Below, piece by piece: positions 1-51,308 of a stretch of DNA of 51,308 nt. The notes beneath the pieces were generated by a model. The model had not been told where the DNA came from, did not search any database, and saw only the letters and a program-made list of their open reading frames with translations. The stretch lies in contig CABMCB010000009.1 in assembly GCA_902384455.1 (NCBI GenBank), positions 1-51,308 on the forward strand, in the 5' to 3' direction. Made by a program: the position numbers and the translations under genes. Positions within the stretch are counted from its first letter, which is position 1. Every line of letters begins with the position of its first letter. Source of the stretch: an uncultured archaeon (lineage in GTDB: Archaea; Altiarchaeota; Altiarchaeia; IMC4; SCGC-AAA252-I15).

Positions 1-213
1 GAAAGCAAAAACCCCGCCGACCAAATAACATACCCCCCAGAACAAGTAGAAGCCATGCTGTCAGACTTATTCGGAGAACCAGTAATATTCACCGAAGTCA
101 CATACATGCCATACTACAGCGCCAAAATAGTGGACGCAGAAGGCCGATTCCGCGAGGAAACATTGTTCGCCCCAAAATTCAACCAGGAGGTGCCAGCCGG
201 TGGAAGCATTTAG
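1..213 (+). CDS. 3' end of a gene paralogous to the C-terminus of the 200-1657 protein (partial, not in ORF track)
   Basis: Frame 1 is open from base 1 to TAG 211-213. It reads ...PADQITYPPEQVEAMLSDLFGEPVIFTEVTYMPYYSAKIVDAEGRFREETLFAPKF..., which matches AVDEPRYGS...LMYMPYYRCRFVDSSGETKGWEVLVAPRF in the next ORF. Confidence 0.8.
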   Translation, partial: ESKNPADQITYPPEQVEAMLSDLFGEPVIFTEVTYMPYYSAKIVDAEGRFREETLFAPKFNQEVPAGGSI

Positions 214-1657
214 GATTCCGACGGGACCAGTGGACTCCAAGACGTTCGACCGCCTAGTATCCGCGTTCATAGAAAAAATGGGGTTCGAAATAGTCTCCAA
301 AGAGCCCCGGCTAGAAGGCGGATGGGACATGCTCGCCAAAACCACCAACCCCATGGGCGGCCGCATTTTCTCGCTGATTTATGCGTCTCCTTCTAACGAG
401 GTGGTGGGGGCGGACAAGATTCGTGAGCTTCTGGAGAGGATGCGTTTGAAGCAGGCTGCCCGGTCCGCTTACATAACGCTTGGGAGCTTTTCGGACGAGG
501 CGGTTGAGTTGTCGAAGACTTCTCCTGTCAGTTTGCTTGGAAAATACAAGCTTGTGGAGAGCGTGGAATCGCAGAAGCCGCGCGAAAGCAAAAGCGGGGA
601 CAATATCATGGAGTCGCTAAAAAGCCTTGGTTTCGACGAAAAATACTACAAAGGCGAAGTCCATGCTTTCGACCTGGGATTGTCGCTTTCGCAGGCGAAA
701 GACTACTTCGCAGGGCTCAAAAACAGGAAAAAGCCGCTAAGCCTTTTCGGCGGCAAATCGTCGCCGGCCGAGGTGGTGGGCGGGTTCGCTCCCGTGGAAA
801 TATTCCGCGTAGCCCACACTAAAACGGAGGAGGCGGAGGCGGGTCTTCTCATGTCGTCTGAGACTGAGGAGCTGGTGTTCGTCAATCTTCTTTCCGCTGA
901 ATTGTACAACGTGGTTCCCCCAAAGAAGAAGGGCAAGACTCAGACTGAGGCGGCAATAAAGAGCAGCAAGATTTTCGCGACCATACTCGACTTGCCGTTC
1001 GAATCCCGGACCACCTTACTCGAGCTTGTCACCCACGGCGACGCCCCCAAGGCGGTCCTTGACCCCCGAGTGGTGGCTCTCCTTAAGAAAAAGGAGCTGG
1101 TGGAAGTTTATGATGACGCGGAAAAGAAGGCGTCTGAGAAGCCTTTCCTGGAAGGCCTGGTTGAAAGCATCAACGAGAACATAGTCATAATAATGAACGA
1201 GCTGTTGTCCGCCATGTCCACAGGCGGAGAAGGCAAGAAAGACGACAAGAAGGAGGAGGAGAAAAAGGAGATGGTGAAAGCGAAAATTCCTTTGCCCCAC
1301 CTTGAAGGAGGAAGCTACAGCCTCCTGCAGTTCCTCGTGATAGAGAAGGGTTTGGAGGAGGATTTTGCGGTTGACGAGCCCAGGTACGGCTCGCTGGAGC
1401 TTCTGCCTCTTATGCGGCACGCGTTCAAAGGCGACGTGACGCCTCTCGGCTTAATGTACATGCCTTATTACCGCTGCCGCTTCGTCGACTCGTCAGGCGA
1501 AACAAAAGGTTGGGAGGTGCTGGTTGCTCCGCGCTTCAAGGCGTCTGAAATGAAAGCCGCCAGAGATTTCGAAGCGTCATCGCAGAAGAAGACGGCGAAG
1601 GCGAAGTGGGAAGGAAAAAGCAAGTTCAGCACGCAAAAATTCAGGGTAGTACGCTGA
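200..1657 (+). CDS. Protein with N-terminal Mrr-type (type IV restriction endonuclease-like) domain, probably catalytically degenerate, plus long unknown C-terminal region
   Basis: FDRLVSAFIEKMGF..EGGWDMLA..VVGADKIREL..AYITLGSFSDEA follows the Mrr_cat pattern, but the expected QxK is replaced by YAS. Confidence 0.7.
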   Translation: MEAFRIPTGPVDSKTFDRLVSAFIEKMGFEIVSKEPRLEGGWDMLAKTTNPMGGRIFSLIYASPSNEVVGADKIRELLERMRLKQAARSAYITLGSFSDEAVELSKTSPVSLLGKYKLVESVESQKPRESKSGDNIMESLKSLGFDEKYYKGEVHAFDLGLSLSQAKDYFAGLKNRKKPLSLFGGKSSPAEVVGGFAPVEIFRVAHTKTEEAEAGLLMSSETEELVFVNLLSAELYNVVPPKKKGKTQTEAAIKSSKIFATILDLPFESRTTLLELVTHGDAPKAVLDPRVVALLKKKELVEVYDDAEKKASEKPFLEGLVESINENIVIIMNELLSAMSTGGEGKKDDKKEEEKKEMVKAKIPLPHLEGGSYSLLQFLVIEKGLEEDFAVDEPRYGSLELLPLMRHAFKGDVTPLGLMYMPYYRCRFVDSSGETKGWEVLVAPRFKASEMKAARDFEASSQKKTAKAKWEGKSKFSTQKFRVVR

Positions 1658-1725
1658 AAACGCACCTAATCATAGAGCGTTCATCAGTGGGGCCGATCAT
1701 AGTGCATTAACGAGAATAAAATACG

Positions 1726-4092
1726 TCATCCGCTTGTTTGCGCATTAGTGCTCTGTTTACGTTGATACGCTATCTTTAGGGTGTCGCTGATTTGCATCCA
1801 TAGGAAAGTATACGCCCAGACGAACAGCACGAATCGGGGCTCTAGTTTTGGCATAAACACTCCGAACAACGCAAGCATAGAAGCTAGTATCTGCGTCCCT
1901 ATTAAGGCGGATAAAAGCGTTTTGCTCGGCATTGATTTGTACCATGCATTCTCAGCCCTTGCCACAAGCAACAGGAAATGCCCTCCAATCGAAAGCTTGA
2001 GGAAAAAGGCCGTCTGAATCGCGTCTGAAGAAAGATGGAATACGTTCATCGCCAGCCAAAGCATAAGCAAGCTGCTGGCGAGTCCGACCGAGCCCAACGC
2101 CAGACTGAGTCTGGTCCTTTTGGAAAAATCTATTTTTTCAGGCCTGCTTGATATTTGGACTTTATCGAATGCTATGGCTATTATGGGCAGGTCGTTTAGT
2201 AGCGACAGGAGGATCAGCTGGAGGGGTGTGAGCGGGTAGCTGCCCAGCCATAGTCCGATAAAGAGTATCGTCATCAGAACCCTGAAGCTCTCCGATATTC
2301 TGTAGACGGAGTAATAATAGATTTTATGGATTATCTTCTTGCTCTCTACCAAGGCATCTTTTATCACCGATATGCCGGGTGAAAGTAGGACCACGTCAGC
2401 CGAACTTTTGGTCGCGTCTGTCGCGGTGCTCACCGCGATTCCTATGTTCGCCTCCTTTATGGCAGGTATGTCGTTTACTCCGTCACCCGTGACCGCGACG
2501 ATGTACTTCTCTTTAGCTCGTTTTATTACCCCGTATTTGTCTTCCGGATACAGCTCTGCGAAAACGTCATATTCTTCTATCGTCTTCAAGTCGTAACTTC
2601 TGGCGGTTTCTTTCGAAGAAAAGACTCTGCTGCCTATCCCCAAGTCCGAAGCTATCTTAGACGCGATATACCTATTATCCCCCGTAAGCATCTTCACGCT
2701 GATGTGATACTCATGAATAAATCTTATAGCCTCCTTGGCGTCGTCTCTTGGCGGGTCCAGAAGAAGTATCAAGCCTGCATATTTGTATTCCCTGGAGGGG
2801 TGCTCTTTGTAAGCTACGGCTATTATCTTGTATCCTTCCCCCGAGTATTTCCTGATTTGCTCTTCGAAGATTCTTTTGGATTCTTCATCCGGCCGATATT
2901 CAGACTCAATGACGTTGTACGCCCCTTTAATAATATCTAGCTCCTTCCCGCCCATCCTTATTTTGGCTTGGGATTTCCTGCTTTCAGAACTGGCGGGAAC
3001 AGACGAAATGACCTCATAAGGCTTGTCTATCTTCCTGTTTTCCGCCTCCTTTAGGATGGCGCCATCGATTACGTCGTTTATTGATCTGTCGCTTGCCGCG
3101 CAAGCAAGTTGTAAAAGATTTTCCTCCGTAGTGCCGTAAGGCAAAAGCATCGAGGCAGTAATCTCGTTTTTTGTTATGGTCCCAGTTTTGTCAGTGAACA
3201 ATATCTCGGTGTTCGACAAGTCTTCCAGCGAAGCAAGCCTCCTTACTACGGTGTGCTTGTTGGACAACTCGTATACGCCAATGGACGTAACCAAAGTTAT
3301 CACCGTCGGCAGCGCTATGGGGAAGCTGACTATCGCCAGACTTATCGCAAGATTCAGCACCTCCAAAAAAGGCCGCCCTACACGCAGAAAATAAACGCTA
3401 AGGACTATCATAGAAGCGACCCCTATCGCCATGAGAAACTTGGTTATTCGCAACACATCTTTCTCGACAAGACTCTGCTTTCCGTCTGTCTCAATGAACT
3501 TCAGGGTCTTGCCGAAATACGTCTGTCTGCCGGTACCCGAGACTTCGCACACTGCCTTTCCTCGTTTCACAATCGAGGTGGAAAACAACTTCTCATTTTT
3601 GCCTTTCTGGACTGGAAAAGATTCGCCAGTCAGCATTGATTCATCGACTGAAAAGTCTGAGGATTCGAGTATCACAAGGTCGGCCGGCACAACATCCCCT
3701 CTTTCCAGCACTATGATGTCTCCCGGCACTATGAGCGTCGAATCAATCAAGTATTCTTTGCCTTCGCGTATGACTTTGGACTTGATGTTCAGTATTTCTT
3801 TGAGCTTCTTTATGGAATTCTCTGCGTGATACTCATGATAAAAGGAGATGACGACGTTGACAACTAGCATAAAGAGTATTACTGCGGCGTCGTCCTCCCT
3901 TCCTGTAAGAAAAGACAGAATCAACGCCACCTCTATCATGAGCGAAACAGGTTTTACAAACCACCGTAGAAACTCGATTAATGGGCTCGTCTCCTTCTCC
4001 TTTATGTCATTTAAGCCGAATTTCGTCAGTTTGCTTTCGGCCTCGTCTGTGGAAAGTCCAGCATATGGTATTGCTTCTGAGTTGGGTTGCAT
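1726..4092 (-). CDS. P-type H+-transporting ATPase (P3A, plasma-membrane proton efflux type)
   Basis: TGES, DKTGT, MLTGDN, TGDGVND; TM4 FPIALP; YRI and LLND carry the P3A Arg and Asp residues. Confidence 0.9.
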   Translation of the reverse strand: MQPNSEAIPYAGLSTDEAESKLTKFGLNDIKEKETSPLIEFLRWFVKPVSLMIEVALILSFLTGREDDAAVILFMLVVNVVISFYHEYHAENSIKKLKEILNIKSKVIREGKEYLIDSTLIVPGDIIVLERGDVVPADLVILESSDFSVDESMLTGESFPVQKGKNEKLFSTSIVKRGKAVCEVSGTGRQTYFGKTLKFIETDGKQSLVEKDVLRITKFLMAIGVASMIVLSVYFLRVGRPFLEVLNLAISLAIVSFPIALPTVITLVTSIGVYELSNKHTVVRRLASLEDLSNTEILFTDKTGTITKNEITASMLLPYGTTEENLLQLACAASDRSINDVIDGAILKEAENRKIDKPYEVISSVPASSESRKSQAKIRMGGKELDIIKGAYNVIESEYRPDEESKRIFEEQIRKYSGEGYKIIAVAYKEHPSREYKYAGLILLLDPPRDDAKEAIRFIHEYHISVKMLTGDNRYIASKIASDLGIGSRVFSSKETARSYDLKTIEEYDVFAELYPEDKYGVIKRAKEKYIVAVTGDGVNDIPAIKEANIGIAVSTATDATKSSADVVLLSPGISVIKDALVESKKIIHKIYYYSVYRISESFRVLMTILFIGLWLGSYPLTPLQLILLSLLNDLPIIAIAFDKVQISSRPEKIDFSKRTRLSLALGSVGLASSLLMLWLAMNVFHLSSDAIQTAFFLKLSIGGHFLLLVARAENAWYKSMPSKTLLSALIGTQILASMLALFGVFMPKLEPRFVLFVWAYTFLWMQISDTLKIAYQRKQSTNAQTSG

Positions 4093-4093
4093 A

Positions 4094-5353
4094 TTACGCG
4101 TATTTTGAAAAAACGCGGGTGTACGGCTGTTTAATCTTGTTTATTTCGATTAGGAAAGTGAGTATTGCTGTCGCTATTATTGAAAATAGGATGACTGAGT
4201 ATACGATGTCTTGCATTAGCTGGCCGTTTAAGATGCCTGCCTGTAAGGGTAATGACGCAAGTACTGCCGCAGCCAAACCTTTAGGCACGATTACTGCTGC
4301 GAGGGAGGCGTCCAGCTTGGGCGTTGTCTTATTCATTGACAGGCGTACGATAGGAATTCGGATAGTGAACATAATGAGCGTAAACAGCAGCCCAACAATG
4401 ATTATGTTTAAGGCGTTCAGGCGGATGGACAAACCAAGGTAAACAAAGAAGAATGTCTTAAGGAGGAACACCACCTCTGCAAAAAACGTTTTCTCAGTCT
4501 TGTTTAAGCTAATCGGCTGAAACTGTATTGCTCTACCTCCGACCAAAGGTAGCTTTAGGCCGTGACTGCTGACGAAAGGAATGCTTCGAATGTTTCCCAG
4601 CGTAACGCCGAATGTGAGGGATGCTATTGCGCCGCTGTACCCCAGCATCTCTGTCATGCCGTAAATGATGAAAACAAAAGCCGGAGTTAGAAAAATACTG
4701 TTTTCTAGGCGGCGTATAGTGGACAAAATAGACGCCCACAAGAGGGCGAAAAACCCGCCTATTATCGCTGCAAGAAAAAAGGAGGCGATAATATTTCCAA
4801 AAATCCCGATCGGCTTCAAATCATTAGATGTCGCTGCCTGAATCAGTGCCAAAGTCACGACTATACATAAGACGTCGCTGAAAGTGGACTCTAAAATCAA
4901 GCTTGTGCGCGTGCTTTCCTGAAGCCTAAGTTTCCCGACAATAGGGATTACGACCGCGGAAGACGTGCCGCCAAGTATCGCGCCCAAAATAAGGCCGTTG
5001 AGAATTGACATGCCGGAGGGAATCACTATCGTGGTAACGGCCATGCTTGTTACAACAAAGTTGATTACCGTCAGTTTTATTCCGCCTCCAAATGAGTTCC
5101 GCAATGTCGAAAAATTAAGCCCTATGCCGCTTTCAAACAGTATGACTACGAGAGTGATGCTGATGAAGACGTTGCCGACTTGGCCGAACGTCTCTGGAGT
5201 TATAAAACCAAATAATGGGCCTAAAAGAAGCCCTATGAAAACCAGGGGGAGAACGTCCGGAATCCTGGTTCTCTCAAACAACCCTGAAAACAGATGAGCC
5301 AGAAAAATGAGCAAGCCCACAAAAAGTATTACCGTAGAAATCTCCACAAACAA
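4094..5353 (-). CDS. Cation:proton antiporter, CPA1/NhaP-type (start may be the GTG 2 codons in)
   Basis: Many hydrophobic segments; ILFESG, GTSSAVV, LESTFSDV, PKGLAAAVLA. Confidence 0.85.
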   Translation of the reverse strand: MFVEISTVILFVGLLIFLAHLFSGLFERTRIPDVLPLVFIGLLLGPLFGFITPETFGQVGNVFISITLVVILFESGIGLNFSTLRNSFGGGIKLTVINFVVTSMAVTTIVIPSGMSILNGLILGAILGGTSSAVVIPIVGKLRLQESTRTSLILESTFSDVLCIVVTLALIQAATSNDLKPIGIFGNIIASFFLAAIIGGFFALLWASILSTIRRLENSIFLTPAFVFIIYGMTEMLGYSGAIASLTFGVTLGNIRSIPFVSSHGLKLPLVGGRAIQFQPISLNKTEKTFFAEVVFLLKTFFFVYLGLSIRLNALNIIIVGLLFTLIMFTIRIPIVRLSMNKTTPKLDASLAAVIVPKGLAAAVLASLPLQAGILNGQLMQDIVYSVILFSIIATAILTFLIEINKIKQPYTRVFSKYA

Positions 5354-5401
5354 ACCTCCCCAACCATTGCCTTTCTATTAGATGCAGACTATTAAATCGT
5401 T

Positions 5402-6778
5402 TCAGCGCGCGTACTCCAGTAGGGGTTTGAAGCTTTTTTTGCGGATAATCACGTCTGCGACCGAGTTCAGTTTATTGTTATTTGAGCAAAAAGCCACGCC
5501 TAAACCGGCATGTTCCACCATACATACGTCGTTTTCTCCGTCTCCGACCGCCATAACGCTCTTTAGGGGTATGGAGTACTGGTTGCTTAAGTGGACTAGA
5601 ACATTGCTTTTGCACAGATTATGTCTACAGACGCTTTTGCTGTTCTTAGTGTAATACGACGGTATCTTCACTTCCCCTGTGGCAACACCTTTGGAGAACT
5701 CAAGCTCGTTGGCAATAACAAAATCCGCCCCTATCTTATGCGCCACCTGGTTGGCGACGAATTCATAGCTGTCCGTGACAATCCCCACAACATACCCCCG
5801 ACCCTTCAGTTCCTTAATCACATCCCCAGTACCAGGTATCACGCTGATTTTCTCGACGACTGCAAGAAGCTGCGAAACATTCAACCCCTTCAACAGCCGT
5901 GCGACGAGTTTCGTCGTAAGAAACGGCTCATTAGTCTGAGACCTAATGCCCCTAAGCTCCTTGGAGAAATTATACTCAATCGCGGCCTTTTCTATGAAAC
6001 GCCCCATAAGAAGCGTGTTGTCCAAGTCAAATATGACCATCTTGGTCCTACCGCGAAGATTCTCTTTCACCGCATGCTCCAACGGATCCAACGCTACCTG
6101 AGAATACTCAAAAGTCTCAAACAAGTACGAAGGCCGAATCTTAGTCCTCTTAAGAATAGCCCGGGCAACGTCCGCAGACATGGGGGAAAGATGCTGCCAA
6201 TCCTTCATCTTATTGTCTATTCGGCCTATGCTAACTTCTTTCACCCTCGCCCCCAGCTGAATCATGTCGATGAGCAACCCTATGTCTACGCCATAATCAT
6301 TCTCAAACTCCACCTTCTCGAAGAAACTGCGTTTCCCCGCAATAATCCCGCTCAAAGGCTGGGCAAACAACGAAGCCTCCGGCAGAAGCAAGTTCAAAAG
6401 CGGCTTCGCCATCAACTCCGTCACCCTACCCGCCTGACGCTCGAAAGTGCTCTTAATGAAATCGGCCTCATCGTCCAACAAAGGGCGTATAAGCCGTTCA
6501 ACCACATCCGGCTCGTAATTGGCGATGTCGCCGTCGAGGAAAACCAAAAAATCCCCTTTGGAAACCATGAGGCCTTCAAGCATCGAAATGCCTTTCCCCC
6601 TCTTGGTGCTAACTATGACTGTTGCGCCCGCCTGTTTTGCGTTAGCCACAGTGTCGTCTGTGGAACGGTCGTCGACGACGATGACTTCTTTTACGGCCGG
6701 GTTTTTCTTCGCCAGGGAGACTACGCTTGCTATTGTTTTTTCTTCATTTAGAACTGGTATTATTACGGAAACCTTCAT
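5402..6778 (-). CDS. Fusion of glucosyl-3-phosphoglycerate synthase-like GT-A domain and SerB-like HAD phosphatase
   Basis: N-half: IIPVLNEEKTI, VVDDRSTD, GKG, FLDGD, GRVTELMAKPLL, QPLSG, YGVDIGLLID. C-half: DLDNT, NELEF..G..TG, VGDGEND. Confidence 0.85.
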   Translation of the reverse strand: MKVSVIIPVLNEEKTIASVVSLAKKNPAVKEVIVVDDRSTDDTVANAKQAGATVIVSTKRGKGISMLEGLMVSKGDFLVFLDGDIANYEPDVVERLIRPLLDDEADFIKSTFERQAGRVTELMAKPLLNLLLPEASLFAQPLSGIIAGKRSFFEKVEFENDYGVDIGLLIDMIQLGARVKEVSIGRIDNKMKDWQHLSPMSADVARAILKRTKIRPSYLFETFEYSQVALDPLEHAVKENLRGRTKMVIFDLDNTLLMGRFIEKAAIEYNFSKELRGIRSQTNEPFLTTKLVARLLKGLNVSQLLAVVEKISVIPGTGDVIKELKGRGYVVGIVTDSYEFVANQVAHKIGADFVIANELEFSKGVATGEVKIPSYYTKNSKSVCRHNLCKSNVLVHLSNQYSIPLKSVMAVGDGENDVCMVEHAGLGVAFCSNNNKLNSVADVIIRKKSFKPLLEYAR

Positions 6779-6921
6779 CTCACCATGTTTTTGCTTTGTT
6801 TGCCTTCGGCGATAATTTAGATGTGGGCTTTAATAAGGTTAATCAGCATGCCGTACTTTGTAAAAAGTAGCAACGTGATTGTTGATTCCGGAGCCGCATC
6901 ACCTGCTGTAAGGCGTAATCT

Positions 6922-8091
6922 TCAGCGGTATACTCCGTTTCGCAGTATCATAGGCGTTACGGCGGTGGTCAGCAAACTCATAAGGACCAGAGTCACGTAA
7001 ACGTCTTGATGTATCACCCCCTTAGTCAAACCGATGAGGGCCACAATCATGGCGACCTCCCCCCTGGGAGACATGCCGAAACCTATGACTATGGAATCCT
7101 TGTTGCTGAATCCCACAAGCTTGGATGTGAAGCCGCATCCTACGACCTTAGTCAGTACTGCGACGACGGTGAGTATAAGGAGGAATGCTATCGTTCCAGT
7201 ATTGAGCGCATGCAGGTCTGCGATTATTCCGAGAGAGACGAAGAATATGGATGCGAATATCACGTGGAAGTAATTCGATCCTTCCTTGAAGTCCAAGCTG
7301 TTCTTCAGTTTTACGTTGCCCATGGAAACCCCAGCTATAAACGCCCCGACAATGGCCGACAGCCCTATGGTTTCGGCTATCATGCTGTATAAAAAGGCGA
7401 TCGCCATCGTGTAGATGAAGGCCATTTCAGGATATCGTTTTGCCATTTTTGAGGAGTCGAACTCGACGATTTTCTTGTTGAAAAAATATTTCCCCAGCAG
7501 AGAGCCCACGACAAGAAACAGAACGGCTTTTAATAGGACTGCGATGATCGACAGGTAGTCTATGTTTCCGTCGGATATCTGATTGGTGAATGCGAGAGCC
7601 AAAAGGCTTAGTATGTCGTCTATTACAGCAGCTCCAATTATCGCTTTGGCGGCCGGCGTGCCCAGTTTGTTCATCTCCTTAAGGACGCTTGCGGTTATCG
7701 CTATGCTTGTGGCAGTAAGCGCGGTACCCACGAATACGGAAGAGACAAAGCCAAATCCAAAGTAAACTGCGGTCAAGTAGCCGCCGACCCAGGGCAATAC
7801 GACTCCGACGAGGGCTATTGCGGCGTACTTCAACCGGAATATTTCCTCAAACTTGAACTCCAAGCCGACCACGAAAAGTAGTATTATGGCGCCCAACTGC
7901 GCTATGCTTCTGACGAAATCTGTGTATGTGATCACGCCCAGGACGCTGGGGCCGATTAATAGTCCCACTATAATCTCGCTTATGACTGCTGACTGGTTTA
8001 CTCTGGACGCCAGAAGGTAGCCTACCAGCGAAAAAAACAGCAGTAGACTCATCTGGAATTCTATTCCCGGCATCAATTCTGGCAGCATCAT
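6922..8091 (-). CDS. Cation:proton antiporter, CPA2 (NapA/Kef-like)
   Basis: LLFVVGLE, ATSIAIT, AAVIDDI, GAFIAG, PRGEVA. Confidence 0.9.
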   Translation of the reverse strand: MMLPELMPGIEFQMSLLLFFSLVGYLLASRVNQSAVISEIIVGLLIGPSVLGVITYTDFVRSIAQLGAIILLFVVGLEFKFEEIFRLKYAAIALVGVVLPWVGGYLTAVYFGFGFVSSVFVGTALTATSIAITASVLKEMNKLGTPAAKAIIGAAVIDDILSLLALAFTNQISDGNIDYLSIIAVLLKAVLFLVVGSLLGKYFFNKKIVEFDSSKMAKRYPEMAFIYTMAIAFLYSMIAETIGLSAIVGAFIAGVSMGNVKLKNSLDFKEGSNYFHVIFASIFFVSLGIIADLHALNTGTIAFLLILTVVAVLTKVVGCGFTSKLVGFSNKDSIVIGFGMSPRGEVAMIVALIGLTKGVIHQDVYVTLVLMSLLTTAVTPMILRNGVYR

Positions 8092-8137
8092 TTTTGTGGA
8101 TAATCTACGAATAGCGTAATAATATTGTGCGAGCAGG

Positions 8138-9109
8138 CTAAACTCCCGTCGCGTCGCTAATTTGTAGGGCGAATATCACAGCGAGGTAGACGATGTAAAG
8201 GGCGAGCATCATAGTGCCTTCCCGCCGCCCGAACTGCTTTTTCACCACCGCTATATAGAAGAACATGGTGTTTGCCACTACCGCGAACAACAACGCAGCT
8301 ATGAAAACGTGAAGCTTAACCAAGATGGGGTTTATTACTGCGGCAGCGCCAAGCACAAGCGTCAGATTCGCCATGTTGCTTCCTATCGCATCCCCCAAAG
8401 CAAGACCGTAATGTTTTTTCCGTATCGCCTGCAAGTCAACGGACAACTCCGGCAAAGAAGTACCCACCGCAATCAATGTGGCGCCTATGAAACTTTTCGA
8501 CAATCCCAGCACGGTCGCAAGCTTGACGGCAGAGTCCACCACCAGACTAGAGCTTATTATGACGCCGATAACACCCGCAAAGAAAAGTAAAAACGAAGTA
8601 AAGCCCTCATGCCTACTTATCCGCCTCTCACTTCCACCACCAACCAACCTCTTCTTAGAAAGCATGCGGAAGGCATACCAGATGGCCAAAAGCAGAAGCA
8701 AAAAGCCCTCGTAAAAGCCGAGCGCATCCCCCGTTATCTGCGAATGAAAAAGTATGTCTACTGAAATCAGCGTGGTAAGCATCAGAACCAAAGCCAAATC
8801 AGGCAGATTCTCCTTGCCCACGCTGAATCCGTAAAGGAACGCTCCAACACCCAAAATCAAAAGTATGTTGGCGATGTTAGAACCGAAAACGTTTCCCGCA
8901 GCTATCGCACCCTGATTTGCCGCAGACGACGTAACAGAAACAGCAAGCTCCGGGAGCGAAGTGGAAACGGCCACAAGCAGCATCCCCGTAGCAAGCTGGT
9001 TTACTCCGAAGAATACTGAAAGATTCACTGCGTTGTCCACAACAAGCGACGACGACTTAGTGAGAAGAAAAAGGAATATGACCAGTACGATGAATTCAGC
9101 GAATACCAT
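8138..9109 (-). CDS. Na+/Ca2+ exchanger, CaCA family (YrbG/NCX_Mj-like)
   Basis: Two alpha repeats: STSLPEL..GNVFGSNIAN and GTSLPEL..GDAIGSNMAN. Confidence 0.92.
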   Translation of the reverse strand: MVFAEFIVLVIFLFLLTKSSSLVVDNAVNLSVFFGVNQLATGMLLVAVSTSLPELAVSVTSSAANQGAIAAGNVFGSNIANILLILGVGAFLYGFSVGKENLPDLALVLMLTTLISVDILFHSQITGDALGFYEGFLLLLLAIWYAFRMLSKKRLVGGGSERRISRHEGFTSFLLFFAGVIGVIISSSLVVDSAVKLATVLGLSKSFIGATLIAVGTSLPELSVDLQAIRKKHYGLALGDAIGSNMANLTLVLGAAAVINPILVKLHVFIAALLFAVVANTMFFYIAVVKKQFGRREGTMMLALYIVYLAVIFALQISDATGV

Positions 9110-9198
9110 AGAGAAAATTAGGTCTACACGTATAATACCTTAGCGGATGTCACGAAGAATTCTGGCATGGCAAACCTCCATAAACCAACTAAGTCCGG

Positions 9199-10149
9199 TT
9201 AAATCAATTTTTCCGCCACGGTTATGCGCCGAGTCAGACTCTTGTGGACTCTGAGGTCGTATGTTCCTAAGACTTCGAAGTCGGGTAGTTTGAATTCCGT
9301 CTCTGAAGGCGCCGCGAAAACAAGCCTTCCTCCGGGGTTAAGGTAGTCTCCCGCCTTATTTGCGAACTGCATAATGAGGTCTGCCGGCTTTCTTCCGCCG
9401 ACCGGAGAAGACCTGCCGTACGGGGGGTCTGTGACTACAGCGTCAACCTTCTCATCAAGAGAGAGAGCGTCGCCGCGAAGTATGCGCCCCGGCAATTCAA
9501 AGTGATTAAGGTTCTCCTGCGTGCCCCTCACCATCCTGCTGTCCAAGTCGTAACCCGCCAGCTGCAATCCCATCAAACCCGCCTCAATCAATATTCCGCC
9601 TGTGCCGCAGAACGGATCCATAAGTACGTCGCCTCTTTTCACCGCCGCCAGATTCACCATGCCGCGCGCCAACTTAGTATGCAAACTCATAGGCATGAAA
9701 AAAGGCCTAAATTGAGGCCTCCTTTTCCCCAGTTCTTCGGCGGTGGGTATGCTCAAGAACACTGTTCCTTCGTAGCATCCGACTTCAAAGTCTGGTTCAT
9801 CAAGGTCCACATTGTACCCTTCCTTGTGGATTAAGGCGCCCAACTCCTCCTCAATTGAATGAGACTTGCATCGCACCCTGAATCCAGACCCCTTCTGAAA
9901 CAAAGCCGAAACAGACTCCCTGATGCGCGCAAAATCATCCAAAGGAGCAAGAACCTGCCCCGCCTCCTTAGTGTAAGCAAGACGCCCTATGAACGCAGAA
10001 TCATCCACAGCCGCCTCAACAAAAAGAAGACGCTTATCACGAACGCGGCCGACGACTTTGTACTCCGCCTCCTCGCCGGCAAGAACCCCCTCTATTTCAG
10101 CGACTGGAAATTCAGGGTGCTCGCCAGACAGGTGAAAGAGGAATTCCAT
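9199..10149 (-). CDS. trm11: tRNA (guanine-10-N2) methyltransferase, archaeal Trm11/TrmG10
   Basis: LSGEHPE N-terminus, VDLDEPD (THUMP), RPFFMPMSL..LARGMVNLA, DPFCGTGG, TDPPYG, VHKSLTR. Confidence 0.88.
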   Translation of the reverse strand: MEFLFHLSGEHPEFPVAEIEGVLAGEEAEYKVVGRVRDKRLLFVEAAVDDSAFIGRLAYTKEAGQVLAPLDDFARIRESVSALFQKGSGFRVRCKSHSIEEELGALIHKEGYNVDLDEPDFEVGCYEGTVFLSIPTAEELGKRRPQFRPFFMPMSLHTKLARGMVNLAAVKRGDVLMDPFCGTGGILIEAGLMGLQLAGYDLDSRMVRGTQENLNHFELPGRILRGDALSLDEKVDAVVTDPPYGRSSPVGGRKPADLIMQFANKAGDYLNPGGRLVFAAPSETEFKLPDFEVLGTYDLRVHKSLTRRITVAEKLI

Positions 10150-10209
10150 GTGGAACCCTATATTCTTCGATAAAGCTGCTATAATACCACATTTTACTCG
10201 ATACTAAAC

Positions 10210-11745
10210 GTGCAGGCAAGAGGCGAAAGACGCAAACCCACTCCAGAAGAACTCAAGCACTGGGCGGAAACATTCGAAGCTCTATCCCGGCAAGGACAAA
10301 ACGACGCCGTCCAAAGCATCCGCCTGCTCACTCCAGACGAACTAAAAAACAGCTGGAACGACATATGCGGCTTGGTGGGAAAAAGCCTCGGAAGAAGAAT
10401 CAGCCCGCAAGTACAAACAGCCGCAACATACAGCCTAAAGACTCTGGTAGTGGAAGGAGCAAACTTAGAACGCTTCATAGAACCCGCAGCAAGACTACTT
10501 AGCACGACAAACGCCCCCGAAGTCCAAACAGCCCTACTATCCTTCGCATACGACCTACACAAAAAAAGAAGACAATACGACATTACGCCATTCGCAGCGG
10601 GAGCAACAAAATGCATAACATCAAACAACCCCAAAGTAAAAACAAGCTCACTATACTGCCTCTCCGGACTCGTATCCAACGGACAAGGCCTAAACGAAGC
10701 CGAAACCGCGGTACCTGCCGTCGTGGACGCACTAAGCTCTGAAGAGCCGACTATCGTAGCGGCCGCGGCGTTGACTTTCGGGAAGTTGGCGTTGGCCGAT
10801 GTCGGATACAAGGTTCTCTACGGCGCAACACCCCAGTTAACTCAACTAATCCCCTCGAAGGAACCTTCAGTAAACACTGCAGTATGCGGCTCAATAGCCG
10901 ACTTAGCCAACGCTCCTTCAGGGTACAGAATACCCCCCTCTACAGCCTCTGCAATAGTGGCTCTAGCGTCCCAAGATGAAACCAAGCAAAAATCCTCCGC
11001 ATTAGGTGCAATAGGCGCGTTAGGCGCAATTTGGCATAACTACCATGAGCGGGAAAGATTGAATTCAGCGGTTACGCCGACCATTCAAGCTATATACGAC
11101 CCCAGAGAAGAAGTTTGCGCTTCCGGCTGCGTAGCCTACGGCGGAATAGCCCGAAGCAGAATAGGAATAGAGGAATTAACCCAAAACGCAAAAAGAGTAT
11201 GTGAGCTGCTTAACCACAGCAAACCGTGGGTCTCCTCCTCGGCATGCGGCGCAATAGCTGGGCTTGCGGCCGGAGGTGTTGCCCTTGAAGCTGTTGCTTC
11301 GTCGGCGCCCGTCATAGAAGGTTTCATCGCATCATCACACAATCCCCCGCTTATCTCATCTGCTTGCGTGGCCTTAGTGGAAGCGTCTTTGGCCGGGGTT
11401 CCTTTGAAGGAGGGTCTGGAGTTAGAAGTTTTTCCTCACGTTAAAAGCAGAATCCCTTTCGTCCGCTGGAGCGGATGCACTCTGCTGGGTGAAGTCGGAA
11501 CCTATACGTCGGTTATGCCTCTTTCTGCGGCGCTTGAAAGCGATGACCCCCACACAGTATGGAGGGCGGCGGAGGCGCTCGAGAGAATGAGCATTCGAGG
11601 CGTCGACATAACGCCCTCCGGACAGGCATTGAAAAAACAGCTGGTTAGAAGATGGCCGCCGGACACTCCGTCGGGGATGGTTGAGCACATAATAGAACAC
11701 GTAGGAAACGCCATAGAAATCGCAGGATTGACTACCCAAAGATAA
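10210..11745 (+). CDS. HEAT/ARM-repeat protein
   Basis: Recurrent helical units of about 40 aa (AVPAVVDALSSEEPTIVAAAALTFG; VMPLSAALESDDPHTVWRAAEALE). Confidence 0.75.
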   Translation: MQARGERRKPTPEELKHWAETFEALSRQGQNDAVQSIRLLTPDELKNSWNDICGLVGKSLGRRISPQVQTAATYSLKTLVVEGANLERFIEPAARLLSTTNAPEVQTALLSFAYDLHKKRRQYDITPFAAGATKCITSNNPKVKTSSLYCLSGLVSNGQGLNEAETAVPAVVDALSSEEPTIVAAAALTFGKLALADVGYKVLYGATPQLTQLIPSKEPSVNTAVCGSIADLANAPSGYRIPPSTASAIVALASQDETKQKSSALGAIGALGAIWHNYHERERLNSAVTPTIQAIYDPREEVCASGCVAYGGIARSRIGIEELTQNAKRVCELLNHSKPWVSSSACGAIAGLAAGGVALEAVASSAPVIEGFIASSHNPPLISSACVALVEASLAGVPLKEGLELEVFPHVKSRIPFVRWSGCTLLGEVGTYTSVMPLSAALESDDPHTVWRAAEALERMSIRGVDITPSGQALKKQLVRRWPPDTPSGMVEHIIEHVGNAIEIAGLTTQR

Positions 11746-11751
11746 TCCCGC

Positions 11752-12531
11752 CTAAATCTTTTTCTTAGGAATTATCTCGAACAAAGTAGTCTGTTCTTTC
11801 GTCGTCGCCTGCCCGAACCTCCTGAGGTCCTCGAATACTGCGGGCCACGGCATAGTCGTTTCTATGTTGGTCTGCCGGATTTCGGCGCCGTTTGATTGGC
11901 AGAATGCGTTGACTGCTGCCCGAACCTCCCTTGTGTATTCGTCGCTTCTTCCAGTCTTCGGATAATAGCTCCACCTGAAGAGTATCCTCCAGTCGTCAGG
12001 GTCAAGCAGGCGGGGCACTTCTTAGAAGAACCGCCGCACAGTTTCCACCGGCTGGTATTGGGGCGTTTTCGAAGCCTTATCGTATCCTGGATACGGCGAA
12101 GGAGTGAAAACGAAAAGATTATGCTTACCCCCCACCTGCCTAAACAAGTCGCTTAAGCCGGGGGCAACAACATTGTCTACGCCGTTGGCCAAAGCATTAT
12201 CTCTCGCGCAAGAAAGGCAATCCCCCTTAGAATCAACGGCCAAAACCCGTGAAGCACCCTTTAATGCGGCGGCAACAGACAACACGCCGGTGCCGCACCC
12301 GGCGTCCACGACGCGCTTCCCCGTCAAGTCCCCCATAGCATCCACGACAATCTTTGTGAGCTCGCGTGTTGGCGGATAAGTATTCTCATAAACCCGGATA
12401 ATCATCTGCGGCTCGTCCTCGTACCTAAAGACTCCCGCGTCAACCAACCTGTCCGGCACCATCAAATCAGGCGCACCCGGCTGAACAACAGAACCCTTCC
12501 GCCCGCCACCAACGCCTCCACCATGCAGCAT
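11752..12531 (-). pseudogene. Class I SAM methyltransferase (PrmA/HemK-like) interrupted by an in-frame TAA at 12022-12024
   Basis: ORFs 12022-12531 and 11752-12018 are in the same frame: TYPP..VVDAGCGTG..AVD..SDLF..TPSPY..VRRFF*EVPRLLDPDD. Confidence 0.7.
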
Positions 12532-12539
12532 ACAGTAAA

Positions 12540-12562
12540 AAACGGGGAAACAGAAGGTTAAA
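12540..12562 (-). promoter_or_regulatory. Putative promoter, TTTAAC-N8-TCCCCGTT
   Basis: The TATA-like hexamer lies 26-31 nt upstream of the ATG at 12531. The same motif lies upstream of the two neighbouring genes. Confidence 0.45.
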
Positions 12563-12567
12563 TCCGA

Positions 12568-13920
12568 TTAAACACCCTCAACCTGCCTAAGCGCCCTGAC
12601 TAAAGGACTGCCGGAAAAATCCATAAGCGGTTTATGTTCTTCCGTTGACGCATGTAATACGCTGTCCACAAGCGGCAGCCCCAAGTATCCTCCTTCGACT
12701 TTTCCTCTGACTGCCGCTTCCCCAAGCTGCCGCCTTAATTCGGGGTCTACGTCGTAGAAGCAGGCGTCCATGTAGGCGCGCCCAAGACCGACGTCGACTC
12801 CTAAATTCTCTTTCAACTGCTCGTCCACCCGAAGCACTGGCAGCAAACTCTGCCTGATTTGGATTGCGTGGTAGGCGATTCTCTGCGGCGCAGGCATGTC
12901 TTTAACGACTTCAGAATCATGCAGGTCCCTCATGAACGCCCAAGAATAATCCAACAGATTGCTCTTAACGCTGCCGGCCCGGATACTCGAAAGAGCCGTT
13001 GTTCCTCCGCTCACCATCTCAACCGTATGCTCAATGTTCCCTCCATGCCCGCTCAAATGCACAAACCCCCTATCGTAAAAAACCCTCAAACCCAAAGCCG
13101 ACGCAGCCACAACGCCACCCATAATATCCTTCCAAGCGTCCATCCCAACCTGATTACCCTCCTCCTCACAATCGGCGTAACCACCCTGCGCCTTATTCAA
13201 AAACTGCGTACCCGAATGCAAATTCAACTCCTCCTCCTCGGACCTCTTAGGCAGAAGCGTGCCAACAACGCCCAAAGGCACAATCTGACTATGACCGAAA
13301 GCCGCAGCAACCTCCGGAACATCAACCGCCTGCTGATACTGCCCATACAAAGCAACAGGATGAACCAAACAACCAGCCCGCAAAGCCAAAGACGCCACCC
13401 TAAACTCCTGCCTCGCAAGATACCCGAACATAGCCTCCAACGGCTCATTAGGCCTAATCCTCGGGATTATCACGCCGTCGGGAGTAGCCTGTGAATCAGT
13501 TCGAAAAGAGCCTTCCACACGAGGGATATCCTCACCCTCAAGAACCCTATGAGCCTCAATCAAATCAAACCTCTCCTCATTCACCCTTTTAGGATCAAAA
13601 ACACTCCCCTTCAACTGAATCCTATCGTAAGACGGAAGCGGCCCGTCACCAGAAACCTCATTCCTCAAAGGCACCACCACAGACCGGCTGCGACCAGGCA
13701 CCTGACCCACTTTACGTTCGTAATCCACCCCCTCAACCAAACTATCAAACCTCGAAGTCAAAACCCGGCTAATCCTCTTGACGTCCTCAGTACGAAAATG
13801 CCTGTAAAACAAATCATCAAACTCCAAAAACAAAGGCCGACTATACACGGAACCAGTAAGGTCGTATAATGTGCACGGAATGTCGTCAGGCCCCTTCTGG
13901 CCGTAGATGATGCGCATCAA
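12568..13920 (-). CDS. Divergent SelO-like/protein-kinase-like fold protein, paralogue A (ATG start probably 13917)
   Basis: GRSRS..IQLKGS..QEFRVA..RAGC..GFVHLSGHGGN..RDL follows the order of SelO motifs (LKG, REF, GFVHGVMNTDN, D). Confidence 0.55.
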   Translation of the reverse strand: MMRIIYGQKGPDDIPCTLYDLTGSVYSRPLFLEFDDLFYRHFRTEDVKRISRVLTSRFDSLVEGVDYERKVGQVPGRSRSVVVPLRNEVSGDGPLPSYDRIQLKGSVFDPKRVNEERFDLIEAHRVLEGEDIPRVEGSFRTDSQATPDGVIIPRIRPNEPLEAMFGYLARQEFRVASLALRAGCLVHPVALYGQYQQAVDVPEVAAAFGHSQIVPLGVVGTLLPKRSEEEELNLHSGTQFLNKAQGGYADCEEEGNQVGMDAWKDIMGGVVAASALGLRVFYDRGFVHLSGHGGNIEHTVEMVSGGTTALSSIRAGSVKSNLLDYSWAFMRDLHDSEVVKDMPAPQRIAYHAIQIRQSLLPVLRVDEQLKENLGVDVGLGRAYMDACFYDVDPELRRQLGEAAVRGKVEGGYLGLPLVDSVLHASTEEHKPLMDFSGSPLVRALRQVEGV

Positions 13921-13925
13921 ATAAT

Positions 13926-13945
13926 AACGGGATTGCGTCGTTAAA
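13926..13945 (-). promoter_or_regulatory. Putative promoter, TTTAAC-N7-TCCCGTT
   Basis: The hexamer lies 23-28 nt upstream of the ATG at 13917. Confidence 0.45.
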
Positions 13946-13952
13946 GAGCAAG

Positions 13953-15299
13953 CTACTCAGGATACTGCATCTTCAACGCCTTAACCAAGGGATTATCCCC
14001 AAACTCGATTATCGGCCGTTTGCGTTCAGCGGACAGCTGGAAGAGGTTTTCAATTGCTGGTCTTCCGCTTTGGCCAATCTTGGAGAAGGAGGCGAGTTGG
14101 TCGAGTAGGAAGCGGTCGTCTACTCCGTCGAAGTATTGCATGGCCACGCTCATGAAGTCAAAGCCTCTTTGGTTGAAGAGGGGGTAACTGTCGTATCTTC
14201 CTGCGTAAGCGAGCATCGACTTGAGGTCGAGTGCTATGCAGCCGATTTTCTGCGCGTATGGCATTTCAGTCAGAGGTTCGACGTTAAGCAGGTCTGCTGC
14301 TATCATGCGTTCGCCGGCGGGCGCGGAAGCTATTCTCTCCCAGTTGTCGTGGGCGAAATAAAACTGGCCTGGATGAGGGCTTTCATGGTAAAAGCCTTCT
14401 TTGCCTGCCGCGTCATCCCTCCTATGCCACCTCGCCAGTCGTCTCACGTACGCCAGGAAAACAGCATGAGTTTTTTCCCGCCACTCATCAATGACGCTCA
14501 TGTCGCCCTTGCTTACAACCGGGTCATACTCCTCCGAAAGATTTCCTATAACCGCCCCAGTATACAGTCGAGAAGGCGAAGTCAAACCCACTGCCATAGC
14601 ACCCAACCTAAGGCCGTTGGGCGGCACGATACTGGGGTCGTACTCATACCAATTCAGGGGGTAATCTACGTCTTCGCCTCCGTTTAGGCATCTGCGGTGA
14701 GCTCGCGCTTCGCCTAAAGTCTCGGATAAAAATCCTCCTCCAAGCGGCTCATTCACGTGAGGGGTCTGAACGACCTTTCCTGCCTCATCAATATACCAGT
14801 CCATTCGGACGGCGCGGGAAGGCACCTTCCACCCCATAACTTCTGCCTGCATCCTAAGCAAATCAAACTCCCTGTCGAGGTTGCTTGGGTCAAAGGCGAC
14901 TCCTTTCAGCCGGACGGCGTAAATCGTATGGTTTCCTACCTGTATCGGCTCAGGAAGCATGAATGAAACAGTCCTGAAGCTTCCCTTCCCATCCTTATAC
15001 CCAGTGCCGTGAATCTTGTCGTAGTCGACGCCCTCCTTCAACGTCTTAAAGTCGGAGGTGACGATGCGGTCCATCCTGGCGAAAACTTCGGTTGGAACCA
15101 CATCAGCTGCTGCAGGGTCTCTGTGGGCTTTGGCCGGACGAACACCGCCGACCTCAACAGCCGGCAGATACATCTCATGGGCTTCGGCGGCGACCCTCGT
15201 CATCCTATGTTGAATGAAGTCTGGAACTGAAGGAAACAATGAAGCAACCAAGTCAGGGTCAACCTGACTGCTGCCTTTTCCGCCTGAAACAACCTTCAT
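13953..15299 (-). CDS. Divergent SelO-like/protein-kinase-like fold protein, paralogue B
   Basis: Collinear with paralogue A: EGVDY, VRLKGVAFDP, NEPL, GFYHESPHPGQ, ADL, MPYAQKI, NPLVKALK. Confidence 0.55.
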   Translation of the reverse strand: MKVVSGGKGSSQVDPDLVASLFPSVPDFIQHRMTRVAAEAHEMYLPAVEVGGVRPAKAHRDPAAADVVPTEVFARMDRIVTSDFKTLKEGVDYDKIHGTGYKDGKGSFRTVSFMLPEPIQVGNHTIYAVRLKGVAFDPSNLDREFDLLRMQAEVMGWKVPSRAVRMDWYIDEAGKVVQTPHVNEPLGGGFLSETLGEARAHRRCLNGGEDVDYPLNWYEYDPSIVPPNGLRLGAMAVGLTSPSRLYTGAVIGNLSEEYDPVVSKGDMSVIDEWREKTHAVFLAYVRRLARWHRRDDAAGKEGFYHESPHPGQFYFAHDNWERIASAPAGERMIAADLLNVEPLTEMPYAQKIGCIALDLKSMLAYAGRYDSYPLFNQRGFDFMSVAMQYFDGVDDRFLLDQLASFSKIGQSGRPAIENLFQLSAERKRPIIEFGDNPLVKALKMQYPE

Positions 15300-15310
15300 A
15301 GTCCATTAAC

Positions 15311-15331
15311 ACCGGGGAAAACTACGTTAAA
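15311..15331 (-). promoter_or_regulatory. Putative promoter, TTTAAC-N7-TCCCCGGT
   Basis: The hexamer lies 27-32 nt upstream of the ATG at 15299, in the divergent gap before gatB. Confidence 0.45.
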
Positions 15332-15374
15332 ACCACCCTTTAATTTCCCCGTTTCCCCATTCATTCAACAACCT

Positions 15375-16754
15375 ATGGACGAGGAGAAAGTCTCAGTAAC
15401 AATCGGAGTGGAAGTCCACGTGCCACTTAAGACACAGCAGAAACTATTCTGCTCATGCCCAACCAACTACTACGAGCTGGAGACGCCAAACGTAAACGTC
15501 TGCCCCGTCTGCACCGGAATGCCCGGAAGCAAACCGTACCCCATCAACGAAAGCGCGATAGAAACCGTCGTAATGATAGCGGAACTTTTGAACTGCGAAA
15601 TAGAAAAAGAAAACATTTTCATAAAAAGAAAACACTACAACTACCCAGACCTACCCAGCGGATACCAACGCACAAGCGAACCAATAGGAAAAAAAGGAAA
15701 ACTAAACGGAATAGGCCTCTGGGAAGTGCACATAGAAGAAGACCCCGGAAGATACGACCTAGATAGCGGACGGGTTGACTACAACAGAAGCGGCTGCCCG
15801 TTGATTGAGATTGTTAGCGCGCCTGAAATGCACAGCCCGGAGGAGATGCGCAACTTCCTTAAGGAGCTCACAAACCTGCTCAAGTACACCGGCCGCGTCG
15901 CAGACGTCGGCGGAATAATGCGCGCGGACGTGAACATCTCGATTGAAGGCGGAAGCAAGGTGGAAATCAAGAACATAAACAGCGTCCACGGCGCATACAA
16001 AGCCGTCCTATACGAAATAGTCCGCCAGAAAAGCCTTATGAAACGAGGCATCGCAGTCAAGCAGGAGACGCGCGGATTCAACGAAAAAAGCCTCATAACA
16101 CAATCACAACGCCTTAAGGAGTCGGCTGCGGACTACCGTTACATTCCTGACCCCGACATTCCCCCGCAGAAATTTGAGGAAAAATTCATTGCCTCAATTG
16201 AGCTTCCTGAGACGCCGCAGCGGCTTAAGGACAGAATCATTGCGACGTACAAAGTGGAGCCTAAGTACGCGGACACGCTTGTGAGGAACAAACCGCTTGC
16301 CGACGCATTCCTCACTGTCGCTGCTGAAAAAGGCATTGATTCAGCGCTTGCGGCGAAGTGGCTGTGCGAGGAAGTCACAGCGCAAATCAACTTCAGGGGC
16401 GTAGAATACGACGAAACCAAACTGTCAAATAAAATACTCGTCAGCTGGCTGCGCTTAATCGAACACAAGAAAGTCACAGACATAGTCGCCAAAAAACTAC
16501 TGGAACGCTTCATAGACTCAGGCGAAGACCCCACCGAAATAGTGAAAAAAGAAGGCCTTGCGGTAGTCGCCGACACGTCGGCGCTTGCCCAAGTAGTCGA
16601 AGCCGTCCTTAAAGAAAACTCTCAGGCCGCCGCCGACCTCAAATCCGGCAACACCAAGTCAATGAACTTTTTGATGGGCAAAGTGATGAAGCAGATGCGC
16701 GGCGCAGCAGACGCAGACACAACAAGAAAACTGATAGACGAAAAAACAAGGTAA
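15375..16754 (+). CDS. gatB: Asp-tRNA(Asn)/Glu-tRNA(Gln) amidotransferase subunit B
   Basis: IGVEVH..KLFC, CPVCTGMPG, RKHYNYPDLP, EEDPG, DYNRSGCPLIEIV, EIKNINS, DYRYIPDPD, FLMGKVMK. Confidence 0.96.
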   Translation: MDEEKVSVTIGVEVHVPLKTQQKLFCSCPTNYYELETPNVNVCPVCTGMPGSKPYPINESAIETVVMIAELLNCEIEKENIFIKRKHYNYPDLPSGYQRTSEPIGKKGKLNGIGLWEVHIEEDPGRYDLDSGRVDYNRSGCPLIEIVSAPEMHSPEEMRNFLKELTNLLKYTGRVADVGGIMRADVNISIEGGSKVEIKNINSVHGAYKAVLYEIVRQKSLMKRGIAVKQETRGFNEKSLITQSQRLKESAADYRYIPDPDIPPQKFEEKFIASIELPETPQRLKDRIIATYKVEPKYADTLVRNKPLADAFLTVAAEKGIDSALAAKWLCEEVTAQINFRGVEYDETKLSNKILVSWLRLIEHKKVTDIVAKKLLERFIDSGEDPTEIVKKEGLAVVADTSALAQVVEAVLKENSQAAADLKSGNTKSMNFLMGKVMKQMRGAADADTTRKLIDEKTR

Positions 16755-16755
16755 A

Positions 16756-17244
16756 ATGCACGCTAACCCCCGCCAGCCAGTAAACCAGCGCGCTTTCGCA
16801 AGAACCATATCTTTCGGCGAAGACCTAAACGACTTCGGAGGAAGCGCCGGACCCGAATACTACGACCTATCAAGGGAATACGAAAAAGACCTGCTGCCGA
16901 AACTATTGGAATCCGGCCCGCTTGCGCAAACCACACTAGACCTAATAAGGAGGCCTCCTGCGCCGGATTCGGATTTGAGTTTAAGCCCTTTTGAACATCA
17001 GCTTGTTTCATTTTCGAGGAGGCTTAGGAACGTGGATTTAATGGAGGGGTTTATGAAGTGCGCCCAGTTCCTTACGACGTTAGACCACGACACAAACGAG
17101 TACCGGCAGATTGCCCGAAGGTTCGGGATTAAACAACCGGAGGCGACAAATCAACAACCTGAAGTGCCCGCACCCAAACAAATAACGTCCGCCGCTCCGC
17201 AGAAGATAGACTCCCACGGCAGGACGGCAACAAGCTTAGATTGA
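16756..17244 (+). CDS. Hypothetical protein
   Basis: 162-aa ORF starting just after the gatB stop and filling the gap to tyrS; no motif recognised. Confidence 0.55.
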   Translation: MHANPRQPVNQRAFARTISFGEDLNDFGGSAGPEYYDLSREYEKDLLPKLLESGPLAQTTLDLIRRPPAPDSDLSLSPFEHQLVSFSRRLRNVDLMEGFMKCAQFLTTLDHDTNEYRQIARRFGIKQPEATNQQPEVPAPKQITSAAPQKIDSHGRTATSLD

Positions 17245-18225
17245 AGTCTTCTGTTTCGGCAGCGTCATTCCTTTTTTCTTCAGGTGTTCTCGCGCGGGCT
17301 CAAGGATTTCAGCGAGGTTTTTTGCGACGGCCGTTTTGAGGTCTGCGGGGTGTAGTTTGCCTGAAACGTAGTCTGAGTCTAGTGAGTCTGCGTTTTGGTA
17401 TGTGGTGTTTCCGCCGAACTTTTCAGGGCGCTCGACTGTCAACGTTCCTTTGCGGGGGAAAATGAGGTAGCGCACGATGTCCAATACTGGGTTGCTTTCC
17501 TTAGTAGGTGGGCAGTATGCTTTCTTCATTTTGGAGGCGATGCTTTCGGGCGCCTCGTCTATTGCGACAAGCGAGTCTGGAACTGAAGAGCTCATTTTGC
17601 TTTCAGGCCCCTTAAGCGAACACAACAGCGGAGTGTGGACTATCACCGGCTTCCTGTATCCGACCTCCGGCAGTATCTCCCTTGCAAGCATGTGAATTTT
17701 GCGCTGCTCTAACCCTCCGTAGGCGACGTCAGCATTAAGGTGCTTTATGTCAGCAATCTGCATCAGCGGGTAAATAACCTGGCTTGTGTGGGCATTCTCC
17801 ATGTCGCGCGCCACCTCCTGCATGCTACGCAAGGCTCGGTTGAGCGTCGTCTTCTGCGCGATGTCCAACACGTCGTGGACGTACTCCCGGTTGTACTGGA
17901 AGTCGCTCCCGCGCACGAACTCCGCCTTATTCAAACCCAAACCAACAAAACACTCCTTCCAGAAACCAACCATCTCAGCAATCCAATCCTCAGACCCCTT
18001 CCTGTTTAAGCCCGTGTGGATGTCGGCAAACAAAACCTTAACTTTGAACCCCGCACTCTGAAAATCCAAAAGCTTCTGGACCGTCATCATGTGGCCTATG
18101 TGCACCGGACCAGAAGTTTCGTATCCGCAATATACTGTGGGGTGGCCTGATTTATGGCATAATTCGGTGAGTTCCGCAGGCTCAACCACTTCGACGGTGT
18201 TCCTTCGGACGAGAGATTCGTCCAT
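17236..18225 (-). CDS. tyrS: Tyrosine--tRNA ligase (archaeal type)
   Basis: YCGYETSG..HIGH, YPLMQIAD, GGLEQRKIHMLARE, KMSSS, RPEKFGG, LHPADLK. Confidence 0.96.
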   Translation of the reverse strand: MDESLVRRNTVEVVEPAELTELCHKSGHPTVYCGYETSGPVHIGHMMTVQKLLDFQSAGFKVKVLFADIHTGLNRKGSEDWIAEMVGFWKECFVGLGLNKAEFVRGSDFQYNREYVHDVLDIAQKTTLNRALRSMQEVARDMENAHTSQVIYPLMQIADIKHLNADVAYGGLEQRKIHMLAREILPEVGYRKPVIVHTPLLCSLKGPESKMSSSVPDSLVAIDEAPESIASKMKKAYCPPTKESNPVLDIVRYLIFPRKGTLTVERPEKFGGNTTYQNADSLDSDYVSGKLHPADLKTAVAKNLAEILEPAREHLKKKGMTLPKQKTSI

Positions 18226-18227
18226 GT

Positions 18228-18476
18228 TTACGTCAAAGCCTCCAGGTCGCTTATTATGTTCCAGATGAACGTTTTTGCGTGCATCGGGATGTTGACGTCG
18301 CTGCTGACGCCTTCAAGTTCGTACACCAGGGTGGTCACCTTCACGTTCCAGTCGGGGGACTCCTTCTTAATCTTCTTGAGCTCGTCCTTGACGTGAGTTA
18401 GGGTGGTCTTCACGCGCCTTGGAAGTGCGGGGTCCACTTGGGCTTCGTCAATCTTCTGGAGTACGTCGTCTAACAT
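18228..18476 (-). CDS. UPF0147 family protein
   Basis: DPALPRRVK..LEGVSSDVNIPMHAKTFIWNIISDLE. Confidence 0.85.
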   Translation of the reverse strand: MLDDVLQKIDEAQVDPALPRRVKTTLTHVKDELKKIKKESPDWNVKVTTLVYELEGVSSDVNIPMHAKTFIWNIISDLEALT

Positions 18477-18541
18477 AATTTTCAGCCGCCATTAAAGAAA
18501 GCGGACAACCTTATAATAGGGTAGGTTGTAATTTAAAAGCG

Positions 18542-19138
18542 ATGGAACTCGTCCACAAGGGCGCTGAAGCGGAATTATTCCGCGAAGGCGACGTGCTTTT
18601 GAAGCGCCGCTCGCAAAAGAAATACCGCATACCTGAGGTTGACGATTTAATCCGCAAGAGACGGACCCGCAGGGAAGCCAAGGTGCTTAAGCAGCTGGCT
18701 GAGATGGGCGTGCCTGCGCCCAAACTAATTTCTGTGGACGAGAAAAGCTGCGAGCTCAAGATGGAGTACATCGACGGCAAAAAAGCCAAAGACCTCTTCG
18801 AAGAATTGCCAATGAAAGAGGCGGAAGCATTGTCCCGCCGCGTAGGAGAACTTCTGAAGCAAGTCCACGACGCCCACATAATACACAACGACCTAACAGG
18901 AAGCAACCTCCTTGTCACCAAAAAAATAGGCGTACACCTAATCGACTGGGGCCTGTCCGTCCAAAGCACCCGCACAGAAGACAAAGCAATGGACCTCGTA
19001 GTCTACAGAAGAAACCTACAAGCCACCCACCCACAAAGATTCCAACACCTCTGGGACGCAATGACCCAAGGATACGGACAAGAAACAGACGCAATAAAAC
19101 AAGTACAGAAAATACTCCACAGAGGAAGATACCTGTGA
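18542..19138 (+). CDS. bud32: KEOPS complex kinase/ATPase Bud32
   Basis: KGAEA, KRR..KKYRIPEVD..IRKRRTRREA, MEYIDG, IHNDLTGSN, IDWGL, EDKAMDL, RGRY. Confidence 0.93.
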   Translation: MELVHKGAEAELFREGDVLLKRRSQKKYRIPEVDDLIRKRRTRREAKVLKQLAEMGVPAPKLISVDEKSCELKMEYIDGKKAKDLFEELPMKEAEALSRRVGELLKQVHDAHIIHNDLTGSNLLVTKKIGVHLIDWGLSVQSTRTEDKAMDLVVYRRNLQATHPQRFQHLWDAMTQGYGQETDAIKQVQKILHRGRYL

Positions 19139-20061
19139 ACTCCGCAAGCAAAAACCCAGACATACGCGCCTTCACAGACACAGACCGGGCCAACGCCGCG
19201 GATGAAATCAGAAAAGTCCCCCTACTAGGATTCTCAACCTCAAACGAAGGATTCCCCTCCGGCGGAGCAGTAACAGACCGCCGACACAGAACAGTAATAA
19301 TAGACGGCCGGCAATTCATATTCAAACTATACGGCGAAGGCCCGCTCGTCCCAGCAGGATACACGCTGGAAGACGCCACGCTGATGTGCGACGCAACACG
19401 CGACTACTCCCGCCTACTCGAAAACTCAGGAATAAACGTCCCAGTACTCAAGGCAGTCCGGCCCGTAATCTACAAAGACACTTCCCCGAAAACATATGCC
19501 GTAGGTGTACTGCAAGAGCAGATTCACGACGGCGTCAACGCGCAGACTCTCGCCGAAACAGACGGCATGTCAGACGACTTCGTCGTCCGCCTGCACGGCG
19601 CCATTCTGTCCGCAACCAAACGCGTCATAGACTCCCCCTCCGCATACAGACCGAAAACTCCAATGGAAGCTCCAACAGGATTCGACAACCGCACCGACAA
19701 CTTCGTGTTAGACAAAGACGGACGGCTGTTTTTTGTAGACCCCTACCCGCCGTTTCAGCTGGCCGCGGACGGAAAATTCGCGGTAGACGCTCCGATGCGC
19801 AGGTCCATAAGCGAAGTCGACTTCGACTTAGTTCATGAAGTCACATGCGGTCGCTTGTTCCTGTACTGTCGTCCGCTTCTTTTTCTGCAGATGGCCCGCC
19901 CGCATTTGAGGGGGACTCTGGAAGCGCAAGCGTTAGGTTTTGTGCGCCAAAACGAACATCCCGAAGTCGCTCAGGCAATCGAAGCAGAAATAGCGGGCGG
20001 ATATCCTCAATACAAAAGCAAAAGTCCGGAAGTAGCCCGCGGCCTGATAGTGATACAATAA
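19135..20061 (+). CDS. Uncharacterised protein-kinase-like fold protein
   Basis: Gly-containing loop, IFKLY, GINVP, VLQEQI, catalytic-loop-like FDNRTDNF and FVD. GTGA overlap with bud32. Confidence 0.55.
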   Translation: MNSASKNPDIRAFTDTDRANAADEIRKVPLLGFSTSNEGFPSGGAVTDRRHRTVIIDGRQFIFKLYGEGPLVPAGYTLEDATLMCDATRDYSRLLENSGINVPVLKAVRPVIYKDTSPKTYAVGVLQEQIHDGVNAQTLAETDGMSDDFVVRLHGAILSATKRVIDSPSAYRPKTPMEAPTGFDNRTDNFVLDKDGRLFFVDPYPPFQLAADGKFAVDAPMRRSISEVDFDLVHEVTCGRLFLYCRPLLFLQMARPHLRGTLEAQALGFVRQNEHPEVAQAIEAEIAGGYPQYKSKSPEVARGLIVIQ

Positions 20062-20076
20062 AAAACGGCTGTCAGT

Positions 20077-21060
20077 CTAAACCAAGTTTACTCCTTGTAT
20101 TTCCTGTTTGATGTGTTGTGCGAGCGGGTTCACTACGTATCCGCCGGTTAGGCCTAGTTTCCTGTTGGCGTTTCTGCCTAAAACAGACCAGCGTCTTTCG
20201 TAGTGGTCAACAAGTTTTTCAAGAAGCCACGGGTTCTCAATTTCCATCCCCACACCCAACGAAAATAAAGCCAATTTTTCAGGAGCAACCAAAGCCGGAT
20301 GGCCTCTCAGGCGGTCGTCTTCTAATGCGCCTTCAAGTATGTCGCGGCCTAGGAAGTTTGTTGTAACCGCCGGGAGTTCTATGACGCGTGCCGGAATTTG
20401 GTGTTCCGGCGTTTCTTTTTCAGGCATGATTTGGAGTGTTCTGCGGTCTCCGGTCTGGTACCGTAATATGCTCCCTCTTTTTTCGACCAGTATATGAGCT
20501 GAGAGAAGCGCCGTTTCCTGCGGAGTCAACGGTTCCCCCGTCCTGATTTTATGCCTCATAGCCAAGATTGTGTCGTTTATGTCGCCCTCGTAAACCCCAA
20601 CCTTAAGTTCATTAAGCTTAGTCCAGTGTCCGCTGAATTCATCGTCAGGCCACGCTATGGAGTATGGGGTTGTGGCCTTGTCCAGTCGGGCGGTGTAGTT
20701 GTGCATTGAGTAAAACGTTGTCTCCGGATTGTCTTCAGCCAGCTTCCTTATGTACTCTAATGCTTCCCTGTTCCACGTTGCGCCCTGAAGGTTCGCCATC
20801 AAAACATCCCCCGAGATTTCATTCTCCCTAAAGGCCTCAAACAAAGGCGGAAGCTGATGCAGGTAGGTGAGTTCGAGGGGAATAGGATATAGTCGCGTTT
20901 GGATTCCTTCCCGCGTCAGCGCGTCGACAAGATTCTTGCCTGCCTCCATGGCGCCCTCCTCAAGCGGGTGTTCTCCCACGATGATGCCCACCTTCGCGGA
21001 GTGCGGCCGCATTAGTCCTACGTCGTCAATTGGCGTTTGACTTTGGCGTAAGGCATTCAT
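20077..21060 (-). CDS. Hypothetical protein, possible M14/AstE-like zinc hydrolase fold
   Basis: Long ORF; IIVGEHPLE (HxxE), YSMHNY, VIELP. The fold call is weak. Confidence 0.5.
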   Translation of the reverse strand: MNALRQSQTPIDDVGLMRPHSAKVGIIVGEHPLEEGAMEAGKNLVDALTREGIQTRLYPIPLELTYLHQLPPLFEAFRENEISGDVLMANLQGATWNREALEYIRKLAEDNPETTFYSMHNYTARLDKATTPYSIAWPDDEFSGHWTKLNELKVGVYEGDINDTILAMRHKIRTGEPLTPQETALLSAHILVEKRGSILRYQTGDRRTLQIMPEKETPEHQIPARVIELPAVTTNFLGRDILEGALEDDRLRGHPALVAPEKLALFSLGVGMEIENPWLLEKLVDHYERRWSVLGRNANRKLGLTGGYVVNPLAQHIKQEIQGVNLV

Positions 21061-21119
21061 TGCAGAATAACTTATGGGCGTCCGGCGTATTATCCTTTTT
21101 TTCTCTTTAGGGAGTCGGT

Positions 21120-21755
21120 TTACTGTGCCTGTTTGGTTTCCGCCAGAAACTTTTTTACTGCTGGTACGGCTTCCGGCAGCGAGCCGACGAAAACGTATCC
21201 TCTTTCCTTGAATCGAGTGTAGTCCGCGTGTTTGTCTTTTCTTTCCACCACTATCTTGAGGCGTGCGAGTTCGAACAGGTCCTCCTCGTTTGCGGGGTCG
21301 TCGCCTACGTAGACGTCCGGGAAAAGGCCGTCTGCGGCTTCGCTTTTCTTGTGGGTTCTGAATGCGAACGCCATAAGGTAGCGGTTGACTGCGATTGTTT
21401 TGACGCCTAAGCTTTCGCCTACTGCGTTCATCACGTCGTAGTCTCCGTTGCTGTAAAGCACGACTTCAGAGAATTTTTTGAGTTCCTCGACGGCTTGCCT
21501 GTTTTCCTGAGGGATGGCTTCGACGACGGATTTGATGGCGTCACGGCGTTTTTCAACGTCATAGTTGGAGAGTATTGCGTGCCTGTGCTTGTGGACGTCT
21601 ACTGCCGCAAGCTCCCCTTTCTTGTAGCGGGCCTTCATGTCCTCCATCTCCTTGCGTTCCTTATGGGGGACGTCCAGGCCGTCAAGAAGGGCCGCCATCG
21701 TGTGGGGGACGGCTACTACGTCGTCTACGTCTAGGCCTACGGTAGGCTTGCTCAT
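21120..21755 (-). CDS. HAD-superfamily phosphatase
   Basis: Motif I LDVDDV, motif II LYSNG, a Lys, motif IV YVGDD..ED. Confidence 0.75.
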   Translation of the reverse strand: MSKPTVGLDVDDVVAVPHTMAALLDGLDVPHKERKEMEDMKARYKKGELAAVDVHKHRHAILSNYDVEKRRDAIKSVVEAIPQENRQAVEELKKFSEVVLYSNGDYDVMNAVGESLGVKTIAVNRYLMAFAFRTHKKSEAADGLFPDVYVGDDPANEEDLFELARLKIVVERKDKHADYTRFKERGYVFVGSLPEAVPAVKKFLAETKQAQ

Positions 21756-21797
21756 CGTTTACATTATTTGCTTTTCCGTTAAGAAAAATGCGCCTTT

Positions 21798-23051
21798 TTA
21801 CTGTCCCAGAAGCTTTTCTTCTATGCGAAGCAGCCTGTTGTATTTGGCTACGCGCTCTCCTTTCGCTGGCGCGCCGATTTTCTGGTGAACCCTGAATGTG
21901 GGGTGGATGTTGGGGCATGCGACCGCCAAGTCAGAGGCGAATGTTTCGTCTGTTTCCCCGCTTCTGTGGCTTGGTATGGGAACAATACCGTTTTTGAGCG
22001 CGAACCTAGTCGTCAGAATCCCGTCCCAAAGGCTTCCCGCCTGATTCAACTTGATAAGAAGGCTGTTCAACGCGCCCTTCTCCTTCAGCATAGTAAGGCG
22101 GCCCACGTTTGTCGCAGTCAAGTCGTCTCCTATGATGAGCGCCTTGTCGCCGATTTTCCTTGTGAGCTCGGCGCTTCCTTCAACGTCATCCTGGTCGAAG
22201 GGGTCCTCAAAGCCCTTCATGAAGTAGTCATTGGTGAGTTCCACGTAGAAGTCCACAAGCTCGCCTGTAGTCAGAATCTTGCCGTCCACAGTGTACCCGC
22301 CGTGAACCTTCCAGTGGCTCGCAGCAGCGTCAACGACGATGCCCACATCCTTAAGATTCAACCCAGCAGCCTCAATAGCCTCCTCGGCCGTATCCAATAG
22401 TCCGCGGCATCCTTCGAAGCAGGCGAATCCGCCGTCTTCGCCGGTCTTATGGCGGTCGGGGCCGAAGCGGCTGAGCGTAATCTTTGAGAGCGCAAGATAG
22501 ACGTCGCGGCCCAAAGTGGTTGCTTCGCGGAAACTTTTCGCCTTCTCGAATGTGATTTGAGTGTTCTGGAAGTTGTCTGCGACCTTCTCCATCCTGTCTT
22601 CGCCTTGAACCCGGTGAAGGCCTCCCATCAGCAAATCGACGAGCGGAACAGGAAGCTCATACTTCTTGTTCCCAAGGTAACCGCCCAAATACTCGTACAA
22701 CTCAAGGCCTTCCGCGGCTGCGGCGGCTTTTGCGGCCGCCACTTCCACAGACAGGAATGCGTTTGCGCCAAGGTTGTGTTTGTCTGGGGTTTGGTCTAAC
22801 GCTACGAGTCTGTTGTGGATTGATTCTACGTCCGAGCCGTCTGAGCCGACAAGCGCCTTCCTTATTTTTGTGTTTATGTTCGTGACTGCGTCAGCAGCCG
22901 GCAGGTACTTCGCCTCGTATTTCCCGCGGCTTTTCCCGTAAGGCACGCTTGCGCGGCCGAAAAATCCTCCTTCGAGTGTTACGTCGGCTTCAACTGTCCA
23001 ACTTGCGCGGCTGTCAAGTATCGTGCGCGCTTTAACAGACGTTATGTTCAT
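21798..23051 (-). CDS. eno: Enolase-family protein with atypical active site
   Basis: ILDSR, LGANA, DAAAS, EDPF, GDDL, LIKLNQAG, SHRSGET, ERVAKYNRLLRIEE. Deviations: QN for QE, GEDGG for GDEGG, PYGKSRG for PSGASTG. Confidence 0.85.
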   Translation of the reverse strand: MNITSVKARTILDSRASWTVEADVTLEGGFFGRASVPYGKSRGKYEAKYLPAADAVTNINTKIRKALVGSDGSDVESIHNRLVALDQTPDKHNLGANAFLSVEVAAAKAAAAAEGLELYEYLGGYLGNKKYELPVPLVDLLMGGLHRVQGEDRMEKVADNFQNTQITFEKAKSFREATTLGRDVYLALSKITLSRFGPDRHKTGEDGGFACFEGCRGLLDTAEEAIEAAGLNLKDVGIVVDAAASHWKVHGGYTVDGKILTTGELVDFYVELTNDYFMKGFEDPFDQDDVEGSAELTRKIGDKALIIGDDLTATNVGRLTMLKEKGALNSLLIKLNQAGSLWDGILTTRFALKNGIVPIPSHRSGETDETFASDLAVACPNIHPTFRVHQKIGAPAKGERVAKYNRLLRIEEKLLGQ

Positions 23052-24318
23052 GCTCCTTCACCTTTTGCGCTGGAGGCTTTACTCCGTGCTCAACGTTATA
23101 GACCGTCTCCCTAAGGCGCGGAACCAAAGGCACGCTGCTGTTTATCCCCTGCATCCCTATGTGCTGCGCCCATTTGATAGCCTCGTAATCGAACGTTTCC
23201 CCGCAAATACTGGGGTAAACGCCCAACTCAAGAGCCTTCTTAGTCGCAATCTCAACCAACTGCCTTACCGCAGGATGGTGCTCATTGAAACGTTTGGCTA
23301 TGTACGGATTAGCCCTGTCCACAGCCAAAGTGAACTGCGTCAAATCATGCGGCCCCACCTGAATGAAGTCGAGGCCGTGTTTGGCGAACTCAGAGACTGT
23401 TAACGCTGCTGAGGGGACTTCAACCATTATGCCCACTTTGACGTCTTCCCGGGGCTTAAGCCCTACTTGGCGCATTATGTCGAGAGCGCCTTTGTATTCG
23501 CTCACGTCGCTTATCATCGGGAACATGACCCAAAGGTTTTTGGCTCCCGCATCGACCGCTTCCTTTATCCCCAGAAACTCCGTCTCAAGAAGCTCCTTCT
23601 GGTCAAGGCCGCGTCTTATTCCGCGCCAGCCTATCATGGGGTTGAGTTCCTGCGGTTCGCTGTCGCCTCCGATGAGGTTCCTGAGCTCGTTTGTAGGCAT
23701 GTCGAGGGTGCGGTAGCATATGGGTTTGTCGCCGTAGGCTTTGGCTGCGGTTGAAAGCACCCGCGAGAGTTCTTTGACGACGTATTCTCTGCCTTCGTCT
23801 CCTATGAGGCGTATGGGGTGTTTGCCCATGCTGATGAAGAGGAATTTGGCGCGAAGAGGCACTATGCCGTCGCTTATCTTCTTCGCCTTAAGCATAGTCT
23901 CAAGTAGCCCTGCGACTCCGTACACGTGCATTTTGGTGGGCAGGGGTTCGGCTTCGATTTCCTTCTTGGTCAGTTTGGGTGCGTGGTCGCCTTCGTAGAG
24001 TTTGCCTGCTGTGGCATCCAGCGTTACTGTTGTGCCGTCTTCGGCGTCCGGCATCTTCTGGGAGATGATTGTGGGCACGCCCAGTTCCTTGCATAGCAGG
24101 AGCGCGTGGCTGCTTGCGTTGCCTTTGAAGAAAATGATGCCCAGTGCCCCCCCCTTAATCATCTGGTACACTCTGTCTGGGCCGCTGTAGTCTGTGACTA
24201 CTACGGCATTTTTTTGGGGCTTGAATTCGCCGTTCTCGTGCATTATCCGCTTGAGCGGGCCGGCTACGACGCCTGAAAAGACGGTGGTGCCGGAAAGGAG
24301 TATTGCTTTGGATTCCAT
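23032..24318 (-). CDS. PEP-utilising enzyme (phospho-His swivel domain plus PEP/pyruvate-binding barrel) without an ATP-grasp domain
   Basis: SSHALLLCKELGVP, TVTLDATAGKLYEG, YRTLD, ELNPMIGWRG, MVEVPS, DLTQFTLAVDR, SICGE. Only 428 aa. GAGGT SD upstream. Confidence 0.88.
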   Translation of the reverse strand: MESKAILLSGTTVFSGVVAGPLKRIMHENGEFKPQKNAVVVTDYSGPDRVYQMIKGGALGIIFFKGNASSHALLLCKELGVPTIISQKMPDAEDGTTVTLDATAGKLYEGDHAPKLTKKEIEAEPLPTKMHVYGVAGLLETMLKAKKISDGIVPLRAKFLFISMGKHPIRLIGDEGREYVVKELSRVLSTAAKAYGDKPICYRTLDMPTNELRNLIGGDSEPQELNPMIGWRGIRRGLDQKELLETEFLGIKEAVDAGAKNLWVMFPMISDVSEYKGALDIMRQVGLKPREDVKVGIMVEVPSAALTVSEFAKHGLDFIQVGPHDLTQFTLAVDRANPYIAKRFNEHHPAVRQLVEIATKKALELGVYPSICGETFDYEAIKWAQHIGMQGINSSVPLVPRLRETVYNVEHGVKPPAQKVKEHEHNVC

Positions 24319-24354
24319 TGTGTTTACCTCACGTTGAAAAAGGAGGCTGGGGGC

Positions 24355-24645
24355 TCAAATGCTCTCCAGCTCTTTAGCCTCGTCCTTAACGAATATGGTG
24401 ACGTGCTTGACGTCCTTCAGTTTCCTGAGCACAGTCAGGAGGGCGTTGTGCGTCTTGTCTGAATTCACCATAAGCCGTATTTCCACGGTGGACGGGTTTT
24501 CGTCGAAGTTTTCGGTGGGGAGCTTAATCTCTATGTCCAGGATTTTGGCGCCTGTGGCGTCTATTTCTCGCAGCGTGCTGCCGAATCCTGTGTCTATGAC
24601 GTGCCCATGAAGGGTTACGTACAGTATTTTCTTCATTGTTCCCAC
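24355..24645 (-). CDS. Stand-alone ACT-like domain protein (resembles the C-terminal half of archaeal COG2061 ACT proteins)
   Basis: LHGHVIDT..TLREID..ILDIEIKLP..STVEIRL; beta-alpha-beta-beta-alpha-beta pattern. Start may be the ATG at 24636. Confidence 0.6.
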   Translation of the reverse strand: MGTMKKILYVTLHGHVIDTGFGSTLREIDATGAKILDIEIKLPTENFDENPSTVEIRLMVNSDKTHNALLTVLRKLKDVKHVTIFVKDEAKELESI

Positions 24646-24892
24646 CGAAATGTGAATTAGAATATGCGTCCAAGCCTTTTAAATGGAATCCACAGCTTGA
24701 CTAGGGCAAATAAGCGGAAAAATGAGCGGAGAAGGAAAATTTTAAGTAAAGTCAGCGCATAAAAAGTATTTTTTAAGGCTTAGTTCGCATGGTTGAGTGG
24801 GGTGGGGTTGGTGGTTATAGCCTACGTAGCTGTTGGTTACGTTAGTTCTTTACTCTGTCACATCGGCCTAATCGATTTTAAGAGGTGTATGT

Positions 24893-25759
24893 ATGCGTAA
24901 ACCTTATCTGGTATTTTTGGTATTGGCGTTATTAGCCGTGTTTGTTGCTGCGGACAGTTACATTAACACGCAGGGCGGTAATTTGGTTTTGAATTTAGCT
25001 GGCGGAAAACTTGGTGTTGGAACCACAACTATGGGTAAGACGGTGGATATTACCGGTGATTTGGCGCTTGCTATTGCGAATAACGACAGTAGCCCTGCTT
25101 TGTCTTTTTCTGTTGATTCATACGGAGCAAATTGGTGGTCTAGTAACTCATATAATCGCTCGAATGCGGGTTCAGGTTGGACGAGGACGATAACGATCAA
25201 GAGCGGCAATGTTGGCATTGGGACGACGAGTTTGGCGTCGAAGCTTGTTGTCGCAGGCAACATACTACCCAGTTCAGACAACTCCAGTAACCTTGGTTCT
25301 TCAAGCAAACGGTGGAGAAACCTGTATTATGCTGGGCAGTTGTTGACTAGTTCAGTTGGATACAGTGCGCCGCACGGCAAGAGTGCCGTAGAAGTCGTTT
25401 CAAACATCAAAACTAACTCTGACGGAGAAATAGACCACAAAACCGTAGATAAAAGCCTATTGGTTTATCAAACCGACTATTCTCCAGAATACTACCAGCA
25501 ACTTGATGAAATAGAGAAAATAAGCGAAACATCAGGCAAGTCGCCCACGGAGATAGCCAAGGAAAACGGATACAAAGCCTACCTGAACAACGAAACCACC
25601 GAATACGAGCTCATAAGCGTAAGCAAACTCATCCTCGCGCAACAACAAGCAATCAAAGAACTAAACGACGCCTACAACAACCAACAAGAAACAATAGACA
25701 AACTACAAACCGAACTATGCAAAAAAGACGAAAACTACACATTCTGCACCACAACCTAA
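24893..25759 (+). CDS. Secreted tail-fibre/adhesin-like protein with chaperone-like coiled-coil C-terminus
   Basis: Signal peptide; GKLGVGTT and GNVGIGTT repeats; GNILPSSDNSSNLGSSSKRWRNLY; QAIKEL..QQETIDKLQ. Confidence 0.6.
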   Translation: MRKPYLVFLVLALLAVFVAADSYINTQGGNLVLNLAGGKLGVGTTTMGKTVDITGDLALAIANNDSSPALSFSVDSYGANWWSSNSYNRSNAGSGWTRTITIKSGNVGIGTTSLASKLVVAGNILPSSDNSSNLGSSSKRWRNLYYAGQLLTSSVGYSAPHGKSAVEVVSNIKTNSDGEIDHKTVDKSLLVYQTDYSPEYYQQLDEIEKISETSGKSPTEIAKENGYKAYLNNETTEYELISVSKLILAQQQAIKELNDAYNNQQETIDKLQTELCKKDENYTFCTTT

Positions 25760-25858
25760 ATGAAAAAACCCATAATCGTATCCACCGAAGCCTTACTACT
25801 AACGGCAGTGCTTGCTCTAGCCGTTATTAGTAGTAATCCTGTTACGCCCCAAATATGA
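25760..25858 (+). other. 32-codon signal-peptide-like mini-ORF or gene remnant
   Basis: MKKPIIVSTEALLLTAVLALAVISSNPVTPQI*. It starts right after the upstream TAA and has an ATGA overlap with the next gene. Confidence 0.4.
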
Positions 25859-26583
25859 AATTATCAAAAAAAAATATTTTCAAGATTATCGCTGGTTGTG
25901 GAATCATCCTACTTCTTCTTATCTCTATGAGTTATACCCTAGAATTTGTTAACCTCACGCCGGGAGAAAAGCCGAGAGTTTTGTATGATAACTTGTTGCC
26001 GTTTCCATTCGAGAACGGATGTAATGGACATATTATCCTAGGAAATTATGCGGGTGGTTTTGACTATGGTTTATGGATTACGTCTCAGCCTAGAGACATC
26101 CGGGAAATACGTGATCTTGCGCAGTCAAAGGGTTTCTATACAGAATTTGAAACACGGGGGTTCAAGGCAGAAGCATTAGAGGATTTTAATAAGAGATATA
26201 ATCTCTCCCTCAAAGTTGGTGAGACTCTAGACGTTGGAAAATACACGGTAAGCGGCATCAAGCCGCAACCTGTACAGAAATTCTATGATGGCGTAACAAG
26301 TGCATCAGGAGAATATGCAGTCTATAACTACTATTATCTTGTTGTAGAGAAACGAGTTGGAGTCAATCAGCTGTACCACATTGAAATCCAGAACTTAGTT
26401 GAAAGCTCTGATGTTAGCGAAAGCCCCATCATTTTCAGCATTCAACAAGAAGGAACTTGTAAAATTGACGAAATTCAAGTGAGGGAAAACGTCAAGAAAT
26501 TACTTGATGAACTTGAATTATCTCAACAGTGGATTGATAATATGTCAGTCAAGAAGTCGTACCCTATAAACGTAGCGCTTTGA
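25855..26583 (+). CDS. Hypothetical membrane-anchored or secreted protein
   Basis: Basic N-terminus followed by a hydrophobic helix; tightly coupled to the subtilase gene. Confidence 0.7.
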   Translation: MKLSKKNIFKIIAGCGIILLLLISMSYTLEFVNLTPGEKPRVLYDNLLPFPFENGCNGHIILGNYAGGFDYGLWITSQPRDIREIRDLAQSKGFYTEFETRGFKAEALEDFNKRYNLSLKVGETLDVGKYTVSGIKPQPVQKFYDGVTSASGEYAVYNYYYLVVEKRVGVNQLYHIEIQNLVESSDVSESPIIFSIQQEGTCKIDEIQVRENVKKLLDELELSQQWIDNMSVKKSYPINVAL

Positions 26584-26584
26584 C

Positions 26585-28657
26585 ATGGACAAAATAACAA
26601 TCATTCATAAACAGCAATGGTTGGTGGCGGTTTTAATCTTGATAACTTGGTGTGCTCCTGTAATCGGCGTGGAAGGCAACATATTTAGAGATAGTGGAAC
26701 GCAGTATCTCCAAACTCATTTTCCCAAGGAAGAAATAAAATTTCAGTCAGAAGGAGTGTACATTCAATCTGAAACTAATGAAAGCTACACAATTCTTAAG
26801 TCCTATCATAACGGGAAACCTATAACTCTTGCCATAAGGCACAAAGACAATTCTGTGGGGGAATATCCTAAAATAGAGTCTGATTACATCGATTACATAC
26901 ATAACCTCTCAAGGCCGTACCAGAAAATGTACTCAAGCCTCCGGATTAAAATTAACAATGAATTTAACCGATTCCCTGCGCGAAAGGACTTAACTCCTTC
27001 TGAACGTTCTACGAAGATTCCTGTTGGGTTTGACTGTGAGAATACGCATGATTTGGTGAAGATAGCACGGGAAATATACGGGCGTGGCATCTACCCTTAT
27101 GTGTGGAATGGAGATTCATTCAAATTTGTCAGTGCGGAACTTGATATGGAAACGATTCTCACAATAGCCGAAATGACAGAAACGAAAGCTATTTGGTTTA
27201 ACCATCCTGTTACTACCAGCATCATCTACTCAACCGGCTCCGATGGAGTAAATAGCACATATTTACAAGACCAGTTAGATCTTACGGGAGACGGTGTTAT
27301 TGTTTCGGTCGTAGACACAGGTGTCGGCCCTATAAACTTGCACCCCGACTTGCCGTTCATTCCCTTTAATAACAGAGTTTCATTCATTGGAGATTCTTAT
27401 GATCACAGTTCAAATGGTCACGGCACCTTAGTGGGCGGAATTATCACGGGTCAAAACTCAACGTATCGATCTATGGCTCCAGATGTCACGTTGTTGAGTG
27501 CAAAGGTGATGATAGATACGTCTGTCTTGTCGCCACAGATTCCAAGTACGATAGATCGTGTTATCTCTGGCTTAGACTGGTCGTCCGATGATACAGCAGA
27601 TATAGTTTCACTTAGCCTAGGTTTTGAAAAACGAGCCAGTAATCCGCAGATAGTAGTAGACGGTTCGGAAAAAATAACTAAAGTTGTTGATTATCTAATC
27701 TACAATAAAGCAGTAAACATTATCACTGCTGTCGGCAATGAAAAAACAGATTACCCGCGAGTCCCTGCTGACGCATACAACAGTATAAGTGTGGGGGCCA
27801 CTACCGGTCATGATGATGGATACAACAAAGTCTGGAGGAATATCCTAAGCGGGGGCAGTAATGGAGGTATGACTGATGATGGCCGCACCAAGGTTGATGT
27901 TGTTGCACCCGGCCAAGATATTTACTCTCTTAACAAAAATTGGAACGCTACTGGGCAATTATATACAGCAGCAACAGGTACTAGTCTTGCTGCACCTCAT
28001 GTATCTGGTTTAACCGCATTACTGTGGCAATACCGATATGATCATGGCTTTGAAGATTGGCACATAAACTCCTTAATTGTGAAAGCAGCAGTAATAAACT
28101 CTGCAAAGAAAATTAAGGATCACGACGGATCAGCGTGGGGAACCGACGGCAGCCAACAGCCACTGGATATGGAGCAGGGCTCTGGAAGGATAGATTCTAT
28201 AGAAGCATACAATACCATTAATAAATCAGGTCGAATCCTGTACGACTCTGTTATTGCAAATAGTCCCAATATATACTACATCAATGTGACTGATGCTCCA
28301 ACGAATATTACTCTATCCCTCGTATGGTATCGAAAGGTCGTATATGCTGACATAAACAATGCCTCATCTAATCCTGTAATAGACGATATTGACCTTAAGC
28401 TCTACAATATTTCTGAATACATTGATCCAACTCCAATGGTGTATGCGCAATCAACGAGCGTGCGGGATAGTGTTGAGCATATTTTCACAGAAGTAAAAAC
28501 TAATGGAGAATACGTAATTGAAGTATACCCTTTCGCAATCTATGACGAAAAAGCCGACTATGCGCTTGCTTCCAGTCATCCAATGTACCGGAAAATATCA
28601 ATTTCCCTCCCCAGTGATGGTTGGCACCTCATTTCCTTCCCCATGGAGTTTACATGA
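26585..28657 (+). CDS. Secreted S8 (subtilisin-like) serine protease
   Basis: Signal peptide, prodomain, triad VDTG / HGT / GTSLAAPHV, oxyanion AVGN, C-terminal beta domain (LSLVW..DIDL..VEHI). Confidence 0.93.
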   Translation: MDKITIIHKQQWLVAVLILITWCAPVIGVEGNIFRDSGTQYLQTHFPKEEIKFQSEGVYIQSETNESYTILKSYHNGKPITLAIRHKDNSVGEYPKIESDYIDYIHNLSRPYQKMYSSLRIKINNEFNRFPARKDLTPSERSTKIPVGFDCENTHDLVKIAREIYGRGIYPYVWNGDSFKFVSAELDMETILTIAEMTETKAIWFNHPVTTSIIYSTGSDGVNSTYLQDQLDLTGDGVIVSVVDTGVGPINLHPDLPFIPFNNRVSFIGDSYDHSSNGHGTLVGGIITGQNSTYRSMAPDVTLLSAKVMIDTSVLSPQIPSTIDRVISGLDWSSDDTADIVSLSLGFEKRASNPQIVVDGSEKITKVVDYLIYNKAVNIITAVGNEKTDYPRVPADAYNSISVGATTGHDDGYNKVWRNILSGGSNGGMTDDGRTKVDVVAPGQDIYSLNKNWNATGQLYTAATGTSLAAPHVSGLTALLWQYRYDHGFEDWHINSLIVKAAVINSAKKIKDHDGSAWGTDGSQQPLDMEQGSGRIDSIEAYNTINKSGRILYDSVIANSPNIYYINVTDAPTNITLSLVWYRKVVYADINNASSNPVIDDIDLKLYNISEYIDPTPMVYAQSTSVRDSVEHIFTEVKTNGEYVIEVYPFAIYDEKADYALASSHPMYRKISISLPSDGWHLISFPMEFT

Positions 28658-29799
28658 ATAAAATACCCAAAGCAATTACTTTAGGGATGTTAATACTAAC
28701 GACTCTTATTCTAGTTTCAGCTGTACCCCCCATCTCTCCGATATACTCCGGTTATGTATTTATCAATGGCTCTCTTGCAACAGAAGGGACAAATGTAACT
28801 GTGTATTCAAATAAGAGTGGAAATCAAGTTGGCATGACTTCTGTTTATGAAGGGGGAGTTTATTTCATGATACTCTACAGTAATATTAGTGTGAATGACT
28901 CCGATACGGGTCACTTTCTATCATGGAAAATTAACGGAGAAAATGTGACCTCTCCTCCGTCTAACTTCTTTGCAATTGTGTCTGGGGATCAACGTACAAA
29001 TACCTCCCTTAGCATCGGGGAAACACCATTGAGGATAATGAGCTATTCCCCACCTCAATCAGATCTGCGCGTTAATGAGGGTAGCGTAACGAAGTTCACT
29101 CTATATACAGTTTCTCCATGGGGCAATAACCTTACCTACAATTGGTTCATAAACGGCGAGATTAACTCCACTCAAATGAACTTTGGATATAATTTCACTG
29201 AAGGTAGTAACGGCACCAAGACTGTTCTAGTTATCGTGAGTAATGGCACAAACATAGTGTCCCAAGGTTGGAATATCACAATTAACCGGCATCCAAACAT
29301 CACCCCTGCTATCCCTAACCAAACAGTCAAATCCAATACTATCTATGACTTCAACTTGACTCCTTACGAATACGATATCGAGGACACTAATGAGAATCTT
29401 AGCTGGACAGTAAGCGAAGATAACCCCGCACTCGCTACCATATACGTGGATTTTGAAACTGATCTCCTAACTATCATCCCAGTTTCTGATGCTGTCGGAA
29501 CTGATGATGTTAAGCTGACGTTGTGGGATTCCAATAATGCAACTGCCACCCAGTGGATAACTCTTATTATAGAACGAAGATGTGACCCTCTAGATCCCCC
29601 CTCAGCAGGTGACTGGGACATAGGATATAATACCACTTGTACTGATGCTAACATCTCCTTAGATTCGAATGCCAACATAACAATAGATGCAGACAAAGAA
29701 CTTTACCTCAATAATTCGAACATAGTATTAAGCGGCAGAATATTCTTCAATAACAAGAGTATATTGGCCCTCAATGGATCAAGTATACACTTCAATTAG
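28654..29799 (+). CDS. Secreted Ig/cadherin-like domain surface protein
   Basis: The ATG at 28654 overlaps the protease stop. Signal peptide, then PIYSGYVFING, LTYNWFING, DIEDTNENLSWTV, LTLWDS; many N-x-S/T sequons. Confidence 0.7.
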   Translation: MNKIPKAITLGMLILTTLILVSAVPPISPIYSGYVFINGSLATEGTNVTVYSNKSGNQVGMTSVYEGGVYFMILYSNISVNDSDTGHFLSWKINGENVTSPPSNFFAIVSGDQRTNTSLSIGETPLRIMSYSPPQSDLRVNEGSVTKFTLYTVSPWGNNLTYNWFINGEINSTQMNFGYNFTEGSNGTKTVLVIVSNGTNIVSQGWNITINRHPNITPAIPNQTVKSNTIYDFNLTPYEYDIEDTNENLSWTVSEDNPALATIYVDFETDLLTIIPVSDAVGTDDVKLTLWDSNNATATQWITLIIERRCDPLDPPSAGDWDIGYNTTCTDANISLDSNANITIDADKELYLNNSNIVLSGRIFFNNKSILALNGSSIHFN

Positions 29800-29942
29800 A
29801 ATAATGGTATCCGATCTTGCTTTGGTGCGATTTTGTATATTACAATAGCTGTATGCCAAATATGCGCTATACCAGCTATCATACTTCATATAAATAGGAG
29901 CGCTCTTAATCGTTTATCCTTAGTTTCGTGAGGTGTTTTAGC

Positions 29943-31082
29943 ATGGCTGATAAAATCAAAGTTGGGGTCGTGGGACCGGGAACTATCGGGCACAAAGTCA
30001 TTTGGGCACTGCAAAAGCAAGGCGACGTAGAAGTCGTCGGCGCCGCGAAGACGAGTCCCGACTGGGTTGCGCGCTGGTGCATTGACGCCGGCCTTAAGAT
30101 GTATGCTTCAAGCAAGGACGGTCCGGCCGGCCTTGACGCTTCTGTCAAGGAGTTTCAGGATGCGTTGGGTGCGCAGAATGTTGGAGGCAGCATCCGCGAC
30201 ATGCTTTCTCATGTGGACGTCGTCGTTGACTGCAGCGACGGTAAAATTGGCGCCATGCTTAAGGAGCAGTATTACGCCCCCTACAACAAGGAGGCGAAAA
30301 AGAAGGTTCGGGTCATATTCCAGGGCGGCGAAAAAGCCAACATAGGCAAGAGCTTCAACAGTCGCTGCAACTACGATAAAGTACTAAGTGTCGGCGCATC
30401 TGATACTCCGTACCTTAGGACAGTATCCTGCAACACGACCACACTCGCTCGCTTCGCAGGAATGCTGATTGAAGGCGGATACCCAATAGAATTCCTTGAA
30501 ATAGCCTTAATGCGCCGCGCAGTTGACCCCGGCCAAGTGGGGAAGGCGATTCTTGACAGCATGGAAGTTGACCTTAAAATCCCAAGCCACCAGGCCCCAG
30601 ACCTAATGGAGGTGCTACCGATTCAGGCCTCAAGCCGCGCATACAAGATTACGTCTTCGCAGATGCACCTGCACGACGTCAGAATCACGTTCAAAAGCAA
30701 GGCGCCTTCGAAGGAGGAATTTGCTGCGGTGTTCGCTAAAGACAACCGCGTGGCTTTGTTGAACAGGTTTTCTGCTACAGGCGAGCTTAAGGAGCGCAGC
30801 CGCCGCCTGAACAAGCTGCATCCTGAGGTTGCTCTAGGCGGAGACTTGTTTGTGGTGGCCGCGGGTTTGGGCACTTATCAGGTCGTTAATGAGAAGCGTT
30901 CTTGGATTACTTTAGGCTGCCCGCAGGATTCTATTGTGGTCGTCGAGAATGTGGACGCTGTCAAGGCAATCACTTACGACACAAACAAGTTGAGTCGCGA
31001 CGCGGTAATGCAAAGCACAGATAAGGCGCTCAGTCTGCGTGAGATAAAGAAGGCGTTGGAAGAAAGCTACAAGGCGGAATAA
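29943..31082 (+). CDS. gap: Glyceraldehyde-3-phosphate dehydrogenase, archaeal type II (divergent)
   Basis: GPGTIG, KTSPD, IFQGGEK, SFN, VSCNTT (catalytic Cys), RRAVDP, PSHQ, QDSIVVVENVDA. GAGGTG SD before the ATG at 29943. Confidence 0.9.
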   Translation: MADKIKVGVVGPGTIGHKVIWALQKQGDVEVVGAAKTSPDWVARWCIDAGLKMYASSKDGPAGLDASVKEFQDALGAQNVGGSIRDMLSHVDVVVDCSDGKIGAMLKEQYYAPYNKEAKKKVRVIFQGGEKANIGKSFNSRCNYDKVLSVGASDTPYLRTVSCNTTTLARFAGMLIEGGYPIEFLEIALMRRAVDPGQVGKAILDSMEVDLKIPSHQAPDLMEVLPIQASSRAYKITSSQMHLHDVRITFKSKAPSKEEFAAVFAKDNRVALLNRFSATGELKERSRRLNKLHPEVALGGDLFVVAAGLGTYQVVNEKRSWITLGCPQDSIVVVENVDAVKAITYDTNKLSRDAVMQSTDKALSLREIKKALEESYKAE

Positions 31083-31085
31083 AAC

Positions 31086-32153
31086 ATGGCGAAGAAACTT
31101 TTCATTCCCGGACCAGTGGACGTGAGCCCTGAAGTTGCGGCGAAAATGAGCGAACCCATGATTAGCCACAGAAGCAAGGATCTCTACGACCTTCATGCCC
31201 ACCTAATCGAAAGCCTAAAGCGCCTCATGTACACTCAAAACCACGTAATAACATTCACAAGCAGCAGCACAGGCGTATGGGAGGCGGCCGTCAGAAACTG
31301 CGTTCAAAAGAAGGTTTTGTGCGTGGACAACGGCGCGTTCGCTAGCCGCTGGTTTGATGTGGCAGTCGCGTGCGGGAAGGAGGCGGACAAGCTTGAGATC
31401 CCTTGGGGGAGCACAGTCAAGCCGGAGCAGCTTGATGCTGCGTTGTCCAAAGGTGGATACGACTCCGTCACATTGGTCCACAACGAAACTTCTACTGCGG
31501 CGATGGCGAACCTTCAGTCTCTTGCTCCAGTGTTCAAAAGTCACGGCGTAACTTCGCTTGTGGACTGCGTTTCAAGCCTTGCGGGAGTAAAAATTGAGGT
31601 GGACAAACTCGGTTTGGACGTCTGCCTTTCAGGAACCCAGAAGGCATTGGCTGTCGCTCCGGGAATGGCTTTTGCCTCAGTGAGCCCAAAGGCGCTTGAA
31701 ATAAGTAAGACCCAGAAAGGCAAAGGATACTACTTCGACTTCATAGTGCACATGAAGTACTGGGAGAAAGACCACCAGACTCCTGCGACCCCAAGCATAC
31801 CTCACATGCGCTCACTCGACTACCAGCTGACTAAGATTCTCGACGTCGAAGGAGCTGAAAACCGCTTCAAACGGCATCATGAGATGGCGAATACAGCGCG
31901 CTCTTGGGCGAAAAAGCACTTTGAGCTTTTCACCGAAGAATGGTGCGCAAGCGACACCGTAACCTGCGTCAAAAACACGCGAAATGCCGACCTCTCAGCG
32001 CTCGGAAAAGAGCTTTCAGCGAAAGGATACCAGTTCAGCAACGGATACGGCAAACTCAAAGGACAAGCCTTCCGCATAGCCCACATGGGAGACAGAAAAC
32101 CCGAAGAACTCGCAACGTACCTTGCCGCAATAGACGACGTCCTCAAGCTATGA
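31086..32153 (+). CDS. Class V PLP aminotransferase (serine-pyruvate / archaeal phosphoserine aminotransferase family)
   Basis: LFIPGP, ISHRS, VHNETST, VDCVSS, SGTQKALAVAPG, QTPATP, FRIAHMG. Confidence 0.9.
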   Translation: MAKKLFIPGPVDVSPEVAAKMSEPMISHRSKDLYDLHAHLIESLKRLMYTQNHVITFTSSSTGVWEAAVRNCVQKKVLCVDNGAFASRWFDVAVACGKEADKLEIPWGSTVKPEQLDAALSKGGYDSVTLVHNETSTAAMANLQSLAPVFKSHGVTSLVDCVSSLAGVKIEVDKLGLDVCLSGTQKALAVAPGMAFASVSPKALEISKTQKGKGYYFDFIVHMKYWEKDHQTPATPSIPHMRSLDYQLTKILDVEGAENRFKRHHEMANTARSWAKKHFELFTEEWCASDTVTCVKNTRNADLSALGKELSAKGYQFSNGYGKLKGQAFRIAHMGDRKPEELATYLAAIDDVLKL

Positions 32154-32953
32154 GCGACTACATAAAACTCTTTAAGAAAATAGGCAAAACCGCAAAAACA
32201 ACGCTTGAAGACCTGCCAGACGGCGCGCAAATCACAGGGAAAAACCCGATAGGACAAAAAAGCATCAAAGCGGACATAGCGCTTGAAAAACTGGTCGCAG
32301 ACTTCCTACGCGAAAAAACAGGCGGCACGCTAATAACAGAAGAAGCAGGCAAAATAGACCTCGGCAAAGGAGAAGACGTTTTCGTATTAGACCCCCTTGA
32401 CGGAAGCAGCAACTACAGCCGAGGCGTACCATACTACGGCCTAATAATAGCGCGCTCGGCAGGCTTCACCTACAACGACATAACCCACGCCTACGTCATA
32501 AACCTCGCCTCCGGCACCGAATACTTCGCCGACGAAGAAGGCGCTTTTTCCGGCGGAAAACCCCTTGTGCCTTCACCAGTAACTTCGCTTAAGGACTCCG
32601 TGATAGAGATAGACACATTCAAGAACCCGCGAATATACGATACGCTGCGGCCGCTTCTTAAGTCTGTGAAGGATATCCGGCGTATTGGGGCAAGCGGGGT
32701 TGCCCTTGCTCATGTGGCATCAGGCGCCCACCAGATTTACTTGAACCCCCACAATCCAATAAGTGTCGTCCACGCGCCGGGCATATACGTCGCCGAGAAG
32801 GCGGGGGCTTTGTTTACGGACTGCAGGGGAAACTTCATTAATCCTAAACTCGACATATCAGTGAAAATAGAGTTTATGGTGGCCGCCAACAAGGAAATCC
32901 AGCGGCAGGCGCTCTCTCTTATGGGCGTCAAAACAGAGAGCGAAGTCGCCTAA
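32150..32953 (+). CDS. Inositol monophosphatase / FBPase family protein
   Basis: ATGA overlap gives start 32150. AD..E, ITEE, LDPLDGSSN, RRIGAS. Confidence 0.88.
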   Translation: MSDYIKLFKKIGKTAKTTLEDLPDGAQITGKNPIGQKSIKADIALEKLVADFLREKTGGTLITEEAGKIDLGKGEDVFVLDPLDGSSNYSRGVPYYGLIIARSAGFTYNDITHAYVINLASGTEYFADEEGAFSGGKPLVPSPVTSLKDSVIEIDTFKNPRIYDTLRPLLKSVKDIRRIGASGVALAHVASGAHQIYLNPHNPISVVHAPGIYVAEKAGALFTDCRGNFINPKLDISVKIEFMVAANKEIQRQALSLMGVKTESEVA

Positions 32954-32959
32954 ATTACT

Positions 32960-33580
32960 GTGGCCGTCCTAATTTACCTTCTGGCTTTGGGGTTTGTGAT
33001 AGGGTTAAGCGGGGCGCTTCTTCCTGGGCCGCTTCTTGTTTACACTATCTCTGAGTCTTTGAAGCGGGGGCGAATGGCTGGGCCTTTGATTATTTTGGGG
33101 CACGTTATCGTTGAGGTTTTTTTGATTGGGTTGATTGCTTTAGGGGTTGCAACTTTTGTTAGTTCCCCATTTTTCGTGGCTGCGGTAAGCGTCATTGGAG
33201 GTTTTGTTTTCGTTTTGATGGGGGTGCAGCTGTTCAGGACCGAATTCAAGTATGAGAAGAAGGAGGATTTCGCTCACCATATTGTGTTGGGCGGAATGTT
33301 TTTCTCGGCGTTCAATCCTGGGTTCCCAATTTGGTGGGCGACGGCCGGAAGCCGGATGCTTTTGGAGGGATACGCGGCTGCCGGATTGTTGGGTGTGGCG
33401 GTAATCGTTGTGGGACACTGGTTTGCGGACGTAGGCTACTTCACTTTAGTGTCTTTTGCGGTGCACCGCGGCCGCGAAAAAATCCTTACTGAAAAGTATG
33501 TGCAGTGGGTAAGGAAGGGTCTTGCTTTGGTGCTTGCTGCAGTCGGATTATACTTCTTACGCACCGGATTACCGGTATAA
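32960..33580 (+). CDS. LysE family transporter
   Basis: GLSGALLPGPLL, GH..VE, NPGFPIWWATAG, GHWFAD. Confidence 0.88.
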   Translation: MAVLIYLLALGFVIGLSGALLPGPLLVYTISESLKRGRMAGPLIILGHVIVEVFLIGLIALGVATFVSSPFFVAAVSVIGGFVFVLMGVQLFRTEFKYEKKEDFAHHIVLGGMFFSAFNPGFPIWWATAGSRMLLEGYAAAGLLGVAVIVVGHWFADVGYFTLVSFAVHRGREKILTEKYVQWVRKGLALVLAAVGLYFLRTGLPV

Positions 33581-33620
33581 CAGCGTTTTTCTTTACGCAA
33601 TGCGGATTTTATTAAACACA

Positions 33621-34619
33621 ATGAAGCTGAGAGAGCAAGGTCCCCGCGGTCCTGACGTCAATTTGATGCCGGTTCAGGGGGCGGGCGGGCAACAGCAGGA
33701 TGCGTCCACCGGCTATGAGGCTATTGCCGCGAAAGTGAGTAAAAGGACGGTTGCTCCTTCGCATCTTGTCGCATTCTTCATCCATGAATTAGGCGACTCA
33801 GAGGAGAGAACGCAGGTGGAAGACAGGTTTTTCAGAACGCCTGAGGGTAGACTGCGCATGGCCGGCGAAAGGAAGCCACTTAACATAACCCTCGCTTTGT
33901 TTGAAGTTCATCCTGAGTGGCTTGTCGGCAGGAGTCCTGAGGCGGTTAAGTCTATTATGGTCGATTTGGCTGGTAGAGTTGATTTGGTGGATACGTCGAA
34001 AAAAGACGAGTGCTCTAAAGAGGAAGTGCAGGCGGTTGACGGGGTTTTGAAGTCGGCGTTGGCTTTATCCGTTTTGGCGCCGGAAGTGTCTCCTACGCCG
34101 CCGGATAGGGCGCCGCTGCTTACTGTGGAGCCGAAGGGGGCGGGACCGTTAGGCGCCGTACAGGATTTTATCTACGCAAGGCGGACTGACCACGGAATCA
34201 TAATCCGAGACTTAAGCATAGGCCTACTTGACCACCGAATCATAGACCAGCATGACCTGCGTCTTTTCGGGCACCTTCAAAGGCACGAGCAAATGAAAGC
34301 CCTGACGCGAGTAATGAAGCAGGCAGAAGAAACAGGCCGGAAAGAAGAGGGTCTGAAGCTTTGCGCAGACTTTTTGAATTTAATGCCTACCACTACGCGC
34401 ACAAACTTATTCATATCTTTTGACATGCGAATTGGCGCAAGTTTGCTTGACAGAATGGACGTGAAAAAGGCGGCGGAAGTTTTGGATGACATGTTGGGCG
34501 GCGAATTAGATACTGTCAAAAAAATGGGGACCATACTATACCGCGCAACCCACCCGCAGGCGCAAAAAGAATACTTCGAGCTTCTGGGGCAAGACGCGCG
34601 AGTCGAAGTAACCCGCTGA
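33621..34619 (+). CDS. Hypothetical helical protein, C-terminus MgtE-N/FliG-like
   Basis: Likely start MKLREQ at 33621. LLDRMDVKKAAEVLDDM resembles MgtE-N repeats. Confidence 0.55.
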   Translation: MKLREQGPRGPDVNLMPVQGAGGQQQDASTGYEAIAAKVSKRTVAPSHLVAFFIHELGDSEERTQVEDRFFRTPEGRLRMAGERKPLNITLALFEVHPEWLVGRSPEAVKSIMVDLAGRVDLVDTSKKDECSKEEVQAVDGVLKSALALSVLAPEVSPTPPDRAPLLTVEPKGAGPLGAVQDFIYARRTDHGIIIRDLSIGLLDHRIIDQHDLRLFGHLQRHEQMKALTRVMKQAEETGRKEEGLKLCADFLNLMPTTTRTNLFISFDMRIGASLLDRMDVKKAAEVLDDMLGGELDTVKKMGTILYRATHPQAQKEYFELLGQDARVEVTR

Positions 34620-34626
34620 AAATTGT

Positions 34627-36216
34627 ATGATGACAGTCGCTTCAAAGCCACCTGAAGAACGCCCTGACTTTCCCGCAATAAAGACAGTTCACGGCTGGCG
34701 CGCGACTGAAAACCAGATTATTGCGGTACTTGACATGGCCCGCCTGAACAACGTCATAATCCACCCAGTAAAAAGAAGCGAAGAAAAAGCAGACCCCAAT
34801 TTTGAGCCTCTGTGGCGGCAGGAAGTAAGAGAAAAGGGATTCCAGGTGGGTGAAAGAAGAAGCCCCGGCGGACTAACATTCAGGACAATCAGAATAGCAG
34901 AAGACCTGACAAGAAAAGAATACCAGCAACTCACCGAAGCAATAAACCCCGCATACAAAGGGAGGCCCATCGAAGAACTGCTGGTTGAGGAAGGATTAAG
35001 GAGCCTGCTTCAAATCAGCACGCCCCACGTAAGCTCAAGCGATTCCAGCCGGCTAGTTTCAATAAGGCGTGCGGTCGCAGCATCCAAGACGATGCTTCAC
35101 ATGGCGGGAGATGCGGAAGGCGCAGAAGCCAAAGCCGACCTGCAGGAGAAGGCGTTAAAGACGCTGCAGAGAGCCTTCACAAAAAACATCCCCCACGTCG
35201 ACTACAGCGGAGAAGACCTGAGCGAAACACAAAGCCCCCACCGCACACTCAGAAACCTAGACGTAGTATGCGACCAAAAAACAACCCTCGCGCACGCAAT
35301 ACTAAACGCAATCGCACCGGCAGAAAGCGGCCTAAAGACTTTTCCTGCCAGTGTGACCGAGGATTGCAGGGGTTTGTGGATTTCTCATTCCTGCCTTTTT
35401 TGCTGTCTTTCCGATGGAAGCTACTTTGTTTTCGACGCAAACGACCCTAGTTCAAGCGGGAGGCTGGGGGGAGATGTTTTGCCTAACAACTCGGTTTCCC
35501 CCCCGACAAAAAGTAATCCCATAGTGGACGTGAGGTTAAACGGCGAGTCGGAAAAGTTGCCTCGCCGGCTGGACCTGTTAGACCCCGCAACCCACATGAT
35601 GGAGGCCCAATACCTTGCTCTCGGAATATCCTACGTTCACGGGGGCCGTTTGGATGCTGCTGAGGAAGCGTTTATTTCCGCGTTTAAGCTGGCTCCTAAT
35701 ACTGCTAAGGCATTCTATAATTTGGGTTTGTTGCATGCGTATGCGGGAGTGGCTTATAAGGCGGAAGGCGATGTTGATGGTTCTTATGCGGAATTCAGGA
35801 AGGCGTTGAAGAGTTTCGCGTCGTCTTTGGAAATAAACCCCCGAATAAGCAATACTTACGTCAACGTGGGCGTGATACAAAAGATGATGGGTCATCCAGA
35901 GGAGGCGGAGAAATCATACAGGACGGCTTTGGAAATGGACGGTAGTTCCCCTGAAGCGCACTTCAACTTGGGGAACCTGCTTTTGGATAGGGGTGAATTA
36001 AGAGAGGCAGAAGGCGAATTCAGGCGGGTGATAACTTACCGGAAGTCTTTTACGGAAGCGTACTTCAATCTGGCTGATGTTTGCGTTATGGAAGGTAAAA
36101 GTCGGGATGCTGCGGAAGCTTACCGCAGTTTCTTGTCTTCTTGCCCTGAAGGCAGGTACGTCCGCCAGAGGGAGATTGCGGAAGCATATTTGCGCGAAAA
36201 TGAGGATGCTGCGTAA
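34627..36216 (+). CDS. Transglutaminase-like (Cys-His-Asp) domain plus TPR repeats
   Basis: VCDQKTTLAHAIL..HSCL..VFDAN; TPRs AFYNLG, TYVNVG, AHFNLG, AYFNLA. Confidence 0.75.
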   Translation: MMTVASKPPEERPDFPAIKTVHGWRATENQIIAVLDMARLNNVIIHPVKRSEEKADPNFEPLWRQEVREKGFQVGERRSPGGLTFRTIRIAEDLTRKEYQQLTEAINPAYKGRPIEELLVEEGLRSLLQISTPHVSSSDSSRLVSIRRAVAASKTMLHMAGDAEGAEAKADLQEKALKTLQRAFTKNIPHVDYSGEDLSETQSPHRTLRNLDVVCDQKTTLAHAILNAIAPAESGLKTFPASVTEDCRGLWISHSCLFCCLSDGSYFVFDANDPSSSGRLGGDVLPNNSVSPPTKSNPIVDVRLNGESEKLPRRLDLLDPATHMMEAQYLALGISYVHGGRLDAAEEAFISAFKLAPNTAKAFYNLGLLHAYAGVAYKAEGDVDGSYAEFRKALKSFASSLEINPRISNTYVNVGVIQKMMGHPEEAEKSYRTALEMDGSSPEAHFNLGNLLLDRGELREAEGEFRRVITYRKSFTEAYFNLADVCVMEGKSRDAAEAYRSFLSSCPEGRYVRQREIAEAYLRENEDAA

Positions 36217-36262
36217 GATGGGCTTATGCCGGTATTTACTCCCGTTTTTCATATAATTCCGT

Positions 36263-39217
36263 ATGCCAGCCCCCCGCGAAGTCGCTCCAGGCGAAATTGA
36301 ACGGGTTGTTGAGGAATCAGGCCCTCTTACTAATGACCTTCTGAAAGGTTTGGGCGGCGGTAAGAAGAAGGCGGCTGCGGCGTTTACGACAGTTGAGACT
36401 TCTGAGCGGCTTCTTTCGCGTATGGAGTTGGGTTCGGGATTAAGTCGGAGAGTAGTTCAAGAGCTTGAGCGCGTGAACCCTCAGGTGGGCCGCATCGTCG
36501 AAGGCATCAAGGGGGACGCGGCTTCTGCGCATGGCGCCGTTGCGCCGGAAATAATTGCGGAACTCGTCGATAGGACCGTTGCCGCAAAAGTAATAAATTG
36601 GGTTGCTGAAAAGGCTCAGGAAGCGGGCAAGAAGCCGGTTGACTACGCGGTGGCCGAATTGGGCCTTAAGCGAAACGTAGTCGTTCATGGTCCGTCTTTG
36701 GTTATGGAGCGGCTGGCTGACACAGTAAGCGGAACCATAGTCTCATTTCCCGCGGGAACAGCAGTAAGGCCGGCAGACCTTTTGAGGCGTATCGCCGCAA
36801 GACCTCCTGCGCCAAAGGTGCCTGACGCCGCCCCAATCGACCCGCTTGAAGGCATAAAGCCAATCGGGGAATTAACCGTTTATCCGGAGGCGGAGGTTAC
36901 GCCAATCCACATTAGCTTGGACGGCGCTAACGTGGATAAAATAGGCGCTGCACTGGAGACGGCCACAGGTTTTAACGAAGCTTTAGGTTGGGGTGTGGTG
37001 AAAAAAGGGAGGCTCCAATTCATACCCGTCAAAGCGGACGTACACCTTAACGAATACACGTTCGACACAAAACCCCTTGAGGCCGCAACCAAAGGAGGGT
37101 GCGAAGCCGTCATAATGTTTTACAGCGGCCTTGCCGAATACACTAAAGTCAAGTCTTCTTGGGCGGCGCGCGAGGCGGTGGCTTCCGCGGCGGGGCCGGT
37201 TCCATTCTGCGTCTCATGCCTTAGGAAAGCAAACGACGGAATGGCGTTAGCCGCAAACTTCGTCTTCAACCCCAACGTGCCTCCGGCGGACGTAGACGCG
37301 TTGATTGCCCGCGCTGAAACAGACGTCTACGAGGATTTCAATGGCAGGCTTAATGTCCGTTCGAACGCTCTAACAGCAAGAGTTAACCAGATAGCCTATA
37401 GCGGCGGCGGAACAGACGGTCAAATGACTGAATTTGAGGCCGCAATTGCAGAGCGTCCAGTTTTCGTGGGCGAGTATGTATCCCAAAAATTCGGCGACAG
37501 AGCATGCGGGGACGATACCCAGCAAGTTGTGGCCAAGACGACGGGACTGGTAAGAGCAAGGGGAGGCGAAAAACTTGACGTCGTAGGCCTTAATACGACG
37601 CAACTTCTTGTCAGCGTGGATGCTGTGCGGGTAGCAATATACACTAAGATGTTTGAGGAGCCTCATGTCGTAGAGCCAGTGCGGTTTGGCGGTGAATACG
37701 TGAACGGTTTGCCTCTCAAAAGCGGCACGCACACTGTTATGCAGGGCATAGGCATTCTTGCAGGCGACATGACTGTGGAAGGCGCCGACATACAACGGCT
37801 GGTTTATATCGCCAACTCAGGAAACTACCTGGGTGACCGCGTATCCATTCTTAGGCCTATAGCGCGGGAGGTGGTCGAAGGTGGCGCAGAGTCCACTAAC
37901 ACAACCCTAATAATGATTGAGCGGAATAAGGAGGGTCTTTCCGCGTGCGCCGCAGTCATGAGGACGCCTGAAGACGACGTTTCCTTGAGGGCGTCTTTCG
38001 CGGTCGCGCGCGGGCCGGTGAGAGAGGCGCTCGCAGCCCAGGTCGAATACAATCCTAAAACAACGCCGGAAGAAGTGGCCGAATTATACCGGGCAGCAGC
38101 CGAACTTAATCCGAGTCAGCCGGGAGTTAGGGCGTTCCAGAACGAAGTCGCAAATCAGACGCGACTTCAAACCGGCCGTGAAATAGATGAGCTTCTTGCC
38201 GACCCACGTCTTCTGCGCATACACACTACGCCGATGATAGAAGCGGTGTATGGCGCTTACGACGCAGTCGAAGACCAGATGAACGCCACCATGGCTGAAT
38301 GCGATAGGATAGCGCAGATGCCGAGCATCGACGTGAGCAAAAGGTACGGGCCTAAGACAAAAAGGCAGAGGGCATCATTTAATCCCGAAGCCTTTAAGGC
38401 GAACAAGCAGGCTGAGCTTGATAGGACAAGGGCGTCGCTTGAGGTCATGCACGGCGTAATAGCGCCGATTAATGAGGACGACGCCACTCACTATCAGCTT
38501 ATGGCGATAGCCGAACCGGTCTACGACGAACTGGTGGCATCTCCTGTAGCGCTTAGGCAGCAAAGAACTGCGCTGCAGCAGAGGATGGCTTCAACACTCC
38601 GCGAAGGATTAGGCGACATAAAATCTAGGTGGGAGGCCGTCCAGCAGAGGGAAGCGGAAGCCGCGCAGCGAGAGGCCGCTTACGACAGCGGAGTCATGAT
38701 GGTTTGGCTTGCAGTGCATGAAGGCGTGAACGACATTTCATTGGACGATTTCATGGTAAGAGAAAGCGACGCGGGACATCTTACGGCAGCCTTAGGGCGT
38801 TACTGCTTCCCTGAAGGCCAGAGGAGTCCTTGGGGTGACGCAGTTTTCGAGCAGGGTGTGGGAGCTGTAAAGGATGCTGTTGTTCTTCAGTGCCGCGAAG
38901 ACTTGATTCCGGTGTTTGAGACTTACGCCCGCTTGAACGCCGCAGGATGGGGTCAGGGGCATCTAGCCCAAGCAGACCTGCCTCATTTCGCAAGAGACAA
39001 AGTGCTTGTGGACTACCTTCACGACGTAGGATACGAAGAAGTGGCGGCAACAAGAGGGCAGTACGCGGCGCTCGCCGAAACAATGCACACGCAGCTTAAG
39101 CCGGAATATTCGACAATGGAAAGATTATACCGGCAGGCAATAGCAGACTTGCCCGCAGACTCAAAGCCGCCTGCTGCGCTAGAGATTCCCAGCGTGCCCG
39201 CAAGAGAGCCCGTCTAA
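36263..39217 (+). CDS. Large hypothetical protein (984 aa)
   Basis: Long uninterrupted ORF; helical/coiled-coil C-terminal half; no family recognised. Confidence 0.75.
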   Translation: MPAPREVAPGEIERVVEESGPLTNDLLKGLGGGKKKAAAAFTTVETSERLLSRMELGSGLSRRVVQELERVNPQVGRIVEGIKGDAASAHGAVAPEIIAELVDRTVAAKVINWVAEKAQEAGKKPVDYAVAELGLKRNVVVHGPSLVMERLADTVSGTIVSFPAGTAVRPADLLRRIAARPPAPKVPDAAPIDPLEGIKPIGELTVYPEAEVTPIHISLDGANVDKIGAALETATGFNEALGWGVVKKGRLQFIPVKADVHLNEYTFDTKPLEAATKGGCEAVIMFYSGLAEYTKVKSSWAAREAVASAAGPVPFCVSCLRKANDGMALAANFVFNPNVPPADVDALIARAETDVYEDFNGRLNVRSNALTARVNQIAYSGGGTDGQMTEFEAAIAERPVFVGEYVSQKFGDRACGDDTQQVVAKTTGLVRARGGEKLDVVGLNTTQLLVSVDAVRVAIYTKMFEEPHVVEPVRFGGEYVNGLPLKSGTHTVMQGIGILAGDMTVEGADIQRLVYIANSGNYLGDRVSILRPIAREVVEGGAESTNTTLIMIERNKEGLSACAAVMRTPEDDVSLRASFAVARGPVREALAAQVEYNPKTTPEEVAELYRAAAELNPSQPGVRAFQNEVANQTRLQTGREIDELLADPRLLRIHTTPMIEAVYGAYDAVEDQMNATMAECDRIAQMPSIDVSKRYGPKTKRQRASFNPEAFKANKQAELDRTRASLEVMHGVIAPINEDDATHYQLMAIAEPVYDELVASPVALRQQRTALQQRMASTLREGLGDIKSRWEAVQQREAEAAQREAAYDSGVMMVWLAVHEGVNDISLDDFMVRESDAGHLTAALGRYCFPEGQRSPWGDAVFEQGVGAVKDAVVLQCREDLIPVFETYARLNAAGWGQGHLAQADLPHFARDKVLVDYLHDVGYEEVAATRGQYAALAETMHTQLKPEYSTMERLYRQAIADLPADSKPPAALEIPSVPAREPV

Positions 39218-39780
39218 ATCTTCCCCACCAAATCCAATCCCGGAGTCAAAGTTTTTTTGCCTGGAGTCCAGCTGACGGGGCAGACTTGGGCGCCGTTGTG
39301 GTCGCGCACGAACTTTGCGGCCTGCAGTTTCCTGAGTATTTCGGGGGTGCTTCGGTCTATGCTGTTGTCGTGCACGTCCATCGCCTTGAGGATTCCGTCG
39401 GGGTCTATTATGAATGTTGCGCGAAGCGAAACTCCCTCCTCTTCGATGAGGGTTCCGAATTCCCTGCACATTTTGCCGGTGGGGTCTGCGGCCATGGGGT
39501 AGTCAATTTTGCCGACTGCGGGCGATGTGTCGTGCCAGGCTTTGTGGGCGTAGACTGTGTCGCGGCTTACTGAGATAACTTCCGCTCCCAGTTTGATGAA
39601 TTTCTCGTAGTTTACTGCGGCTTCCTCAAGTTCAGTGGGGCAGATGAAAGTGAAGTCCGCCGGGTAGAAGAGTAGGACAAGCCACCTTCCCGCGTAGTCC
39701 GAGAGCTTAATCTTCTTGATTTTATCGTTGTGGTACGCTTCCACTTCAACGTCCGGGATTTTCTCGCCGACTTTAACCAT
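39214..39780 (-). CDS. ahpC: Typical 2-Cys peroxiredoxin (AhpC)
   Basis: FYPADFTFICPTE, RATFIIDPDG, VCP..W.PG..TL.P..DLVGKI. Confidence 0.95.
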   Translation of the reverse strand: MVKVGEKIPDVEVEAYHNDKIKKIKLSDYAGRWLVLLFYPADFTFICPTELEEAAVNYEKFIKLGAEVISVSRDTVYAHKAWHDTSPAVGKIDYPMAADPTGKMCREFGTLIEEEGVSLRATFIIDPDGILKAMDVHDNSIDRSTPEILRKLQAAKFVRDHNGAQVCPVSWTPGKKTLTPGLDLVGKI

Positions 39781-39929
39781 TTTTTTCCTCAGCAGGGATT
39801 AGTTATGTTTACGCGCCTTAAAAATCTTAACGATAGTAAAGAACTGTTGGGGTGTTTCTCAAAAGCACCACATCCAAAGCGCAAAAGTATTAATTATGCG
39901 GAAGAAAGAATACTGAAAGGAACGAGCAT

Positions 39930-40439
39930 ATGGTGATCAAAAAGATACTAGCCAAACTTACGGGGGAAGTAAACGACGTAAGCAACTTCAGCTTCGGAGC
40001 CACCTCAGCAATCACAACAAGCCTGGCGGTGATATCCGGAATGGACGAGCTCAGCAGCCCCAAAATGACCATTATCGGCGCACTACTGGTGATAGCAGTC
40101 GCAGACAACATCTCAGACTCGCTGGGCATCCACGTTTACCGAGAATCGGAAACAAACGGAAAGCACAACTCCAAATTCAACGCCATAACAAACTTCATCA
40201 CCCGCCTAACAATAACGCTGCTATTCGCCCTTATAATCCTAATTGTCCCGCTAAAATACGCCATAATACTCTCGGTAATCCTGGGCCTCACAGTACTCTC
40301 AGTCCTCAGCTACCTCATAGCGGCATACAAGAAAACAAACCCCTACACGGCAATACTACACCACGTGGGAGTGGCAGTAATAGTAATGGCAACAAGCCAC
40401 TTCATAGGCCAAGCAATAGCCGGCGTATTCAAAATATAA
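39930..40439 (+). CDS. VIT1/CCC1-like short membrane protein
   Basis: FGATSAIIT, AVADNISDSLGIH..ESE, about 5 TM helices. Confidence 0.65.
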   Translation: MVIKKILAKLTGEVNDVSNFSFGATSAITTSLAVISGMDELSSPKMTIIGALLVIAVADNISDSLGIHVYRESETNGKHNSKFNAITNFITRLTITLLFALIILIVPLKYAIILSVILGLTVLSVLSYLIAAYKKTNPYTAILHHVGVAVIVMATSHFIGQAIAGVFKI

Positions 40440-40443
40440 TCGC

Positions 40444-40998
40444 ATGGAATTCCCCTCAATATTGCTGATAGCGCTCAGCTTATCCGCAGACGCGTTCGCA
40501 GTCGCAGTATCCAAAGGACTGGCCGCCAAAAAATTACGGGTCAGAGACGCTCTTAAGGTCGGACTGTTTTTCGGGGCATTCCAGGCTGTGATGCCTGTTT
40601 TAGGGTGGTTTTTAGGTGGTTCAGTGCGCGACCTGATATCGGGCTTCGACCATTGGATAGCGTTCCTCCTGCTGCTCTACGTCGGCCAGAAGATGATGCG
40701 CGAATCACTGACCAAAGAAGAACGCAAATCAAGCGAGTCACTCTCCCTGTCCGTGATGCTCCTGCTTTCAGTCGCCACAAGCATAGACGCATTCGCCGTA
40801 GGACTAAGCCTATCATTCCTTAGGACGCCAATAATGTACCCCGCAATACTAATCGGCGCAGTAACATTCACCGTCTCAACCGCCGGATTCATAATAGGGC
40901 GAAAAACAGGTCACCTGATAGATAAAAAAACGGAACTAGCAGGCGGCATAATCCTGATTCTAATCGGATTGAAAATACTCGCAGAACACCTACTTTAA
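40444..40998 (+). CDS. mntP: Manganese efflux pump MntP
   Basis: LSADAFAVA, FGAFQAVMP, DHWIAF, ATSIDAFAVG, GGIILILIG. Confidence 0.93.
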   Translation: MEFPSILLIALSLSADAFAVAVSKGLAAKKLRVRDALKVGLFFGAFQAVMPVLGWFLGGSVRDLISGFDHWIAFLLLLYVGQKMMRESLTKEERKSSESLSLSVMLLLSVATSIDAFAVGLSLSFLRTPIMYPAILIGAVTFTVSTAGFIIGRKTGHLIDKKTELAGGIILILIGLKILAEHLL

Positions 40999-41682
40999 TC
41001 GCGGTTTCGCCTTCAGCTTAGCCTGAACCGCCTCGCCCGAAAGCTCCTTCAAAGCATCAGAGGCAACCCAACGGGCGGCCTTAGAATCCAATTTCTGAAT
41101 CTCCTTCGCCGTCTCAACCGCCTTCTTGTTCAAGGTGAGATTCCTCTTCCCAATCTGCCTTAACGCCCAATTGACGGCCTTCCTCACGAAATTCCTCTCG
41201 TCAGTTGCCCCCTTCTTTATTAAGGGAAGAAACCGCAGGAATTTTTCATCCCCCGCCTTCTTGTCGTGGACTGCAAGCGAAGCCATAAGGGCAAAACCCG
41301 CCCTCTTCACGAACTCCTCCCTCCTGCCGCTCCACTCCATAGCTTTATCGTACGCGTAAGGCGTCCTGTCAAAAAGATTCATCACCACCTGGTCGCAAAC
41401 GTCCCAAGAATCAAACTCAACAACCCAACCCTCCATCTGCCCCAAAGAAACCTCCCCCGGAACGTCAACCAAAGCCGCAAGAATGCGCGCCTCATGAACA
41501 CCCGACGCCCAAAGCTCCAGCGCAAGAACATGGTCGCGGCCAACCTGCTTCGCCAGCTTCCTTACCTCGACCATAGACACGCCAAGCGTACCCTCAGGGT
41601 TGATGCCGAACCGCTCCATGCCCGCGACGTTTTTGGGGTTTGAAAGCATCCTAAGCCGACGTAACACCTCATCGCACTTCAT
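40990..41682 (-). CDS. DNA alkylation repair protein (AlkD-like)
   Basis: LWASGVHEAR, FDSWDVCD, EFVKRAGF, DERNFVRKAVNWALRQIGKRN. Confidence 0.9.
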   Translation of the reverse strand: MKCDEVLRRLRMLSNPKNVAGMERFGINPEGTLGVSMVEVRKLAKQVGRDHVLALELWASGVHEARILAALVDVPGEVSLGQMEGWVVEFDSWDVCDQVVMNLFDRTPYAYDKAMEWSGRREEFVKRAGFALMASLAVHDKKAGDEKFLRFLPLIKKGATDERNFVRKAVNWALRQIGKRNLTLNKKAVETAKEIQKLDSKAARWVASDALKELSGEAVQAKLKAKPRLK

Positions 41683-41766
41683 TTCAATAACTTTCAGTCA
41701 AAGCCACCATAAAAGAAGCCGCCGCATTAAATCGGAAGGTTTTTTGGTGGGACACCCATACTTAAA

Positions 41767-43581
41767 GTGATGGCCGACGCAGACGCAGTATTCGAGGTAT
41801 CCTACGAAGTCTGCAACAAAGTAGGCGGAATATACGCAGTTCTCACAAGCAAAGCCGCCCACATGGTTTCGACGTACGGCGACAAATACTACGCCGTCGG
41901 ATTCTACGACCCCCACAACGCCAAACTTGAGTTCGACGAACAAGACACGCCGCCGGAATTCAAGGAAGCATTCTACCAGCTAAAAGAAAAAGGAGTCGTA
42001 TGCCGCTTCGGCCGATGGACGATAAAAAGCAGGCCTCAAGTCATACTCGTAGACGCCAAGGAGCTCATGGGGGACAAGGAAAAAATCAAGACTCGCCTGT
42101 GGGAAACCCACCACATAGACAGCCTGTACTCGGACAACACGTTCGTTGAGCCCGTAGTCTGGAGCACCGCAGTAGGCCTGCTTTTGGACGAGCTGACAAA
42201 AACCGCGTTCAAAGGCAAACGCGTTGTGGCGCAATTCCACGAATGGATGTCCTCCGCAGGAATGCTCCAGCTAACGTACGCCAAAAAACCCGTAGCAACA
42301 GTATTCACGACCCACGCGACAATGCTGGGAAGAACGCTGTCAGCAAGCGGAATAGACATATACGAGATGATAAGAAGCGGCAAAACAGAAGACCCGCTGG
42401 TTCTTGCCAAAAAATACGGCGTAATAGACAAACACACGATGGAAGCCGCATCCGCCAAAGCCGCCGACGTCTTCACCACCGTAAGCGAAATAACCGGGCG
42501 GGAAGCGGAAGCGTTCCTGGGCCGCAAACCCGACGTCCTCCTCCTGAACGGAATCGACAGCCAAAAATACCCCGAATTCGAAGAACTCGCGGTGCTGCGC
42601 CGCCACTACCGCAAAAACATGAAAGACTTCTTCGCAAGCTACTTCCTCAGATACTACGACGTAGACATGACGCACGTCAGAAGCTTCTACATAAGCGGCA
42701 GATACGAATTCCACAACAAAGGAATCGACCTATTCATAGAATCACTAGGCCGCCTAAACGAACGCATGAAAAAAGAGGGGACGAAATTCAGCGACGGAAC
42801 CTGCACGATAGTCGCACTATTCTTCATACCAAGCGACACAATAGGCGAAAACATAGAAGTCCTCAAAAACAACAGCCTATACCAAGACATGCAAGACCAA
42901 GTGGAAGCGGCCCTACCGGAAATACGCGACACCGTACTCAACCAACTATCCCACGGCAAAATGCCGCAAAACATACTCACAGACGAATTCATAGGCCAAT
43001 GCAGAAAACTAATAAACCACTTCACAGAACGACGAGGAGGAAGGCCGCCGTTGTGCGCGTTCCAGCTTGCCTACCCTGAAGCCAACGACGCCATAATACA
43101 GGCGTTCATAAAAAACGGCCTCCTCAACAGGGCGGAAGACAAAGTCAAGGTCATCTACTACCCCGCATACCTGTCAAGCGCCCAGCGCCTCATAAGCATG
43201 GACTACCAGCAGGCCACACTCACATTCGACGTCGGAGTATTCCCAAGCTCCTACGAGCCGTGGGGATACACGCCTCTTGAAGCAGCCGCCCAATCCACGA
43301 TGGCAGTCACAACAGACCTGGCGGGATACGGCTTGTTCGTGGACGGAAAAAGCAAAGGCATATACGTTCTGCGCCGCTGGGGCCGGGAATGGGATGAGGT
43401 GGTGGACGACCTTACGTCATACCTCTACCGCATATCCAGCCTAACCAAAAAGGAGATAACTGAGCTGAGAGCTGACGCCAAAAACATATCCTCGCTTGCG
43501 GACTGGAAAATACTAATAAGCAACTACATAGACGCCCACGACAAGGCGCTAATTAGCATGTCCGCCAGGACAAAGAAATAG
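41767..43581 (+). CDS. Glycogen synthase, GT3 family
   Basis: FEVSYEVCNKVGGIYAVLTSKA, FHEWM, FTTHATMLGR, FTTVSEIT, SGRYEFHNKG, FPSSYEPWGYTPLE. Confidence 0.92.
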   Translation: MMADADAVFEVSYEVCNKVGGIYAVLTSKAAHMVSTYGDKYYAVGFYDPHNAKLEFDEQDTPPEFKEAFYQLKEKGVVCRFGRWTIKSRPQVILVDAKELMGDKEKIKTRLWETHHIDSLYSDNTFVEPVVWSTAVGLLLDELTKTAFKGKRVVAQFHEWMSSAGMLQLTYAKKPVATVFTTHATMLGRTLSASGIDIYEMIRSGKTEDPLVLAKKYGVIDKHTMEAASAKAADVFTTVSEITGREAEAFLGRKPDVLLLNGIDSQKYPEFEELAVLRRHYRKNMKDFFASYFLRYYDVDMTHVRSFYISGRYEFHNKGIDLFIESLGRLNERMKKEGTKFSDGTCTIVALFFIPSDTIGENIEVLKNNSLYQDMQDQVEAALPEIRDTVLNQLSHGKMPQNILTDEFIGQCRKLINHFTERRGGRPPLCAFQLAYPEANDAIIQAFIKNGLLNRAEDKVKVIYYPAYLSSAQRLISMDYQQATLTFDVGVFPSSYEPWGYTPLEAAAQSTMAVTTDLAGYGLFVDGKSKGIYVLRRWGREWDEVVDDLTSYLYRISSLTKKEITELRADAKNISSLADWKILISNYIDAHDKALISMSARTKK

Positions 43582-43600
43582 AAAAACCTGCTTCTAAGCC

Positions 43601-45541
43601 ATGCAGAAGAAAACAGTCACCCCCCCGATGGCCGGCGCACGAAAAAAAGGCGTCCCAACACTCAACCCCAACCAGATGAGCCTAGAACAGGCGGAAACAC
43701 GCGAATGGCTGCTCACAAACGGAATAGGCGGATACTCAAGCCAGACCATCGCCAGCTCCCTAACAAGAAAATACCACGGCCTGCTGATACACTCCACCCC
43801 AACGCTCGTACGCCGCATGCTTCTGTCAAAACTGGAAGACGTCATAGAGACGGCAGGCGGATTCATACCCCTCACAGTCAACCACTACGCAGACGGCACA
43901 ATAGAAAAAGACGGCTTAAACCGCCTGCAAACATTCGAATACCAGCCGCACTCAATCAAATACCAATACAAAACCGAAGAAGCGTCGATTGAAAAAACCC
44001 TCTGGATGCCGCAAGGCCACAATGCAGTAATCGCGTCATACAAAGTCAAAAACGCGGGAAAAAACCCCGTTACTTTGCGGATACACCCACTGGTGACGTC
44101 AAGAAACCACCACAACATAATCCCCCAAAAAGAACAGCCCTACAAGACAAAACAAATCGCAGACAGAGCAGTCGCAGTGGAAACAAACCAAACATACCTG
44201 CTCCTATACTCAGACAAACTAACAGCAACACCCCCGCAATACCTCTGGCACAACAACATACAATACCCCCAAGAAATAGCCCGCGGAGAAGAAGGCAAAG
44301 AAGACCTATACCACCCCACAGAATTCACGATAACTCTCCCCGAAGGAAAAGAAGAAACATTCACCATAATAGCAACTGGAGGCCTAAGCGAAGCGGAAGC
44401 AGCCGCATCATTTACAGCATTAACCCAAAACGGCAGTCCCCCGCACCCCAAGCCAACGGGAAACCCCGAGCCCATAATGACGCTTCTGGCGACAGCACAA
44501 TCATTCATCGTAGCCGCACAATCCAAAAAAACGGTCATAGCAGGATACCACTGGTTCAATGACTGGGGCCGAGACGCAATGATAAGCCTGCCGGGACTCA
44601 CTCTCACCGCAGGACACCCCAAAGACGCCCAAGACATACTCGACTACTTCCTAAACAAAGTCCAAAACGGCCGCATACCAACCGAAATACGCGACGGAAA
44701 ACCCGACTTCAGAAGCTACGACGACACACTCTGGATGATAGACCGAGTGCTCAAATACATCGAATACGTCGGCGAAGAAGAAGGAAGAAGATTCCTCCAC
44801 ACACACTGGTGGACAATAAAGTCAATAATGGCATACTACGCCTCACAAACAAAAGGGGGCTTACTTAAGACGCCCCCGGAAGGCACGTGGATGGACACAT
44901 TAAGCCGCCCAAACGCAGTGGAAATACAAGCCCTATGGTACAACGCACTGCACACATACAACAAGCTCGCAGAAGTAATGAAAGACTCAAAAAAAGAAAT
45001 CGACGTCGACGCGCAAATCAAAGACTTCGAAAAAGCATTCATGCCCACATACTATGCCGGAACACACCTTAAGGACACCCCAGACGACGACTCAATACGC
45101 CCAAACCAAATAATAGCGCTAGCACTAAATCACACACCAGTACCCAAAGAAGAAGCCAAAAAAATACTGCAAACAACAGAAAAACGCCTGCTGACGCCAT
45201 ACGGCCTGCGCACTCTCGACCCATCGCACCCAAACTACTGCGGAAGATACGTCGGCGACCCCCAAGAAAGAGCGCGCGCCTACCACAACGGAACAGTATG
45301 GCCTTACCTTATGGGCTCCTACGTCGACGCTTACGTGAAGTTCAACGGGGAAAACACGGGGCCGCACCTGATTAGCCTGCTTGAGCCTCTTGTGGCAGGC
45401 CACATCTTGGAGGCGGGGCTGGGCACGGTAAGCGAATGCTTTGACGGAGACCCGCCTCATACGCCCAGAGGGTGCATAAGCCAGGCGTGGAGTGTCGCAG
45501 AAGTAATCAGGGCCTATTTCGCGGTGAGGGGAAAAAATTAA
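43601..45541 (+). CDS. Glycogen debranching enzyme (amylo-alpha-1,6-glucosidase, GH133-like)
   Basis: EWLLTNGIGGY, TRKYHGLL, IAGYHWFNDWGRD, TWMD, VEIQALWYNA, RPNQ, YHNGTVWP, QAWSVAE. Confidence 0.93.
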   Translation: MQKKTVTPPMAGARKKGVPTLNPNQMSLEQAETREWLLTNGIGGYSSQTIASSLTRKYHGLLIHSTPTLVRRMLLSKLEDVIETAGGFIPLTVNHYADGTIEKDGLNRLQTFEYQPHSIKYQYKTEEASIEKTLWMPQGHNAVIASYKVKNAGKNPVTLRIHPLVTSRNHHNIIPQKEQPYKTKQIADRAVAVETNQTYLLLYSDKLTATPPQYLWHNNIQYPQEIARGEEGKEDLYHPTEFTITLPEGKEETFTIIATGGLSEAEAAASFTALTQNGSPPHPKPTGNPEPIMTLLATAQSFIVAAQSKKTVIAGYHWFNDWGRDAMISLPGLTLTAGHPKDAQDILDYFLNKVQNGRIPTEIRDGKPDFRSYDDTLWMIDRVLKYIEYVGEEEGRRFLHTHWWTIKSIMAYYASQTKGGLLKTPPEGTWMDTLSRPNAVEIQALWYNALHTYNKLAEVMKDSKKEIDVDAQIKDFEKAFMPTYYAGTHLKDTPDDDSIRPNQIIALALNHTPVPKEEAKKILQTTEKRLLTPYGLRTLDPSHPNYCGRYVGDPQERARAYHNGTVWPYLMGSYVDAYVKFNGENTGPHLISLLEPLVAGHILEAGLGTVSECFDGDPPHTPRGCISQAWSVAEVIRAYFAVRGKN

Positions 45542-45578
45542 TCGCCTTATAAGCCCACAATAATAAACCATATCAAAG

Positions 45579-47132
45579 ATGACTTCAGTCTGCTTGTATT
45601 TCGAGGTCCACCAGCCGTTTAGGCTGAAATGGTTTTGGCCGGCCTCCGACGCGCCTCAAACCTCGCTTGAGGACCGCTACTTCGACGCGCCCCTGAACGA
45701 GTTCACCTTCAAGAAGGTCGCAGGCAAATGCTACTGGCCCGCAAACACCACAATACTCAACAACATAGACTACTTCAAGGGAAGCAAAAAAAAGTTCAAA
45801 TGCGCCTACAGCATCACAGGCGTTCTATTGGAGCAGGCCGAGCGCTGGGACAAAGACCTCCTTGAGACTTGGAAGCAGATGGCGGAGTCCGGCTGCGTGG
45901 AATTCCTCGACGAAACATACCACCACAGCCTCGCCAGCTTGTTCGACAACCACGTGGAATTCACCGAGCAGATACTTCTGCACAAGCAGAAAATGAAGGA
46001 CTTGCTGGGGTACACGCCGACAGTCTTCAGAAACACCGAACTACTATACCACGACAACATCGCAGAAACAATAGAGCAGCTGGGATACAAGGCGATTCTC
46101 ACCGAAGGAATAGAACGCATACTCGAAGGATGGAGGAGCCCAAACTACGTCTACAAAAGAGCAGGCGGAGACCTCAAAGTCCTACTTAGAAACTACCAGC
46201 TATCCGACGACATAGGATACCGCTTCTCGGCCAAATGGTGGAGCGAGTACCCGCTGACGGCAGAAAAATACAGCGCGTGGCTTTCGGCGACGTCAGGCGA
46301 CACAATCAACGTTTTCATGGACTATGAGACGTTCGGCGAACACCACTGGGAGGACACGGGCATATTCGCGTTCCTTGCGGCGCTCCCCGGTGAAATACTT
46401 AAGTGGGAGCACATGGAGTTCAACACGCCCTCAGAGGTCATAGAAAAATACCAGCCGGTGGGCGAAATACGCGTCCCATGGTACGAAACCGTCTGCTGGG
46501 CGGACATGGAAAGAGACACGTCAGCGTGGCTGGGCAACCACATGCAGCAGCTCTCGTTCACCCTCCTTAAGCAGCTGGAGAAGCCGGTGAAGGAATCCCG
46601 CAACCCCGAATTCATAGAAACATGGAGGAAACTGCTTACAGGCGACCACCTATACTACCAGTGCACCAAAGGATGGGGCGACGGAGACGTACACACATAC
46701 TTCAGCCACCACGGAACACCACACGACGCAGCAATAAACCTCCTTGCAATACTCGGAGACTTCCGAGAAAAAGTAGCCGCATACAACGCCGCACGAAAGA
46801 CACCGCCTACCATACCCGCGCCGCCGATGACGCCTTACATACCTAAGCCGGAACTCACTTTCAAGCCTCCTGAAAAAGAGGCGCCACCGCAAATTCAATC
46901 CCCTTACCTGCCCGAAAAAACGCCCGCAAAAAAAGAAACACCCCAAAAAGAAGACGAACAATCTTTCACCAAAAAATACGGCACAATCAAAGGCATGTCA
47001 GAAGCCGCCCAATACAAAAAGCCGGAAGTAGACATACAAAAATACAAAATCCGCTCCCAAAGCACAAAACACCACACACCAATGCTCGACGACATACTGA
47101 AGAAAAGGCACGAAAAAGAAAGGAAGAAATAA
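45579..47132 (+). CDS. GH57 alpha-amylase family protein with Pro/Lys-rich C-terminal tail
   Basis: YFEVHQP, ETYHHSL, FRNTEL, LSDDIGYRFS, MDYETFGEH, WADMERD.SAWLGN, DHLYY. Confidence 0.92.
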   Translation: MTSVCLYFEVHQPFRLKWFWPASDAPQTSLEDRYFDAPLNEFTFKKVAGKCYWPANTTILNNIDYFKGSKKKFKCAYSITGVLLEQAERWDKDLLETWKQMAESGCVEFLDETYHHSLASLFDNHVEFTEQILLHKQKMKDLLGYTPTVFRNTELLYHDNIAETIEQLGYKAILTEGIERILEGWRSPNYVYKRAGGDLKVLLRNYQLSDDIGYRFSAKWWSEYPLTAEKYSAWLSATSGDTINVFMDYETFGEHHWEDTGIFAFLAALPGEILKWEHMEFNTPSEVIEKYQPVGEIRVPWYETVCWADMERDTSAWLGNHMQQLSFTLLKQLEKPVKESRNPEFIETWRKLLTGDHLYYQCTKGWGDGDVHTYFSHHGTPHDAAINLLAILGDFREKVAAYNAARKTPPTIPAPPMTPYIPKPELTFKPPEKEAPPQIQSPYLPEKTPAKKETPQKEDEQSFTKKYGTIKGMSEAAQYKKPEVDIQKYKIRSQSTKHHTPMLDDILKKRHEKERKK

Positions 47133-47136
47133 GCAA

Positions 47137-48312
47137 TCAAGACAGCGAAGCGACTTTCTCGTAAACCTTCAGGTACTGCTTGGCTATCTCTTTCCAGTCG
47201 TATTTCTCGACTTCCTTCTTGGCGTTTGCGCCCATCTGGCGTATTCCCGTGCCGTCGTCGCCCAACAGATAGTTGATGCCCCAGGCGATGCTTTCAGGCG
47301 TCTGATAAACCTTAACCCCAGTCCTAAAGTTGTCTATAATCTCCCCCGGACCCCCAGTGTCGCAGGCAACAACCGGCTTGCCCGCAGCCCAACCCTCAAG
47401 AGTAACTATCCCAAACGGCTCGTTCCTGCTGGGAACGCAGACTATGTCGCAGGCCTTAAACAGGCGTACGCGCTCTTCGTCGCTTATGTATCCGAGCACG
47501 CGCAGGGAGTGTTCTACGCCCAGGTATCTGCCTCTTCCGTGTATGTGTCCTGTCATGTCGCCGCTTCCGGCGAAAATGAATTTGGCGTCAGGACGCCGCG
47601 CCAAAACGTAAGGCACCGCCTCCAGAAGCAAGTCCGGCCCCTTCTGGTGCGTCAGCCGGCCGATGAAGAATATGACGGGCGCAAGAGGGTGAATGTGGTA
47701 TTTTTCCTTGACGCGCCCCGCATCCACAAACCCCCCGAACCGGCTTAAGTCAATGCCGTTGTATATGACGTTCATCTTGTCCCAGGGAATCCGGTACTCG
47801 TTGCTCAACTCCTGCCGCATAGCGTGGCTCACAGTAGTCACAGCCGAAGACAAATAGCCGCCCAACCACTCCCTGTGAGTAATCCGGCCCGTCCACCAGT
47901 TGTCGTGATGAGCGTTCCCGTTGCGGCCGTACTCCGTGCTATGGCAAGTCCAGACGAAACGCCGCCCGCTCATATGCTTCAAATTAGCCGCAGCATTCAC
48001 AGTATGCCAATCATGCGAGTGGATTATGTCGAAGCGGCCGTAAGTGCGTTCGGCCCAGTGGAAGCATGAGACTGCGCTGTCGCAGAAGTGGTCCATGTAC
48101 TCTATGAAGTCTTCGCAGGCGGGTGTTACGCAGCGGTGCTCGTAAACGCCGTTGATTTTCTCGTGCTCCAGCTTGCCTTCGGAAATCCGAGTGAAAACGT
48201 GAACTTCATGGCCAAGCACAGCAAGCGCCTCGGACAGTTGGGTGACTACGGCCGCGACTCCGCCTACGGGAATGCTGTTTTTTGTTTCCCAGGAGAAAAA
48301 TGCGATTCTCAA
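47137..48312 (-). CDS. GT4 glycosyltransferase (glycogen-related)
   Basis: Likely TTG start after a G-rich SD (RIAFFSWE). VGG, HSHDWH, HSTEYGR, GRLTHQKG, PSRNEPFGIV.LE. Confidence 0.9.
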   Translation of the reverse strand: MRIAFFSWETKNSIPVGGVAAVVTQLSEALAVLGHEVHVFTRISEGKLEHEKINGVYEHRCVTPACEDFIEYMDHFCDSAVSCFHWAERTYGRFDIIHSHDWHTVNAAANLKHMSGRRFVWTCHSTEYGRNGNAHHDNWWTGRITHREWLGGYLSSAVTTVSHAMRQELSNEYRIPWDKMNVIYNGIDLSRFGGFVDAGRVKEKYHIHPLAPVIFFIGRLTHQKGPDLLLEAVPYVLARRPDAKFIFAGSGDMTGHIHGRGRYLGVEHSLRVLGYISDEERVRLFKACDIVCVPSRNEPFGIVTLEGWAAGKPVVACDTGGPGEIIDNFRTGVKVYQTPESIAWGINYLLGDDGTGIRQMGANAKKEVEKYDWKEIAKQYLKVYEKVASLS

Positions 48313-48399
48313 CCCCCCTAACCCCCACCTTGTTCTTAAGGGATGTGAGCGGGGCAATAAAAAGGCGGAAACGCTTTTTTCTAGTTTACGCATATTGTA

Positions 48400-51117
48400 A
48401 TGGAGATGGGTTTCTGGGAGGCGTTTTGGGTTTTGATTCTGCTTGTTACTGCGGCGTCCCTATCTTCCGCTGCCGACTGTGGGGGAGCCGTGTCCTGCGG
48501 CTGCGGCGATACGGTGACCTCTGATTATGTACTGGCCGACGACTTGCAGTGTCTTGGAGATGCGTTGTCGGTGGGCGCCGACGATGTCACGTTGGACTGC
48601 GGGTTGCATAGGATTTCGGGCAACAGGTCCGGTTGTGGCATAGTGCTTTCGGACGTTGCGGGAGTGACAGTCAAGAACTGTGTTGTCGCGAATTTCACTT
48701 ACGGGATATTAGTCGAGTCTTCTGTAATTCCAACAACGACCACCACGACCACTACGACAACAACCACGACAATACCTCATGGTGGTTATTCTGTTCAAGG
48801 GCTTACCCGAAATTCCTCCGAGCATAACTTGATCTTAAACAACACGTTGGAGTCGGACTTTTTCGGCATATACCTTATTGGTTCGTCAAACAACACTCTG
48901 TCAAACAACACCATAACTTACAGGAACCTTTCTGGGTTATGCGGGCAGCCGTACTATACTTGGGTCGGTATGAACGGCTTTTTGTGGTGCGGGAATCTGT
49001 CGCAGATTACCGGCATATATTTGAATCAGTCCGAAGAGAACATGATTTCAGGGAATACAGTCGACTACGGGAACGCAAGCTTCTACACCCCCTACGGAGG
49101 CGGCACAATCGACGGGTTTATCGGCTACGGAATTTACTTGAATTCTTCAAGTAAGAACAACATTTCGGGGAATGTCGTGACCCTCTCTTACTTCAACCTT
49201 ACTGGGGGGAATTCGATTGTGAACGTTGTCGCGGTGATGTTAGGGTACTCCCAGGAAAACCGCATTGAAAACAACCGCGTAGATTTCGGTGACGGCGAAG
49301 TCCAGTCTTCCAATATAATGTATGGGATTAGTCTACGCGTATCGGATAATAACGTCATACTCAACAACACCGTAACCGGCGGGAACTTTTCTATATCCTA
49401 CGTCTACCTGGGAAGTTCTGTGTTTGTATACGGGATTTCCCTGTCAGAAGCTTCGCGAAATAACATGATAGCTGAGAACAACGTCACATCGGCGTCTAAA
49501 GGAATTCAGTTGAGTACTCTGGCTTCATCCAACACCATCCGCTCAAATAGCCTAAAATACAATGCATACGGAATTTCCTGCGGAGAATCGTCTTACGCGC
49601 ACAACAACACCATTGAAAACAACACGTTGCAGTTCAACTCCAACACCGGCATTAGCGTTAACGGCGAAAACAATACCGTACGCTGGAACAACCTGAGTTC
49701 AAACGCGGACGCAATCACCGTCAGCGACAAAAACAACGTCGTAGACGCAAACACACTCTTGTCAAATGAAGGCAACGGAATATCAGCAATCGGTAACACC
49801 ATAATATCAAATAACGCCGTCTTAAACAACGCCGGCTACGGCATATACACCACCACCTGCACCCCCGGCCAATTCGGTCAATACTCCCCCACGTGCATAC
49901 TGATCGAAAACAATACCGTCTACTCAAACGGCCTGTACGGGATATACGCTGCGCGGGGCATGATTAAGCTCAATAATGTGACGTCGAACTACGGCGGAGG
50001 AATTTTCATAAGGGACGGTTCTGCAGTCGAAAACAAAATCAACTTTAATTTAGGCGACGGATTACTCGCATACTTTTGTTCTACCTGCAACATAACCCAA
50101 AACACTCTTAACTCAAACTCATACGGCGGAATCACCCTCCTAGCCTCAAGATACGACAGCGTAGAGAACAACGTAGTTGTTGGAGGCAAATACGGGATAT
50201 TGTTGACAATATCAACATGGAACCTAGGCTCAGAGGGCATATCCACGAATAACATGGTGCGAAACAACACCGTCATTTCAAGCAGTACCGGAATCGCCAG
50301 TCTAACTTACGCCTCCTACGAAAACACGGTGGTAAACAATACCATAACCGGAAACCAATCAATCCCAAGATACCCTCACTCCGGCATATCCATACAATAC
50401 AGCTACGGACTCAACAAAATCCTGGACAACAAAGTGTCCAACGAAGGATACGGAATCTACGTGGAAAACTCAAAGACCAACACAATAGCCGGCAACACAG
50501 TCAACACAAGCGAATACGGACTCTACCTATACGGAACCGCAAACAGCAACACCATAGAAAACAACACAATGAACTACAACTCATACGGAATATCCATAAG
50601 CGACTACTCCAACACAAACCGAATCAAACGGAACACGCTGACAAACAACACATACGGCATCCAAGCAATAACATCAAGCAACAACACTTTACGGGACAAC
50701 AACATCACGGAAGGGCAAACCGGCATTTACATAATGCTATCCTCAAATAACACATTAGCCAACAACACAGTACGCCTAAACGAAGACGGAGTCCAATTCG
50801 TTTTTTCGTCAAACAACAACCGAATGGAAAACAACACGATAACATCAAACAACCAAAACGGGATATACATAGCCAACTCATCCGGAAACGGCCTAAACGG
50901 AAACGTAGTCTGCTTCAGCAACCAAACGCTCGGCTACTACGACATACAAAACCAAATGCCAAACAGCGGCTCAGGAAACACATGCGACTACTACCAAAAC
51001 TGGAACGACACAGGCGCAATCGGATGCGCACGCCGCTGCACCTACTCCACAAGCCAGACGCTAACTTTAAACCCCGGATGGAACCTCATAGCCATATGTC
51101 AGGAAACACCCGCATAA
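48400..51117 (+). CDS. Secreted right-handed beta-helix (NosD/CASH) surface protein
   Basis: Signal peptide, CGCGD..DVTLDC cap, many GI.L..S.NN.I..N repeats, C-terminal GNTC and GWNLI. Confidence 0.88.
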   Translation: MEMGFWEAFWVLILLVTAASLSSAADCGGAVSCGCGDTVTSDYVLADDLQCLGDALSVGADDVTLDCGLHRISGNRSGCGIVLSDVAGVTVKNCVVANFTYGILVESSVIPTTTTTTTTTTTTTIPHGGYSVQGLTRNSSEHNLILNNTLESDFFGIYLIGSSNNTLSNNTITYRNLSGLCGQPYYTWVGMNGFLWCGNLSQITGIYLNQSEENMISGNTVDYGNASFYTPYGGGTIDGFIGYGIYLNSSSKNNISGNVVTLSYFNLTGGNSIVNVVAVMLGYSQENRIENNRVDFGDGEVQSSNIMYGISLRVSDNNVILNNTVTGGNFSISYVYLGSSVFVYGISLSEASRNNMIAENNVTSASKGIQLSTLASSNTIRSNSLKYNAYGISCGESSYAHNNTIENNTLQFNSNTGISVNGENNTVRWNNLSSNADAITVSDKNNVVDANTLLSNEGNGISAIGNTIISNNAVLNNAGYGIYTTTCTPGQFGQYSPTCILIENNTVYSNGLYGIYAARGMIKLNNVTSNYGGGIFIRDGSAVENKINFNLGDGLLAYFCSTCNITQNTLNSNSYGGITLLASRYDSVENNVVVGGKYGILLTISTWNLGSEGISTNNMVRNNTVISSSTGIASLTYASYENTVVNNTITGNQSIPRYPHSGISIQYSYGLNKILDNKVSNEGYGIYVENSKTNTIAGNTVNTSEYGLYLYGTANSNTIENNTMNYNSYGISISDYSNTNRIKRNTLTNNTYGIQAITSSNNTLRDNNITEGQTGIYIMLSSNNTLANNTVRLNEDGVQFVFSSNNNRMENNTITSNNQNGIYIANSSGNGLNGNVVCFSNQTLGYYDIQNQMPNSGSGNTCDYYQNWNDTGAIGCARRCTYSTSQTLTLNPGWNLIAICQETPA
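48733..48771 (+). repeat. ACN codon run encoding Thr13
   Basis: aca acg acc acc acg acc act acg aca aca acc acg aca. Confidence 0.9.
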
Positions 51118-51146
51118 AACATAACCAAAAAACCAAAACAACGCCC

Positions 51147-51308
51147 ATGAAACAAAAAATACTGACTGCAACAGCGGCGCTCATATGCATCACATACCTA
51201 ATCTCCCTAGCCATCCCCCAAAGCGGGCCGACCCAAAACATAAACCCTCAAGCACCCGCCGCAGACCAAAAAACCCTCTCGCTCACAGCCCGCGGAAACC
51301 TGAACGCC
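51147..51308 (+). CDS. 5' end of a secreted protein (partial)
   Basis: MKQKILTATAALICITYLISLAIPQ..., open to the window end. Confidence 0.6.
   Translation, partial: MKQKILTATAALICITYLISLAIPQSGPTQNINPQAPAADQKTLSLTARGNLNA

What the first reader, a model, noticed from the sequence alone, without database searches (positions are those of the whole stretch)
21120..24645. ACT / ATP-grasp-less PEP-utiliser / atypical enolase / HAD operon: candidate pathway for a non-PEP enol-phosphate or a novel phosphorelay
Seen: four co-oriented genes, with the PEP-utiliser and enolase overlapping by 20 nt. Known: enolase makes PEP and PEP-utilisers move its phosphate onto a His. Seen: both enzymes deviate at normally invariant substrate-contacting motifs while keeping their metal, phosphate and core catalytic residues. 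Inference: the changes co-evolved for a substituted substrate, e.g. dehydration of a 2-phospho-acid to a PEP analogue, phosphoryl transfer to His, then release or transfer by the HAD, with the ACT protein as small-molecule regulator or phospho-acceptor. I know no described pathway with this gene set.
Basis: partly seen in the sequence, partly recalled or inferred. Interest (0 to 1): 0.85.

Follow-up and report, generated by a model that had tools for sequence, protein, structure and literature searches.

The report
Divergent enolase plus truncated PEP enzyme
A few Altiarchaeota carry, beside their normal glycolytic genes, a small operon with a rewired enolase copy, a PEP-handling enzyme that has lost its ATP-binding part and a tiny regulator-like protein, which probably work on an unknown PEP-like compound.

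Summary
On the minus strand lie a 93-96 aa ACT-fold protein, a 428 aa PEP-utiliser with no ATP-grasp domain, a 417 aa enolase paralogue that overlaps it by 20 nt, and a 211 aa HAD-fold protein.

The genome also has a canonical enolase, PpsA, PPDK and pyruvate kinase, so the pair is accessory.

Only the first three genes recur. They appear in the same order in the only other genomes that have them: 3 of 61 Altiarchaeota, and no other of about 185,000 species genomes. The HAD-like gene does not travel with them.

All four known paralogues replace residues that are invariant in 116 of 116 ordinary enolases, including yeast Glu168 to Asn and Glu211 to Asp. They add Lys, Arg and His to the active-site lids, but keep the metal ligands, the base lysine and the phosphate site.

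The PEP-utiliser keeps its His, Cys, Arg and Mg ligands, but changes an invariant Asn to His and an invariant Glu to Lys.

Both sites became more basic. This suggests a shared enol-phosphate substrate more anionic than 2-PG/PEP. The substrate and the phosphoryl acceptor remain unknown. I found no published description.

This is a new variant of known enzyme kinds, of moderate-to-high interest.

The parts
24355..24645 (-). Small ACT-fold protein. It is 96 aa from GTG 24645, or more likely 93 aa from ATG 24636. This is the first gene of the conserved three-gene unit.
   Evidence: ORF and DNA. Sequence matches are weak: ACT_5 (E 0.002) and Saccharop_dh_N (E 0.065). The AF2 model is b-a-b-b-a-b with pLDDT 79. 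Foldseek finds ACT domains (1u8s, TMq 0.73; SerB2 and PGDH ACT) and the Saccharop_dh_N domain 3mgj (TMq 0.67). Orthologues directly precede the PEP-utiliser in G008 and G009. A profile search of 1.84 billion representatives found only its own cluster plus one marginal hit. The ESM Atlas holds the sequence from residue 4.
23032..24318 (-). PpsA-type PEP-utilising enzyme without the N-terminal ATP-grasp domain. It has a phosphohistidine swivel domain (His71) and a PEP/pyruvate-binding TIM barrel (Cys372).
   Evidence: The best solved relative is PEP synthase 8a8e, at 273.6 bits over chain residues 376-798. There is one close relative in 5.8 billion proteins (P0122, 61% identity). Asn324 is His where 118 of 118 others have Asn, and Glu158 is Lys where 114 of 114 others have Glu.
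21798..23051 (-). Divergent enolase paralogue (eno2)
   Evidence: It is 42% identical to the genome's own canonical enolase. Three close relatives exist at 59-60% identity, and the next hits are ordinary enolases at 42-45%. The four paralogues form a clade with 100% support on a stem of 0.65.
23032..23051 (-). 20-nt overlap between the end of the PEP-utiliser gene and the start of the enolase paralogue gene
   Evidence: Read. In G008 the same two genes overlap by 4 nt (9661-9664 in L040).
24677..24683 (-). TTTAAAA, a TATA-box-like element 41 nt upstream of ATG 24636. It is a possible promoter of the unit (inference only).
   Evidence: Sequence read. The archaeal TATA consensus is recalled, not tested.
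21781..21788 (-). TTTTTCTT run 10 nt after the enolase stop codon. It is a possible archaeal oligo-T terminator between the conserved unit and the HAD-like gene (inference only).
   Evidence: Sequence read.
21120..21755 (-). HAD-fold protein of the phosphoserine-phosphatase-like C1-cap type. It is a neighbour specific to this genome, not part of the conserved unit.
   Evidence: The AF2 model has pLDDT 80. Foldseek finds HAD enzymes; the best natural match is M. jannaschii phosphoserine phosphatase 1f5s/1l7o (TMq 0.60-0.61). Motif residues D9, D11, S102, K137, D152 and D153 are shared with the G042 homologue. It was found in 2 of 61 Altiarchaeota and has 1 partial relative in 5.8 billion proteins.
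20077..21060 (-). 327 aa orphan protein downstream of the HAD-like gene; function unknown. It does not belong to the conserved unit.
   Evidence: No Pfam or NCBIfam family. Not found in G008 or G009. The Atlas model is poor (pLDDT 0.41).
31086..32953 (+). Pair of a class-V aminotransferase and an inositol-monophosphatase-family gene. In G008 it lies directly and divergently next to the unit. In G009 the aminotransferase lies divergently with one gene in between. Here the pair is 6.4 kb away.

Best explanation
This is a lineage-restricted three-gene accessory module. The genes run ACT-fold small protein, then a PpsA-type phosphohistidine enzyme without a nucleotide domain, then a neofunctionalised enolase paralogue. 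It does not carry ordinary glycolytic flux.

**Shown**
- The genome has a full canonical PEP-pyruvate node besides this module.
- The three genes recur together, and their nonsynonymous differences are far fewer than their synonymous ones.
- The enolase copy keeps the Mg ligands, the C2-proton-abstracting Lys, the enolate-stabilising Lys and the 2-phosphate site.
- It has lost both glutamates that serve the 3-OH of 2-PG.
- It has gained Lys40, Arg42, Lys44, Arg147 and His246 in its lid loops, plus an 8-residue insert.
- The PEP-utiliser keeps His71, Cys372, the phosphate arginines and the Mg ligands. It changes an invariant Asn to His and an invariant Glu to Lys.

**Inferred**
- The enolase copy still forms the enolate of a 2-phospho-carboxylic acid.
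- That acid carries an extra anionic group. Candidates I cannot tell apart are 2,3-bisphosphoglycerate, 2-phospho-3-sulfolactate, or a 2-phospho-hydroxy-dicarboxylate.
- The enzyme interconverts this acid with PEP or with a C3-substituted PEP.
- The PEP-utiliser takes the phosphoryl group of that enol phosphate onto His71 and releases the 2-oxo acid.
- With no ATP-grasp domain, it must pass the phosphoryl group to a non-nucleotide acceptor. The simplest case is a second 2-oxo acid at the same site, which would make it a ping-pong PEP:2-oxo-acid transphosphorylase.
- The small protein acts as an allosteric subunit that senses a metabolite, in the way acetolactate-synthase small subunits do.
- The HAD-fold neighbour is at most a genome-specific accessory phosphatase.
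For: **The pair is accessory**
- The genome has a canonical enolase scoring 432.8 bits against 198.3 for this copy.
- It also has PpsA and PPDK and pyruvate kinase.

**The three genes recur together**
- G008 has small, PEP-utiliser and eno2 in the same order, with a 4-nt overlap of the last two.
- G009 has small plus the PEP-utiliser at a contig edge.

**The module is rare**
- It is present in 3 of 61 Altiarchaeota.
- Only those genomes matched in a scan of the genome collection.
- There was no close relative among metagenome contigs; the best was 31% identity.
- In 5.8 billion proteins there are 3 close relatives of the enolase copy and 1 of the PEP-utiliser.

**Enolase columns: all 4 paralogues against 116 ordinary enolases**

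| Change | Ordinary enolases holding the canonical residue |
|---|---|
| E163N | 116/116 Glu |
| E206D | 116/116 Glu |
| S38Y | 115/116 |
| A40K | 114/116 |
| T42R | 112/116 |
| A147R | 114/116 |
| E246H | 102/116 |
| R397K | 116/116 |

- Kept in all 4 paralogues: S41, H146, Q162, D241, E282, D309, K334, H362, R363, S364 and K391.
- At the nine columns S38, A40, T42, A147, E163, D205, E206, E246 and R397, six are invariant in all 29 canonical Altiarchaeota enolases and the other three hold the canonical residue in 26-28 of 29. No canonical sequence carries the paralogue residue.
- The L2 loop has 15 residues against 7 in the canonical enzymes. There is also a 10-11 residue deletion.

**PEP-utiliser columns**
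- N324H against 118/118 Asn.
- E158K against 114/114 Glu.

**Selection and branching**
- pN is 0.07-0.29 against pS of 0.73-0.88 for all three genes.
- Each enzyme sits on a long stem of its own: 0.65 for the enolase and 1.07 for the PEP-utiliser.

**No nucleotide domain or PTS partner**
- PF01326 matched only inside the full-length PpsA and PPDK frames of G000.
- In G008 it matched only inside a 940-aa frame, and it matched nothing in G009.
- HPr was found in 0 of 3 genomes.

**ACT fold of the small protein**.

**Catalytic roles**
- Lys345 as base and Glu211 as proton donor to the C3 hydroxyl: passage seen in PMC13004432.
- The 1e5-fold loss in E168Q and E211Q yeast variants is recalled, not checked here.
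Against: - No substrate, product or phosphoryl acceptor has been identified. Everything beyond 'neofunctionalised pair' rests on residue changes, without a structure with ligand.
- The placing of the changed residues in lids L1, L2 and L3 and near the phosphate site relies on recalled yeast-enolase, PPDK and EI structures. I did not inspect coordinates here.
- Asp at the Glu211 column, together with Glu at the preceding column, could still act as a general acid. In that case some 2-PG dehydration may survive.
- The equivalog model TIGR01060 still scores above its cut-off (312.4 bits against 300).
- In G009 a UPF0175/DUF3368 gene pair, not the PEP-utiliser, lies directly upstream of the enolase fragment. 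Strict adjacency is therefore not universal. The alternative is that the assembly is broken there.
- The evidence rests on only four sequences from closely related sources, so conservation carries limited weight.
Confidence: 0.5

Rival explanations
1. These are ordinary isoenzymes. The paralogue still dehydrates 2-PG to PEP. The truncated PEP-utiliser converts PEP to pyruvate and dumps or exchanges the phosphate. The ACT protein supplies feedback control. The module would then be a regulated bypass of the lower glycolytic node.
For: - TIGR01060 is still passed (312.4 bits against 300).
- All metal ligands, the base Lys and the phosphate residues are kept.
- The PEP-binding residues other than Asn324 and Glu158 match PpsA 8a8e closely.
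Against: - The genome already has enolase, pyruvate kinase, PpsA and PPDK.
- Both glutamates that serve the leaving hydroxyl are replaced in all 4 paralogues, although they are invariant in 116/116 and 29/29 ordinary enolases.
- Five new basic residues in the lids are hard to explain for the same substrate.
- Hydrolysing PEP without conserving its energy would be wasteful.
Confidence: 0.2
2. This is a PEP-driven phosphorelay, a minimal PTS-like signalling system. The enolase copy supplies PEP locally. The PEP-utiliser autophosphorylates on His71 and passes the phosphoryl group to His13 or His15 of the small protein. Those residues sit at the junction of strand 1 and helix 1, which is where HPr carries its His15.
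For: - The architecture is Enzyme I or PpsA without the nucleotide or HPr-binding parts.
- 'TLHGHVIDTGFG' is invariant in the 3 orthologues. In the model it lies at the end of strand 1 and the start of helix 1.
- The small gene is always immediately upstream.
Against: - The fold matches are to ACT-type, PII-like and Saccharop_dh_N domains. HPr is not among the listed Foldseek matches.
- By my recollection, the 'GH[IV]ID' motif is shared with the Saccharop_dh_N family, where no phosphorylation is known. The match to that family here is weak (E 0.04-0.07).
- No HPr, EII or other PTS part was found (HPr in 0 of 3 genomes).
- This reading does not explain why the enolase active site was rebuilt.
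Confidence: 0.15
3. This is a split or decaying PpsA and enolase: leftover duplicates on their way to loss, or pseudoenzymes with a structural role.
For: - The distribution is very narrow (3 of 61 genomes).
- The branches are long.
- The ATP-grasp domain has been lost.
Against: - All reading frames are intact.
- pN is far below pS in all three genes.
- The catalytic His, Cys and Lys and the metal ligands are kept in every copy.
- The new residues are themselves invariant among the 4 paralogues.
- No stand-alone ATP-grasp gene was found that would make this a split PpsA.
Confidence: 0.05

Closest known systems
Canonical enolase (phosphopyruvate hydratase; TIGR01060, PF03952 + PF00113)
   Same: It has the same two-domain fold. 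It is 42% identical to the genome's own enolase. It keeps the Mg ligands, the base Lys, the second Lys, the His-Arg-Ser phosphate motif and Ser41.
   Different: - Glu168 is Asn and Glu211 is Asp (yeast numbering, recalled).
- Other changes are S38Y, A40K, T42R, A147R, E246H and R397K.
- There is an 8-residue insert in loop L2 and a 10-11 residue deletion after the first lid.
- It is a second copy beside a canonical one.
PEP synthase / PPDK / PTS Enzyme I family (PF00391 + PF02896)
   Same: It has the swivelling His domain and the PEP/pyruvate TIM barrel. The closest solved relative is PEP synthase 8a8e (273.6 bits). The catalytic His, the Cys, the phosphate-binding Arg residues and the Mg-binding Glu and Asp are kept.
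   Different: - It has no ATP-grasp domain (PF01326) and no Enzyme I N-terminal domain (PF05524).
- 'G[ST]NDLTQ' is 'GPHDLTQ', and 'R-x-E' is 'R-A-K'.
- The gene overlaps an enolase paralogue.
Acetolactate synthase small (regulatory) subunits and other stand-alone ACT proteins
   Same: It has the same size and the same beta-alpha-beta-beta-alpha-beta fold. There are weak sequence matches to ACT_5 and to the IlvM model NF008362. It is encoded next to the enzyme it would regulate.
   Different: It is below every family cut-off. Outside this cluster it has no detectable relative among 1.84 billion representatives. Its partner enzymes are quite different.
PhpH, the enolase homologue of phosphinothricin biosynthesis that forms carboxyphosphonoenolpyruvate (recalled, not checked here)
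   Same: It is a precedent for an enolase-family paralogue that acts on a more anionic analogue of 2-PG inside a specialised pathway.
   Different: It is bacterial and part of a phosphonate gene cluster. No PEP-utiliser partner is known to me. I did not compare sequences.
ComA, phosphosulfolactate synthase (PF02679), which adds sulfite to PEP (recalled)
   Same: It is a possible model for the chemistry: enolate formation at C2 of a 2-phospho acid with an anionic group at C3.
   Different: It belongs to an unrelated family. It was not found in this genome. This is only a chemical analogy.

Membership tests
Enolase (phosphopyruvate hydratase) | N-terminal and C-terminal enolase domains; score over the equivalog cut-off | tested here: met
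   PF03952 scores 115.3 bits and PF00113 scores 196.5 bits. TIGR01060 scores 312.4 bits against a cut-off of 300, so it only just passes.
Enolase (phosphopyruvate hydratase) | Mg ligands (Asp/Glu/Asp), base Lys345, Lys396, and His373-Arg374-Ser375 (yeast numbering, recalled) | tested here: met
   D241, E282, D309, K334, K391, H362, R363 and S364 are present in all 4 paralogues and in 116/116 others.
Enolase (phosphopyruvate hydratase) | Glu211 (proton donor to the 3-OH) and Glu168 | tested here: not met
   Column 206 is Asp in 4/4 paralogues against Glu in 116/116 others. Column 163 is Asn in 4/4 against Glu in 116/116. Both columns are Glu in 29/29 canonical Altiarchaeota enolases.
Enolase (phosphopyruvate hydratase) | Interconversion of 2-PG and PEP | not testable with these tools
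   This needs an enzyme assay.
PEP synthase (pyruvate, water dikinase) | N-terminal ATP-grasp nucleotide domain (PF01326) | tested here: not met
   No PF01326 match. The protein aligns only to positions 353-790 of NF005057, at 266 bits against a cut-off of 598. The gene starts at the His domain.
PEP synthase (pyruvate, water dikinase) | Phosphohistidine swivel domain, and a PEP-binding barrel with the catalytic Cys | tested here: met
   PF00391 and PF02896 match. H71 is an invariant column and C372 a nearly invariant one (at least 90%) in a 16-sequence alignment.
PEP synthase (pyruvate, water dikinase) | Invariant Asn of the G[ST]NDL motif and invariant Glu of the R-x-E motif | tested here: not met
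   N324 is His (118/118 others have Asn). E158 is Lys (114/114 others have Glu).
PTS Enzyme I | N-terminal HPr-binding domain (PF05524) and an HPr partner in the genome | tested here: not met
   No PF05524 match. PF00381 (HPr) was found in 0 of 3 genomes that carry the module. Those genomes are 82-92% complete.
ACT domain | beta-alpha-beta-beta-alpha-beta fold | tested here: met
   The AF2 model has pLDDT 79. Foldseek matches ACT domains with TMq up to 0.73.
ACT domain | Sequence match over a Pfam gathering score | tested here: not met
   ACT_5 scores 18.3 bits against 27. ACT_4 scores 15.6 against 27. Saccharop_dh_N scores 14.1 against 23.5.
HAD phosphatase superfamily (the 211 aa neighbour) | Rossmann-like core with a cap, and the four motifs (DxD, S/T, K, DD; motif definitions recalled) | tested here: met
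   Foldseek matches HAD enzymes, including phosphoserine phosphatase 1f5s and 1l7o (TMq 0.60-0.61). D9, D11, S102, K137, D152 and D153 are conserved with the G042 homologue. Pfam PF00702 reaches only E 0.097.
   The HAD-like gene was not found in G008 or G009. It is present in 2 of 61 genomes, and in G042 it has no enolase paralogue nearby.

The most novel reading that the evidence does not exclude
The pair carries out chemistry not yet described for either family.

- The enolase-fold enzyme would eliminate or add an anionic group (phosphate, sulfite or a carboxylate-bearing carbon) at C3 of a 2-phospho acid, in place of water.
- The nucleotide-independent phosphohistidine enzyme would shuttle the enol-phosphate's phosphoryl group between 2-oxo acids, or to a new acceptor.
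- An orphan ACT-fold subunit would control both.

Together this would be a new small pathway at the PEP node of an uncultivated archaeal lineage.
Probability: 0.3. Interest if true: 0.8.

Novelty: new variant of a known kind. Interest (0 to 1): 0.6.

Why it matters
Enolase proper, as distinct from the wider enolase superfamily, is treated as a one-reaction family with an almost frozen active site. A conserved paralogue that swaps both leaving-group glutamates and lines its lids with basic residues is therefore a concrete lead to a new reaction.

The same holds for a PpsA-type enzyme that keeps only the PEP half-reaction. It raises the question of where the phosphoryl group goes when there is no nucleotide domain.

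The two genes overlap, and they changed in the same electrostatic direction. They can therefore be expressed and assayed together. If a new enol phosphate or a PEP:2-oxo-acid phosphotransfer is found, it adds a reaction to central carbon metabolism and to the known biochemistry of Altiarchaeota, which cannot be cultured.

The module's rarity limits its ecological weight. It occurs in three species genomes, and two further metagenomic proteins are known.

Tried and rejected
**Calls that gave nothing usable**
- Complex prediction on eno2 + PEP-utiliser + small protein, with the small protein as partner: no verdict (score 0.00, mark 0.32). I do not use it either way.
- The look-up of sequencing runs on window:21000-24900: none was listed and no RNA holder was listed.
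- Metagenome scan with the PEP-utiliser: 15 loci, the best at 31% identity. The two best (L055, L056) encode 936 aa and 589 aa proteins with another architecture. None resembles the module.
- Sigma-70 promoter and terminator scan: the counts were as in shuffled sequence, and the scan does not suit archaea.
- Rfam and tRNA scans of the window: nothing found.
- ESM Atlas for the 327 aa orphan: the model is poor (pLDDT 0.41), so its periplasmic-binding-protein look-alikes (TM 0.39-0.46) are not used.
- Literature searches: no paper describes this gene set. A search for Enzyme I residue roles gave nothing usable. The passage in PMC8495383 was garbled and I did not use it. Supplementary files could not be seen.

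**Hypotheses rejected**
- 'Split PpsA'. Other short PEP-utilisers (P0131, P0134, P0135, P0139-P0142) keep the canonical Asn and Glu. They cluster tightly with full-length or partial PpsA, so they are fragments or splits of ordinary PpsA and not relatives of this protein. In G000, PF01326 matched only inside PpsA and PPDK.
- The class-V aminotransferase as a specific partner. It is present in 55 of 61 genomes. Only its position next to the module is shared, not its distribution.

**Origin of the enolase copy**
- The free tree places it outside the canonical Altiarchaeota clade.
- A tree that holds the two together is not rejected (p-AU 0.613).
- The origin (duplication within the lineage or transfer) therefore stays open.

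Full report
**What is there**

Between 24645 and 21120 the minus strand carries four ORFs.
- A 96 aa protein at 24355-24645. It is more likely 93 aa from the ATG at 24636, which matches the length of its orthologues and the copy held by the ESM Atlas.
- A 428 aa protein at 23032-24318.
- A 417 aa protein at 21798-23051.
- A 211 aa protein at 21120-21755.

The second and third genes overlap by 20 nt.

Pfam finds a PEP-utiliser mobile domain and a PEP-binding domain in the 428 aa protein, but no ATP-grasp domain. It finds both enolase domains in the 417 aa protein. NCBIfam aligns the 428 aa protein only to positions 353-790 of the 798-position PpsA model, at 266 bits against a cut-off of 598. 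The 417 aa protein only just passes the enolase equivalog (312.4 bits against 300).

The small protein is below every family cut-off: ACT_5 at 18.3 bits against 27, and Saccharop_dh_N at E 0.065.
- Its AF2 model (pLDDT 79) is beta-alpha-beta-beta-alpha-beta.
- Foldseek ranks ACT-type domains highest. Examples are 1u8s (TMq 0.73) and the SerB2 and PGDH ACT domains.
- The Saccharop_dh_N domain of MJ1480 also matches (3mgj, TMq 0.67).
- The Atlas look-alikes are ACT clusters too. I treat these as leads only.

The 211 aa protein has no Pfam match over cut-off.
- Its model (pLDDT 80) matches HAD enzymes. The best natural match is M. jannaschii phosphoserine phosphatase (TMq 0.60-0.61).
- The DxD, S, K and DD motif residues are shared with its one homologue.

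**The pair is accessory**

Names given to the closest database proteins say the window comes from an Altiarchaeota genome. The assembly is 2.41 Mb and 91.9% complete. It also holds:
- a canonical enolase (432.8 bits for PF00113 against 198.3 for this copy);
- a full-length PpsA and a PPDK;
- a pyruvate kinase.

The window's enolase is 42% identical to the canonical one. Its PEP-utiliser is 32% identical to the genome's own PpsA.

**Distribution and synteny**

- In 5.8 billion proteins the enolase copy has three close relatives (59-60% identity, 513-539 bits). Scores then drop to 275 bits for ordinary enolases.
- The PEP-utiliser has one close relative (61%, 560 bits), and the next scores 289 bits.
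- A profile of the small protein found only its own cluster and one marginal hit among 1.84 billion representatives.
- Among 61 Altiarchaeota genomes, only G000, G008 and G009 have the enolase copy. In G009 it is a fragment at a contig edge.
- A scan of about 185,000 species genomes with the small protein returned only the contigs of G008 and G009.
- A metagenome scan gave nothing closer than 31% identity.

Gene order in the other two genomes:
- In G008 the order is small, PEP-utiliser, enolase copy on one strand, and the last two overlap by 4 nt.
- In G009 the small gene and the first 201 codons of the PEP-utiliser run off one contig. The first 124 codons of the enolase copy run off another.
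- There, a UPF0175/DUF3368 pair lies directly upstream of the enolase fragment.

The other two genes do not travel with the module:
- The HAD-like gene and the 327 aa orphan next to it were not found in G008 or G009.
- The HAD-like gene occurs in 2 of 61 genomes. In G042 it sits alone beside an unrelated gene, in a genome that has only a canonical-level enolase match (238.8 bits).
- A TTTTTCTT run follows the enolase stop codon.

The conserved unit is therefore three genes, not four.

One more positional feature is shared. A class-V aminotransferase gene, followed by an IMPase-family gene, lies divergently next to the unit in G008. In G009 one gene lies in between. In the window the pair lies 6.4 kb away (31086-32953). 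A low-GC stretch with a subtilase and a 384 aa orphan separates it from the unit. The aminotransferase itself is a housekeeping gene, present in 55 of 61 genomes.

**The active sites**

I aligned the 120 proteins listed and counted columns. All four paralogues keep S41, H146, Q162, D241, E282, D309, K334, H362-R363-S364 and K391. These are the second-metal serine, the metal ligands, the base lysine, the enolate-stabilising lysine and the phosphate site (roles recalled from yeast enolase).

| Change in all four paralogues | Ordinary enolases with the canonical residue |
|---|---|
| S38Y | 115/116 |
| A40K | 114/116 |
| T42R | 112/116 |
| A147R | 114/116 |
| E163N | 116/116 |
| D205E | 115/116 |
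| E206D | 116/116 |
| E246H | 102/116 |
| R397K | 116/116 |

- The paralogues also carry 15 residues, against 7, between His146 and Gln162. They have a 10-11 residue deletion after the first lid.
- At these nine columns the 29 canonical Altiarchaeota enolases hold the canonical residue in 26-29 of 29, and none has the paralogue residue. Position 44 is variable in ordinary enolases.
- Columns 163 and 206 correspond to yeast Glu168 and Glu211. A review passage names Lys345 as the base and Glu211 as the proton donor to the C3 hydroxyl (PMC13004432, passage seen).
- I recall, but did not check, that the E168Q and E211Q variants lose about five orders of magnitude in activity.

The PEP-utiliser was compared with 118 relatives listed.
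- It changes Asn324 to His (118/118 others have Asn). This is the G[ST]NDL motif.
- It changes Glu158 to Lys (114/114 others have Glu). This is two residues after a phosphate-binding arginine.
- It also changes G153V, L154P and S320Q.
- His71, Cys372, the arginines and the Mg-binding Glu and Asp are kept.

Both sites have lost acidic residues and gained basic ones.

**Are the genes functional?**

All frames are intact. Nonsynonymous differences (pN 0.07-0.29) are far below synonymous ones (pS 0.73-0.88, saturated) for all three genes, both between G008 and G009 and between G000 and G008.

Each enzyme forms its own clade on a long stem.
- For the enolase the stem is 0.65 with 100% support.
- For the PEP-utiliser the stem is 1.07.

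The free tree places the enolase clade outside the canonical Altiarchaeota clade. A tree that joins them is not rejected (p-AU 0.613), so a duplication within the lineage is possible.

**How it most likely works**

What is shown is a conserved, selected, translationally linked pair whose active sites were rebuilt. It has an orphan ACT-fold partner, and it sits in genomes that need no second enolase or PEP-consuming enzyme.

Inference on the enolase copy:
- It can still bind a 2-phospho-carboxylate on two Mg ions and remove the C2 proton.
- The part of the site that expels the 3-hydroxyl has been replaced, and the lids are now cationic.
- This points to a substrate with an extra anionic group.
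- That group would either leave without acid catalysis (phosphate from 2,3-bisphosphoglycerate, or sulfite from 2-phospho-3-sulfolactate, both giving PEP) or stay on C3 (giving a substituted PEP).

Inference on the PEP-utiliser:
- It can only run the PEP half-reaction: enol phosphate plus His71 gives the 2-oxo acid plus phospho-His.
- PF01326 matched only inside full-length PpsA or PPDK frames (G000 and G008) and nothing in G009. No HPr was found.
- The phosphoryl group must therefore leave to something else.
- The acceptor that needs no further part is a second 2-oxo acid at the same site. This rests on the PEP/pyruvate exchange known for this family, which I recall.
- The small protein's fold, and its position as first gene, fit an allosteric subunit of the kind seen in acetolactate synthase small subunits.

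I give this reading 0.5. Most of that weight is on 'specialised, non-glycolytic enol-phosphate module', and much less on any named substrate.

**Rivals**

- *Ordinary isoenzymes (0.2).* This is hard to square with the loss of both glutamates and the redundancy of the node.
- *A minimal phosphorelay to the small protein (0.15).* His13 and His15 sit at the strand-1/helix-1 junction, as His15 does in HPr. However, the fold matches are to ACT-type domains, and this reading leaves the rebuilt enolase site unexplained.
- *Decay (0.05).* Selection and conservation of the catalytic residues argue against it.

**Comparison with the known**

Each protein belongs to a known superfamily. The enolase copy fails one defining feature of enolase proper (the two glutamates). 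The PEP-utiliser fails defining features of both PpsA (the ATP-grasp domain) and Enzyme I (the HPr-binding domain, and HPr in the genome).

From memory, the closest precedents in spirit are:
- PhpH, an enolase homologue that acts on an anionic analogue of 2-PG in phosphinothricin biosynthesis;
- ComA, which adds sulfite to PEP. ComA was not found here.

I found no paper on this gene set. Supplementary files could not be seen.

**Verdict**

The idea of a co-adapted enzyme pair stands, the HAD step does not, and the substrate is unknown.
- This is a new variant of known kinds, with interest 0.6.

Noticed in passing
window 24893-29799 (+): A stretch with lower G+C (0.41-0.46 against about 0.52 around it) encodes four co-oriented proteins, among them a 690 aa subtilase (PF00082). 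The hydrophobic N-termini suggest secreted or surface proteins. The stretch separates the three-gene unit from the aminotransferase pair that adjoins it in G008, so it may be an insertion.
   Followed up: partly
window 31086-33580 (+); L040 6097-7955 (-): A class-V aminotransferase gene is followed by an inositol-monophosphatase-family gene, and in the window by a LysE-type exporter as well. The aminotransferase-IMPase pair lies next to the enolase/PEP-utiliser unit in G008 and 6.4 kb from it in the window; in G009 only the aminotransferase is seen, cut by the contig end. In four other Altiarchaeota loci I looked at, the ORFs next to the aminotransferase had no BLAST match (E 1e-8) to the window's neighbours, except a homologue of the 384 aa orphan two ORFs upstream in G032.
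   Followed up: partly
L041 (G009:C281) 417-1237 (-): A UPF0175 (ribbon-helix-helix) plus DUF3368 gene pair, which looks like a toxin-antitoxin pair, lies directly upstream of the enolase-paralogue fragment in G009. In G000 and G008 the PEP-utiliser lies at that position. This could be an insertion or a break in the assembly.
   Followed up: no
window 20077-21755 (-): Two near-orphan genes lie here. One is a HAD-fold protein whose model most resembles archaeal phosphoserine phosphatase, with one partial relative in 5.8 billion proteins and one 35% homologue in G042. The other is a 327 aa protein with no family and a poor predicted structure.
   Followed up: partly
L045 (G009:C263) 873-1646 (+): A DUF434/DUF5616 protein is inserted between the aminotransferase and the small ACT-fold gene in G009. 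It is absent at that place in G008.
   Followed up: no
window 17236-20061: These are ordinary housekeeping neighbours: an archaeal-type tyrosyl-tRNA synthetase, a RIO/Bud32-like small kinase (198 aa) and a 308 aa protein with no family. GatB lies at 15375-16754. The whole window has no tRNA gene and no Rfam match.
   Followed up: partly
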